The translations under genes and the position numbers were made by a program. DNA of 64,000 nt. Source: Eledone cirrhosa (Eukaryota). Of this stretch, positions 1-64,000 are shown in pieces. Below the pieces are notes generated by a model that searched no databases, was not told the origin of the DNA, and worked only from the letters and a program-made list of their open reading frames with translations. Within the stretch, counting starts at the first letter, position 1. The number at the start of each line of letters is the position of its first letter. The stretch covers positions 20,770,001 to 20,834,000 of the forward strand of contig OZ024747.1 in NCBI GenBank assembly GCA_964016885.1, given 5' to 3'.

Positions 1-1068
1 GTGTGTGTGTGTATGTGTGCGTGTGTAAAGAGGCAGGCTATAAATTCTAATATTCGGCTTATTAGGATTTCATGGATGTAGTAGTTTCATAGTTTGTACT
101 GATGTAGTTACATAGACTCCATATATCCGACAAGTGTGTGCCCCAACCGCAATAAATACTCATCAGTCATATTTAAATCTGTAAATATCTCAAACATTCA
201 TTACTTCCTGTAATTTGATGTGTATGAATATGAATACTTTCCTGTCTATTTGTTTTGTTTGTTTCACTCCAATGTTGTTGTCGTTGTTGTCACTCTCATC
301 TGTTGTGGTGTTGCTGCCCGAGCTTTCAAGACTGGTAAATTGGCTTCACGTCATTTGTCGTCTATGTTGCCGATGATTTTGTTGTTACTGCCTGGTGTCA
401 CAGTGATGACGGCGGAGTGAAAGGAGTGATTTGGTTTTGATTTTTTTTTTTTCATTAGGTGAAAAATGTCGTAACACCACTTGCATTGTGGGAATTTTTT
501 ATAAAACATTCCTTTGCACTGCGAAGAAGGACACTTTACGAACAAGAATATAAATGCAATCAAGTTCGAATGATTTCTTTAATATTGAAATAAATGTAGT
601 TAAGAATATAAGATATCTAGATATACTTTATCATATTTGCAGAAGTACAAAGATACGTGACACATTTGAAAAGAAAGAAGACATTATAATTTAGATGAAC
701 AAGAGATGAAGAAATATTTAACAAAATTATAAAACAAAATTTTAAAGGTATAGAACAAAGATTAAAGATTAACATCTAATAATTTAATTTGATACAAAAA
801 TTTATAAAATAGTTAGAAATGATAATACAATCACATCTTGTTATACGTTGAAATACAGCAAGCCTAACGGGAAGTGAGAATTAAATGTCACATGTCGCCA
901 GTATGAAATACAAATTTGATTTTTTTTTATGTGAAAGTGGCAAACTACATGACAGTATACATACATGCGTATATAAATATGTACTTTCACACATATATGT
1001 ACAATACACATGCATACACACACACGCACACACACACATATATATATATATCTAACTTTTATATACAT

Positions 1069-1162
<94 letters not shown>

Positions 1163-2901
1163 ATAAAAGTTTTAAATAAGAATATCTAACTACAGGAGAC
1201 AATGTATATGAGTATTTGTTTAGGTGTATTGGGGGACGCTAGCTAGGAACCGTATGGGGTCCTAATTAAATATATTATATCAATATATACTTCATTCATC
1301 TTTAATTAAAATAAGATATAGTGCAGTAAATTTGTCACAGAAATTCGAAACTTTATCTGCATTTTCAGTTGCCATTAGCTACGGCTTCTCAGTTGTTCTA
1401 CATGTACTTGTGTTTGCATGTATATGGAAGATAAACGTGTTGTGTATGCACCGTTCCATAATGTTATACATTCTATCCTTTACATCATACTTGCATCGGA
1501 CGCTGTTATTTCCCTTATACATGATATGAATGTTTTTTATAATTTCAGATTTATTAGTTAAACAATTAATATACAAATTGCAACGTTACTGTAGAGAAAT
1601 AATATGAATATCACGCATAATGTTTAAATATAGTGGATTTGTTATTGTGATATCTTGGATGTAGATCTGGTTGTTCGACATCCGTCTATTCTAACGATGA
1701 ATCTTCTAGTAACTAGTAAACAGCTTTTTTGGCTGTGTATTTTAAAGATATTTAAACAAATGATTCCAACGATATCTTAAATTGAATATATTAAGTTTTT
1801 CCATTACTACATTCATCTGGGGTTAATACAAATTACTTTTAAGTATAGTCAACACTCGTGATTAAATTTTAGCTTGTGTAATTTTCCATAATTATTCTTT
1901 TATAGCCTTCGCCCGGCCCGCTATCCGTCATTAATACTCGATCCGGCCCCTGAAGGCAAAGAAGTTGCCAACCCCTGTTCCAGTTGATTCAATAACGGAC
2001 CTGTCTGCTCATGAAATTAACGGGTACGTGGGAATTGCAGGGACACATGTTCCCTTAATGTAGTTTACAGGGAGATTCAGTGTGGTAGAATGTATGACAT
2101 GGCTGGCTCCTTGAATAAGGGGTACAACTCATATTTTGTATTACTGGTACAACACGCCGCCCGTTTCGGTAATGGAACCCATGACCTTACGATCGTGAGA
2201 TAAACATCCTAACAACTAAGTCATGAGCATTCTCTGCATATAGGTGTATATATTTATAAGAGTTGAGCCTATATCCGTCAACACATAACGTGGCTGCTTG
2301 CTTTGATCCGGTTATAAGGTTTGGAATTGCTGTAAATTGAGCTACAAGTGAAATTGGGATGGCTCAGGAAATCGGAGCTGATACCAAGTTACACCCAATT
2401 TTGATGAGGTAGCCTCTTATTAAATAGATTCTGTCAGCTAGCAGATTCGCTTTAGTTTGAGCCAATTAGAGTTGGTTTATTATATAATAAAAAGCGTAAA
2501 TATAAGATTTTGACACGCAAAATATTACAAAGAAGATAGATATCTGTGTGAATGTTAGTATGAAAGCAATAAAGTAATGAAGAGCTGAGAGAGGCATGAA
2601 TTTTTGTATTGTAATATAATAGCACGGGAAAATATTTTTACTAGTCACGTTACGAGTAAGAAGTTTGTTATAGACAATGGATTGTCGCAAAATTGGAAAT
2701 CTAAAAAGATCGCATATATAATACATTGAAGTATTGTGTGTAATACAGACACATATATGCACACACAGATATATATATATGTGTGTATGCGTGCGTGTAT
2801 ATAAATATATAAATATAAGCACACAAACCTGTAAATATTTATGTGTATATATATACATATATATATATATATATACAAATATTTATATGTATGTATGTAT
2901 G

Positions 2902-3010
<109 letters not shown>

Positions 3011-3012
3011 AA

Positions 3013-3066
<54 letters not shown>

Positions 3067-3067
3067 G

Positions 3068-3171
<104 letters not shown>

Positions 3172-6100
3172 GTATGTATATATGTAAGTATGTAGTATGT
3201 ATATGTAGTTCGGAATAGCAGAAATCAAAAAAAACAGACAAACATATATATACATATATACAAACATTTCGACAACTCGAGGAGGGATTTGTGTGTTGAA
3301 AGATACAAATAATTGACTAGGTTGTAAACACAGACGAATTAAGTAGGCAAAAACTGATGGGAAAAGAGAATTTGGGGAACGAGAATGCTTTGTAGCATAT
3401 ACCCGTTGGGCTTAAACGATAAAGTTATTGGATATGTTCAAATGGAAGAGGAGATGGAATTGTGCAGTTTTCGCAGCCGATAATGAGGAGCTAATGTTGT
3501 CATGGGAAATGAAAGAGAAATAGTAAGGAATTAAACAATGATATACAAAAAATATATAAAAAAGCTGAATGAATGATATGCTTTAAGGGAATTCTATCAA
3601 AGTTATGTTTATTAAGATCGTGTTCAATTTTGAAGCTGTAAAGGTTAATGCACATATGTAGAAGCATTATAAGTGAAGTAATTTTTTTTTAAATAATTCA
3701 CTTTTGTTGGCACTTGCTTAAGGACGTTAATAATAATACTAGTAATGTCAAAGCAGAGAATGCTGTTGCTTCTTTTGTTAATATATATCTAGAAAATATT
3801 TATTTAAATTCCATGTTTTTTGTTATAAATATTCAACACAAGATTTAATACCCTATTGGAGTATTAGATCTTGTGTTGAATTTTCAGAAAAGCTCTATAA
3901 TACAGATAAATTAAACAATGTTTTTGTAGGGTTTTTTTCTACGCTAAATACTAACATAAATTTAAAACTGGTTGAGAATTGGATAGTATAGATGTTTTTT
4001 AAAATGTTAATATATATTAATAACAAATGTAAAGTTTTTCTGTCTAGAGAAATATATACAAGATAGACAAAAGATGGGTACGTAGAATGGTATATATCCA
4101 GCCTTGTTCAGAAAAGTGGATAGAAGAAATATGGGTGCAATTCCATCGATTGTCTGTACTTTTAAAGAGCTAAGTGTCACACTAACGTTATAAGGCTGGT
4201 TTTGCCTAAGTATTAAGTTATGGCTGCACGTGTTTGTAACATTTTCGACCACTTATATTATTAAATAAAAGTGTTCATTTGGTCGAACAACTAAAATGCT
4301 CCTCGTTCCAACCGACGAAGTACAAGGATCCTTTTACTTCCTATTTTTTGTTTGGAGGTGGCGAGGAGGCGGGTTACATCCATAAAGTTCTGTGTGTTTC
4401 TCTGAACATTCATTAACTTCCTTATCTAGGATGTGACCTGACGTAAAAAAAGAGCTGTTTGCACAAGCCTAGCAAAACGATAGAATAAGATTTCATCTGA
4501 ATTATAAAAGATAAGAGCGTTTAAATGATAGGAATTTTTTTATTGTTTGACCCCAGGTCATCACTAATCGAGCAGATATAAAGCTTAAGTAGTGGTATCC
4601 CTTACTGCCCATGATAAAATTTGAAGATAATATATTTGGCTGAGCTGCTTGAAACGGATCCCAATGCATGACTGGTGTATTTTATGTTACACTTATATAT
4701 ATGAAGGGATACAATAATTCCTCAGATGATTTGAACTCAAAACAGATAGAAGAGAAATAATTTTAAAACTACTTCAGTTCTAAAAATCAATCAGTTTGTA
4801 ATTATGTATACGTACGTATGAATCTAGTAAGCACCGAACTAACATACATCACCTCTTGTGTATTTAAAACATGGTAAAGCCTATCCCTTCTCTAGATTGG
4901 AACACATCCGAAAGAGGGAGAGAGGAGAAAAGAAAGAGTGAGCGACGAGGAGGAAACGACCCCAGTACATTTTTATCAACCTGTAAATGTTGAAATTTGA
5001 TCTCAGAGCACAGAGAGCTAGGGAAAACACGGTAAAGTATACTAACCAGCGTTCTAATTCGTTGCCTAATTATTTATATAGCGCCCATACATTCAAACAT
5101 TTCAGAACAATAGCCAGTTACTTAATCGTAAGAGAAATTGGGAACTATTTAAACTACTATATAAACAGACAGATTATTACTGAATAGTTAAACTATTCAA
5201 TAATTTCAAATGTATTATCAGATATAGCACTTCTGTTATCTCAGCTAATTTAGACAGTATCTAACAATTTCCATTCCAATATTATTTCCACTCTAACAAT
5301 AAACATCACTAGCAGATAAATGAATTTACTATGTAAATCGAGTAAATATTAATGAATGAGAAACTTTAGCAGGCTGATAAGATTCTATGATAACTCAGGG
5401 GGAAAAAAACAAAACAGAAAAAAAGAGATAGCATAAAGTCCTAATTATATATTTAATGTATCTAATTACATACATAGGCGGTGAAATGGCAGTCATTAGT
5501 ACGTCGGCTAGAAAGTTTTGCGGCAGTCATTCCGACTTTCTGCGCTCTGAGTTCAAAACCTGCCAAGGTCAACGTTTTCTTTCATTCTTTCGAGGTCAAT
5601 AACAACACCAATCTACTAGTGGGTTCAATTCTTTCTGCATGTCTCTTTTTCACTTCCTCTCTATCACTATCTATTTTTTCTGGAAGAGATTTGCTGCGTT
5701 AATACGTGGAGAAAGAATGGGTTCCACCAGATTTAAAATGTCCAAGACACATAATATGCCACTATGGTGCCCCTACGACATTAGGAGTTACGCGTCCATA
5801 TATATTAAATCACATACGCATATAGGCCTGTCCAGAGGCATATCATACACATCTAGATTAAACAAGTGTAAAGGTCTATTATCTATAGGAAGAAATAGTG
5901 GTTATTACATAACTGAATCATAAATGCAAAGAGGATAACATGTTTTGTGATATTTGTTTTAGTTCTCTGCACCGTGAGCTCAAATATCACCTAGGAGAAT
6001 TTTGCTTTTCATTCGTTTGAAGCTAATAAGTATAACTCCATTTCAGGGCGGTGGATAAGCGGAACCATTAGATGATCAGAGAAATGGCCTTCCGAAATTT

Positions 6101-7156
6101 TCTACAACATGAATATTTCTCACGGTACATCTACTATCTCCAAGGTCGTTAAACGCCTGTCTATCATCAAGAAAAACAGTATGGTATCTTCGCACGTAGA
6201 GTGGTTCTTTGAGCATAATCTTTCCCCGTCAAATACCAGCAGTCGTGAGTGACAAAGATTTTTGGTTTAATTCTGCTTTTAGTCATTTTTCTCTGGTCCT
6301 GTTTAACAATTGAAACTCCCTAAACAACTAAGATTCCATTCCTGTTGCTCATTAATATTAATGAGTGAGACATTTCTAGGAATGCTTTTAAACATCTGAA
6401 GAAATCCAGTCGTCCAGAATCCCGACGGAACATAAACCCATTAACCACCATTAAACTAAAACCATCACCTCATTTACTCCTACACACTTTCATAACTACG
6501 AATTTACCACCTCCGTCTAAGAGTATCATGCAAACCTCTATGTCCAACAATCAGTTGATACGCCAATTCATTGTGTCAGAAGAAAGAAACCTCGCAATTG
6601 ATCAAGTGGAGGGCAGGCGAGGGTGTCATGTAAATCTTTGTTTCACTGATACCTATCATATCTAAACTTAGTTACCTGACATCATTTAATAAGACTTCCT
6701 GAATACATGGCAACACTAAATAAAGTGCATTTATGTATTCTCTCGTATTTTTCTTAATTTATGTCTTCGGATAGAATTAATTCATAATTGCTTAATGGTT
6801 GTTAGCTATGTCATTGTGATGTTTATAAACACCATAAGCTGGTGATTGTTCTTCCAGAGAAATAAATAAAAAAGGAAAAAAATATATTTTTCTTCCTAAT
6901 AATCGTCTCTTTCTCCCTGTTTTCATATATATATATATATATATATAAAATATTAAGAAAATAATGAATAAAACAATGAAACAGTTCCTTATATTAAACA
7001 AAAAAAGTTCATTATTTAACGATCGTTTCTGGGATATATATGTGTTAGAATTGGCATGTATATTTAACAGATCTATGTACAAAATTATACAAAATTATAC
7101 AAACTATCAAAATTAAATATACATACCAACTCATATATATGCCGTATATATATGCC

Positions 7157-7200
<44 letters not shown>

Positions 7201-7277
7201 AAACAGGGAGAAAGAGACGATTATTAGGAAGAACATTTTTTTTTTTTCCATTTTTATTTATTTCTCTCCACATTTTT

Positions 7278-7365
<88 letters not shown>

Positions 7366-8144
7366 TTTATTCTCGTTTGTTTACGTTTGTGTTATTTTTG
7401 TTGCGAGTATTCGATAGACACTTTTCAAGGCAGTTGTTGGTGTTTTCGAGTAGGCAGTTGTGGTTGTTCTTTTTCCTGGTTGTTTTTATTATTCCTATGA
7501 TTGTGGCTTATGTTGTAGTATTTGCTGTGACTGTAGCTGAAATGTTGACAGTGCAGAAGGTCACTTGAATCTATTTTACTTTCATATACTGAATAATGAC
7601 TTCAAGGAATAAATTTCAGTAGAAAAGTAAAATGGGGTGTAATACTCTATCCCATAAAACAAAACTATTCAGCAAAACCTTCCTTAACATACATTGATAT
7701 AAACAAGCTATTAACCTATATTCATATACTGCAGCTAGTTGCAAGAAACAGCAGAAAATATTGTAAGCCTTGCTAGGAATTTAGTAATGTAAAAATATAT
7801 AGAATGACAAGGTAATCTATCAAAGGTTTATTTATTGATAACTACTCATCAGAGACATTCTGATATTTTCTGCAAAGAACTTTTGAGAATAGATTAACTA
7901 ACAAGTTGATGTATATGATGTGTTTTACAAAAGTGATAAGGTTAGGTAATCTCTTGAGCTATTGTTCTGTGTTCCTGATCATGTTTACTAGTTTGTTACA
8001 ATATTTAAGTATACTTATGTACCTATGTATATATATATATATATATATATATGAATTATACAGAACCATACATAACAACATGTACATACATAAACACATA
8101 TACATTTAAATAAATGTACACACACACACACACACCACACACAC

Positions 8145-8186
<42 letters not shown>

Positions 8187-9443
8187 GCAAGTGTCTTAGT
8201 ATGTATGGTCAGTGTGTGTCAAGCTAATTATGTTGGGGAATTATATTAATGGTACACGTGTCAGTGAAATAGTCAATCACTTATATGAGTTGAACATTCA
8301 GTAGAGCGAATTACTGAATGCAGTTTGGTCAGTTTAGATATTATGTTATATAAAGATAGAAGAATTAAATAACCCCCACAAGGTTTTCAGGTTTTTGCAG
8401 GGCTACTACTAACTACCTCCAATTATCTGCTTTCACTGGGTGAATCAGATTATATCTACACTGAAATTATTGCCACTGGAATTGACATTTGAAGTTTCCA
8501 GTTGCTCGATCAATAGAATAGCTTGCCGATGAAATTAAAGTGTAAATATCTGAGCGTTCCACAATCACGTGTATCCCTTACCGTAATTCTCATGGAGATT
8601 CGGGATGAAAGGGTGTGACACGTCTGACTCTTTGAATTACAAGAACAGTCCATCCGACAGGATTTTAAATAGTTTCTGTCAATTCAGTGTCATTCACATG
8701 GCATACGAATGTAGGCTGGAAATATCATAAGCTGACTATAAAAGATCGATGCCAGAGCTGTGAAATCTTGCATGCATTAATTTCAAAATTTCTTATTAAT
8801 AACTGCATTGTTTCTTTTCAGAGACTATGTTGAAAAATAAACCTCATTAGGTCATTCTATGAGAGTATCTTGGTCAGGCTATGAACTTTTCAACTGACCC
8901 TCGTGGTTCGAACCAATCCTTTTGTAAATGAAACTTGCTCTAGATGCTACACAGTGGGGTCGAACCTGGAAGATCCAGATTGTAAAGTAATCTTTTTGAT
9001 AGTTCGGTCACGCCTGCATCCACATACACCAAACAAAAACTACTGAAAAACCTGTAGTAACTTGAACAAACTCTCTTTATACCAAAGTTCTCTTAAATAA
9101 ATTTTTCTACATCAAGTTTCATACTCACATCTCAGTAATCAACATCCATAACCACTGTTTCATCTAATATATGTGCTGCTGCCATTTCTAAACCACGGAT
9201 GAATGAATCAAGTGAAAATGCACCCAAGTATAGCAACTAGCTTTTTGCCTTATTGAAGTTTGATGTTGTGTTTCCATAGCACAGTTTGCACTAAATAACT
9301 TCAACTTTGATATTAAAACTTGAGATATTCAGTTCCTGCTATCAGTATGTTTGGCATTTGGTTTCAAAATTTCATTTAGTTGATTTATATTTTATATACT
9401 ATATTTTGTATATATATATATATTATATATATATATATATTAT

Positions 9444-9579
<136 letters not shown>

Positions 9580-9639
9580 TATATATAAATATATATATAT
9601 ATAAATATATATATATATACATATATATACATATATACA

Positions 9640-9682
<43 letters not shown>

Positions 9683-9714
9683 TATATATATATACATATA
9701 TATACATATATACA

Positions 9715-9849
<135 letters not shown>

Positions 9850-10598
9850 TATACATATATATACATATATATAAAGTTATAGTTATATATTTATTTATAT
9901 ATTAATATATGTCAATGAACATATATTTTCTAATTTCCATAACGTTCACCAAAATTTATGCATGATGTTCAGGTTCAGCAGGCATCACTCTATGTAATCA
10001 TCATTATAGATTGACGACGACAAAGGCATGGTATAAACACAATTATCCTCATAGTGGGTGTAACACAACTGAGTAAATTGATTAACATAAAATATTGATT
10101 CTTTATAATATCTGTACTGGTACATATTATGGATCATTTATCGTCCCATCGATCAACCTTCAGTTTTTGTTCAGTCTGGTTCGTTAAATTAATATGTCAA
10201 TGGCTGAGTGTTCCACAGATGAGTGTGCTTTAACATAGTTCTCATATCGTATTAACGAGTAAGTGATGGTGCAATCCACAGACAAGTGTAGTATAAAATA
10301 ATTCTCATTCCAAACCAATTTAAGGAGGTTTCCTTTGAATTCATCTATAGTCCATCCAGCGAGCTTCCATAGTTTTTATCAATCCAATTTCACTCAAACG
10401 ACTTGCCCCGACCAGGTGCTATAATAAAAATACTAGAACTCGAGGTCTCCTGACAGCAAAGTGAACATCTTAACCAGTTGGGCATCCCCGTATTCATAGT
10501 GTGCTCCAATTTGAGCATTTTCATTAAAGATAGTTCGTGTTTCCTCATTAGTTCTTTGTGCTTAACTTCGAACAGGAGCTTTCCTAAATGCATGCGTG

Positions 10599-10638
10599 TA
10601 TTAACGTTTCGAAGATTGGCGGTTCTATCATCAGAATC
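10599..10638 (-). ncRNA. Degenerate minimal hammerhead
   Basis: gauu CUGAUGA uagaaccgccaaucuuc GAAA cg UU aaua. The GAAACGUU palindromic stem III is of PLE type; stems I and II are weak. Confidence 0.4.
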
Positions 10639-10778
10639 GGAAGTATCAAATTAGTGGCGTATTCGTCACATGCTCAGCAGTGGTCATAAAGTGTCATGGA
10701 AGTGGTAGAGAATCATGACACCTGACTGATTTTAGAATTTCTCAACGTTTGAAAGGGGGCAGTCATTGTATGATTTAA

Positions 10779-11125
10779 TCCATTAGCATTTAAACCGGCC
10801 AAATCCGGCCAGAATTCTCTCACCTCTTTCTGTTAAAACGGCTATAACCAGCTCCCCATACTCATGTTACGGTATTGTTCTCAAACTAAATAACATCAAA
10901 ATCTCATAGATTCAATATTATGTGAAATAATGATGTAAGATAAAGCCTTCACAGTGAAAATATAATTGTTTCTACTTTTGGCACAAGGCCAGCAATTACC
11001 CAGTGCATTACTGGTACTTTATTTCATCGACCCCGTGAGGATGAAAGGCAAAGTTAACCTCGGCGGGATTTGAACTCGGCGGCATTATATAATAGTATAT
11101 AAAAAGTAATATAAATGTTAAAAGG
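10779..11125. mobile_element. piggyBac-like MITE interrupted by a SINE A fragment (10966-11077)
   Basis: Body homologous to 20602-20817; ttaa|tccattagcattta ... taaatgttaaaagg. Confidence 0.6.
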
Positions 11126-11951
11126 TAAAATAAAAGAATTAACACATATATACAGCATACGTGAAATCAATTATAACTACCATGGCTCGACCGTTGTCCA
11201 TGATTTCCTACTACTGCCATTAGACTTTATGAACACTATGGTGCACGTGACCTAAACGCCAATGACATGACTATTTTGATTCTGAAGAGAGAGCCGTGAA
11301 GGTTTAGAAACATTAATATGCACATGGATTTAGAAAGGCTACTGTTCCAAACTAAGCATAAAGAACAAATAAGGAAATATGGAGAAGCCACCAAAACCGA
11401 AATTAATGTGAAACTGTATTTAGTTTCATTCCTCTACATTCTGTGTTGAAAGATTATTGTAATCATCCTGGCCTTTCGCTCGTTCTAACTCGTTAATGTA
11501 GGTTCCAGTGACCCAGTGTGCTTATTTTAAACGACTTTACTCTTTCTCTATCAAATTGTGGCCTTATGTCAATGTAAAATAAAATCTATACCAAAGCCAG
11601 TCCCACTAATGATTCTCTTTGTCAACATCGATCTAACTAACCATTCATCAGTCTATTCTGCTATCGTTCTTTCGTCACTCATTCATTCATTCTTAATGAC
11701 ATCATTTGTGTGAACGGTGATTGTAGTTCTACTTAACTCTTGTTCAGTGTATATCAAAAATGCTAATCACGTTACAATAAAGCGAGGACCAACCACAGGC
11801 ATTTAAACTTGTGTAACTAAACATTCACTTAATTTATCTTTACATTCACAAACGTTGTTATAGTGCAGCAACTCGTAAAAGACTTTGTTTTCCATTAATA
11901 ATTCATTCACACTCATATACTCACACATGAACATATACTCACACCCATCAG

Positions 11952-12055
<104 letters not shown>

Positions 12056-12062
12056 ATACATA

Positions 12063-12109
<47 letters not shown>

Positions 12110-12789
12110 GTCGGCGCATACGTATGTACTGGCCTAAGTCTTCACTATTTACTTTTACTATTTTAAGGCAAAGCTAAAATCCCGTCGAGGTTAACTTTGC
12201 CTTTCATCCTTGCGGGGTCGATAAAATAAAGTACCAGTAATGTACTGGTGAATTGCTGGCCTTGTGCCAAAAGTAGAAACAACTATTTTAATAACCTCTG
12301 TCATTTTCGTTTACAATTTTATTTACATCATTCTTAAACTCCGGGGCTGGAAATCATTCGGTTATTTTAAATAGAATATTAGTCTAACGACTCCATAAAC
12401 TTGGTCTCGTCTTTGCACGAAATTGTTCTCGGTCCACATAATTGTTTCTACTTTAGGCACAAGGCCATCAATTACCCAGTGCATTACTGGTACTTTATTT
12501 CATCGACCCCGTGAGGATGAAAGGCAAAGTTAACCTCGGCAGGATTTGAACTCAGAATGTCAAGGAATGTACCACATAATGACGTATTATCCTCGCTTTT
12601 TTTCTGTTCATTACAACGAAACGTCTTCACGAACCAAAATATCATCTTCCTGTTTTCCTTCGGTTGCAACGTTTCTCGAAATATTTAATTCTGCGTTCAC
12701 AGATTGAATTTTTTTAGTTTCCGAAGATCCCGTTAATGTTGAAAGCAGCGATTCTTTGCTTAAACTTTCTTTCTTGCTCATACCCTCTC

Positions 12790-12856
<67 letters not shown>

Positions 12857-12857
12857 C

Positions 12858-12930
<73 letters not shown>

Positions 12931-12981
12931 CCCCCTCTCTCTCTCTCTCTTCCTCTACAGAATGGAGAACAATAAAGAACG

Positions 12982-13024
<43 letters not shown>

Positions 13025-14013
13025 CTATCTCTGTTTATATATATATATATATATATGTGTTTGTGTGTGTGTGTGTACCAGCGTTCGTCGCCATTATCTC
13101 TCTCTGACTCTCTATCTGATTATCTTGTACCTCTCTCTGTATAACGACCTATCTCACTCTCTCTCTCTACATCTCCCTTTCTCTCTTTAGGTGTATATGT
13201 ATATGTCTGTGTGTGATACATATATATATAGAGAGAGAGAGAGTTGCAACGTGTATGTAGTTTCATAGATTTTTGAGGTTTGTGAGAATGAAAATATAAA
13301 CAGAGCATATAAATAAATTTACAGTAGAATAACATAACAAATATATTTTAAATAAATAACATTACAAATGCCTCGATAACACTACAAAGGATGATACAAT
13401 GAAAGATATATTCCTTCAATGCTACAATATTAAAGAAAATGTAAAGGAAGGGGTGAACAACGGAGCCAACACCAGAGCAAAAGACAGAAACATCACGAGT
13501 ACTGGGCAACCTCTCTAATTTTGAGGCAAGCCAGCACACTCGCAGCGTTGCCTCGGGTGATGGCGAGGCTGATGCGCTGAAATATTGTTTTAAAAGACTT
13601 CTTAATGGAAATGAAGCAAAATGGAAGCTTAATATTGAAACTTCGAACTCATGAATTTTGCAGGTTAAAATGTTGCTGGCCCGAAAACTGTTCGCGTATT
13701 TTTGTACGCGTAGTTTGTTCGTAACGTAAATAGATAATTCGTAACGTATATAGATAAATGACGCCATAAAAGGGAAATAACACGTCTCTCATCTCTATTT
13801 GTACATTTGAACTGAAAAATCAATACATTTCAAATTCGATTTTTGCACTTGGCGTGGGTCGATTTGAAATTTTTTTTGACCGATGTCTCCACCGGACCTT
13901 CATCTATAAGTGTAGCAATTTCACCGAAATTTGAACGTACGGTTTAAGAGGAGATGTGTGCCGACTGTTTTAATAGACAGACAGACAGACATCCTCTGTT
14001 TTATATATATAGA
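12110..14013 (-). mobile_element. Second, interrupted copy of the Helitron-like element
   Basis: 13707-14013 matches the reverse complement of about 57783-58066, and 12110-12437 matches about 58067-58405. Confidence 0.75.
12442..12570 (-). mobile_element. SINE family A, truncated
   Basis: Same consensus; nearly identical to 10966-11077. Confidence 0.82.
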
Positions 14014-14169
14014 CTAGCAGAAAACCACATATATATATATACACCCATGTTCATATTTTGAGATGCATTATTCTCAAATTAGATTATTATCTCTGACGGA
14101 AAGAACCAGTTTATAATTTTTAAGAAAAATTAAGCATACAGACATATTTTAGGAAACTTATGAATTCCT

Positions 14170-14208
<39 letters not shown>

Positions 14209-14410
14209 CTTACACAGTTACACACAGACACACGCACAGACAGACACACACGCATACAGACACATACGCTAACACACACATGCCATACACACACTCATAC
14301 ATACACACCTATGCACACACGCTAACACACACATACACACGCACATACACACTTAAACCTATATATATGTATATATATAGAGAGACACACATAATATACA
14401 TATATAATAT

Positions 14411-14480
<70 letters not shown>

Positions 14481-15133
14481 CACACATACACACATATAAC
14501 ACACACCCATATATAAAACACACACTCGCACACACATACACACACACATATAACACACACACACACATATATAACACACACACGCACACACATACACACA
14601 CACACACATACACACACACATATAACACACACACACATAATACACACACACACACGCATACACACACAAATAACACACACACATATAACACACACACACA
14701 TATATATATATTATATGCTCAGCCCCAGTGAGTTGGTTAAAACACCAAAGGCCAGTCTTAAAGTTGTCGTCTGTAAATTCAAAGAACTCGGCTGTGTCTG
14801 GCTAGATCTCCATGGTAACTATTCCAAGGTCGCGCGTGCCATGGCTGGGAACGCAGGTGTCACGTGCTGGCCTAGAACGCTGGTTGTTGGAATCAGTGGT
14901 CGACGACATAACATATATATAATATGTGTGTGGAATAGTATAAATATTTCTTCGTATTTACTAACATATATATATATATTATATATTATATATACATACA
15001 TTATATATATATTATTAATATATTACATACGTACATTTATTTATATATATATATATATATTTATTAAAATAAAAGATTAAATTTTAAGCAAAGAATCGCT
15101 GCTTTCACCCTTAACAGGATCTTCTGAAACTAA

Positions 15134-15178
<45 letters not shown>

Positions 15179-15221
15179 CTGGTGATTTCTCAAGAATGAA
15201 ACAGTTCTAGTCTATATATAT

Positions 15222-15486
15222 ATTACACACACAGAAATGTATATATATTTCTGTGTGTGTATATATATATATATATATATTACACACACAGAAATGTATA
15301 TATATTTCTGTGTGTATATATATATATATTACACACAGAGAAATGTATATATATTTCTGTGTGTATATATATATATATATTTCTGTGTGTGTATATATAT
15401 ATATATTACACACACAGAAATGTATATATATTTCTGTGTGTGTGTATATATATATATTACACACACAGAAATGTATATATATTTCT
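15222..15486. repeat. Self-complementary minisatellite, about 50-bp unit
   Basis: acacacagaaat-gtatatat-atttctgtgtgt repeated about 5 times. Confidence 0.88.
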
Positions 15487-15610
15487 TAGAACAAAATTAT
15501 TATTAATGTTTTGCTGTTCATAACAATTGGAATTGACATATTACTTTTGAAATTATTAGTTATTTTACTAATGCTTAGATATGTAAAAATGAAGCAATGT
15601 TTCTAATAAT

Positions 15611-15797
15611 TGTTTCTACTTTTGGCACAAGGCCAGCAAATACCCAGTACATTACTGGTACTTTATTTTATCGACCCCGTGAGGATAAAAGGCAAAGTTA
15701 ACCTTGGCGGTATTTGAACTCAGACCGTAAAGGGACGTAACTCCATGCTATGAAGCATGGTGTCCGACTCTCTACAGATTCTGCCAATCCACCGCCC
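15611..15797 (-). mobile_element. SINE family A
   Basis: tgtttctacttttggcacaaggcc...gccaatccaccgccc. Confidence 0.88.
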
Positions 15798-17031
15798 TAA
15801 TGTCTGTACGTAATGAGGGAGTGAGAGGGGAGAGAAAGAAAGGCAGAGGTGCAGTGACGAAGTGACTCTCTCCTCCTCCTCCTCCATCTCTCCATTCGTC
15901 ACAGCGATAGAGGGGAGGAATGTTAGTGTGTTACAAAGCGAAAGAGTGAGAGTGAGAGAAACAGACAGACTAAAAGAGAGGGATAGCTGGAGAGAGAGAG
16001 AGAGATAGCAACCACGCGCGCACGTGTTTCCACTGTCGGACAGACAGACAAATTGCTGGTTATATATTATAAGGAGATGTGTAAAAGACGGGGAATTGGC
16101 AGTCATTCGAATTCTGCCTATTAGAGTGCATTACGTTATACGTTCTGGCTCCCTAAGTTTGCGTCCCGTCGAACATTACCTATCATCAATTCGAGGTCGA
16201 TAAAAGAAGTACCAGTTCTTTACTGGGGTTTAGCTTTTCCTCTGTATTTCTTTCTCACTTTCTCTCTGTCACAATCACTCTCTCTCTCTATAACACTCTC
16301 TTTCTATCTATCTATCTATATCTCTCTTTCTCTCTTTCTCTCTTTCTCTCTTTCTCTCTTTCTCCTCCTTCTTCTTCGCTGGAAGAAATCAGCTGTTTTC
16401 GGATCTGGAGGGGGATGTCCTCTTCCAGGTTTAAACTGTCCAAGACTCCATTAGGAGCTACAGGTCCATGAATGTTTTGAAAAATATAAAGACAGTATGG
16501 TTACAACTGGAACACATTTTACTATAATTCAGCTTCCCCAAGGATTGCCTGGTATAAAAGAAATCAGGAGCAATAACGACAACAATTAAAACTTAACAAA
16601 AAATTTAACTATTAAAGCTTTATAGTCATACAGAAAGTACAAAGAGAATCTCTTTAATTAATCGCATAAAGTGATGGGAGCAAAAAAGAGACTGACAGGG
16701 AGATAGAGAGAGTGAGTAAAAGAGAGACATGGCATAAAAGGAAGAATAGAAAGGGAAAGCCTGGGGGGAAATACACGGAGAAGAAAAAAGATGTACAGAA
16801 AACTCAAACATTTGCATAGTTACATAATAAAAGTATACATGAATACACATGCAAATGCAAGCACACACACATACCTAACATATGTAGCGACCAAGCTGAA
16901 ACTTCGATGTTACTGTCAATTTTCTTCTTAAAAGATAATCTGCTGCATACTACCCTGTCTCCAATATTGAGTGCTCATTCAGTTAACATTTGAGTGTTTT
17001 AAATCGTACGGTATTTAAACATATATTCTAA

Positions 17032-17077
<46 letters not shown>

Positions 17078-17177
17078 TAACAGATTTTAAAATAAATATT
17101 TGCTCTACGGTTTTTTTACATATTTATATATATATTATCCTTATCGAACCCTCTTCGGATTTTAGTCTTCACATTTA

Positions 17178-17239
<62 letters not shown>

Positions 17240-18151
17240 AACATATACATATATGTATGCACTCAACGATACATGTACACAACAATCTTGTAACCTTTTA
17301 ACCTTTTAACCAAAAACCAAATGACGTTCTTTTGCTTCGTTAAGTCTCATTTCCTGTAATCATTGAGAAGAACTAAGATTAATTACCATGAACAAGGTCG
17401 CTGTAGCAAAACATTATATCGGTTAGATCGTTTTCTTGTTCCTAATTAATATTTGCTTTTAACAGGACGGTTGATTGAGAGAATTGTTAGTACGTCGAAC
17501 AAATTGCCTTGTTAAATTTGTTGTAGCTCTTTAGGTTCTAAATTCAAAGCACGCTGCGGTCAACTTTGTCTTTTGCAATTCCAGGATCGATAAAATGAAG
17601 TATCAGTCAAGTACTGGAGTTGATATAATTAACTATAACACTTGTAGCCCCGAGCCTGTGTCAAAAATCAATATTGTTGCTCAAATTTCGTTGATAATCT
17701 TTACAGTGGATATTTAAAGATGGTTGAAATACTGAACAATGTAATTAGAGACACATTTTAACAGTATATCGTGTTCTAATCGGGCATATACAATGGTTTT
17801 CTAGCAGTGGGCTGCATAAGATATTATTCGTCATAGACAGGTCACTATACTAAAAATTTCAAGGTATATTTTTCGTTCGGCGCGACGTTCAGAGAGCCAA
17901 ACGGGCCGCAGTTTTCCCATGACTGGTTTAGATTTTAATGTTTTTAAAATGAGATAATAACAAGTCAAAGACTAAATTTCGATGCTGAGCAAGAGCATGC
18001 AATTGTTCAATCAACTGAACTATGTACGTATTTAAATTAATCCGTACGTTGTTTAATATTACAGAATCATGTGTACCCTTTATTTAATTCTCGGACTGAA
18101 TCAGCTAGACACAGGCTGTGCATTTCAATTACACGTACGGTCTTATTGAGG

Positions 18152-18241
18152 AGCTTCCGTCAGCTTCCGTCAGCTTCTGTCAGCTTCCGTCAGCTTCCGT
18201 CAGCTTCCGTCAGCTTCCGTCAGCTTCCGTCAGCTTCCGTC
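18152..18241. repeat. 10-bp tandem repeat (agcttccgtc) x9
   Basis: Directly visible; a single copy of the motif occurs in the SINE at about 61388. Confidence 0.92.
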
Positions 18242-18613
18242 TACTGCATTTCACTACCAACACTTGATAGAGTTAAAACTCTTAGTCAGAAATTATTACA
18301 CAAATAAATTACTTGTCCCGAATTCCACGCAGGAGAATCAAACTCGACACCTTATGAGTGCAAAGCATTGATTATATAAATAGAAAACAAGTTGACTTAA
18401 CAATTAAAAAGAACGCTTGAAAAATAAATTGGCATTTCGATGCTAAAATAATTTAAACAGCACACCTAGAAATGTTAACTACATCTGATTAACTGGAATT
18501 GGGAGAAATATCCATTCCATAATGATTTTTTAATGAATATAAACAGTTGATTTGGATTATTGGGAAATTAGAAATTTGGAGAGGACAGGAGGGCTTCAAC
18601 AGCAGCAGCAGCT

Positions 18614-18647
<34 letters not shown>

Positions 18648-18737
18648 CAGTAGCAGCAGCAGCAGCAACAGCAGCAGTAGTAGTAGTAGTAGTAGTAGTA
18701 GTAGAACGTCGACGTGACTGTAGATAACTGTAGATAA

Positions 18738-18878
18738 TTGTTTCTACTTTAGGCACAAGGCCAGCAATTATTCCAGTACATTACTGGTACCTTATTTTAT
18801 CGACCCCATAACGATGAAAGGCTAAGTTAACCTCAGTGGGATTTGAACTCAGAATGGCAAGGGCCGTAACTCTATGCG
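18738..18878 (-). mobile_element. SINE family A, 5'-truncated
   Basis: Same consensus. Confidence 0.85.
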
Positions 18879-18996
18879 TCAGATAATAAATATATAATAG
18901 GGTGAAACTTGTAGAACAGACAGTGTTGTCCAGGCATAAAAGTACCTCTAAATGGATGAGAATTATTGTTAATGAAACAGCATTCCTACTTTTCTA

Positions 18997-19278
18997 CTCA
19001 GACTCAGACTCAGAAGCTCCCGCGTCTTGCGACGCATGAGGCAATCATAGTGTTCCACCGCGTTCGGTCACCAGCCAGTTGCATAGCGTCCCACCATTGT
19101 CTGTTTGTCGCTCGCAGGTCCCTCTCAACTGTCTGGCGCCAGTTCATTTTGGGTCGCCCTCTCCGTCTGCTTCCCTGTGGGTTCCATTTAAGTACTTGGT
19201 TCGCCAGTCTCTCCGGGGGAAGTCTCAAAGCGTGCCCAAACCAGCCCAGGCGTCGCTTGCAGATGCCAGAAGAGACTT
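18997..19278 (-). mobile_element. 5'-truncated RTE-clade LINE 3' end with TSD
   Basis: RRLGWFGHALRLPPERLANQVLKWNPQGSRRRGRPKMNWRQTVERDL...DRTRW, (tctgag)n tail, TSD ctacttttcta at 18986-18996 and 19279-19289. Confidence 0.88.
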
Positions 19279-19393
19279 CTACTTTTCTAGAACACTATTT
19301 AATTGCTCTCAAATAGTTATCTTTCATGTAAGAAATGAAACGAAATTGTTTTCCAATACACTTATAGAAATCTGGTGTCTATTGTACTGTGAA

Positions 19394-19730
19394 GGTACAT
19401 GGCTTAGTGGTTAGAGCATTTGGCTTGTGATCGGAAGGTTGTGAGTTCGATTCTCGGACCGCGTGATGCGTTGTGTCCTTGAGCAAAACACTTTATTTCA
19501 CATTGCTCCGGTTTACTCAGATGTAGAAAGAGTTGCGACGTCACTGGTGTCAAGCTGTATCAGCCATTGCCTTTCCTTTGGACATCATCGGTGGTATGGA
19601 GAGGGGAGACTGGTATGCATGGGCCACTGCTGGTCTTCCTCAAACAACCTTGCCCGGACTTGTGCCTCGGAGGGAAACTTTCTAGGTGCAAATCCCATGG
19701 TTATTCGTGACCGGAGGGAGTCTTTACCCT
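19394..19730 (+). mobile_element. tRNA-derived SINE with CORE-like domain
   Basis: A box tggcttagtgg (19400-19410), B box gttcgattc (19445-19453), then gttgtgtccttgagcaaaacactt. Confidence 0.8.
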
Positions 19731-20601
19731 ATACTGTGCTACACATATGCAATGAATATGAATAGTATATTTCATAATTTAAATGAGTAAATGTCATGTA
19801 GCTAAGTCATGCATATTAAATGAGGAAGTGAAAGCCAAAACAGTTTTAATTCATTTAAAAGAATTATTGAGCAAAATGTTTCATTAATTACTTTTTTTTT
19901 TTTTTCTTTTTTTTTTGTTGTTGTTTTTTTTTTTGTTGTTGTTGTTTAGTCGGAATGGATGGGTAGTACTGTATTCATGGCATCTGCGAGTGGTGAGAAG
20001 ACACACGCACACAAATACACACGCACACACATATATATAGAGAGAGAGGGAGGGGGATGGGGAGGGGGAGGGGGGAATAGGAAGTCAGATTTTCAGCTTG
20101 TTATGAAACTCTATTGCATACTAGCTGAATGACCCGGGGTTGAACAATGAAGGCAAAAAAATGGGGTTCAGTTAATCTATTGTTTTACGATCGTTTCAAA
20201 GGGTCAAATAAACTTTGACAATATCGATATATTGGTAATACTTTTTGTTGCTCTTGTACTCCCTATTGGCTTCCCCTACCTAACCCAATGGAATTTCTTT
20301 GATGCATTAGCTTGAGCACTGAACTGGTACTTTCTTTATCGACACTGAGAGAAACAACGGAAAAGTGGACCCCACCAGAAGTTAAACGCAGATCACGAAG
20401 ACCCGAAAGAAATGTCGCTACAAATTTTTTCCGTCGCTCTAACGACTCTTCCAGTTCGACCACCATGACAAACTGATAAAACAATATATTCTTCTTACAC
20501 TAGCCAACTCCTGTAAATAAATATATTTCCACACTATACTACTATACAACTTTTCTATCATATATTCGTTTCTAATTTAGGCACTTGGCTGTCAATGTTG
20601 A

Positions 20602-20817
20602 CCCTTTAATATTTAAACCGGTCATATCCGGCCAGAATTCTGTCACCCCTTTCACCCCTTTCTGTTGAAACCGGCCATAACCGGCTGCTCATACTTATGA
20701 CAAGGTATTGGTCTCAACATAAATAATATCAAAGTCTCGTAGATCCGATATTATGTGAGATAAAGTATTTACTGTAAAAATACAATAGTAAATATAGAGT
20801 ATGTAAATGCTAAAGGG
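20602..20817. mobile_element. piggyBac-like MITE
   Basis: TIRs ccctttaatattta / taaatgctaaaggg, flanked by ttga and ttaa (TTAA-type target). Confidence 0.7.
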
Positions 20818-21289
20818 TTAAGAGAGAGGAAAGCCGATTAAATTGAAACTCTACTTGACTAATACTTTATTTTATCCATCAAGGAAGGGTGAAAATCGAA
20901 GTTGACCCCCGACGGGATTTGAACTCTGAACATAATATGTCAGACCTTCTGACCATATCTCACTAACGACTCAACTAAACACCGCGCTTATAACTTTAAT
21001 GTTATATATCAAAATCTGATGTTGTCCGTTGAATTTTTCTTTCTTTCTCTAGTCAATCACCAAATATGTCCAACACACAGACACGTCTACACGTCTACTG
21101 AATAACGTTTTGGACATTTGACAACTTTAGCCAGACGAAAACATAAAATGCACTTTCCATGTCTTCCACTCCTTCTACATTCTACTTCCCCACCTTCACA
21201 TTATTATAAGCATTATCACAACCTATGTCACCAACTTCCTCATCTTCGTCGACGTTGCCGTTCTTATTATCATAAGCATGGTCATCATT

Positions 21290-21296
21290 TTCGCTG

Positions 21297-21331
<35 letters not shown>

Positions 21332-21431
21332 TACAGCATCATCAGCAACAACGACATCATCATCATCATCATCATCATCATCCACAGTGTCACCAGCAAC
21401 AACGATATCATCATCATCATCGTTATTGCTG

Positions 21432-21495
<64 letters not shown>

Positions 21496-21753
21496 CAGCA
21501 TCATCAGCAACAACGACATCATCATCATCATCATCATCGTTATCGCTGTCATCATCATCAATACCTTTATCATCATCTTTATCGTCACCATCACCAACAA
21601 CATCATCATCATCACCAACAACATCATCATCATCATCATCATCATCCACAGCATCATCAGCAACAACGACATCATCATCATCATCATCATCGTTATCGCT
21701 GTCATCATCATCAATACCTTTATCATCATCTTTATCGTCACCATCACCAACAA

Positions 21754-21801
<48 letters not shown>

Positions 21802-21906
21802 CAGCATCATCAGCAACAACGACATCATCATCATCATCATCATCGTTATCGCTGTCATCAACATCAATACCTCTATCATCATCTTTATCGTCACCATCAC
21901 CAACAA

Positions 21907-21942
<36 letters not shown>

Positions 21943-22075
21943 CAGCATCATCACCAACAACGACATCATCATCATCATCATCATCATCGTTATCGCTGTC
22001 ATCATCATCAATACCTTTATCATCATCTTTATCGTCACCATCACCAACAACGACATCATCATCATCATCATCATC
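21290..22075. repeat. (CAT)n-derived higher-order repeat with 140-155 bp units
   Basis: ccacagcatc landmarks near 21493, 21646, 21799 and 21940. Confidence 0.9.
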
Positions 22076-22739
22076 ACATTATTGTCATCGTCATCAACAA
22101 CAACAGTCTCCACCTCCACCACTACCATATTAAAAATCTTAAATCAAAAACTCCAAGTATATAACGAAGAAATGTTATTACTTCGCATTGTTGCTCGGTG
22201 TCTAAGAGGAAAAAGCCCGGATGTAGTTGAAGTAATTGTGACGTGGTCCATTTCATCGACTTTGCAACTTGATTGGTTTATTGGCTAGTTCGGTGATTGG
22301 GATTGGCCAGACTATGTATGTGTGAAAGACAATCACTTGTTGAGAAGGTGACCTTTTTCAACGGTCAAGCTTTCAAGAGATTTCTTTATTGCTTCATGTT
22401 CAGCAACTACCGCGACGGACACCACACCGCCGCCCACTATCAGCATCAAAACCGCCTTCTCTTGTTCTGTTATTCTACCAATTCAACATTCACTACCAAG
22501 ACAAGCACCGCCACGACCTCTACCAATATCAACATAACCACCACCACCACCAGCACAGTCACCTCTATTACTAACACCAACGCAATCACCATCATTGTCA
22601 ACACCAACACAAGCATCACTATCTACAACACAAACCTCAATACAATCCCCATCGCTACTAAAACCATCATAACTAGCAACAACGCTACCATCATCAACAC
22701 TGACACAATCACCACCACTACCAACACCAACACAGCCGT

Positions 22740-25700
22740 CACCACCATCACTGCCAACACTACCACCAACACAGCCATCACCACCATCACTGCCAACACT
22801 ACCACCAACACAGCCATCACCACCATCACTGCCAACAACACCACCACTAACATTACCACCACCACCATCACTGCCAACACCACCACTAACATTACCACCA
22901 CCACCATCACTACCAACACCACAACTAACATTACCACCACCATCACTACCAACACCACCACTAACATTATCACCACCACCATCACTACTAACACCACCAC
23001 TAACATTACCACCACCACCATCACTACCAACACCACCACTAACATTACCACCACCACCATCACCACCAACACCACCACTAACATTACCACCACCACCATC
23101 ACTACCTACACCACCACTAACATTACCACCACCACCATCACCACCAACACCACCACTAACATTACCACCACCACCATCACTACCTACACCACCACTAACA
23201 TTACCACCACCACCATCACTACCAACACCACCACTAACATTACCACCACCACCATCACTGCCAACACCACCACTAACATTACCACCACCACCATCACTAC
23301 CAACACCACAACTAACATTACCACCACCATCACTACCAACACCACCACTAACATTATCACCACCACCATCACTACCAACACCACCACTAACATTACCACC
23401 ACCACCATCACTACCAACACCACCACTAACATTACCACCACCACCATCACTACCAACACCACCACAAACATTACCACCACCACCACCACTACCAACACCA
23501 CCACTAACATTACCACCACCATCATCACTACCAACACCACCACAAACATTACCACCACCACCATCACTACCAACACCACCACAAACATTAGCACCACCAC
23601 CATCACTACCAACACCACCACTAACATTACCACCACCACCACCACTACCAACACCACCACTAACATTAGCACCACCACCATCACTACCAACACCACCACT
23701 AACATTACCACCACCACCATCACTACCAACACCACCACTAACATTACCACCACCACCATCACTACCAACACCACCACTAACATTACCACCACCACCACCA
23801 CTACCAACACCACCACTAACATTAGCACCACCACCATCACTACCAACACCACCACTAACATTACCACCACCACCATCACTACCAACACCACCACTAACAT
23901 TACCACCACCACCATCACTACCAACACCACCACTAACATTACCACCACTACCATCACTACCAACACCACCACTAACATTACCACCACCATCACTACCAAC
24001 ACCACCATTAACATTACCACCACCATCATCACTACCAACACCACCATTACCACCACCACCTTCACTACCAACACTACCACTAACATTACCACGACCATCA
24101 TCACTACCAACACCACCACTACCATTACCACCACCACCACCATCACTACCAACACTACCCCTAACATTACCACCACCACCATCACTACCAACACTACCAC
24201 TAACATTACCACCACCACCATCACTACCAACACCACCACTAACATTACCACCACCACCATCACTACCAACACCACCACTGACAATACCACAACCACCACA
24301 ATCACTACCAACACCACCACTAACATTACCACCACCACCATCACTACCAACACTACCACTAACATTACCACCACCACCATCACTACCAACACCACCACTG
24401 ACATTACCACCACCACCACCATCACTACCAACACCACCACTAACATTACCACCACCACCATCACTACCAACACCACCACTAACATTACCACCACCACCAT
24501 CACTACCAACACCACCACTAACATTACCACCACCACCATCACTACCAACACCACCACTAACATTACCACCACCACCATCACTACCAACACCACCACTAAC
24601 ATTACCACCACCACCATCACTACCAACACCACCACTAACATTACCACCACCACCATCACTACCAACACTACCACTAACATTACCACCACCACCATCACTA
24701 CCAACACCACCACTAACATTACCACCACCACCATCACTACCAACACTACCACTAACATTACCACCACCACCATCACTACCAACACCACCACTGACATTAC
24801 CACCACCACCACAATCACTACCAACACCACCACTAACATTACCACCACCACCATCACTACCAACACTACCACTAACATTACCACCACCACCATCACTACC
24901 AACACCACCACTAACATTACCACCACCACCATCACTACCAACACCACCATTAACATTACCACCACCACCATCACTACCAACACCACCACTAATATTACCA
25001 CCACCACCATCACTACCAACACCACCACTAACATTACCACCACCACCACCATTACCAACACCACCACCAACATTACCACCACCATCACTACCAACACCAC
25101 CACTAACATTACCACCACCACCACTACCAACACCAGCACTAACATTACCACCACCACCACTACCAACACCAGCACTAACATTACCACCACCACCATCACT
25201 ACCAACACCAGCACTAACATTACCACCACCACCACCATTACCAACACCACCACCAACATTACCACCACCATCACTACCAACACCACCACTAACATTACTA
25301 CCACCACCATCACTACCAACACTACCACTAACATTACCACCACCACCACTACCAACACCAGCACTAACATTACCACCACCACCATCACCACCAACACCAC
25401 CACTAACATTACCACCACCACCATCACTACCAACACCACCACTAACATTACCACCACCACCATCACTACCAACACCACCACAAACATTACCACCACCACC
25501 ACCACTACCAACACCACCACTAACATTACCACCACCACCATCACTACCAACACCACCACAAACATTACCACCACCACCATCACTACCAACACCACCACAA
25601 ACATTAGCACCACCACCATCACTACCAACACCACCACTAACATTACCACCACCACCACCACTACCAACACCACCACTAACATTAGCACCACCACCATCAC

Positions 25701-28700
25701 TACCAACACCACCACTAACATTACCACCACCACCATCACTACCAACACCACCACTAACATTACCACCACTACCATCACTACCAACACCACCACTAACATT
25801 ACCACCACCATCACTACCAACACCACCATTAACATTACCACCACCATCATCACTACCAACACCACCATTACCACCACCACCTTCACTACCAACACTACCA
25901 CTAACATTACCACGACCATCATCACTACCAACACCACCACTACCATTACCACCACCACCACCATCACTACCAACACTACCCCTAACATTACCACCACCAC
26001 CATCACTACCAACACTACCACTAACATTACCACCACCACCATCACTACCAACACCACCACTACCATTACCACCACCACCACCATCACTACCAACACTACC
26101 ACTAACATTAACACCACCACCATCACTACCATCACCACCACTAACATTACCACCACCACCATCACTACCAACACCACCATTAACATTACCACCACCATCA
26201 TCACTACCAACACCACCACTAACATTACCACCACCACCATCACTACCAACACCACCACTAACATTACCACCACCACCATCACTACCAACACCACCACTAA
26301 CATTACCACCACCACTACCAACACCACCACTAACATTACCACCACCACCATCACTACCAACACCACCACTAACATTACCACCACCACCATCACTACCAAC
26401 ACCACCACTGACAATACCACAACCACCACAATCACTACCAACACCACCACTAACATTACCACCACCACCATCACTACCAACACTACCACTAACATTACCA
26501 CCACCACCATCACTACCAACACCACCACTGACATTACCACCACCACCACCATCACTACCAACACCACCACTAACATTACCACCACCACCATCACTACCAA
26601 CACCACCACTGACATTACCACCACCACCACCATCACTACCAACACCACCACTAACATTACCACCACCACCATCACTACCAACACCACCACTGACATTACC
26701 ACCACCACCACAATCACTACCAACACCACCACTAACATTACCACCACCACCATCACTACCAACAACACCACTAACATTACCACCACCACCATCACTACCA
26801 ACAACACCACTAACATTACCACCACCACCATCACTACCAACACTACCACTAACATTACCACCACCACCATCACTACCAACACCACCACTAACATTACCAC
26901 CACCACCATCACTACCAACACCACCATTAACATTACCACCACCACCATCACTACCAACACCACCACTAATATTACCACCACCACCATCACTACCAACACC
27001 ACCACTAACATTACCACCACCACCACCATTACCAACACCACCACCAACATTACCACCACCATCACTACCAACACCACCACTAACATTACCACCACCACCA
27101 CTACCAACACCAGCACTAACATTACCACCACCACCACTACCAACACCAGCACTAACATTACCACCACCACCATCACTACCAACACCAGCACTAACATTAC
27201 CACCACCACCACCATTACCAACACCACCACCAACATTACCACCACCATCACTACCAACACCACCACTAACATTACTACCACCACCATCACTACCAACACT
27301 ACCACTAACATTACCACCACCACCACTACCAACACCAGCACTAACATTACCACCACGACCATCACTACCAACACCACCACTAACATTACCACCACCACCA
27401 CTACCAACACCAGCACTAACATTACCACCACCATCACTACCAACACCAGCACTAACATTACCACCACCACCATCACTGCCAACACCACCACTAACATTAC
27501 CACCACCACCATCACTACCAACACCACCACCAACATTACCACCATCACTACCAACACAAACACTAACAATACCACCACCACCATCACTACCAACACCACC
27601 ACCAACATTACCACCATCACTACCAACACCACCACTAACATTACCACCACCACCATCACTACCAACACCACCACTGACATTACCACCACCACCACAATCA
27701 CTACCAACACCACCACTAACATTACCACCACCACCATCACTACCAACACTACCACTAACATTACCACCATTACCATCACTACCAACACCACCACTAACAT
27801 TACCACCACCACCATCACTACCAACACCACCACTAACATTACCACCACCACCATCACTACCAACACTACCACTAACATTACCACCACCACCATCACTACC
27901 AACACTACCACTAACATTACCACCACCACCATCACTACCAACACCACCACTAACATTACCACCACCACCATCACTACCAACACCACCACTGACATTACCA
28001 CCACCACCACAATCACTACCAACACCACCACTAACATTACCACCACCACCATCACTACCAACAACACCACTAACATTACCACCACCACCATCACTACCAA
28101 CACCACCACTAACATTACCACCACCACCATCACTAGCAACACCACCACTAACATTACCACCACCACCATCACTACCAACACCACCACTAACATTACCACC
28201 ACCACCACCATCACTACCAACACCACCACTAACATTACCACCACCACCATCACTAGCAACACCACCACTAACATTACCACCACCACCATCACTACCAACA
28301 CCACCACTAACATTACCAACACCACCACCATCACTACCAACACCACCACTAACACTACCACCACCACCATCACTACCAACACCACCACTAACATTACCAC
28401 CACCACCATCACTACCAACACCACCACTAACATTACCACCACCACCATCACTAGCAACACCACCACTAACATTACCACCACCACCATCACTACCAACACC
28501 ACCACTAACATTACCACCACCACCATCACTAGCAACACCACCACTAACATTACCACCACCACAATCACTACCAACACCACCACTAACATTACCACCACCA
28601 CCATCACTACCAACAACACCACTAACATTACCACCACCACCATCACTACCAACACCACCACTAACATTACCACCACCACCATCACTAGCAACACCACCAC

Positions 28701-31290
28701 TAACATTACCACCACCACCATCACTACCAACACCACCACTAACATTACCACCACCACCATCACTACCAACAACACCACTAACATTACCACCACCACCATC
28801 ACTACCAACACCACCACTAACATTACAACCACCACCATCACTACCAACACCACCACTAACATTACCACCACCACCACTACCAACACCACCACTAACATTA
28901 CCACCACCACCATCACTACCAACACCACCACTAACATTACCACCACCACCACTACCAACACCACCACTAACATTACCACCACCATCACTACCAACACCAC
29001 CACTAACATTACCACCACCACCATCACTACCAACACCACCACTAACATTACCACCACCACCATCACTACCAACACCATCACTAACATTACCACCACCACC
29101 ATCACCACCAACACCACCACTAACATTACCACCACCACCATCACTACCAACACCACCACTAACATTACCACCACCACCATCACTACCAACACCACCACTA
29201 ACATTACCACCACCACCACTACCAACACCACCACTAACATTAGCACCACCACCATCACTACCAACACCACCACTAACATTACCACCACCACCACCACTAC
29301 CAACACCACCACTAACATTACCACCACCACCACCATCACTACCAACACCACCACTAACATTACCACCACCACCATCACTACCAACACCACCACTAACATT
29401 ACCACCACCACCACCACTACCAACACCACCTCTAACATTACCACCACCACCACCACTACCAACACCACCAATAACATTACCACCACCACCATCACTACCA
29501 ACACCACCACTAACATTACCACCACCACCACCACTACCAACACCACCACTACCATTACCACCACCACCACCATCACTACCAACACCACCACTAACATTAC
29601 CACCACCACCATCACTACCAACACCACCGCTAACATTACCACCACCACCATCACTACCAACATTACCACCACCACCATCACTGCCAACACCACCACTAAC
29701 ATTACCACCACCACCATCACTACCAACACCACCACTAACATTACCACCACCACCATCACTACCATCACCACCCCTAACATTACCACCACCATCACTACCA
29801 ACACCACCACTAACATTACCACCACCACCACCACTACCAACACCACCACTAACATTACCACCACCACCATCACTACCAACACTACCACTAATATTACCAC
29901 CACCACCACCACTACCAACACCACCACTAACATTACCACCACCACCATCACTGCCAACACCACTACTAACATTACCACCACCACCATCACTACCAACACT
30001 ACCACTAACATTACCACCGCCACCATCACTACCAACATTACCACCACCACCATCACTACCATCACCACCCCTAACATTACCACCACCATCACTACCAACA
30101 CTACCACTAACATTACCACCACCATCATCACTACCAACACCACCACTAACATTACCACCACCACCACCATCACTACCAACACTACTACTAACATTACCAC
30201 CGCCACCATCACTACCAACACCACCACTAACATTACCACCACCACCATCACTACCAACACCACCACTAACATTACCACCACCACCACCACTACCAACACC
30301 ACCACTAACATTACCACCGCCACCATCACTACCAACACCACCACTAACATTACCACCACCACCACCATCACTACCAACACTACCACTAACATTACCACCA
30401 CCACCATCATCACTACCAACACCACCACTAACATTACCACCACCATCATCACTACCAACACCACCACTAACATTACCACCACCACCACCATCACTACCAA
30501 CACTACCACTAACATTACCACCACCACCATCACTGCCAACACCACCACTAACATTACCACCACCATCATCACTACCAACACCACCACTAACATTACCACC
30601 ACCATCATCACTACCAACACCACCACTAACATTACCACCACCACCACCACCATCACCATCACTACCAACACCACCACTAACATTACCACCACCATCATCA
30701 CTACCAACACCACCACTAACATTACCACCACCACCACCACCATCACCATCACTACCAACACCACCACTAACATTACCACCACCATCATCACTACCAACAC
30801 CACCACTAACATTACCACCACCATCATCACTACCAACACCACCACTAACATTACCACCACCACCACCACCATCACCATCACTACCAACACCACCACTAAC
30901 ATTACCACCACCATTATCACTACCAACACCACCACTAACATTACCACCACCATCATCACTACCAACACCACCACTAACATTACCACCACCACCACCACCA
31001 TCACCATCACTACCAACACCATCACTAACATTACCACCACCATCATCACTACCAACACCACCACTAACATTACCACCACCACCACCACCATCACCATCAC
31101 TACCAACACCACTACTAACATTACCACCACCATCATCACTACCAACACCACCACTAACATTACCACCACCACCACTACCAACACCACCACTAACATTACC
31201 ACCACCACCATCACTACCAACACCACCACTAACATTACCACCACCACCACCACCACCATCATCACTACCAACACCACCAAGAACACAACT
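22740..31290. repeat. 39-bp ACC-derived minisatellite, about 8.5 kb
   Basis: Unit accaacaccaccactaacattaccaccaccaccatcact with triplet indels and kb-scale internal duplications. Confidence 0.95.
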
Positions 31291-31339
31291 ACTCACCACC
31301 AAATAACGATTTTTCGTATTTGAGAGGAAAAAACCCCAG

Positions 31340-31590
31340 CTATTTCTCTACAGTTTCTCGTATCACTGAATTTGCCTGATTTAGGAATTGATATCAATTC
31401 GTTCTCTTACAACTTATATGGTTTCCCTGAGTTTGTAAGGAGCTTGTTCGCAAACTCCAAGATAATTTCACTCAATGACCATCGTTTGAGTACCTCAGGA
31501 AGAATTCCATTTGGATCAGCAGCATTTCATCCTTTTATATTCTTATCGATCGGTCCCATTGATAGATGGATCTCTCCAAGGTTATCTTTA
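31340..31590 (-). pseudogene. Degraded LINE RT N-terminal fragment
   Basis: NAADPNGILPEVLK...ELISIPKSGKFSDTRNCREIA resembles KAAGPDGIPPEVLK...IPIPKKG...NYRGI. Confidence 0.6.
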
Positions 31591-31967
31591 ATAAGGGTAG
31601 CAGCTAATAAAAGTGACGATAGTTATTTTATTATACGTTCCTCTCTACTTTTTTCTGTATAGGATTCTAGCGTTTTTTGTTGTATTTTTTTGTTTGTTTG
31701 TTTGTTTTTATCACACATATCATATTGGCTCTCTTTCAGCTGTTAATGCGCTTGTTTCACCTTCCTTAAATAAACAGGGTGATAGCATTTAGTTACGGCC
31801 CTTTACGTTCTTTGTTAAAATCCCGCTTTGCATTTCATTATTTCAGAGTCGATAAAATAAAGTACATGTAAAGTGTTTGTGTTGATTTAATCTACTTTCA
31901 CCTCCACCAAAATTAATGGCCCTGTACCTATGTTAGAAAAATAGTCCAATTTTTCGTCCCCAATAGT

Positions 31968-32153
31968 TGTTTCTACTTTTGGCACAAGGCCAGCTATTAT
32001 CTCAGTGCATTACTGGTACTTTATTTTATCTACCCCGTAAGGATGAAAGGCAAAGTTAACTTCGACGGGATTTGAACTCAGACCGTAAAGGAAGGTAACT
32101 ATGCTGGAAAGCATGACGTCGTCCGACCCTCTACTGATATTGTCAATCCACCA
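31968..32153 (-). mobile_element. SINE family A
   Basis: Same consensus as 59828-60011. Confidence 0.85.
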
Positions 32154-32504
32154 TACCATACGTTTCTTGCAAAGAAGTCTTGTTGGGTAGTAACTCGAGC
32201 CTAGGTTTCTGACTGGTTGTGTTGGAAGGTTTGGGGATATTCTCTCTGGCTGAAGCAACCTTGGGATCAGCTGGCGACTATTTCTTTGCATGCTGCTTCT
32301 TCGGCGATATTTGTGGTTCTGCAGCCATTTTGTTAGATGTCACCAGATACAACCAATTAATGCTCACAAACGCATACATAACCACTTATACATAAACCTT
32401 TTTTCCCTTAAGTGACCTTTGATATGAAACGTCATATTAAATGATATGAGCACAAACGCAGATTTATTTGCCATTCTGAAATATTCTAAAGTATGTGTGT
32501 GTGT

Positions 32505-32626
32505 GGATCCATTAATCCTGGTGGGGGTCGTAGGGATGCCGTGTTGACGTAAGGTGTTTCTTGGGCATTTTAAACCTGGTGGAGCTCATCCCTTCTCCAG
32601 GTCGGATCACAGCCGATTTCTTCCAG
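32505..32626 (-). repeat. Short interspersed repeat; relatives at 5680-5800, 16379-16470, 34835-34915 and 35106-35415
   Basis: Consensus ctggaagaaatcggctgtg...ctggagaagggatg...ggtttaaaatgcccaag. Confidence 0.6.
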
Positions 32627-32653
32627 AAAAAAAGGAGAGAGAACTTGTGTGTG

Positions 32654-32731
<78 letters not shown>

Positions 32732-33099
32732 GTGCGTTGTATAGTCCGTGTAGATGCGCATAGTTCCGGGCAATGCTACATAAATGAGGAATAGAAGAGA
32801 AGTTAGACGTTAGATCAGAGGAGAAAGCTATAGAGAGCTAATAGGCGGAAATAATTGGGACAATTAAGGGTGATAAAACTTGTTTAAAGGGTAAAGGTTT
32901 GTTGGTTTAGGATAGGGGAGAGGTGCAGATAAGGAAGTGTGTGTGTGAGTTACTGTTAGAATTTAATATAGAATCAAAATTGGAATTAGAATCAGGATTG
33001 GTGTATTTACGGTGAACGAGAACACGACTACAATCTGTGATCGTTTTTGCTGACTAAGTGTAAATTGATTGATAGTGAATGTTTTCGAATCTAAAATCC

Positions 33100-33410
33100 C
33101 CTTCAGATTCGGTCGTTAATGTTTGGCAAATCCTTTATCCTTCAGAGTGTTTCCATGTATCCAGAACACTCCGACGGTTCAGTCTCGGTTCTCACTTCCA
33201 TAATGAAATGCGGCAGCAGTTCTCCTTGTAATGTTTCTCCCACGTCCTTGTCTCTGCTGGAACACTAGGTTCGTGGTGTTACCTGTCGGATACCTTCTTG
33301 CACATTGTGGTGAAATTGTGGTTTCGTGGAACTGATGTAATTGACCCGGAATGAACTGTCAGCTCACAAACTACATAGTTTCTTGGGCATGTTGGCTTTG
33401 CTCATACGAC
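33100..33410 (-). pseudogene. Highly degraded GIY-YIG remnant
   Basis: Frameshifted RNYVVCEL / NYISSTKPQFHHNVQE / ETL*RIKDLPNINDR resemble VVYxxxC..YIGST.R..H.R..EH..E...P.IN. Confidence 0.4.
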
Positions 33411-33556
33411 ATTACAGTTTTCGGGAAACCAAATATATAGTATATGTGTGACTGTCTGCATATTTATATATATTTAAATATGCTTGCCTGTGTGTGTATG
33501 TGTGTGTCTGTGTGTGTGCGCGCCCCCGTGTGTGTGTGAATGTATAAATACATAAA

Positions 33557-33607
<51 letters not shown>

Positions 33608-35157
33608 AACATAAGAAACGGTGACAATATCTGTACATTTTGTATCGAGTTCTATACTTTCAATCAGGATTAACTTTTTCCATATAACTTAAGAGCTTAC
33701 AATTCTGTGTATATATATATATATGTATGTATGTATGTGTGTGTGTATGTATGTGTGTGTGTATCTATGTGTGTGTATGTGTATGTATGTATGTATGTAT
33801 GTATGTATGTATGTATGTATGTATGTATGTATGTATGTATGTAGGCAAACCAATATTCGATTAACGAAAATAAAATGTTCAACATTTTCTTTTTATCTCG
33901 CTATTACTATCTTCTATATCAGAAGAAAGCAAAACATTTCTTTTGGAGAAAAATTCTTAATTATTGAAAGAAATGCACACTTATTTGCAGTAGACCCATA
34001 ATGCCTTTGCATATATAGAAAAAGTTCTCTGAACAAAATTATATGTAATTTTATCAAATAAACATAATTTCTTTACTTTATGCAACAATATTCACAAATC
34101 AATAAAACTTAAAAGTGGTGGCACAACTGATTCTGTCAGATATTTCATTTATATATATTTCATTTATATATATTTTATTTATTTCATAAGCTGACTATTT
34201 CGCCTTCTTATGAACCTCTAATTCCTCACAAATTCGTTGAAAAGTTGGACTGTTTTCTGGAAGTAACTTTGAAAGTATGGCTTAATTTTACCTTTACTTA
34301 TAAATGAAAGTCATAATAGATTGACTGCTTCCATTCCTTCTTACCAACCTCTAATTCTTCCCAATGGCAATTCAACTCTTTCATTCTACCATTACAGATA
34401 TTTTAAAACTTCGTTGACTGTTTGATTGTTTTCCGAAAGTTAATCTGAAATTATAGGTTATTTCGCTAAACATTTTGATATAAGATCAACCTTGTTTGAA
34501 AGTGGTTGTTGCGGAGGCGCTTTTTGTTATATTATGCATATACTTTCGATTGTAGAAACTACTTCAGTTTCATAGTTGAGGATATTGATATTAGCTGAAT
34601 GACATTTGGGCCACATAATGTGCCACTTTTACTAGGTTATTGCAATAGGCGCCGAATTGGGAAAGTCATTAGAACGTCGGATAGAATGCTCTGCAGTATT
34701 TGTTTCGGCTCTCTAAGCTCTGAGTTGAGATCAGGCCAATGTTGGAAAAAAGGACCAATGTCGTACTGAAGTAGATTCTTCATGCATATCTTCTTCTCTC
34801 CCTCACCCTTTCTCTCTCTTTCTCTCGCCCCTTCTCTGGAAGAAGATAGTTGTGCTCAGAACTGGAGAGGAGATGATCTCCTCTCTGTTTAAAATGCCCA
34901 AGACGCGCTATGACTTCATCAGTAATGGCGTTAGCACGTTGGATGGAATGCTTTGCGGTAATCGTTCTAGTAATCTGCGTTCTGAGTTCAAAATCCATCC
35001 TTTCGAAGCTGCTAGAAAAAAAGTACTAGTTTAGTACTGGGTTCGAATATATCTCTATATCGCCTTCTTATTTCCTCTCTCTCGTGATATCTCTCCTTCT
35101 CCTTCTCTGGTAGAAATCGACTGTGTTGAAAAGGAATGAGCACCGCTAAGTTTAAAG

Positions 35158-35364
35158 CAGGCATGTCAAACATGAGGCCCGAGGGCCACATGTGGTTCTT
35201 TAGAAGCACACCTGCGGCCCGCACAAAGGTTTTTACAGCGCGAGCGTAATATGTAATAAAAAATATTATTTGTAATGTGCGCAATTAGTTGTTATGTGTT
35301 GCCCTCAGACAACACATATGTGACCCATGTGGCCCTCGGGGCGACCCTCAGTTTGACATGCCTG
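35158..35364. mobile_element. hAT-type MITE with 8-bp TSD
   Basis: TIR caggcatgtcaaac / gtttgacatgcctg; TSD gtttaaag at 35150-35157 and 35365-35372. Confidence 0.9.
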
Positions 35365-36210
35365 GTTTAAAGTATCTATGGTTTAACTATGAATCTATCA
35401 GGAGTTATGGGTTCGTACATACATACAAGTACTTGATAGTTATTTTTTACTCCTGAATCATTGAGGCACAACATTAACTATGTAGCGGTTTGAACACACT
35501 AAAGGTAGAGAGATAGCTATGATAATCTGCCATTGACTTTGTCAGATACACAATGAATGTTCTACTAACAACATCAACAAAACGACAGCAAAGCGACAGC
35601 AACATCTACAACAAAACGACAGCAAAACGACAGCAAAACGACAGCAACAACAACAAAACGACATCAAAACGACAGCAACAACAACAACAACAACTAAATG
35701 ATAGCAACAGCAATAACCACGCACCAGCAACAACAAAAGGACATCAACTATGACAAGCAAGAGTTTCATAAATTATAATCACAAATACAATGTCAGCAAC
35801 TAGAACAACAACAAAGACAGGAATAATAAAACAACATCTATATCGAGAAAAGACCTCATTAACAACGACCTTAACAACCCCAAATACAACTTTAAAATTC
35901 AAAACAACAAATAACGAAAATAACATCAATAATAACTCTATTGTCATTAGAAATAATGGTAAAAATTTATTTGTTAAATTACTTATAAAGTCTTCAGATA
36001 TTATTGTAATAGTAGAATTGAACTTGGTCCATTGTATATAAGTGTGCGTGTACGGATTTCTGCATCTATATATACATATATAGATGCAGTTTCCTGTAAA
36101 TAATGTGCTCAAAGGAGAGGAAATCCTGGGCACTTTATATATATATATATATATATATATACATTTAGATACGCGATTGTACACACACACATATGTATCT
36201 ACATATAGAT

Positions 36211-36296
<86 letters not shown>

Positions 36297-36493
36297 CACC
36301 TACAGAAATATGCCCAAATGTATATATATATATATATATAACGAAGGAGATGTGGTAAGGAAACAGGTGGACCATAACACACCGAAGTACTCAATACTTA
36401 GAGTAGTAGAGTGGGTAATAGGAACGAGTAGGACAGTCAAGTTTGCAATTTTCAACAGTTGAAAATTGCAAACTTGACTCTCACCACGTATTA

Positions 36494-36532
36494 TGAACCT
36501 GAAGATTGCGAAAGCATGAAAGTACTTGTTCA
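36494..36532 (+). ncRNA. Minimal type-I hammerhead
   Basis: ugaac CUGAAGA u ugc-gaaa-gca u GAAA guac UU guuca. 5-bp stem I, GNRA-capped stem II, palindromic AGUACU stem III. Confidence 0.75.
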
Positions 36533-36696
36533 ATTAACACTTAGAATTGATTATTCTATCATACTATTTCATTATAATACCATTATAAATGTTAAAGGAT
36601 TGTAAATAAAACGAGTAAATCAGACAAAGTTGGAATTCCTCTTATTAATATAATCTTCTATACACAATCATACACACCCGTGTATATTTATCTATC

Positions 36697-36728
<32 letters not shown>

Positions 36729-36992
36729 ACGGCGATGAATTAGTTTTGCGAGGTTTTTTATATGAAATCGTGTGTCGAAACAAATATTGTTATACTTGGG
36801 GAGGGTCATATTTGTGTAATATTGCCAGAATTAATAACAGAACACACTCACTGTTTGGTTGGTTTTCGCTTTTCGCTTCTATGTCTTTTATATCGGTAAT
36901 CTAATTTATTCGGTCCTCAATGTTGCCATTGACTGACCAACGGTCAAAAATAATACAGATACAATATAGACACAAACATATATATACAGTTT

Positions 36993-37034
36993 ATCAAAGT
37001 TCTTTCGTTGCACATCTGCAACATCGTCAGTGGT
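36993..37034 (-). ncRNA. Minimal type-I hammerhead in the 3' region of the PLE
   Basis: acca CUGACGA u guugca-gaug-ugcaac GAAA gaac UU ugau. Perfect 6-bp stem II; stem I has one mismatch. Confidence 0.65.
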
Positions 37035-37310
37035 GCTATAGATTCCTCCCGTTGCATTGTATTTCTACGCCATCTTTATTTAGTCTGTTTATATATTTAT
37101 TTATTTATTTGTTTGTTTGTTTATTTTATTTTGTCTTCTTTGCGCATGCGTTTGCGTGTGTGTATAGTGTTTTGTTTGATGTGTGTTCGTGATTGGGTGA
37201 CTGTGTATTGGCTAATGTGTTCTATGTTTACTAGTGTGTGTTTATATGTGTTTGTTGTTATTGTGGTTGTGTATGTATTTATTTATTTATTTATTTATTT
37301 ATCTATTTAT

Positions 37311-37657
37311 TTATACTTCTCTTAGGTCAGTGTTGTTTGTTTGTGTGTTGTTGTTATTCCATTCATTCTTTCTGTTTAGTCTTGGCCTTCTAAGTTCTAT
37401 TTCACTGGCCTCTCTGATTTGCCTATCTGCTGGGTCATTTCTATGTTTAGATATTATTCTAATTTCTATGTTGTCTATGTTACCGTCGTGTTGTTGTGTG
37501 GCATGTTCGTATAGTACTGACCCGTTTTTCGTCCTTTTAGTTCCCCCCAGTGTTGGTCTATCCTTTCACCTATGCTACGAGCTGTTTCGCCTATGTATGT
37601 TGTTGTCATGTTTCTGCAAGTACCCTCTGTACATCTTATGTTATAGACCGGTATACT
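37311..37657 (-). pseudogene. GIY-YIG endonuclease C-terminus of a Penelope-like element (inverted arm)
   Basis: Minus strand reads PVYNIRC...TYIGETARSIGERIDQH, then after a frameshift near 37525 GSVLYEHATQQHDGNIDNIEIRIISKHRNDPADRQIREASEIELRRPRLNRKNEW, with stop at 37311-37313. Confidence 0.85.
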
Positions 37658-38665
37658 AAGAGACAGAGCAGACCAGAGGCCCAACAACTTGGGAGGAAAC
37701 CTGTAGAAGGCTTGGTTAGCCTCAAGCAGCGCACAAGGGATGGTGAGGTAGTATGTCTACCCACGGATAAGTCGGGTAGGATGTCAATAGATAGCATGCC
37801 GAACTACATCAAGGCTATGCAACCCCACATCACCAACACGAGCGAAATTGCACAGCAAACACATGATGGGAGAGAGAAAATCCTCAACGCTCACATGATG
37901 ATGTGGACTGACATCCTAAAGCCAAGCAGACGCACTGCCAACAACTTCCAGGCGTCTAACAATGGCATACCACCCTTGTATGGGCTCCGCAAAGACCACA
38001 AGACAGTCGACGACCCGACAACAGGACCACCAACAAGACCCGTATGCGGAGCTAATATAGCTAGCAACTACAGGATCTCCTACTTCCTCTCAATGGTTAT
38101 ACGCCCCATAATCAAGATGTCTCCAGATGTATGTGACAGTACAGAGGACCTCCTCAGCAGAATCAGTGAGTTCAACAACAACAAAAACAGGAACCTATCC
38201 AACTGCATAATAGGCAGCATGGATGTGGTATCACTGTACCCATCCATTAACATTGATTTTGCTGTGAAAAAATGTGTGGAGATGATCATTGAGAGTGAGG
38301 TGGAGTTCTGCGACGTAGACACAGATGAACTGGGCCTCCTACTTAGACTTACCTACGACACTGACTACCTAGACAGCTATGACCTTAGACGTTTCTGCCC
38401 TAGTAGACCCATAAGAGGTAGACCCTCCACCATAACCTCCATGGCAAAAGACTCCCATGGAAAGGTGGATTGGGTGGACCAAAGCTATACGGACCCCCCC
38501 CCCAAAAAAAAAACAATGATCAGGTAAGAAAAATGGTCGCACATGCAATAGGGGCTAGTATCAAAACTACCCTAAAGGGCCACACATTCAAGTTCAACGA
38601 GAAGATCTACACCCAAAATGAGGGAGCAGCCATTGGCGTCAGCATAGCTGGTGATGTTGCCAACC
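37657..38665 (+). pseudogene. Penelope-like element reverse transcriptase, truncated and frameshifted
   Basis: ORF 37550..38527 contains PTDKSGR, PPLYGLRKDHK, PTRPVCGA, DSTEDLL and GSMDVVSLYPSI. After a frameshift in the C/A run near 38493-38513 it continues FKFNEKIYTQNEGAAIGVSIAGDVANL. These are PLE RT motifs. It is cut at (CT)n before the catalytic DD motif. Confidence 0.9.
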
Positions 38666-39869
38666 TCTCTCTCTCTATATATCTGTTAGAACACGAAAAG
38701 TGTGAAACACAGAATGTTCACTTTTCGTGTTCTAACATATATGCCTAGCTTCTTTAAAAATTTTTCGGGGATAGCCGTGGTGGTGATCGTATGTCATTGG
38801 CTAATTTTCAACCAATCAGAGTACCTCTCTCTATATCTCTTCCACTGTTACTTACGCCTGTTTCTCTCTATCTGTTCCGTCTCTATTTATATCTCTTACT
38901 CTTTCGCTTTGCACTCCTCCCCTTCAATACCATCTCTCCCCCTCTCTATATATTTGTTACTCTATCGCTGCACGCTCCTCTCCTTCAATATATCAATTAC
39001 ACACGCTTTACACTCCTTTATCCCCAGCGCCCCTATATATACACCCCCTCTCCCGCATCTATATTTTAATGTACCGTTGCACCGTGAATACATGTGTCTA
39101 TATATATATATACATATATATTGTATATACACATTCATGTATGTGTATACACACTCATGTATGTATATACACTGGTTTTATGTGTGTATTGTAAATTTGT
39201 ACTGTTAAAACACGAAACTAACATTCGATTGACACTTTGATTACCTGTACAGGCAATAGTTATTAGAATGCTGTTGAAGTGTGTATATATTTTTGGGGGA
39301 CATCCTGTATATACACACATTATATATAATACAATAAACAGATAAATACACACATATATATATGAGCTTATTTAATTATAAATATTGTGAATTTTTAACT
39401 CAGTTCAATTATATATATAAATGGCTTCTACAGGACTAGAACTGTTTCATTCGAAAGAAATCATCATAATATTGAGAGGGGGGACTAGATAAAATATTTC
39501 AAATCAAATGTGTATAAGTTATAAGTTAAAATGTATAAATAGAGACGATAGTGGAGGTATATCTGTTTAGTGGAACAGTAGACGATAGAATTAAATACAG
39601 ACGATAATCTCCCTTTAATGAAACAGCAGACGATAGAATTAAGGCAATTTAAATTTTAAGCATTTGCATTTTTGCCTTTCATCGTTACGGGGTCGATAAA
39701 ATAAAGTACCAGTAATACACTGTCACTAGACGACTTTCAAATTGAATTGTTGGTTCCATTTCTTTAGTATTTTCAATTGTAGTTATCTACTTAAAAAGCG
39801 TTACACGGTTAGAGACATAATTCGTAAGTTATATCTTCCCTATTAAACCATTGCATTATTTCGCCTACA

Positions 39870-40055
39870 GGGCGGTGAATTGGCAGTATCGGTAGAGGGT
39901 TGGACGCCATGCTTTCTAGCATAGTTACGTCCCTTTACAGTCTGAGTTCAAATCCCGCCGAGGTTAACTTTGCCTTTCATCCTTACGGGGTCGATAAAAT
40001 AAAGTACCAGTAATGTACTGGGTAATTTGCTGGCCTTGTGCCTAAAGTAGAAACA
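39870..40055 (+). mobile_element. Full-length tRNA-derived SINE (family A) with 15-bp TSD
   Basis: B box gagttcaaatcc, body ttgcctttcatccttacggggtcgataaaataaagtacc, TSD attatttcgcctaca at 39855-39869 and 40056-40070. Confidence 0.92.
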
Positions 40056-40283
40056 ATTATTTCGCCTACAATAGAACAAAAATGAAATGTTCTTTAAAGA
40101 AACAGGAATATAACTTTATAAAAAAAAAAGTTGCATCCGCTTCTTTTATCATTGATAATTTTTTCGTTTTAATATTAATTGTTTTTTGCAGTTGTTTATA
40201 TTAAAAATCTTACTGTAATATTTACTTAAACGAAGGCAAACATCTAAACTTATAGATTAATCTTGAGCGAAGGACTAGATAAA

Positions 40284-40326
<43 letters not shown>

Positions 40327-40719
40327 GAAGAATGATAAAATTTCAAGCAAAGAGTTTAATTAGGTATATTTTGTAATATTATTAACTAATTATTATAATT
40401 AACGCGCATATTTTGCTATCCTCAAACACGTTTACACATGGCATGAAATATAACTAATCCGAGATGGCTAGGTTTCATCTTCTAACTGGATAAACGAAAT
40501 CCATTATGTCTTGACAACAACATGAGGTAACATTATGTTATTCACAGACACACTTTGTACACTGTTCCATATCAGAATGTATTTCCTTCGTCACATTCAC
40601 AAACAGTATTGAAAATATGTTCTTCGGCAAATAAAAATGTTTTGTTCATAATATTTCAACTAGCGATTGCTCTACTTCACGCACGACCACCATAAATTAA
40701 TGACCAGCTCAACACAAGT

Positions 40720-40885
40720 ATTGGTAGAGCGTCAGACACCATGCTTTGCAGTATTGTTATGGTCCTTTGCATTCTAAGTTCAAATCCTGCCGAGGTTAAC
40801 TTCGACTTTCATACTTACTAATTCGATAAAATAAAGTACCAGTAATGGACTGCCGTAATGGATTTGTGCCGAAAAATAGAAACAC
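40720..40885 (+). mobile_element. SINE family A, diverged
   Basis: gttcaaatcctgccgaggttaacttcg...gataaaataaagtaccag. Confidence 0.75.
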
Positions 40886-41440
40886 TATTAATGTGCAATA
40901 AGAGCAAAATATAACGACATTGCTCAATTATTTTATCTAATGTTGTAATAACACAAGGAAATGTTGTTTGTGTATTTTTTTTTATATTTGCTCATAGGCT
41001 TTTACAATTTCGCTCAGCCAACAACTATTAAAAAGTGAGTTGCTTAAGATAACAATTTAATCACAAATTGTTGCTATCTTTTAATACACTCCAACAAGTC
41101 ATCAAATTATGTACAATAAAAACAAATCTTATTAATTTGCTCAGGGAATATAAAGAAAATGTATATACACTGATAATTGCAAATGTATGTAAATATTTTG
41201 TTTTTGTATTGTATATTTTATGTTTTCTATTATGTATAATATATTGATTTAATATTGATTGTTTTTTGTAGTTGTTTATATTAAAAGTCTGAAAATATTT
41301 TTATACATCTTACACTAATATTTATAAGATAATTTATAATAACAATTACATAATCTAATTACATTACAACGATAATTTATTATTAATATATATCCTGTTT
41401 AACTAGAGTTATTACAAGCGTTGCCTTAAAAAAATATTAA

Positions 41441-42397
41441 ACTAGACATGAAAAATGCGCAAGCTCAAAAGTGCCACAGAATGTTATAATAAACCTTCAA
41501 AAGTGTGGGACTAGAGTTGTTGCTAAAAAATATTGTAATCATTATATATCGTACATTCTGTGGCATCCTTTATAAAAATAGCTTAAACCAACGAAGCCTT
41601 TATTTTTACGCTATTTCACTTAGTTAATTCTTAGAGTGTAACATATAAAAATAAATACATCTATGTTTAATGTAATAACAGCTATAAATAATTACGTAAT
41701 ATTATTATCATATACTCATAGTAACAAAATAATTGTGTTGAAACTTAATATGATGCTTATATGAACGATCAAATCTATAATGATAATTTCTTAAATATAC
41801 TAATAGTAAAATAATTTAGTTATCTATTGTTACATTTTCATAGAACTATAATATTAACAATCGTATTGCATTATCAAATTTTTATCACTACAAACTTTCA
41901 TATTGGAATTACCTTAAGCCACTTATTATTACTTCGCTTTCGTACTTTTACAGCTGTAGATATTGCGCTGTATCTTATATCTAATATCAATATCTCGTGG
42001 TAATTTGCATGAAGTGTAAAATAGGTTTATTAATAACTTTAATATGAAATGTATTATACAGGGCTGCGGAGTCGGTCAAAAATTAACTGGCTCCAACTCA
42101 GGATCCGATACTCCATTATTTCCTAAATTTCAGCTCCGCAGCTCTGTTATTATATTAATTAATTTATTTTATAGTTGTAAATCATATTTTTATATGTTAC
42201 ACTCTAAGAATTAACTAAGTGAAATAGCGTAAAAATAAAGGCTTCGTTGGTTTAAGCTATTTTTATAAAGGATGCCACAGAATGTACGATATATAATGAT
42301 TACAATATTTTTTAGCAACAACTCTAGTCCCACACTTTTGAAGGTTTATTATAACATTCTGTGGCACTTTTGAGCTTGCGCATTTTTCATGTCTAGT
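41441..42397. repeat. 213-bp inverted repeat with 531-bp spacer
   Basis: 41441-41653 is the reverse complement of 42185-42397. Confidence 0.9.
42059..42146. mobile_element. 88-bp hAT-type MITE
   Basis: TIR cagggctgcggag / ctccgcagctctg; flanks gtattata and ttattata (7/8 match). Confidence 0.7.
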
Positions 42398-42406
42398 ATA
42401 TATATG

Positions 42407-42477
<71 letters not shown>

Positions 42478-42500
42478 GTATATATATATACATATATATA

Positions 42501-42900
42501 TAAAATACAATATGTTGAAAAGGTAACACACCAGAGAGAGATATATAGTGTGTTATCAATAATACAGGGAAAAACCACCAGTGTATGGATCTATAACCTA
42601 TGAAAGGCAGACTATAGACACGATAATTAAAAATATAAATTAAAGCGTATATAAATACCTCTATAACTATCGCTTTAATTTATATTTTTAATTATTGTGT
42701 CTATAGTCTGCCTTTCATAGGTTATAGATTCCATACACTGGTGGTTTTTTCCCTGTATTATTGATAACACACTATATATCTCTCTCTGGTGTGTTACCTT
42801 TTCAACATATTGTATTTTAAAGAGCTCAGGATCTCTTCTTCTTTGAGCACATTATTTACAGGGAATAGCGAGGGCCTATGCCTCCGTTAATTTATCGTGA
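42501..42900. repeat. Fold-back element in (TA)n: about 147-bp arms, 23-bp spacer and a unique tail
   Basis: 42501-42647 versus 42671-42819; tail to 42900, then (TA)n. Confidence 0.88.
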
Positions 42901-43520
42901 TATATATATATATATATATGAATAAAGTGGTCCTTCATCAGTGATCTTTCAACCATCACAGGTATTCCTTCGCTTTAAAGACCATATACCTCCGGTTGGT
43001 GTGAGCAGCGGCTAAAAAAAGTCGTTGGGACACGTAAATAAAGGGAACAGCGAGAGTGTAAACAAACAAAGATGGTGAAGCAACGAAAAGTGAGGAAGAA
43101 CGAGTCAAGTCCAAAATTTCCATGAATATAAGTTCGGTGAAATCGTGAACGAGAGAGAATAAAGACCATCAAACCTGGTTGGAATGTGAGCAAGGAAGGA
43201 ATTCCGTACAGGTATAACTGGAGGAAGAAGGAATCTAGTCTGTGAATTCGGTGAACATAAGTTCTGTGAAATCGTAGACGAGAGAGAGAAAAAAGGCGAA
43301 CCAGCCTGACCAAGCGTGCGAAAGAAAAGAATTACGCACAGGGCAAACGGGAAGAAGGAGGAGGAGGAGAGGTAGTAACAGAGAGTGAGTGAGTGAAGGG
43401 TGAGGAAGAGGCTAACAGAGAGAGTGACTGTTAGAGAGGGTAAAGATACAGAGAAAGAGTAAGCAGTAAGAACGAAATAGACGGGTCACAGCGGGGGAAA
43501 AAATATGTGTAAATATGAGA

Positions 43521-43603
<83 letters not shown>

Positions 43604-44248
43604 GGTGTGTGTGTGTATATATATATATATGAAAATGATGTTCTTGATAACTAACAACTGACGTTACTATAGAAGGAAACCAGTGCATAATGGAGAGATA
43701 AATACATATTTATGTAAACAAATGACTGTGACTTCGAAGACGATGTTACCGAATCGTCATATATATTTGTACATATATATATATGTGTCTGTGTGTGTGT
43801 TTGTGAGTGTTTGTGTGTGTTTGTGTCTGTGTGTGTGTGCAGATGTTAGATATGTTTGTGCGGGTGTATCATCTATATATGTTGTGTAGGTGGTATCTTG
43901 CTATTTTTGCTACTGAAATGTGATTGCCTACGTAAGATGATGTGTCGTAAAAAGTGTATGTCATGCGATATAAAATAGGCAGCGTGTCAAATGCATTCTA
44001 CATGATATGTATGTTGAAATATAGATACGTAATTTGAATGTTTATGTTGAAGTGTCAGTCTTCGAATACGTGATATAAAGATGTTTAATGTAGGAGTTTA
44101 TTTAGAACGAAGTTTGGCAAGTGCACACCAGTGTCACTGCTAACCTCTTAACGAATTCAGTTCTGGTATTTAAGCTGTTACCAGTGTTTTCTGGTTTGTT
44201 TGTTGTTTTTTTTTTTTATTTTGTCCAAGAGCTCGTCACATGATGGGC

Positions 44249-44299
44249 ATCTCCATTAACATCCTCCGGGGAAACGCCTTCTCCATTCTGTCTGCCGGG
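44249..44299 (+). pseudogene. CRE-like (RLE) retrotransposon C-terminal remnant
   Basis: ISINILRGNAFSILSAG resembles the LSVAIQRGNAxxILG terminal motif. Confidence 0.45.
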
Positions 44300-44926
44300 G
44301 CGGTGGAGCGGCCAGTACGTCGTGTGTGTCACCACATTTGCCCATGATACAGTGAGATGGGGAGAGCGAGAGAGATGGAGGTGATGACAGTGGGAGTTCG
44401 GCTCTTCCGTGTTCGGACCGGGTGTGCAGCGTCAGTTGCCCGTAGGGATGTAGTGGTTTGTACTTAGCGAAGATTTTTAGAACCTTGTTTGGGTTCAGGG
44501 CTATTACTCGAGTAGTCTAATTCCGTTGGGATTCGCTTAGCCTTTCACACTCATAAGGATCGCGAAATATGGACTAATAATATATTGACAAACGATTTAA
44601 TTATACAAAAGCTGTTTTTGTGTTCAATCAAAAGTCATCATTCCTTTCTTGATTATTTATTCTGGGCACGTGCCTAAGTTATAAAACATGTACCTTTGAA
44701 ATCATTTTGTTTACAGATATATCTGGCTAATATCAATGATGACCGTTTGTCAATAGATCTGAAGGATGTGTCACGGGTAGAAAAAACACATTTCTAGAAT
44801 TGAACCCGACTCAAACCGAATCTAGATAATACTGATCCTCGAGTGTTGGTGTGATATGGTTGAGTTGACATTGGATTTATACACGTCCGATTACGTGTGT
44901 GTGTGTTTGTGAGTATGTATCTATGC

Positions 44927-45000
<74 letters not shown>

Positions 45001-45005
<5 letters not shown>

Positions 45006-45232
45006 TAACAGATTAAAGTTTAAGCAAAGAATCGCTGCTTTCACCCTTAACGGGAGTTTCAGAAGATCCCGTTAAGGGTGAAAGCAGCGATTCTTTGCTT
45101 AAACTTTAATCTGTTAATTTAATAAATATTTGCTCTACGGTTCTTATATATTTGATATATATTTATCCTTATCGAGCCCTCTTTGGATTTTAGTCTTCAA
45201 ATTTATTATTATTACTATTATTATTATTATTA
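45001..45232 (+). mobile_element. Fold-back element in (TA)n; relatives at 17071-17190, 15062-15135 and 12716-12770
   Basis: Arms 45006-45055 and 45067-45116. Its tail (aataaatatttgctctacgg...gattttagtcttca) is shared with 17092-17170. Confidence 0.75.
45055..45105 (+). ncRNA. Hammerhead-like fold with CAGAAGA core; family copies at 12716-12766 (+) and 15081-15131 (-)
   Basis: aguuu CAGAAGA u ccc-guuaa-ggg u GAAA gca-gcgauucuu-ugc UU aaacu. Confidence 0.55.
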
Positions 45233-45381
45233 CTATATATATATATATATATTGGGTATACAAGGATACAATTCACTTCTAGCACTCAACGTCATATTAC
45301 TTCCTAAAAACAGGGATGACGGAGTATATTAATAAAGAGGAAAATGCGAAATTGAAGATGTTAGAGTCCTTTATTAATTGA

Positions 45382-45432
45382 GCCGTTATATATATTTCAA
45401 TGACGATAGATATCGTGATTTCTTCACACAGC
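45382..45432 (-). ncRNA. Type-I hammerhead-like fold (C3G in this copy)
   Basis: gcugu GUGAAGA aau c acgau-aucu-aucgu c auu GAAA uauaua UA acggc. Confidence 0.6.
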
Positions 45433-45744
45433 AAAAACTGATTAAAAGGTAACATTCCCGAGGCAAATTTGGGTGGCTGGGAGTGGACTAAAAACAGTAT
45501 ATATATATATATATCAAATATATATCAAATGAAGCAACGGAGTAAAGGATTCGCGTTAAACACCTTCTTTTCGTGTATTCTCTCGTATATATATTCAACC
45601 TGTTAATTCTTTCGTTACTTTGGTATTGTGTGTTAGATTTTGCCTACCACAATATTCAATTTGTCAAGCTATTTAAACGTATGTTATTACTCTAAGGACC
45701 TACTTTGTCGAGTGCTTTGCTAACTCATTCATATAGTAGGTCGA

Positions 45745-45787
45745 ATTTTCTTGCACACTGCCAAAGATTCGATTTTACGAAGCCTCC

Positions 45788-45847
<60 letters not shown>

Positions 45848-45885
45848 GGAGGCTTCGTAAAATCGAATCTTTGGCAGTGTGCAAG

Positions 45886-45890
<5 letters not shown>
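45745..45890. repeat. 146-bp perfect palindrome centred on (TA)27
   Basis: attttcttgcacactg...cctccaat (TA)n attggagg...cagtgtgcaagaaaat. Confidence 0.9.
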
Positions 45891-45943
<53 letters not shown>

Positions 45944-46056
45944 TTTACACATACACCAATTAAACAAAGTCACAGGTATATATGTGTTTTGGCAATTATT
46001 CACGATGTGGCTCAATGAAGAATTAATAAATGAAATAATCAGAGCAAAATACTATT

Positions 46057-46773
46057 GAGCAAAGCATGTCCAGAGAATTATTTGATAATATATATACATC
46101 ATTTCTACTCCCAATCAGCATAATTAACCACACAAAAAATCAATTAGGCCAGGCTATAAGAATAGAAGGCACCTATGAAGAAACAGTAAATAAATACGCC
46201 ACAGCAGCGTCTTTGCGGTCAACCGCTATAGAATATTTACCCAACATTTCAACAGCACGTAGAAATTAATTAAATATACGGTCAACAATACATAATTAGG
46301 TAAAAATTAAAGTTTGAAATGCTTATATACATACCAGGATTAAATCACTAAATCCATTTTGAATTCGTGTTTGGCGGGGGCCACTTCAGAAATTAATCTG
46401 TCCTAGCGAGTTTGTCCCCTGAAGAGCTCTAAACTCGAGATTTATCCTTACTAAGATATCTCAAAATGTGATCGAAACCCATGGGTCGGGATTTAGTGAT
46501 TTAATTTTGGTATGTATATAATAATTTTTACCTAATTATGTATGGTTGACCGTATATTTAATTAATTTCCACGTGCTGTTGAAATGTTGGGTAAATATTC
46601 TACAGCGGTTGACCGCGAAGACGCTGCTGTGGCGTATTTATTTACTGTTTCTTCATAGGTGCCTTCTATTCTTATAGCCTGGTCTAATTGATTTTTTCTG
46701 TGGTTAATTATGCTGATTGGGAGTAGAAATTATGTATATATATTATAAAATAATTCTCTGGACATGCTTTGCT

Positions 46774-46774
<1 letters not shown>
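46057..46774 (+). mobile_element. Fold-back element with a hammerhead in the spacer
   Basis: Inverted arms 46057-46355 and 46489-46774; right end abuts (TA)n. Confidence 0.75.
46414..46492 (+). ncRNA. Type-I hammerhead in the spacer of a 300-bp inverted repeat
   Basis: guccc CUGAAGA gcuc...gauc GAAA cccauggg UC gggau. Palindromic stem III, GUC cleavage triplet, extended stem II with one mismatch. Confidence 0.75.
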
Positions 46775-46856
<82 letters not shown>

Positions 46857-47097
46857 GTAGAATAATCGAGTATCGAAAAATCGGCGCACAAGTTCACGAT
46901 AAACAAAATTCGAAATGGGCGGCAGAGGGCTCAATAATTCAGATAAATCAGAGCTATAACTATCGTTAAAATACCGTAACACATAGAACAAGTCTATAAT
47001 CAACCATACGACCGAAAAATTGCGATCTGGAAGATTCGGGACACTCAGATAAAAAATCAATAAATCAATAAATCAAATGAATATATATATATATATA

Positions 47098-47290
47098 AGA
47101 AGTGTGGCAAGGTACCAGGTGGACCATAACGCATCAGAGTACTCGATACTTTGGGTAGTAGAGTGGGTAATAGGAGAAGAGTCTGGACCCTGGCGGCTGA
47201 GCTCCGGCCATTTCGACAGCTAATTCTGTTCAGAACCAGCTGTCGAAACGGCCGGAGCTCAGCCGTCGGGGTCCTGACTCTTTTCTTATA
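47098..47290. mobile_element. Fold-back element in (TA)n, related to 36341-36479
   Basis: Arms 47170-47221 and 47238-47289. The left part matches 36352-36423 (gtggaccataac...gtagtagagtgggtaatagga). Confidence 0.7.
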
Positions 47291-47299
47291 TAAATTTAG

Positions 47300-47330
<31 letters not shown>

Positions 47331-47730
47331 TATCCCTATGTAGATGACGGACGAGATAATAGAAGAGTGCTAATTACCGAAGAATAGCTAAAATAGTCAT
47401 TTATTATGGGTATATAGTTAGTCTTATTTCTCTGGAGTTTTACCTGAGCAATCGCAGGATCATCAGACATTGTGGGTATACGTGTTTAATATAAATTTTA
47501 AGACGTGTTTAATATAAATTTTAAGACTTTCTCTGAGAAGATGCGTTGAAGATTATAGGCCAGCGTTGGGTAATGGATTATATAATAACGCAGATGTCAT
47601 AGGCCAGCATTGTAACGAAACACTTGGCAGATTCACCAATTTTAAATAAATGAATTAATGAACATCACCAAATTTTCCTTAATATCTTTCTATTATTATG
47701 TTTATATATATATATATATATATATTTGAA

Positions 47731-47778
<48 letters not shown>

Positions 47779-47780
47779 TT

Positions 47781-47816
<36 letters not shown>

Positions 47817-48038
47817 TATGTTTATGTGTGTATAAATATATATATATACACAGACACATATATGTATATGTGTATGAGGTCATTATGTGAATACTCAGAC
47901 ATATCCACCCCCTCCTCCATGTGAAGCAATACAAATTATATGCATACATATATATAAACATGTGTGTGTGTGTGTGATTATGTGTGCGTATGTGTGTCTG
48001 TGTCTCTTTGTTGACCTGTATCTGCGTGTTAGTATGTG

Positions 48039-48093
<55 letters not shown>

Positions 48094-48224
48094 TGTGTGT
48101 GTGTAACATTAATTTCAATAATTATTCAATGGCCAAGTTTATATACAATTGGAAAGGAAAGATGCGCTTCCCTACGCAGACGTATAGATAGATCGGTAGA
48201 TAGTTAGATCGGTAGATAGATCAT

Positions 48225-48317
<93 letters not shown>

Positions 48318-48318
<1 letters not shown>

Positions 48319-48605
48319 TGTTTCTTTTATTTGCCACCAGGGCATCAAAAGTGGGACAAGTACAGTGGGGGGAGTTTACAAAACAAGGCGTCCTCAATAA
48401 GGAGGAGCCAATAACAATATATAAAAATAAAATAAAATATAACAAAAAATAAAATTTATAACAAAGTCCTCATTAGGACTTGGGGGGTCGCACACACCCC
48501 CGAAAAAAAGTGTGCAACCCTTTTCCTCGGGAGCACAGAGAAGGGGTGCTCCCTTTGTCTTTCATCTGCCTCACCTATAGTCTGATGTAGAGTGAAGGCC
48601 CATTC
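48318..48605 (-). mobile_element. Second Tx1/L1-like 3' end flanked by (GATA)n on both sides
   Basis: NGPSLYIRL* and the same terminus gtggcaaataaaagaaac. Confidence 0.6.
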
Positions 48606-48649
<44 letters not shown>

Positions 48650-48655
<6 letters not shown>

Positions 48656-49082
48656 GAAATATATTTCTTTATTTGCCACAAGGGCGCACAAGAAAAGGGG
48701 ACAGTACAAGGACACATGCCGAAGATTTTACATACAGTCGTGTAAAAATATTATTAAAACAAACAAATTTAACAATCGAAATCCCCAATAGGAGGAGGGG
48801 GGTCGTTACAAATGGGTTGTTTAATACCCCGTCGATAGAACAACCCTCAACTTCAAGAACGTGTTGTGCAAGTGCTCCTTTCTTCCTTTTGCTCTCTTCT
48901 TCAACCTATAGGTTTATATACAGAGAGGGTCCAATAACTCGGGCCATTTTTGCTACATTCACCCACCTTTCAGTAAATTTACTGGGGGTTCAGTGCCTCT
49001 CTCTCCACTCTGATTCTCCTTCTAAAGTGATACTTAAAGAAGGGAATCAATTGTTGTCCGGAGAGAAAGGCATCTGTCCTCA
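48650..49082 (-). mobile_element. Tx1/L1-like LINE 3' end terminating in (ATCT)n
   Basis: LIPFFKYHFRRRIRVEREALNPSKFTERWVNVAKMARVIGPSLYINL* (stop at 48906); the 3' UTR ends gtggcaaataaagaaat. Confidence 0.65.
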
Positions 49083-49112
49083 GTCTTCTCACACAAACAC
49101 ACACACACACAT

Positions 49113-49180
<68 letters not shown>

Positions 49181-49185
<5 letters not shown>

Positions 49186-49826
49186 AATATATCAACTAAC
49201 ATAGGCGCACAGATGCACGTCCATGCCAGCAAATACACAGGTTATGTCATAGTACCTAGGTGGTTCAATGCAGGAGGGTGCAGAACAATAATATAAAAGA
49301 CGTAAAATAAGAAAATATTTTTTAAAAAATTTTAAAAAATTTTTTTACTTACTTACTTAAATTTTCACTCCAACTAATTAGTTTCTGCAATGGGATAAAG
49401 ACAGTTACGTAATCCAACTGTCGAGAATTCATTGCGTCATCAGGGAGTCTATTCTCAGCTGAGTCTCCAGGCAATGCGCGGACACTGGCGGCTCATATAA
49501 AAATAATAATAATTCGGTAGAAAGAACAGCTGGCGAGGACTGGATTCTATGTACTGAAATTCTCACTGCTTCTAGTCAAATGGCCGATTCTAAAGAATCA
49601 ATCACGTGACACAGAGGCTAGTTAGAAGGAATGGGATGGTAAGATGACTGACGCCTACTAACACCCCCAAAAAATTTAGAAGTGGTTTTGGCAGGTTTGC
49701 TCGACAAATCAGTGATTTGGAGATAAATATAGATAATTTAATATATCAACTAACATAGGCGCACAGATGCACGTCCATGCCAGCAAATACACAGGTTATG
49801 TCATAGTACCTAGGTGGTTCAATGCA
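49181..49826 (-). mobile_element. Non-coding hammerhead-bearing element with terminal direct repeats (retrozyme-like or non-autonomous PLE)
   Basis: A 92-bp direct repeat at 49181-49272 and 49735-49826 (offset 554), one hammerhead inside, 3' end abutting (TA)n. Confidence 0.7.
49367..49448 (-). ncRNA. Type-I hammerhead with extended stem II
   Basis: acucc CUGAUGA c gcaaug..gacaguu..aacuguc..cauugc a GAAA cuaauuag UU ggagu. Perfect stem I, palindromic stem III. Confidence 0.8.
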
Positions 49827-49827
49827 A

Positions 49828-50019
49828 ATCGTATAATTCGCAGTGGTTCAGCATATAGTCAAGCTATAAACGGTATCCAGTCGGTTCTTAATTAATATAT
49901 CATGCTGTCCAAATCATTCAGGCACTTCCGGAATTTGGACAGCATGATATATTAATTAAGAACCGACTGGATACCGTTTATAGCTTGACTATATGCTGAA
50001 CCACTGCGAATTATACGAT
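49828..50019. repeat. 87-bp inverted repeat with 18-bp spacer
   Basis: 49828-49914 versus 49933-50019. Confidence 0.9.
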
Positions 50020-50566
50020 AGACGCGTGTTCTCTATATATATATTGCGTCTCATGGATTATGTGAGTGGTGGTGTGAGCAAGGACAGTGGTACGACCTTG
50101 CCTACGATACAATAAGGTTTATAGTATGTTGAAGGTTTTTGATATTTTGGTGTTTCCCCGCATCCGAGACTGTATATCATACAGATGTATGAGAATTAAT
50201 GACTTAATAATTCAGCCTATATTATAAGATCGATTGCCTGCTTCAACTGCCTGACCCTGCAAATATCATTCTGACGCACTCTAATCATGTATAGATAAGA
50301 CAAGCGTGCATGCTACACGGGAGATTGCTTCATGCACTGTCTACTCTAAGCTTTCCTCTTGCTTTATCTTCATAGACTGCCAACGCTTCATGTTTATCTT
50401 TATTTTCACTCTTGCTTTTATTTTATTTTATTTTTATCATGTAACACTTTATATGTAAATTGCCATGCTGTTTCATTTGATGAATGTCACCCCACTGTTG
50501 ATCAATATGCGCATATGTTTTATGTGTCTCTTGGGTTGAAAAGGAGGTCAAGTATGTTATAAATAG

Positions 50567-50615
50567 TTGCTCCGAAGAATCCAAACCTCGGTTTGGAGGA
50601 AACAATTGTAAGCAA
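50567..50615 (+). ncRNA. Type-I hammerhead-like fold (U4C core variant)
   Basis: uugcu CCGAAGA a uccaaac-cucg-guuugga g GAAA caauug UA agcaa. All three stems pair. Confidence 0.7.
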
Positions 50616-51001
50616 ATAAATGACTTAAACTGAACTTTGATTACTGTAATCTCTATATAACTGCTCTGTATAATAACTGATGTTATTACATTGAGCTATT
50701 TAACTTACTGGTAATAGGATAGTAATTAAAGACTATCTCTCACTATTTAGGGTTTGTGTATATATAATATATTACCATCAAAGGTTTTATTGCATACATA
50801 GCCATAAATAGTACCCTTAATACTATATATATATGTATATATACAGCGAGAGAGAGGGGTGAGAGAGAGAGAGGGGGGGAGAAAGAGAAGGGAGAGAGAG
50901 AGATGTGTGTGTATGTAGGAGAAAGAATGTTAAACGTATGTAGACATTTACCGATATAACATCCATATATAGATGCATATATATATTGCTTTATATTACA
51001 T

Positions 51002-51064
<63 letters not shown>

Positions 51065-51393
51065 CACAAAAACATATAATTCGCACATTTATATACGTGT
51101 GTATGTGTGCGTTTGTGCGCGTTTGATTTTGTAGGTATGTATGTGTGGTGTGACTTTATGTGGGTGTATGAGGGTGCGTATGTGTGTGTGTAAGTGTGTG
51201 TAAGAGTGTGTAGGTGTGTGTGTCTGCGTGCGTGCATGTGTGATTGTGTGTGTTTGTGTGTTTGTATGTGTGTATGTGTGTGTATGTGTGTGTATGTGTG
51301 TGTGTGTGTGTAGGTGTGTGTTAGCAGGTCATAACTTTAAGTAAAATTGTCTGAATGGAAAACTAATTAGATTTTATCTCTTCTGCAATATCT

Positions 51394-53330
<1,937 letters not shown>

Positions 53331-53498
53331 ATGTGTGAATTCATATATATCTATGTATATGAATACGTGGTTGTGAGAGTGTGTATATGTCGTTTCATGT
53401 ACAAATTAGAGAGATACAGCAGAATGCTTGATGTGTAAATTCTATCCGCCGAGCCGAAAAGCACTGAACTTACAGATTGTTATACATGTATATACATT

Positions 53499-53536
<38 letters not shown>

Positions 53537-53548
53537 GGTGTGTGTGTG

Positions 53549-53604
<56 letters not shown>

Positions 53605-54186
53605 AGTGTGTGTGTGTGTATGTGTGTGTATGTGTGGGGGGGTCTCTCTGTGTGTGTGTCTCTGTGTGTGTATGTGTGTGTGTGTGTGTGTGTATGTGTG
53701 TGTGTATGTGTGTGTATGTGTGTGTGTGTGTGTGTGTCTGTGTCTGTGTGTATGTGTGTGTGTGTGTATGTGTGTGTATGTGTGTGCGTGTGTGTGCGTG
53801 TGTGTGTATGTGTGTGTGTGTGTGTGTGTGTGTACTTATCCCGGGTTCAATCGGGGATAACCACAGTAAGTAAGGTACTCAATATGTATTCATTTTCTTA
53901 TACTATTTTAAAGGGTCCGTCGAGCTGCCTATTATTGAGTCGGGTAAGATCGCTACAGATCGAACCTTGAGCTGATCAGTGGCGAAACGCGCGTCACCTA
54001 CCAATAAATGTAATGAAGGAGTAACCAACCAATCGCCCTTGTTATCCTTTCAATATATTACACTCTATATAACTCTACACATCAACACAGAAGTGAACCT
54101 AAACATCGAGTGCTCACCCGGGTGAACCTGCAGTAACTCCAAGTTACACTCCCTATATATATATAGAGATATATAGATACATATAC

Positions 54187-54231
<45 letters not shown>

Positions 54232-54423
54232 TTTGTGTGTGTTCGTGGGTTCGTTTGTAGGGACAAACTTTGACTTATATACGTGTAAAACATCTTCTGG
54301 GAAGGAATTATTGACTGTATATACTCAGTACAAAACAATAAATATCAATTTCGGTGAATAATTCTGAAAACAGTCTTCATCTTACATACAATTTCTTCAC
54401 ATCTCTCAGCCTACGCACGCACA

Positions 54424-54505
<82 letters not shown>

Positions 54506-54558
54506 AATATGTATATATACATATATATATGTATATATATATACATATCTATATATAA

Positions 54559-54589
<31 letters not shown>

Positions 54590-54608
54590 AACATATATAT
54601 ATATATAA

Positions 54609-54662
<54 letters not shown>

Positions 54663-54922
54663 TACAAAATATTGTTCACTCGGTACGATTCTCTTTTCAA
54701 GCAATATGAATTAATATTTTAGGTTTTAAAACTTCTGAAAATGTACGAAAGGAACACATATATTATCAGAAAATGAAACTAAATGTAAAGTTAATTTCGT
54801 AATAAATGGCAATAGAAATTCCTTCGGAGCGATATGTGATAAAAACTGTTCTGCGGCTATGAATGAAATCTTTCTATTAGAAGCACCTAATGGTGAGATT
54901 ACAAATAGATGAGAGAGTTATG

Positions 54923-54954
<32 letters not shown>

Positions 54955-55026
54955 AAGAAAAAAAGATGAAATCGAAAATGCAACTGGAGTCTTATTTTTA
55001 AAAAAAGTATATATATTTATTTGGTT

Positions 55027-55084
<58 letters not shown>

Positions 55085-55263
55085 GTGTGTGTGTGTGTGT
55101 GTGTGCGTGTGAGTCTGTGTGTGTGAGTGTATAATAATGATAACGTAAGGACGAATGGTAACTCCTTCATTACGTTTATTGGTTGGTGACTCGTGTTTCG
55201 CTACTGATCAGCTCAAGGTTCAATCTGTGTGGATCTAGCCCGACTCTGGAATGAAAAGCTCGT

Positions 55264-55370
<107 letters not shown>

Positions 55371-55433
55371 TGTGTACATGTGTGTGTGAGTATGAATGTG
55401 CGTGTCTGTGTGTATCTGTGCGTCTGTGTGTCT

Positions 55434-55805
55434 GTCATACCAGTTTTCAAAAAGGAGTACAGGATCTTTGGGGGGAACTACTATCCAATCTCACTCAGCT
55501 CTGATATTGTCAAGGTATTACGGGGGGGGGGGGTGATGAGATAACGAATAACTCCTTTCCTTGAAAGGAACAATCTGCTGAACTCCAGCCACCATGGGTT
55601 CCGCGATGGATGGTCTGGTCTGTCTGACGCCCTTTTTGCATTACTTTCATGACAACCTAAAAGCTTTGCGAGATGGCACCAATACGGATGTTATTTACCT
55701 TGATTTCAGCAAGGCCTTTGATAGGGTCGCCTACATCATCTTATTGAAGAAATGATCCAACACTCGAGTCTGTAGAAAGCCTCCGCTGTGGATTAAATGT
55801 TTCTC
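55434..55805 (+). pseudogene. CR1/L2-type LINE RT fragment
   Basis: VIPVFKK...NYYPISLSS, NLLNSSHHGFRDG, DVIYLDFSKAFDRV; contains frameshifts and a stop. Confidence 0.82.
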
Positions 55806-56455
55806 AGCATGCTGTAGTCGAAGTAATACAAAAATGTTCGGTAAAAGTCTGTTATTGGCTCGAAAACTGACATTCTATGTTATAATAAAAAGAAATGCCA
55901 AAGGTAAGAAACAAATACCGTTGACTTATGCTGTGACTGCTGCTACTACCGCATTAAAGGACAAATGAAAGCAAACTTAACGATTTAAAACTATTAAATT
56001 CAATTATAAAGGATATAATTTAGTTTTTTGGCCAAGGTTGATTTTATGGTTAGGGTTAGTGTTGCAAGTAATGAAAAAACAATTTTTGTTCATAATCATA
56101 CAATTTTAAAAAATACTAGCATGTAATAAAAATTCAACGATTTTTTTAATTTTATGTCAAATACTTTTTCGGTGCTATTTTACGTTCGCACTTGCAAAAA
56201 ATATAAGTTTAATGTTTAAAGGAAAGGTTAATTTTAAAGGATGTTAATATTCTTCAGAGGACAGTTTAATGAAAACGGGAGAATACTTTGTTTTTAAATA
56301 TTATTTTATATCTACTACTTTTTCTTCTATACTCATTTATTCCCGAGAGAATCGTAACAGCAGAGTTACGCCTTTCAGAGTGTTCTATCAGAAGTACGCG
56401 TTTCCAACGGCAAGATCCCCAAGCTATACCTACCAAGCTTATAGATGTTATTTAT

Positions 56456-57214
56456 ATGGTTGATTTCTTCGGACTAGGGAGAGGAAAGACTGTATTTATT
56501 TTATCTAATAATTCTTCAAACTTACAATTTTATATAGTTCTGATTAACAATTATTTGCTAAATTAATTCTTTCATTGAGCCACACCGTGAAAGGTATCTG
56601 TGACTATGTCTAAATATATACATATATCCCTATGAATTTAATATATACTCCCGTCAGGTAGAGTAACACTTTAGGAAGTATCTGGCTCGCTTTCTAGCAA
56701 CCAGCCTACTCGCCGCCTGGCAACCAATCACAGTCTTCTGCCTTGACCACTGGCCACGTGATGATTCTTAGCCACTTTTTAATTCAATTCTGGCGGGGAT
56801 CACGGTAGAAATGTTAGTCCAAACTCGGGGTGTCTCTTGATGAGCTCCAAGCCTCGTGGATAAATCCAGCATCGGGTATATCCGCAAAAAAGGAGCGAAA
56901 CTGCCGGCAGTCGGGACAAGAGGAATTTTAGTAAAGTTTATATGCATTTTTTCTTCCAACTTATATTTTAAACCTAACTCCGTTTAGTTGATTATTTGTC
57001 TAGTCAATTTCTACGGTCTAAAAGGAATGACTAGATAAATTTTATCTGGCTGTCCCTTGCGGAAAATAGTCTGTATCATTTGTCTATTATTTCTTCTTAG
57101 TTTCATTTTAAACTTATAGCCTCGTTTAAATGATTATTTATGGTTGATTTCTACGGACTAGGGAGAGGAAAGACTGTATATATTTTATCTAATAATTCTT
57201 CAAACTTACAATTT

Positions 57215-57220
<6 letters not shown>
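56456..57220 (+). mobile_element. Non-coding hammerhead-bearing element with terminal direct repeats (retrozyme-like or non-autonomous PLE)
   Basis: About 81-bp direct repeat at 56456-56536 and 57140-57220 (offset 684), hammerhead at 56831-56918, runs into a long (TA)n. Confidence 0.7.
56831..56918 (+). ncRNA. Type-I hammerhead (C3U in this copy)
   Basis: ugucuc UUGAUGA gcucc..guggaua..uauccgc..ggagc GAAA cugccggcag UC gggaca. 6-bp stem I, canonical G10.1-C11.1, palindromic stem III, GUC site. Confidence 0.78.
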
Positions 57221-57245
<25 letters not shown>

Positions 57246-57271
57246 AAATATATATACATATATATATATAC

Positions 57272-57401
<130 letters not shown>

Positions 57402-57782
57402 ACTGTTTCAACTTCCTGATGATTTCTCCCGAATGAAACAGTTCTAGTCCTGAAGAAGCCTTTTCTATATTAAATATATGTATATATATATATATATATA
57501 TACGTTACCTAAGTAAACTATACGTATGCCTTGTTCAGGCTTATGATACCTTAAACAATACTTGATTTCAGTATATTTCCGGGAAACCAATTTCAAACAA
57601 TTCTAGTAAAATTCTATTTGTTCTGGAATATTCATTCATTCAGAATTGCTGCGCAATGCGAGATCCTTTCGTTCGAAAGTTACATGATCTGTAACCTCCT
57701 GCTTCAAAAGACGTCTGCATTTGCAAAATTACACTTTACTAAGCGCAAATATATATATAAAGACATGCGTTAGTAGGCGAAA

Positions 57783-58913
57783 TCTATATATATAAAACTG
57801 AGGTTGTCTGTCTGTCTACTAAAACCTTCGGCACACATCTCCTCTTAAACGATACGTTCAAATTTCGGTGAAATTGCTACACTTATAGATGAAGGTCCGG
57901 CGGAACCATCGGTCAAATAAATTTTCAAATCGACCCACGCCAAGTGTAAAAATCGAATTTGTAATGTATTGATTTTTCAGTTCAAATGTATAAATAGAGA
58001 TGAGAGACGAGTTATTTCCCTTTTATGGCGTCATTTTATCTATTTATGTTACGTATAAACGACGCGGTGGACCGAGAAGAACAATTTCATGCAAAGAGAA
58101 GACGAAGTTTATGGTGTAAATGGAGTCGTTAGCCTAATATTCTATTTAAAATAACCGAATGATTTCCAGCCCCGGAGTTTAAGAATGATGTAAATAAAAT
58201 TGTATACGAAAATGACAGGTTATTAAAATAGTTGTTTCTACTTTTGGCACAAGGCCAGCAATTAAACAGTACATTACTGGTACTTTATTTTATCGACCCC
58301 GTAAGGATGAAAGGCAAAGTTAACCTCGACGGGATTTTAACTTTGCCTTAACATAGTAAAAATAAATAGTGAAGATTTAGGCCAGTACATACGTATGCAC
58401 CGACGAACATACACATACTTATACATACGCACACACAAATACATACACACACACACACACGTGCGCGTGCGCGCGTGTGTGTAAACCTTATGCATTTCTA
58501 CAGTATTTTCACCAAACTTAAGACATAGGTTACTCATGTACTCCGGATGGTCATGGACACTTTCATTTTTCCAGATATTGATTATAGGGCCTCCCGGCGG
58601 ATAACGCCCTTTAGCCACTTCCTTGGAGTCGACTGAAGCACTGCAGTGCAATGCAACAAAACGTCATAACTTCTGGAGTTCGCAACCGATTTTCACGAAA
58701 CTTGACACATGGGATACGTTTGTTCTACAGATGAATGTGAACTCTCAGAATTGGCACATATTGAGTAGGGGACCCCTGAGGGCAGGAACCCCCTTTTGGA
58801 AAAAGTCGATGAGTTTATAAAAGTATAGTTTTCGAAGCAGCACTGAAGTATTGACATAAATGGTATACATAACTGCTATTTAATACCCGAGCAACGCCGG
58901 GTACCTCTGCTAG
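57783..58913 (+). mobile_element. Non-autonomous Helitron-like element
   Basis: A|TC 5' end (tctatatatataaaac...gtctgtctgtc), 3' hairpin tacccg-agcaacgc-cgggta (58884-58903) then CTAG|T, no TSD; carries a SINE fragment. Confidence 0.8.
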
Positions 58914-59827
58914 TGTATGATAAAGTTGGATAACCACGACTGCAACAATGAGTTTTTAATTATACCCATTCTAAATCTGTAGGCATATAAACCTGCCAGA
59001 AAATATGAATTTCCCTGTAAATTGATAAAGACACCCGTTTTCTTTCAAACCATCCCATCAAAATGTTAGATTATACTGAAAATTTAAATATTTTCGTTTT
59101 GTCTTGCTTCATCCGAAAGTTAAGAGAGATTCAGCTAATACGTCAACTAGAAAAATGTGAATGCGGGTGGATGGACGGATCGGAGTTTGATCAGAATACT
59201 TACAACAATGCTATCACTACAATAAGCACTGGCGTTGCAGTTAAACTCGTCGTTTATTGTGTGTGTTCAAGAATACGTTTGTGTATTCTGCCAAAATCAC
59301 CGGCCAGTGCATTATATGAATTAGTCACAAGCCAACTGAAAATCTATACCTGGATTTTATGTTGGGGATTTCGATACTGCGAATCTAAAGGTTGTAGCAT
59401 GATATCTTCTTAAAGCGCATATATTTAACTTAATTTTTGAGGCGGTGTTCAATTATATAGTTACATATACAATAACAGTAATTAGACGGGATTAAGGAAT
59501 TGGTCTCGTGTTTACTCCCCCTCTAAACAGTAAAAACACACAGTATGGTACAGCGCACAGGTTATCACCTTGTTTCATACTAGTTAGCAATACGTTACAA
59601 ATAGATGCAACTTTATTCCATTGTAATGAGAAGTTTCTTAGCTATGTGTCTCTTGTGTTCAATATAATTACATCCAATTTGTTCTCATGTAATTACTTTT
59701 AGTCTGAAGTATTCATAAATATTAACCAATTAAGTTGTCTCGGATTTCTTCACATTTGCACAAGCTTAAAGATGTATGTCCTCTTATTTTATTCATTTAC
59801 CGATTCTATTCGTTTCGCTAAGATAAT

Positions 59828-60011
59828 TGTTTCTACCATTGGCACAAGGCCAGCAATTATCCCAGTATATTACTGGTACTTTATTTTATCGACCCCCGTA
59901 AGGATGAAAGGCAAAGTTAACCTCGGCGGGATTTGAACTCAGACCATAAAGGGCCGTAACTCTGCAAAGCATGGCGTCCGACCCTCTACCGATACTGCCA
60001 ATCCACCGCCC
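59828..60011 (-). mobile_element. Full-length SINE family A with TSD
   Basis: Reverse complement of the 39870 copy; TSD taagataat at 59819-59827 and 60012-60020. Confidence 0.9.
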
Positions 60012-60841
60012 TAAGATAATACCGCGACATTGTAGTCTATAGTGTAGATGATTGCATCGACTCCAATATTAACTGGCATCTGTTTTCTCGACTTTATAGG
60101 TTTGATAGTTTTGAAAAATATATTCAATCGGAGTGTGGGATTTAAACTCAAGACGTAAAGGGGCAGTATCAAATGCTACAAACTATTTTTCTAGCTCTCT
60201 AACGTCGATGAAATAAATTACCAATCAAGTAATGGGATGAATATAATTGATTTTCCCCTCCCCAAATTTTTTGGGATTATGAAACCATTATTTAAATATC
60301 CATACTGACAGCGATTTTGTAACTCACTACACTGAATTTAAATTACGGGAGCTCCTTTGTGTCTAGTTCAACCAAAACTAGTTTGAAACTATAATCTTTC
60401 TGTTGCCAGGCGTCTATGATATTACTAAGATTTTCCTGTATTGAATTTATTCCTGTGTTGAACTTGTATTCAGCTCAGCTATGTTCATGTATTCGGATTA
60501 AAACAATTACGATATAAGGGATTTTGTTCAAGCCATTAAAAATCATTTATACATTGTTATATTCACCTTTACGTTATTTCATTGTAACAATGGTTTCTAA
60601 AGTTGGCGCAAGGCTAACAAATTTAAGATGATGGGGAAAATCGATAATACTGGCCCCACTATTTTAGTATATTTTATTTTATCAAACTCGACAAGATGAA
60701 TAGCAGAGTTGACTGCGGCCAGGTTTGAACTTAAAGAGCCGGAACAAATACTGCTAAGCATTTCTTCGACGCTCTAAAGATACTGTCAATGTGTCACACG
60801 ATATAGTGTTAGGTATAATCATCATTGTCCACACACACACA

Positions 60842-60893
<52 letters not shown>

Positions 60894-61209
60894 AATAAAT
60901 ATTTTATATATGTACATGCATATATATGTATTCCCAACAATGGCTGACTAAATGCATACATGCTTTTCTCCGTTCCTTCCAATTCTCACCCCATTTATTT
61001 ATTTTATATTTTTATTTCTCATTTATCTTCTGGTGAATGTCTAGTGTCCGACACCTAAATGCTCTTTTCCTACTATACCAAGCGTTAAAATACTATATGT
61101 GTATTTTAAAAAGCTCAATGATTCTACCATGATGAAATAAGTACTAGATTTCCGTCAAATATATCGTCTATCGAGAGATAACATTCCTAGTGCATATCAC
61201 TGGAATGGA

Positions 61210-61500
61210 CTTCCATTGGCTTCGACGATTGTTCGATCAACGGAATTGCATGCTCATAAAAAATAACGTACAAGTAGTTAAGCATTTTGCCCTTAACATA
61301 TTTCTCAGGGAGATTCAGTGTTATACACAGCGTGTCAAGGCTGGCCCATTGAATTACAGGTAGGGTCCCTGTGATTGGTTTCCGATTAGCTTCCGTCTAC
61401 CATTAGGCATACGTCAACTCGAGGATATGGCACTTGCCCAAGATTCTATGCAGTGGAATTTCATCTGTGCCAAGCAAACTCCTTAACCATTCAGCCACAG
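61210..61500 (-). mobile_element. Older SINE family B; relatives at about 1978-2230, 8495-8700 and 10150-10400
   Basis: Shared gctc(a/g)tgaaattaacg...cccttaac...gggagattcag...ggctggc motifs. Confidence 0.6.
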
Positions 61501-62097
61501 TGCTTCCATTTCATTTCATTACCATGTTATTAGATACCAATTCCTTTTTCTTTTTTTATTGTGACATTGACTATTTTAGAATAGAAATGAGATGTTGAAA
61601 GGTTGAATTAATTTCTCAAGTAGTTTAACATTATATATGATAATAACTCTCTAAAACACTTAATGGATAAGATCAAAACCATGTTTTGCTCTCTTCTAAC
61701 TACATTTTAACTTCTCTATACTGTATGGCTAGGGGTTTAACAGCTTATGTGATAATAGCTGACTGAAATACTTAATAGGTAGATCAAAACCATGCTTTGG
61801 TCTTTGATAACTACGTTTTAACCTGTCTGTACCGTAGGGCAACGACCTTTTATATATTTTGACATATTCGTACATGATATAATCACATTACCTGCTGCAG
61901 GTCATATTGTTGTTGTAATAGTGGTAGATATATAAATTGGACAAAGGTGAAACCACTGAAGAATAAAGAAACACATTATATTTCATGATATTGGATGCAA
62001 AACTAGATTAAAATCATTCTCTATTTGACAGGAAATAATTGGCTTTTGTTGTTTTGGTTATTATTAGTTTTGTTATTATTATTATCATCATTACGAG

Positions 62098-62815
62098 GGG
62101 CGGTGGATTGACAGTATCGGTAGAGGGGCGGACGCCATGCTTTGACGCATAGAGTTACGGCCCTTGCCATTCTGAGTTCAAATCCCGCTGAGGTTAACTT
62201 TGCCTTTCATCCTTACGGGATCGATAAAATAAAGTACCAGTAATGCACTGGGTAATTGCTGGCCTTATGCCAAAAGTAGAAACAATTATTATCATCATTA
62301 CGGCGGTGGATTGGCAGTATCGGTAGAGCATCGAACGCCATGCTTTTCAGCATAGAGTTATGTCCCTTTATGATCTGAGTTCAAATCTCGCCGAGGTTAA
62401 CTTTGCTTTTCATCCTTACGGGGTCTATAAAATATAGTACCAGTCACGCACTGGGGTCGATTTAATCGATTTACCCCTCCCTCAAAATTGTTGGTCTTGT
62501 GCCTATATAAGAAGCCATTATTATCATCATTAGGACGGAGGATTGGCAGTATCGGTAGAGCGTATGACATCCTGCACCACAGCATCGAGTTACGGCCCTT
62601 TGGGTTCTGATTTCAAATCTTGCCGAGGTTAGCTTTGCCTTTCATTCTTACGGGGTCAATAAAGTAACAGTAATGCACTGGCCTCGATTTAATCAACTTT
62701 CCCCCCTCCCAAAATTGATGACCTTGTATCTATCGTAGAAATGATTATTAAGGACGGTGGATTGGCAGTTTCAGTAGAGTATTGGACACTATGCTTCTAG
62801 GTTCAAATCTTGCCG
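62098..62815 (+). mobile_element. Head-to-tail array of four SINE family A copies
   Basis: Heads ggcggtggattggcag-like near 62098, 62301, 62532 and 62752, separated by (att/atc)n tails. Confidence 0.88.
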
Positions 62816-63760
62816 ATAGCTGGGCCTATTGTTATGATCCAGAGACCAAGAGACAGAGTGCCTAGTGGAAACATTCTGATTCACCCAGACCCAAAATGGC
62901 CAGGCAAAGCAGGTCCACTGGGAAGTTCATGATGATCCCATTCTTCGACAGCAAGGGCATCATCTACATCCACTGGGTCTCCCACGACGAGACAGTCAAC
63001 AAAGCGTACTATGTAGAGGTTTTGAGGCAGTTGAGAAAGAGATTTCGTCACAAGTCTGGTGACACTAGAATAATGCCCTCTACCATAAATCCATATTGGT
63101 GACCAAGTACCTGGCCGATATGGGGATCAGGACTGTACCTTTGAGGATGAAGGAGGCTGTGACAAATGCCTTGATCCCCTTCCCTTTGGAGGACTACAAG
63201 GAGGTCTTCCAGAAGGGGTTGGTAAGCTACAACAAGTGCATTAAAGTTGGAGGACGCTACTGTGACAAATGCCCTGATCCCCTTCCCTTTGGAGGACTAC
63301 AAGGAGGTCTTCCAGAAGGGGTTGGTAAGCTACAACAAGTGCATTAAAGTTGGAGGACGCTACTGTGACAAATGCCCTGATCCCCTTCCCTTTGGAGGAC
63401 TACAAGGAGGTCTTCCAGAAGGGGTTGGTAAGCTACAACAAGTGCATTAAAGTTGGAGGACGCTACTGTGACAAATGCCCTGATCCCCTTCCCTTTGGAG
63501 GACTACAAGGAGGTCTTCCAGAAGGGGTTGGTAAGCTACAACAAGTGCATTAAAGTTGGAGGACCCTACTGTGACAAATGCCCTGATCCCCTTCCCTTTG
63601 GAGGAATACAAGGAGGTCTTCCAGAAGGGGTTGGTAAGCTACAACAAGTGCATTAAAGTTGGAGGACCCTACTTTGAGGGAGATTAGAGTTCTGTGTTGA
63701 TCTTTGCTAATTAAATATCTCTATGATAAAAGTCTCAAAACCTCTTGAGTGTACCTCGTA
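62815..63760 (+). mobile_element. Mariner transposase pseudogene (3' part) with right terminus
   Basis: WAYCYDPETKRQSA*WKHSDSPRPK...FFDSKGII...TVNKAYYVEVLRQLR, ending KCIKVGGPYFEGD*; terminus ...gtgtacctcg|TA. Confidence 0.88.
63157..63671 (+). repeat. 5 x 103-bp tandem repeat of the transposase C-terminus
   Basis: Units start at 63157, 63260, 63363, 63466 and 63569 and are nearly identical. Confidence 0.95.
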
Positions 63761-63960
63761 CTTGGGTCAATTTATCTATTTTCCCCTACAAACAAATTAC
63801 TAGCCTAATTGCCTAAAGTAAACATCATTCCTTGTCCAGTTTGAATAAGACGTGATTCGTTTTGCTATCAGTATTGTGGACGTTTTTCACGAGGTGAAAT
63901 TACATTGAAAATATATTTTTTGTTATGTGTGCCATCAACACAAAGATAGATAATAAATTT

Positions 63961-63986
63961 CTAATGCTGCTGTTTTTCGTTTGCAG
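63961..63986 (+). promoter_or_regulatory. Candidate 3' splice site
   Basis: ctaat branch-like motif, pyrimidine-rich tract, then tttgcag at the window edge. Confidence 0.25.
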
Positions 63987-64000
63987 AAAAAGGCATAAAT

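What the first reader, a model, noticed from the sequence alone, without database searches (positions are those of the whole stretch)
46057..46774. Inverted arm begins at the predicted ribozyme cleavage site
The hammerhead at 46414-46492 predicts cleavage after GUC at 46487. The roughly 290-bp inverted duplication covers the sequence from 46489 onward (left arm 46057-46355). So the inverted copy corresponds to the 3' self-cleavage product to within 1 nt. Inference: reverse transcription ran to the end of a self-cleaved RNA and then switched template, leaving a genomic record of in vivo cleavage.
Basis: partly seen in the sequence, partly recalled or inferred. Interest (0 to 1): 0.85.

Follow-up and report, generated by a model that had tools for sequence, protein, structure and literature searches.

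The report
Ribozyme cut recorded in retroelement ends
This is a back-to-back insertion of a small non-coding mobile repeat that carries a predicted self-cutting RNA motif; copies across the genome stop sharply at the predicted cut, which likely records the RNA cutting itself in living cells before being copied into DNA.

Summary
Observation confirmed, with corrections. The hammerhead (46413-46493, GUC at 46485-46487) and the inverted arm starting at 46489 are real. The left arm is 424 nt (45932-46355), not about 290, and holds 117 nt that the right arm lacks, so it is not a fold-back copy. The right arm runs through an intact cut site.

The element is a non-coding 688-nt Penelope-type retrozyme (532 exact marker hits). 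A control GGG site gives 1 against 242 (p=6e-5). Upstream positions give about 0.3 each. The 13 are not descendants of one founder. A second subfamily agrees (3 of 3). An autonomous Penelope element in this genome shows no such peak.

Likely mechanism: two target-primed cDNAs begin at two fixed sites (30 of 30 pairs) and are joined head-to-head; here one ran off a self-cleaved 5' end. About 70% of copies read through the site. No RNA data. This copy's +1 end is about 70-80% likely cleavage-derived.

This scan noted similar arms in other families of this genome and mostly judged them chance.

The parts
45891..45940 (.). Left (TA)n target microsatellite, overlapping the outer end of the left arm
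   Evidence: sequence
45932..46355 (-). Left (inverted) arm, 424 nt, monomer positions 134-557; 3' end at the second fixed site (557), 5' end 1 nt past the predicted cleavage product start
45932..46048 (-). 117-nt 'tail' (monomer 441-557) present only on the left arm
46354..46355 (.). 2-nt CC microhomology at the head-to-head junction
46354..46782 (+). Right arm, monomer 687/1-440, reads through the hammerhead; 13-nt deletion after 46521 relative to family and left arm
46413..46493 (+). Type I hammerhead motif with extended stem II and palindromic stem III; one stem II mismatch in this copy
46485..46488 (+). Predicted scissile bond, GUC|G between 46487 and 46488 (monomer 132|133)
   Evidence: hammerhead consensus (established knowledge)
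46776..46856 (.). Right (TA)n target microsatellite
   Evidence: sequence

Best explanation
This is a head-to-head insertion of a non-coding 688-nt hammerhead repeat into a TA microsatellite, likely made by a Penelope-type reverse transcriptase, and its left arm likely ends where it does because the template RNA had cut itself there. Shown: the layout, the two fixed 3' ends, the shared origin of both arms and the family-wide peak of 5' ends at the predicted cut. Inferred steps: (1) a tandem source locus is transcribed; some hammerheads cut, others do not or are religated. (2) Both ends of the broken (TA)n target prime cDNA on sense RNA, one at monomer 440 and one at 557. (3) The 557-primed cDNA runs off a cleaved 5' end at 133; the 440-primed cDNA passes an intact junction and stops at 687/1. 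This needs two RNAs from the same source, or one dimer cut at the first ribozyme only. (4) The two cDNA 3' ends are joined over 2 nt of microhomology with loss of one base, by an RT jump or host end-joining.
For: 13 separate loci of 19 true truncations in a 5-nt window start exactly at the cut, 154 intact (binomial 7e-6). Control GGG site: 1 vs 242 (Fisher 5.7e-5). Positions -25..-3: 7 truncations at 7 different positions among 95 hits. Subfamily B (GUA site): 3 of 3 start at the cut, 2 of them ambiguous by TA microhomology. Unbiased sample: 23 of 79 arms end at -2..+26, 0 of 56 at -30..-3. Stop-at-site arms are scattered on the tree (18 label changes, 19.9 shuffled; one clade rejected, p-AU 2e-6). 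Compensatory changes in stems I and II. 30 of 30 classifiable inverted pairs are 440+557. The two arms share three rare variants and are sisters, 98/89. Autonomous PLE motif: at most 119 vs 6130, no comparable peak.
Against: No biochemical or RNA evidence of cleavage. This copy ends at +1, not 0; only 2-3 other loci end at +1/+2 against 0.6 expected (P 0.12 to 0.02). 56 of 79 arms cross the site. A TA-rich window at -383..-411 has an equal or higher broad truncation rate (8 of 20), so the broad pile-up alone proves little. This copy's stem II is mismatched and Rfam finds no hammerhead. No autonomous partner with shared sequence was found. Frangieh et al. found uncleaved RNA to be the main substrate for an anole PLE in vitro and no reads ending at the site. 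Earlier scan notes on other families report no peak (not re-tested).
Confidence: 0.72

Rival explanations
1. The family peak is real, but this copy's left arm stopped at +1 by chance (ordinary truncation fixed by the CC microhomology).
For: End is at +1..+3, not 0; the partner arm crossed an intact site; background truncation is about 0.3 per position in the same sample.
Against: Ends at +1/+2 in other loci are 3 to 5 times background; one lost base is expected from microhomology joining of a cDNA ending in CCC.
Confidence: 0.17
2. The peak marks an RT stall at the folded, uncut ribozyme or a transcription start at this G, not self-cleavage.
For: The site lies in a three-way junction; subfamily B has a second pile-up at +3..+6, near the base of stem I (12 of 89 hits). 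No RNA end chemistry is available.
Against: A structural stall should fall at the 3' foot of stem I, not exactly at the scissile bond. The +3..+6 group has TA microhomology with the target. The position was predicted beforehand from ribozyme chemistry and holds in two subfamilies with different flanking bases (GUC, GUA). A start site landing on this base would be a coincidence.
Confidence: 0.07
3. Single-polymerase fold-back: RT copied one RNA, then turned back on its own cDNA (or self-primed on an antisense template) to make the inverted duplicate.
For: Arms share rare variants; short hairpin-like junction inserts occur in L124, L126, L138, L177; self-priming on antisense RNA was proposed for PLE palindromes (PMC3846280).
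Against: The left arm holds 117 nt absent from the right arm; outer ends are always one 440 and one 557 (30 of 30); the peak at a sense-strand cut implies a sense template.
Confidence: 0.04

Closest known systems
Metazoan non-LTR retrozymes (Cervera and de la Pena 2020, PMC7229834, passages read; Li et al. 2026, bioRxiv 10.64898/2026.07.22.740005, first fifth and passages read)
   Same: Non-coding tandem or partial-tandem repeat, type I hammerhead in each unit, low GC, dispersed copies.
   Different: Monomer 688 nt against about 170-400 nt; mostly 1-2.5 units; RNA not tested here. The passages seen do not map genomic 5' ends to the cleavage site.
EN+ Penelope-like element insertions (Craig et al. 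2021, PMC8557442; Arkhipova et al. 2013, PMC3846280; passages read)
   Same: 5' truncation, partial tandems, inverted 5'-truncated copy, tail on one end only, (TA)n target, microhomology junctions.
   Different: No ORF; tail is 117 nt, not 30-40; no sequence likeness to the pLTR of the abundant RT/GIY-YIG element tested.
Poseidon PLE of Anolis in vitro (Frangieh et al. 2024, PMC11167929, main text read)
   Same: Two internal RT start sites defining the tail; both strands cut and extended; AT-rich target.
   Different: There cleavage was dispensable, uncut RNA was the main substrate and no reads ended at the site; here a minority of genomic ends sit exactly on it.
R2 retrotransposons with HDV-like ribozymes (Eickbush et al. 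2013, PMC3774820, abstract read)
   Same: Ribozyme cleavage sets the template's 5' end and shapes genomic 5' junctions, joined by chance microhomology.
   Different: HDV-like fold, autonomous, rDNA-specific, cleavage defines the full-length end. Here a hammerhead inside a circularly permuted non-coding unit gives one of several ends.

Membership tests
Type I hammerhead ribozyme | CUGANGA and GAAA core with NUH triplet in type I order | tested here: met
   46419-46425, 46474-46477, 46485-46487; kept across the family
Type I hammerhead ribozyme | Three helices supported by covariation | tested here: met
   8 pairs with two-sided change vs 4.3 shuffled (3/500), 87% cells paired, 28 rows of which 2 were truncated; relatedness inflates this; this copy has one stem II mismatch
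Type I hammerhead ribozyme | Match to an Rfam hammerhead model | tested here: not met
   no hit at gathering score or at E<=10; long stem II insert may explain it (inference)
Type I hammerhead ribozyme | Self-cleavage activity | not testable with these tools
   indirect only: peak of 5' ends at the predicted bond
Metazoan non-LTR retrozyme | Tandem units each with a type I hammerhead | tested here: met
   L006/L008 hold 2.5 units of 688 nt with the site in each; the window copy itself has one motif
Metazoan non-LTR retrozyme | No protein coding | tested here: met
   longest stop-free frame 92 codons in 6 monomers
Metazoan non-LTR retrozyme | Unit of about 150-450 nt | tested here: not met
   656-689 nt
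Metazoan non-LTR retrozyme | Expressed as linear and circular RNA | not testable with these tools
   no RNA holder listed
Penelope-mobilised non-autonomous element | Partial tandem/inverted layout, one-sided tail, 5' truncation, AT-rich target | tested here: met
Penelope-mobilised non-autonomous element | Sequence shared with an autonomous PLE pLTR | tested here: inconclusive
   no BLAST hit to 30 copies of one abundant RT/GIY-YIG family; other PLE families not tested
Penelope-mobilised non-autonomous element | Target-site duplication | not tested
   target is (TA)n, so a duplication cannot be read in this copy

The most novel reading that the evidence does not exclude
The genome holds a base-precise fossil record of in vivo hammerhead cleavage: Penelope RT uses linear self-cleaved sense RNA for roughly 10-30% of insertions of this retrozyme, alongside circular or uncut templates, while the autonomous Penelope element's own minimal motif leaves no such mark. 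Peak height at the scissile bond could then be read as a sequence-only measure of past ribozyme activity for any retrozyme or PLE family.
Probability: 0.6. Interest if true: 0.72.

Novelty: new variant of a known kind. Interest (0 to 1): 0.58.

Why it matters
The role of hammerheads in Penelope-type elements is open: the 2014 description says in vivo evidence was absent (PMC4209133), a 2021 paper calls the function unclear (PMC8557442), and the 2024 in vitro study found cleavage dispensable (PMC11167929). A single-base peak of genomic 5' ends at the predicted bond would show that cleavage happened in the germline, that cleaved linear RNA is a real RT substrate, and that the template is the sense strand. 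The strict 440+557 pairing gives a simple two-primer account of PLE inverted repeats and one-sided tails. The element class and layout themselves are known, and R2 offers a precedent for ribozyme-set junctions.

Tried and rejected
Rfam: no hammerhead hit. First look at 30 best-matching loci suggested scattered breakpoints, but that set was biased to copies spanning the site, so it was replaced by anchor-based samples. Founder effect rejected (varied junction bases). GGG runs attracting breakpoints rejected. Broad-window excess not used as main evidence because a TA-rich window is as hot. Simple fold-back rejected. Autonomous partner: one abundant RT/GIY-YIG family found beside L045 shares no sequence with the monomer. 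Single-sequence folding does not single out the hammerhead. Scan look-up by sequence found nothing. Literature searches for a prior report of retrozyme or PLE 5' ends at the hammerhead cut found none in the listings or passages seen; the library lacks most subscription journals and no supplements were read. The host species was not established.

Full report
Observation. The inverted match pairs 46049-46355 with 46782-46489, so it starts 1 nt past the predicted 3' product. Against a natural monomer from a tandem copy (L008, 688 nt; cut between m132 and m133), the left arm is 45932-46355 = m134-557 and the right arm 46354-46782 = m687-440. Both outer ends abut (TA)n. The left arm has 117 nt the right arm lacks; the right arm reads through the site. 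The junction has a 2-nt microhomology.

The element. The window lies in a 3.0-Gb genome. A 26-mer of the element has 532 exact hits. Six monomers are 656-689 nt with no stop-free frame over 92 codons. Rfam has no hit and the window's motif folds no better than shuffles; its stem II has a mismatch found only in this copy among 223 loci held. Across 28 aligned rows (2 truncated) stems I and II show compensatory changes between subfamilies: 8 pairs with two-sided change, 4.3 shuffled, 3 of 500. Relatedness inflates that control.

Single-base test. A genome-wide pattern anchored just after the site and demanding non-consensus bases 3-4 nt before it gave 21 hits; the consensus version gave 154. Reading the junctions: 14 start exactly at the cut (13 loci, two hits lie 38 nt apart), 3 at +1 (this copy, L124, and L130, which could also be -2), 1 each at +2, -1 and -2, and 1 is an intact copy with an insertion. 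After dropping that one and the duplicate, 13 of 19 are at one of five positions (P 7e-6). The same design at another GGG in the element gave 7 hits, 1 at the GGG start, against 242 intact (Fisher 5.7e-5). Upstream, 95 hits held 7 truncations at 7 different positions in -25..-3, 3 near-site copies already counted and 85 intact length variants, classed by eye: about 0.3 per position, so the peak is about 40-fold. A wider downstream pattern gave 89 hits: by eye about 35 intact subfamily B copies, 9 hits (8 loci, 4 new) at 0, and 12 at a TA microhomology 3-6 nt past the subfamily B cut (11 of 12 B-like). Subfamily B, which has GUA, gave 3 of 3 at the cut, 2 ambiguous by microhomology.

Unbiased sample. 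I fetched 91 of the 92 C1 hits and one C2 hit. They gave 89 arms; one was dropped because of an internal deletion. Of 79 arms reaching +26, 23 end at -2..+26 (5.4 expected), none of 56 ends at -30..-3, and 56 cross the site. Against my reading: a TA-rich window at -383..-411 is as hot (8 of 20), so broad pile-ups are weak evidence.

Founder control. On a tree of 75 arms (23 labelled stop, including the one false hit; 52 cross) the stop label needs 18 changes, 19.9 when shuffled, and one clade is rejected (p-AU 2e-6). Junction bases differ and include joins to partner arms.

Contrast. An abundant element with an RT-thumb-like stretch (my reading, from recall) and a weak GIY-YIG hit (E 0.016) has its own minimal hammerhead-like motif. 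The same test gave at most 119 non-consensus hits, many of them indel variants, against 6130 intact: 1.9% or less over five positions, against 11% here. Its 3' region shares no sequence with our monomer, so the mobilising partner is not identified.

How the inversion forms. Of 49 head-to-head junctions, 30 have both outer ends at a fixed site, and all 30 pair m440 with m557; solo copies end at m440 in 87 of 106. The window's arms share three variants seen in 1 of 93-95 other arms and are sisters on the tree. I infer two target-primed cDNAs from one source element, begun at two sites and joined at their 3' ends. This resembles L1 twin priming (recalled, no call) and fits the two start sites and two-strand extension of the anole PLE. 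One arm stops at a cut while the other passes one, which needs two RNAs or a partly cut dimer. Whether RT jumped or the host joined the ends cannot be told. Ends at +1/+2 in other loci number 2-3 against 0.6 expected, which puts this copy's end at about 70-80% cleavage-derived.

Known work. Layout and tail: PMC8557442 (passages), PMC3846280 (passages; proposes self-priming on antisense RNA, which a sense-strand cut argues against). Hammerheads in PLEs without in vivo evidence: PMC4209133 (part 2 of 4). Retrozymes as linear and circular RNAs: PMC7229834 (passages). Retrozymes as PLE derivatives: bioRxiv 10.64898/2026.07.22.740005 (part 1 of 5 and passages). Cleavage dispensable in vitro: PMC11167929 (parts 1-2 of 4). 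Ribozyme-set junctions in R2: PMC3774820 (abstract). Searches showed no report of hammerhead-set genomic 5' ends; supplements were not read. Earlier notes of this scan describe the same kind of arm in other families and mostly call it chance; three of them already propose two-sided priming. I did not re-test those families.

Verdict. A known kind of element with a well-controlled new observation at family level. Evidence is DNA-only. Interest 0.58.

Noticed in passing
G000-wide; loci L001-L174: Every classifiable inverted pair has one arm ending at monomer 440 and the other at 557 (30 of 30); solo copies mostly end at 440 (87 of 106).
   Followed up: yes
L194-L223; L045:1912-3026: Very abundant young RT/GIY-YIG Penelope-type element (31,118 first-look candidates; 6130 exact motif hits) with a minimal hammerhead-like motif, two 3' ends and an inverted tail piece.
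   Followed up: partly
matches: The stem III loop bases are hypervariable among otherwise near-identical copies (palindromic and mutually complementary variants), unlike the flanks.
   Followed up: no
L121, L124, L126, L138, L177 junctions: Short inverted copies of the first 10-45 nt after the cut sit at the junction, as if the cDNA end at the cut was copied twice; in several pairs both arms stop at or near the site.
   Followed up: partly
C1 sample, 383-411 nt upstream of the cut: Second truncation hot zone near one unit length from the 440 start, in TA-rich sequence (8 of 20 arms).
   Followed up: no
window 44993-45129, 45745-45890, 47170-47289, 42501-42819, 49828-50019, 41434-42405: Many other palindromes and inverted pairs close by, probably more head-to-head insertions of other families.
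   Followed up: no
window about 22000-32000: About 10 kb with GC skew near -0.98 and AT skew near +0.5, probably a long simple repeat.
   Followed up: no
window 10959-62681, many copies of 110-200 nt: Dispersed short repeat with more than ten copies in both orientations.
   Followed up: no

What the first reader, a model, noticed from the sequence alone, without database searches (positions are those of the whole stretch)
49181..49826. 554-bp retrozyme-like monomer on the minus strand
Identical 92-bp direct repeats flank a non-coding unit with an intact CUGAUGA/GAAA hammerhead and a long bipartite stem II. The 3' end is fused to (TA)n. It has the same architecture as 56456-57220 but unrelated sequence, and the identical repeats suggest a young insertion.
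Basis: partly seen in the sequence, partly recalled or inferred. Interest (0 to 1): 0.78.

Follow-up and report, generated by a model that had tools for sequence, protein, structure and literature searches.

The report
Hammerhead-bearing Penelope-type repeat in octopus DNA
This is one copy of a common, protein-free jumping repeat in what appears to be an octopus genome: it carries a self-cutting RNA motif and looks like a parasite of Penelope-like retrotransposons, a kind already known from many animals, and this copy has only one ribozyme, so it cannot cut out an RNA circle by itself.

Summary
49735-49826 and 49181-49272 are identical, 554 bp apart. The unit is non-coding and holds one type I hammerhead (cut between 49372 and 49371). 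The 3' end runs into (TA)n. No such motif arose in 100 shuffled windows. Public runs show a large, diverged family, and the head-to-tail junction is bridged in two other samples, so it is a family feature. A Penelope-type RT/GIY-YIG remnant, 73% identical to an Octopus vulgaris protein, lies 11 kb away. Best reading: a 1.17-unit insertion of a non-autonomous Penelope-like element (non-LTR retrozyme monomer).

- The repeats hold no ribozyme, so this copy cannot release a 554-nt circle.
- The core boxes are intact, but helix II opens with a C-A mismatch.
- Helix III is a palindrome that folds best as a dimer.
- 'Young' means only under about 3% divergence.

New detail: all three long-helix-II hammerheads in the window can pair their 5' leader with the helix II internal loop (6-7 bp pseudoknot, different sequences). 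This is suggestive and untested. Cleavage and expression were not testable.

The parts
49181..49826 (-). Whole insertion: 1.17 units (R-U-R), non-coding
   Evidence: summed contig depth in run X1 falls from about 1e5 to 6e3 across 49822-49858
49735..49826 (-). 5' copy of the 92-bp terminal redundancy (R1); no ribozyme in it
49181..49272 (-). 3' copy of the redundancy (R2), ending at the (TA)n; inferred start point of reverse transcription
   Evidence: role inferred from PMC11167929
49273..49826 (-). 554-bp repeat unit
   Evidence: period 554
49367..49448 (-). Type I hammerhead: stem I 5 bp, CUGAUGA, C-A opposition at 10.1/11.1, bipartite helix II (6 bp, 7x7 loop, 8 bp), GAAA, GUU cleavage between 49372 and 49371
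49372..49383 (-). 12-nt palindrome forming helix III; stable only as an intermolecular duplex
   Evidence: monomer 0, duplex -10.8 kcal/mol; cofold gives a double hammerhead
49451..49457 (-). Leader 5' of stem I that can pair with the helix II internal loop (candidate pseudoknot, 7 bp with one U-G)
   Evidence: not tested by covariation within the family
49422..49428 (-). Helix II internal-loop strand, pseudoknot partner
49492..49505 (-). Upstream segment predicted to sequester the leader in the 646-nt transcript (pair probability about 0.86; stem I then 0.11)
   Evidence: prediction only
49090..49180 (.). (TA)n then (CA)n microsatellite at the 3' end; inferred target site
49828..50019 (.). 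Perfect 87-bp inverted repeat with an 18-nt loop, 1 bp from the element's 5' end; not homologous to the unit
49915..50046 (+). Probable 5'-truncated remnant of a second repeat family ending at a short (TA) run; 49828-49914 is its inverted copy
   Evidence: other copies go on with different letters before 49914, and both arms share the minority letter at mirror sites 49872/49975; reading inferred
56456..57220 (+). Second unit of the same layout (684-bp period, hammerhead core at 56837, cut after 56912, (TA)n at the 3' end)
45945..46782 (+). Third hammerhead element (core at 46419, cut after 46487) with a 307-bp inverted 5' copy plus tail and (TA)n at both ends; related to the 56456 unit
37368..38712 (.). 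Broken Penelope-type element: RT on + (37649-38712), inverted GIY-YIG 3' piece on - (37648-37368); candidate class of the helper, not shown to be the helper

Best explanation
A copy of a non-autonomous Penelope-like element (PLE), i.e. a monomer-plus of an animal non-LTR retrozyme family, in an octopod genome. SHOWN: R-U-R layout, one type I hammerhead, no ORF, (TA)n at the 3' end, a large diverged family, the head-to-tail junction in other samples, and PLE RT/endonuclease remnants nearby. INFERRED mechanism: (1) A source locus with two or more units is transcribed. (2) Two hammerheads pair through the palindromic helix III and may cut the RNA to unit length, after which it may be ligated into a circle. 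(3) A PLE protein supplied in trans nicks (TA)n DNA and starts reverse transcription at the end of R. (4) It copies 554 nt and 92 nt more, around a circle or along a multimer, which makes the two identical repeats from one template. (5) The 5' end joined head-to-head to a fold-back remnant of another repeat. This copy is an end product: with one ribozyme it can at most be cut once, in a dimer with another RNA, and cannot release a circle.
For: Repeat, period and ribozyme. 17 of 22 listed runs from 13 studies hold words of the element, 4 hold half or more, and 8 have small shares that I did not lay. In X1, 1359 contigs were laid on 49193-50300 (409/399/405/146 at 99+/95-99/90-95/<90% identity), with summed depth 3e4-4e5 over the element versus 1e3-6e3 over 49822-50006 (the tool warns this is no copy number). 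The head-to-tail junction 49734/49735 is bridged with more than 31 letters on each side by one contig in X4 and one in X6 (records 11 and 17). Both repeats carry T at 49220/49774, where 639 of 747 and 270 of 338 X20 reads have C, as expected if both were copied from one template. Palindromic helix III, short helix I and long helix II match PLE hammerheads (PMC4209133). Partial tandems, inverted 5' copies and microsatellite bias are PLE marks (PMC8557442), and 45945-46782 shows the full inverted form. RT remnant 73% identical over 267 aa to an Octopus vulgaris protein (P0073). [quoted passage not shown] O. vulgaris holds 31 recently active PLE families and 6.83% PLE DNA (PMC13282606).
Against: No genome was available, so no autonomous PLE with a homologous pLTR was identified and no tandem array of this unit was seen. 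The one 'goes back' joint (4 reads, 2 starts) is ambiguous because I laid the region from 49193, which clips the first repeat. No listed contig spans this locus. The adjacent inversion is of another family, not of the unit itself. C-A at 10.1/11.1 departs from the conserved G-C (PMC4209133). Stem I has probability 0.11 in the full transcript. Only 1 of 9 Xenopus dimer elements cleaved in vitro (bioRxiv 2026), and in the anole PLE the hammerhead was not needed for insertion in vitro (PMC11167929), so steps 2 and 3 may not involve cleavage or a circle.
Confidence: 0.8

Rival explanations
1. A 5'-truncated remnant (solo pLTR plus tail) of an autonomous PLE, with the 92-bp redundancy made locally, rather than a member of a self-standing non-autonomous family.
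For: Most PLE insertions are 5'-truncated and keep one terminal repeat. The ribozyme is of the PLE type. Autonomous-type remnants lie in the window.
Against: The R-to-U head-to-tail junction is bridged in contigs of two other samples. Depth in X1 does not fall toward the 5' part of U (1.1-1.5e5 over 49563-49710). tblastn with 8 PLE proteins finds no coding remnant in or near the unit.
Confidence: 0.12
2. The 92-bp repeat (and the 87-bp hairpin beside it) is an assembly duplication.
For: Perfect identity of both repeats. Complex PLE ends are known to trouble assemblies. No listed contig spans the locus.
Against: The junction that such an artefact would create exists in independent samples X4 and X6. 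A second unit in the window has the same layout with non-identical repeats (95.5%).
Confidence: 0.04
3. This locus is itself an active retrozyme that makes a ~554-nt circular RNA (the strong form of the first reader's idea).
For: The unit folds into a highly paired structure (z -3.62; 66% paired as a circle). Mussel, coral and axolotl retrozymes make circles (PMC7229834).
Against: There is one cleavage site only. A transcript cut once has one ribozyme-made end, so circles of this family would have to come from multi-unit loci elsewhere.
Confidence: 0.04
4. Separate question, compatible with the best explanation: the hammerhead of this copy is catalytically dead or nearly so, and the element moves without it.
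For: C-A at 10.1/11.1. U17 can pair with A14 in the palindrome. Leader and stem I are sequestered in the predicted full-length fold. 8 of 9 tested vertebrate dimers did not cleave.
Against: All core boxes and stems are intact. A mismatch at the base of helix II (U-U) is compatible with cleavage in natural hammerheads (PMC3088659; axolotl Amex2). The dimer fold is the predicted minimum for two trimmed molecules. A 7-bp pseudoknot could compensate.
Confidence: 0.35

Closest known systems
Animal non-LTR retrozymes (Cervera and de la Pena 2020, PMC7229834, passages and one section read; Li, Clavereau and Pollet 2026, bioRxiv 10.64898/2026.07.22.740005, parts 1-3 of 5 read)
   Same: Non-coding, AT-rich unit with a type I hammerhead; dispersed monomers are described as offspring of multimers; derived from PLE pLTRs; present in another mollusc (Mytilus).
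   Different: The 554-bp unit is above the 150-450 bp of the 2020 paper, though within the 51-972 bp of the 2026 preprint. One ribozyme here, so it is not an 'active' retrozyme by the two-motif criterion. Helix II is long and bipartite rather than 4 bp. Circles are not shown.
pLTR hammerheads of Penelope-like elements (Cervera and de la Pena 2014, PMC4209133, parts 1-2 of 4 read; Craig et al. 2021, PMC8557442, passages; Frangieh et al. 2024, PMC11167929, parts 1-2 of 4)
   Same: Type I, 5-bp helix I, enlarged helix II, palindromic helix III suited to dimers; partial tandem; AT-rich/microsatellite target; inverted 5' segments in neighbours.
   Different: No ORF. C-A opposition instead of a lone bulge before G10.1-C11.1. 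Helix II spans 51 nt with an internal loop. Candidate leader-loop pseudoknot, whereas PLE hammerheads are described as lacking tertiary contacts (PMC6155905, passages).
Pseudoknotted hammerheads (Perreault et al. 2011, PMC3088659, passages)
   Same: A Watson-Crick pseudoknot between stems I and II, predicted in about 40% of hammerheads of all three types.
   Different: Here the partner is an internal loop of a long helix II, in a dimer-type, retroelement-borne motif; the passages I read do not describe that combination.
Plant LTR retrozymes (seen only as described)
   Same: Non-coding unit with direct repeats at both ends and a hammerhead.
   Different: Those carry a type III hammerhead in each LTR, with PBS/PPT and 4-bp TSDs; here the repeats hold no ribozyme and the motif is type I.

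Membership tests
Animal non-LTR retrozyme | Type I hammerhead in the unit | tested here: met
Animal non-LTR retrozyme | No protein coding; GC under 50% | tested here: met
   longest Met-ORF 27 codons, GC 37%
Animal non-LTR retrozyme | Multi-copy family | tested here: met
Animal non-LTR retrozyme | Two or more consecutive ribozyme-bearing units at this locus (active element) | tested here: not met
   1.17 units, one ribozyme; this makes it a monomer derivative, not an active copy
Animal non-LTR retrozyme | Tandem multimers somewhere in the family | tested here: inconclusive
   head-to-tail junction bridged in X4 and X6; no dimer spanned; one ambiguous joint
Animal non-LTR retrozyme | Self-cleavage in vitro | not testable with these tools
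   needs a bench assay
Animal non-LTR retrozyme | Linear and circular unit-length RNA in cells | not testable with these tools
   no RNA run could be laid
Penelope-like element (non-autonomous derivative) | Hammerhead with short helix I, enlarged helix II, palindromic helix III | tested here: met
   against PMC4209133
Penelope-like element (non-autonomous derivative) | G10.1-C11.1 at the base of helix II, often with one extra nucleotide before it | tested here: not met
   C49436 opposes A49386 before the first G-C pair; whether the family majority differs was not visible
Penelope-like element (non-autonomous derivative) | Partial-tandem (more-than-unit) insertion | tested here: met
Penelope-like element (non-autonomous derivative) | Insertion at microsatellite / AT-rich target | tested here: met
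   this unit and the two other long-helix-II units end in (TA)n; one locus of this family only, and the window is rich in (TA)n
Penelope-like element (non-autonomous derivative) | Inverted 5'-truncated copy of itself (frequent, not obligatory) | tested here: not met
   the adjacent inversion is of unrelated sequence; met for 45945-46782
Penelope-like element (non-autonomous derivative) | Sequence homology to the pLTR of an autonomous PLE | not testable with these tools
   no genome held; blastn of the window against itself shows no match to the DNA around the RT remnant
Autonomous PLE | RT plus GIY-YIG ORF | tested here: not met
Plant LTR retrozyme | Type III hammerhead in each terminal repeat | tested here: not met

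The most novel reading that the evidence does not exclude
Octopod non-autonomous PLE families of unrelated sequence share an undescribed hammerhead architecture: a long bipartite helix II whose internal loop is clamped to the 5' leader by a 6-7 bp Watson-Crick pseudoknot, combined with a palindromic helix III. That would make a fast but dimer-gated ribozyme, which an upstream hairpin can switch off. In addition, the head-to-head joint with a second family, both outer ends on (TA) runs, could record one insertion in which the two target strands were primed on two different RNAs.
Probability: 0.35. Interest if true: 0.55.

Novelty: new member of a known kind. Interest (0 to 1): 0.3.

Why it matters
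As a kind it is known: hammerhead-bearing, PLE-dependent repeats occur across animals. I found no description for cephalopods. Searches were 'retrozyme'+'octopus' and 'Octopus'+'Penelope'+'hammerhead'; the 2026 O. vulgaris repeat paper has no 'ribozyme' in its text or supplement; the giant squid genome paper only counts 235 Rfam hammerheads. Rfam misses these motifs, so they may be undercounted. Three such elements in 64 kb make octopods a good place to ask what PLE hammerheads are for, which is still open. A 1.17-unit copy with private letters shared by both repeats is the product expected from reverse transcription around a circle or along a multimer. If the pseudoknot is real, it adds a structural variant to the dimer-type hammerheads.

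Tried and rejected
Whole-genome search: none is held for this window, so copy number, arrays and the empty site were not measured.

Rfam: 0 hits at gathering score in the window. On 45500-58000 at E up to 10, the 150 rows shown of 204 were mostly microRNA models on microsatellites and hairpins, none a hammerhead. On 49300-49520 there were 4 chance hits and no hammerhead family.

Sequencing runs: no RNA holder listed, which is no evidence on expression. I laid 4 of the 22 listed runs; only 40 of 139 variant rows were shown, none in the ribozyme core or pseudoknot strands, so covariation within the family could not be counted. The pile-ups of read ends at 49426, 49514, 49558, 49738 and 50212 in the RAD run were rejected as biology. 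Four of them (49426, 49514, 49558, 50212) fall at EcoRI or one-mismatch EcoRI sites. 49738 is not in that list and I take it for a library cut too (inferred). None is at the cleavage site, and the run is DNA.

Two exact-pattern scans of metagenome contigs gave 0 matches.

Pfam gave nothing on the RT remnant or on 8 short relatives.

MAFFT could not align this hammerhead with the other two, so the structural comparison was made by position relative to the core.

Lunse et al. on dimer-cleaving PLE hammerheads is not held; I saw only its reference line, and it may already show this architecture. A look for GUU cleavage rates in PMC1636495 found no passage. Earlier scan notes near this place or like this sequence: none.

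Rejected readings: LTR retrozyme (repeats lack the ribozyme); the 87-bp hairpin as an inverted pLTR of this unit (no similarity). bioRxiv supplements were closed, so family tables of the 2026 preprint were not seen.

Full report
OBSERVATION. The sequence is as described. At period 554 an exact match of 94 nt links 49179-49272 with 49733-49826; the last 2 nt are already (TA)n. Between them lies one type I hammerhead on the minus strand: stem I 5 bp, CUGAUGA at 49443-49437, helix II of 6 bp + 7x7 internal loop + 8 bp + 7-nt loop, GAAA at 49385-49382, a palindromic helix III and GUU, with the cut between 49372 and 49371. A strict descriptor found 2 such sites in the window and none in 100 shuffled windows. 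0 of 5000 shuffles of the element gave a palindromic hit, and 1 of 5000 gave any hit. The descriptor was modelled on this site. The unit is non-coding (longest Met-ORF 27 codons) and 37% GC. Rfam does not recognise the motif.

(a) The repeats hold no ribozyme, so the locus has one cleavage site. (b) The pair at the base of helix II is C-A, not G-C; G10.1-C11.1 is highly conserved in PLE hammerheads (PMC4209133), though U-U mismatches there can still cleave (PMC3088659; PMC7229834). (c) Helix III has no monomer structure (0 kcal/mol) but a -10.8 kcal/mol self-duplex. Two trimmed molecules fold into a strand-swapped double hammerhead at -55.2 versus -45.6 kcal/mol for two monomers. In that fold U17 also pairs with A14, which would compete with the active state (inference). 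(d) In the whole 646-nt transcript stem I has probability 0.11, because 49492-49505 pairs with the leader.

HOST AND NEIGHBOURHOOD. An RT remnant at 37649-38712 is 73% identical over 267 aa to an Octopus vulgaris protein, and the 11 best hits of the first search are all from O. vulgaris. The window is therefore most likely octopod; the species is not known. [quoted passage not shown]. The endonuclease piece lies inverted at 37648-37368, with a degraded hammerhead-like core at 37030. Two more long-helix-II hammerhead elements lie in the window. 56456-57220 has the same R-U-R-(TA)n layout with 95.5% alike repeats. 45945-46782 has a 307-bp inverted 5' copy and (TA)n at both ends, the textbook PLE form. 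These two are related to each other (73% over 123 nt) but not detectably to our unit.

FAMILY. 17 of 22 listed runs, from 13 studies, hold words of the element; 4 hold half or more, and 8 have small shares that I did not lay. I laid 4 runs on 49193-50300. X1 gave 1359 contigs across all identity bands, with summed depth 3e4-4e5 over the element and 1e3-6e3 just beyond its 5' end; this is not a copy number, but the step at 49826 marks the family boundary. One contig in X4 (49671-49824) and one in X6 (49435-49826) bridge the head-to-tail junction at 49734/49735, so running past one unit is a family trait, not an invention of this assembly. No listed contig spans this locus. This copy carries minority letters (in X20, 1465 of 1810 reads differ at 49461 and 1181 of 1521 at 49278), and both repeats carry the same minority T at 49220/49774. 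That fits copying from one template, and would also fit an assembly duplication or gene conversion. X4 holds near-identical pieces (1 difference in 303, 1 in 154) at depth about 3, without the flank.

AGE. 92 identical sites bound pairwise divergence at 3.2% (95%). At the rate implied in PMC13282606 (JC 0.09 = 25 My) that is up to about 4 My (my arithmetic). 'Young' is plausible, not shown.

THE 5' JUNCTION. One base from the element starts a perfect 87-bp inverted repeat (49828-50019). It is not part of the unit. Other copies of that sequence go on differently before 49914, and both arms share a minority letter at mirror sites 49872/49975. I read it as a 5'-truncated remnant of a second family, ending at 50035 on a short (TA) run, with its own inverted copy. 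The compound has (TA) at both outer ends. The anole PLE protein cuts and extends both strands (PMC11167929), so one event with two templates is possible; nested insertion at different times explains it as well.

CANDIDATE PSEUDOKNOT. With fixed windows relative to the core, the leader 5' of stem I pairs with the 5' side of the helix II internal loop in all three ribozymes: 7 bp (49457-49451 with 49428-49422), 6 bp and 7 bp, with different letters. Of all 9-mers of the own element, 6 of 626, 8 of 751 and 7 of 719 pair as strongly; leader shuffles reach it in 42, 144 and 22 of 2000. Against it: the windows were chosen after seeing the data; two of the three elements are related; one non-cognate combination (leader 2 with loop 3, -9.1) beats both cognate ones; and family-level covariation could not be counted. 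Pseudoknots between stems I and II are common in hammerheads generally (about 40%). A search for hammerhead + pseudoknot + Penelope + palindromic listed 3 papers; in the one I searched (PMC6765202) the passages shown tie no pseudoknot to PLE hammerheads, and the other two I saw only as listings. The key paper by Lunse et al. was not available.

MECHANISM. Most likely (0.8) a non-autonomous PLE: RNA from a multi-unit source, possibly trimmed by double hammerheads and circularised, is reverse-transcribed by a PLE protein at a nick in (TA)n, starting at the end of R and running 646 nt. Cervera and de la Pena proposed this more-than-unit copying from circles, and Li et al. class such monomers as offspring of active retrozymes derived from PLE pLTRs. 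The layout, family and neighbours are shown; transcription, cleavage, circle and helper identity are inferred. Results against a central role for cleavage: 8 of 9 Xenopus dimers did not cleave, and hammerhead mutants of the anole PLE still inserted in vitro.

PAPERS SEEN. bioRxiv 10.64898/2026.07.22.740005: parts 1-3 of 5, supplements closed. PMC4209133 and PMC11167929: parts 1-2 of 4. PMC7229834: passages and section 14. PMC8557442, PMC3088659, PMC6765202, PMC6155905, PMC6962438: passages. PMC13282606: passages and its supplement searched. PMC1636495: searched, no passage. Hammerhead numbering (10.1, 11.1, A14, U17) is from my own knowledge.

VERDICT. Real, multi-copy, and of a known kind: a new octopod member of the PLE-dependent hammerhead repeats. 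This copy is an end product that cannot make the predicted circle. Interest 0.3; the ribozyme architecture shared by unrelated families is the part worth a follow-up.

Noticed in passing
window:45945-46782 (+): Hammerhead element with a 307-bp inverted 5' copy, a further ~100-nt tail and (TA)n at both ends; related to 56456-57220. Not in the finding.
   Followed up: partly
window:37368-38712 and 37030: Broken Penelope-type RT (+) with an inverted GIY-YIG 3' piece (-) and a degraded minimal hammerhead core downstream on the minus strand.
   Followed up: partly
window:21297-31279: About 8.5 kb of a 39-bp tandem (22740-31253, 220 copies, extreme C and A skew) plus a 153-bp/TCA tandem; could encode a Thr-rich mucin-like stretch (not checked).
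   Followed up: no
window:41438-42400: 216-bp near-perfect inverted repeat (99.5%) ending at (TA)n, with no hammerhead core found; PLE-like or MITE-like.
   Followed up: partly
window:45745-45890, 6890-7233, 45003-45119, 47170-47289, 36432-36482: Many short inverted duplications, several at (TA)n; 36351-36423 and 47103-47175 are related (86%) and each is followed by a hairpin of different sequence.
   Followed up: no
window:36499-36527 (+) and 57416 (+): Two small hammerhead-like cores with short helix II; the first passed the loose scan, the second has weak stems.
   Followed up: no
window:39869-40061, 15605-15798, 59823-60012, 62098-62290, 31962-32152 and shorter copies: A ~190-bp interspersed repeat in many copies at 85-92% identity, probably a SINE (not checked).
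   Followed up: no
run X4 on window:49365-49824: A sample labelled as another organism holds two contigs about 99.5% identical to this copy at depth ~3, without the flank or the majority letters shown; two samples of the same study hold next to none of its words. Trace DNA, a young subfamily or transfer cannot be told apart.
   Followed up: no
window:63157-63677: 103-bp tandem, 5.1 copies at 99% identity.
   Followed up: no
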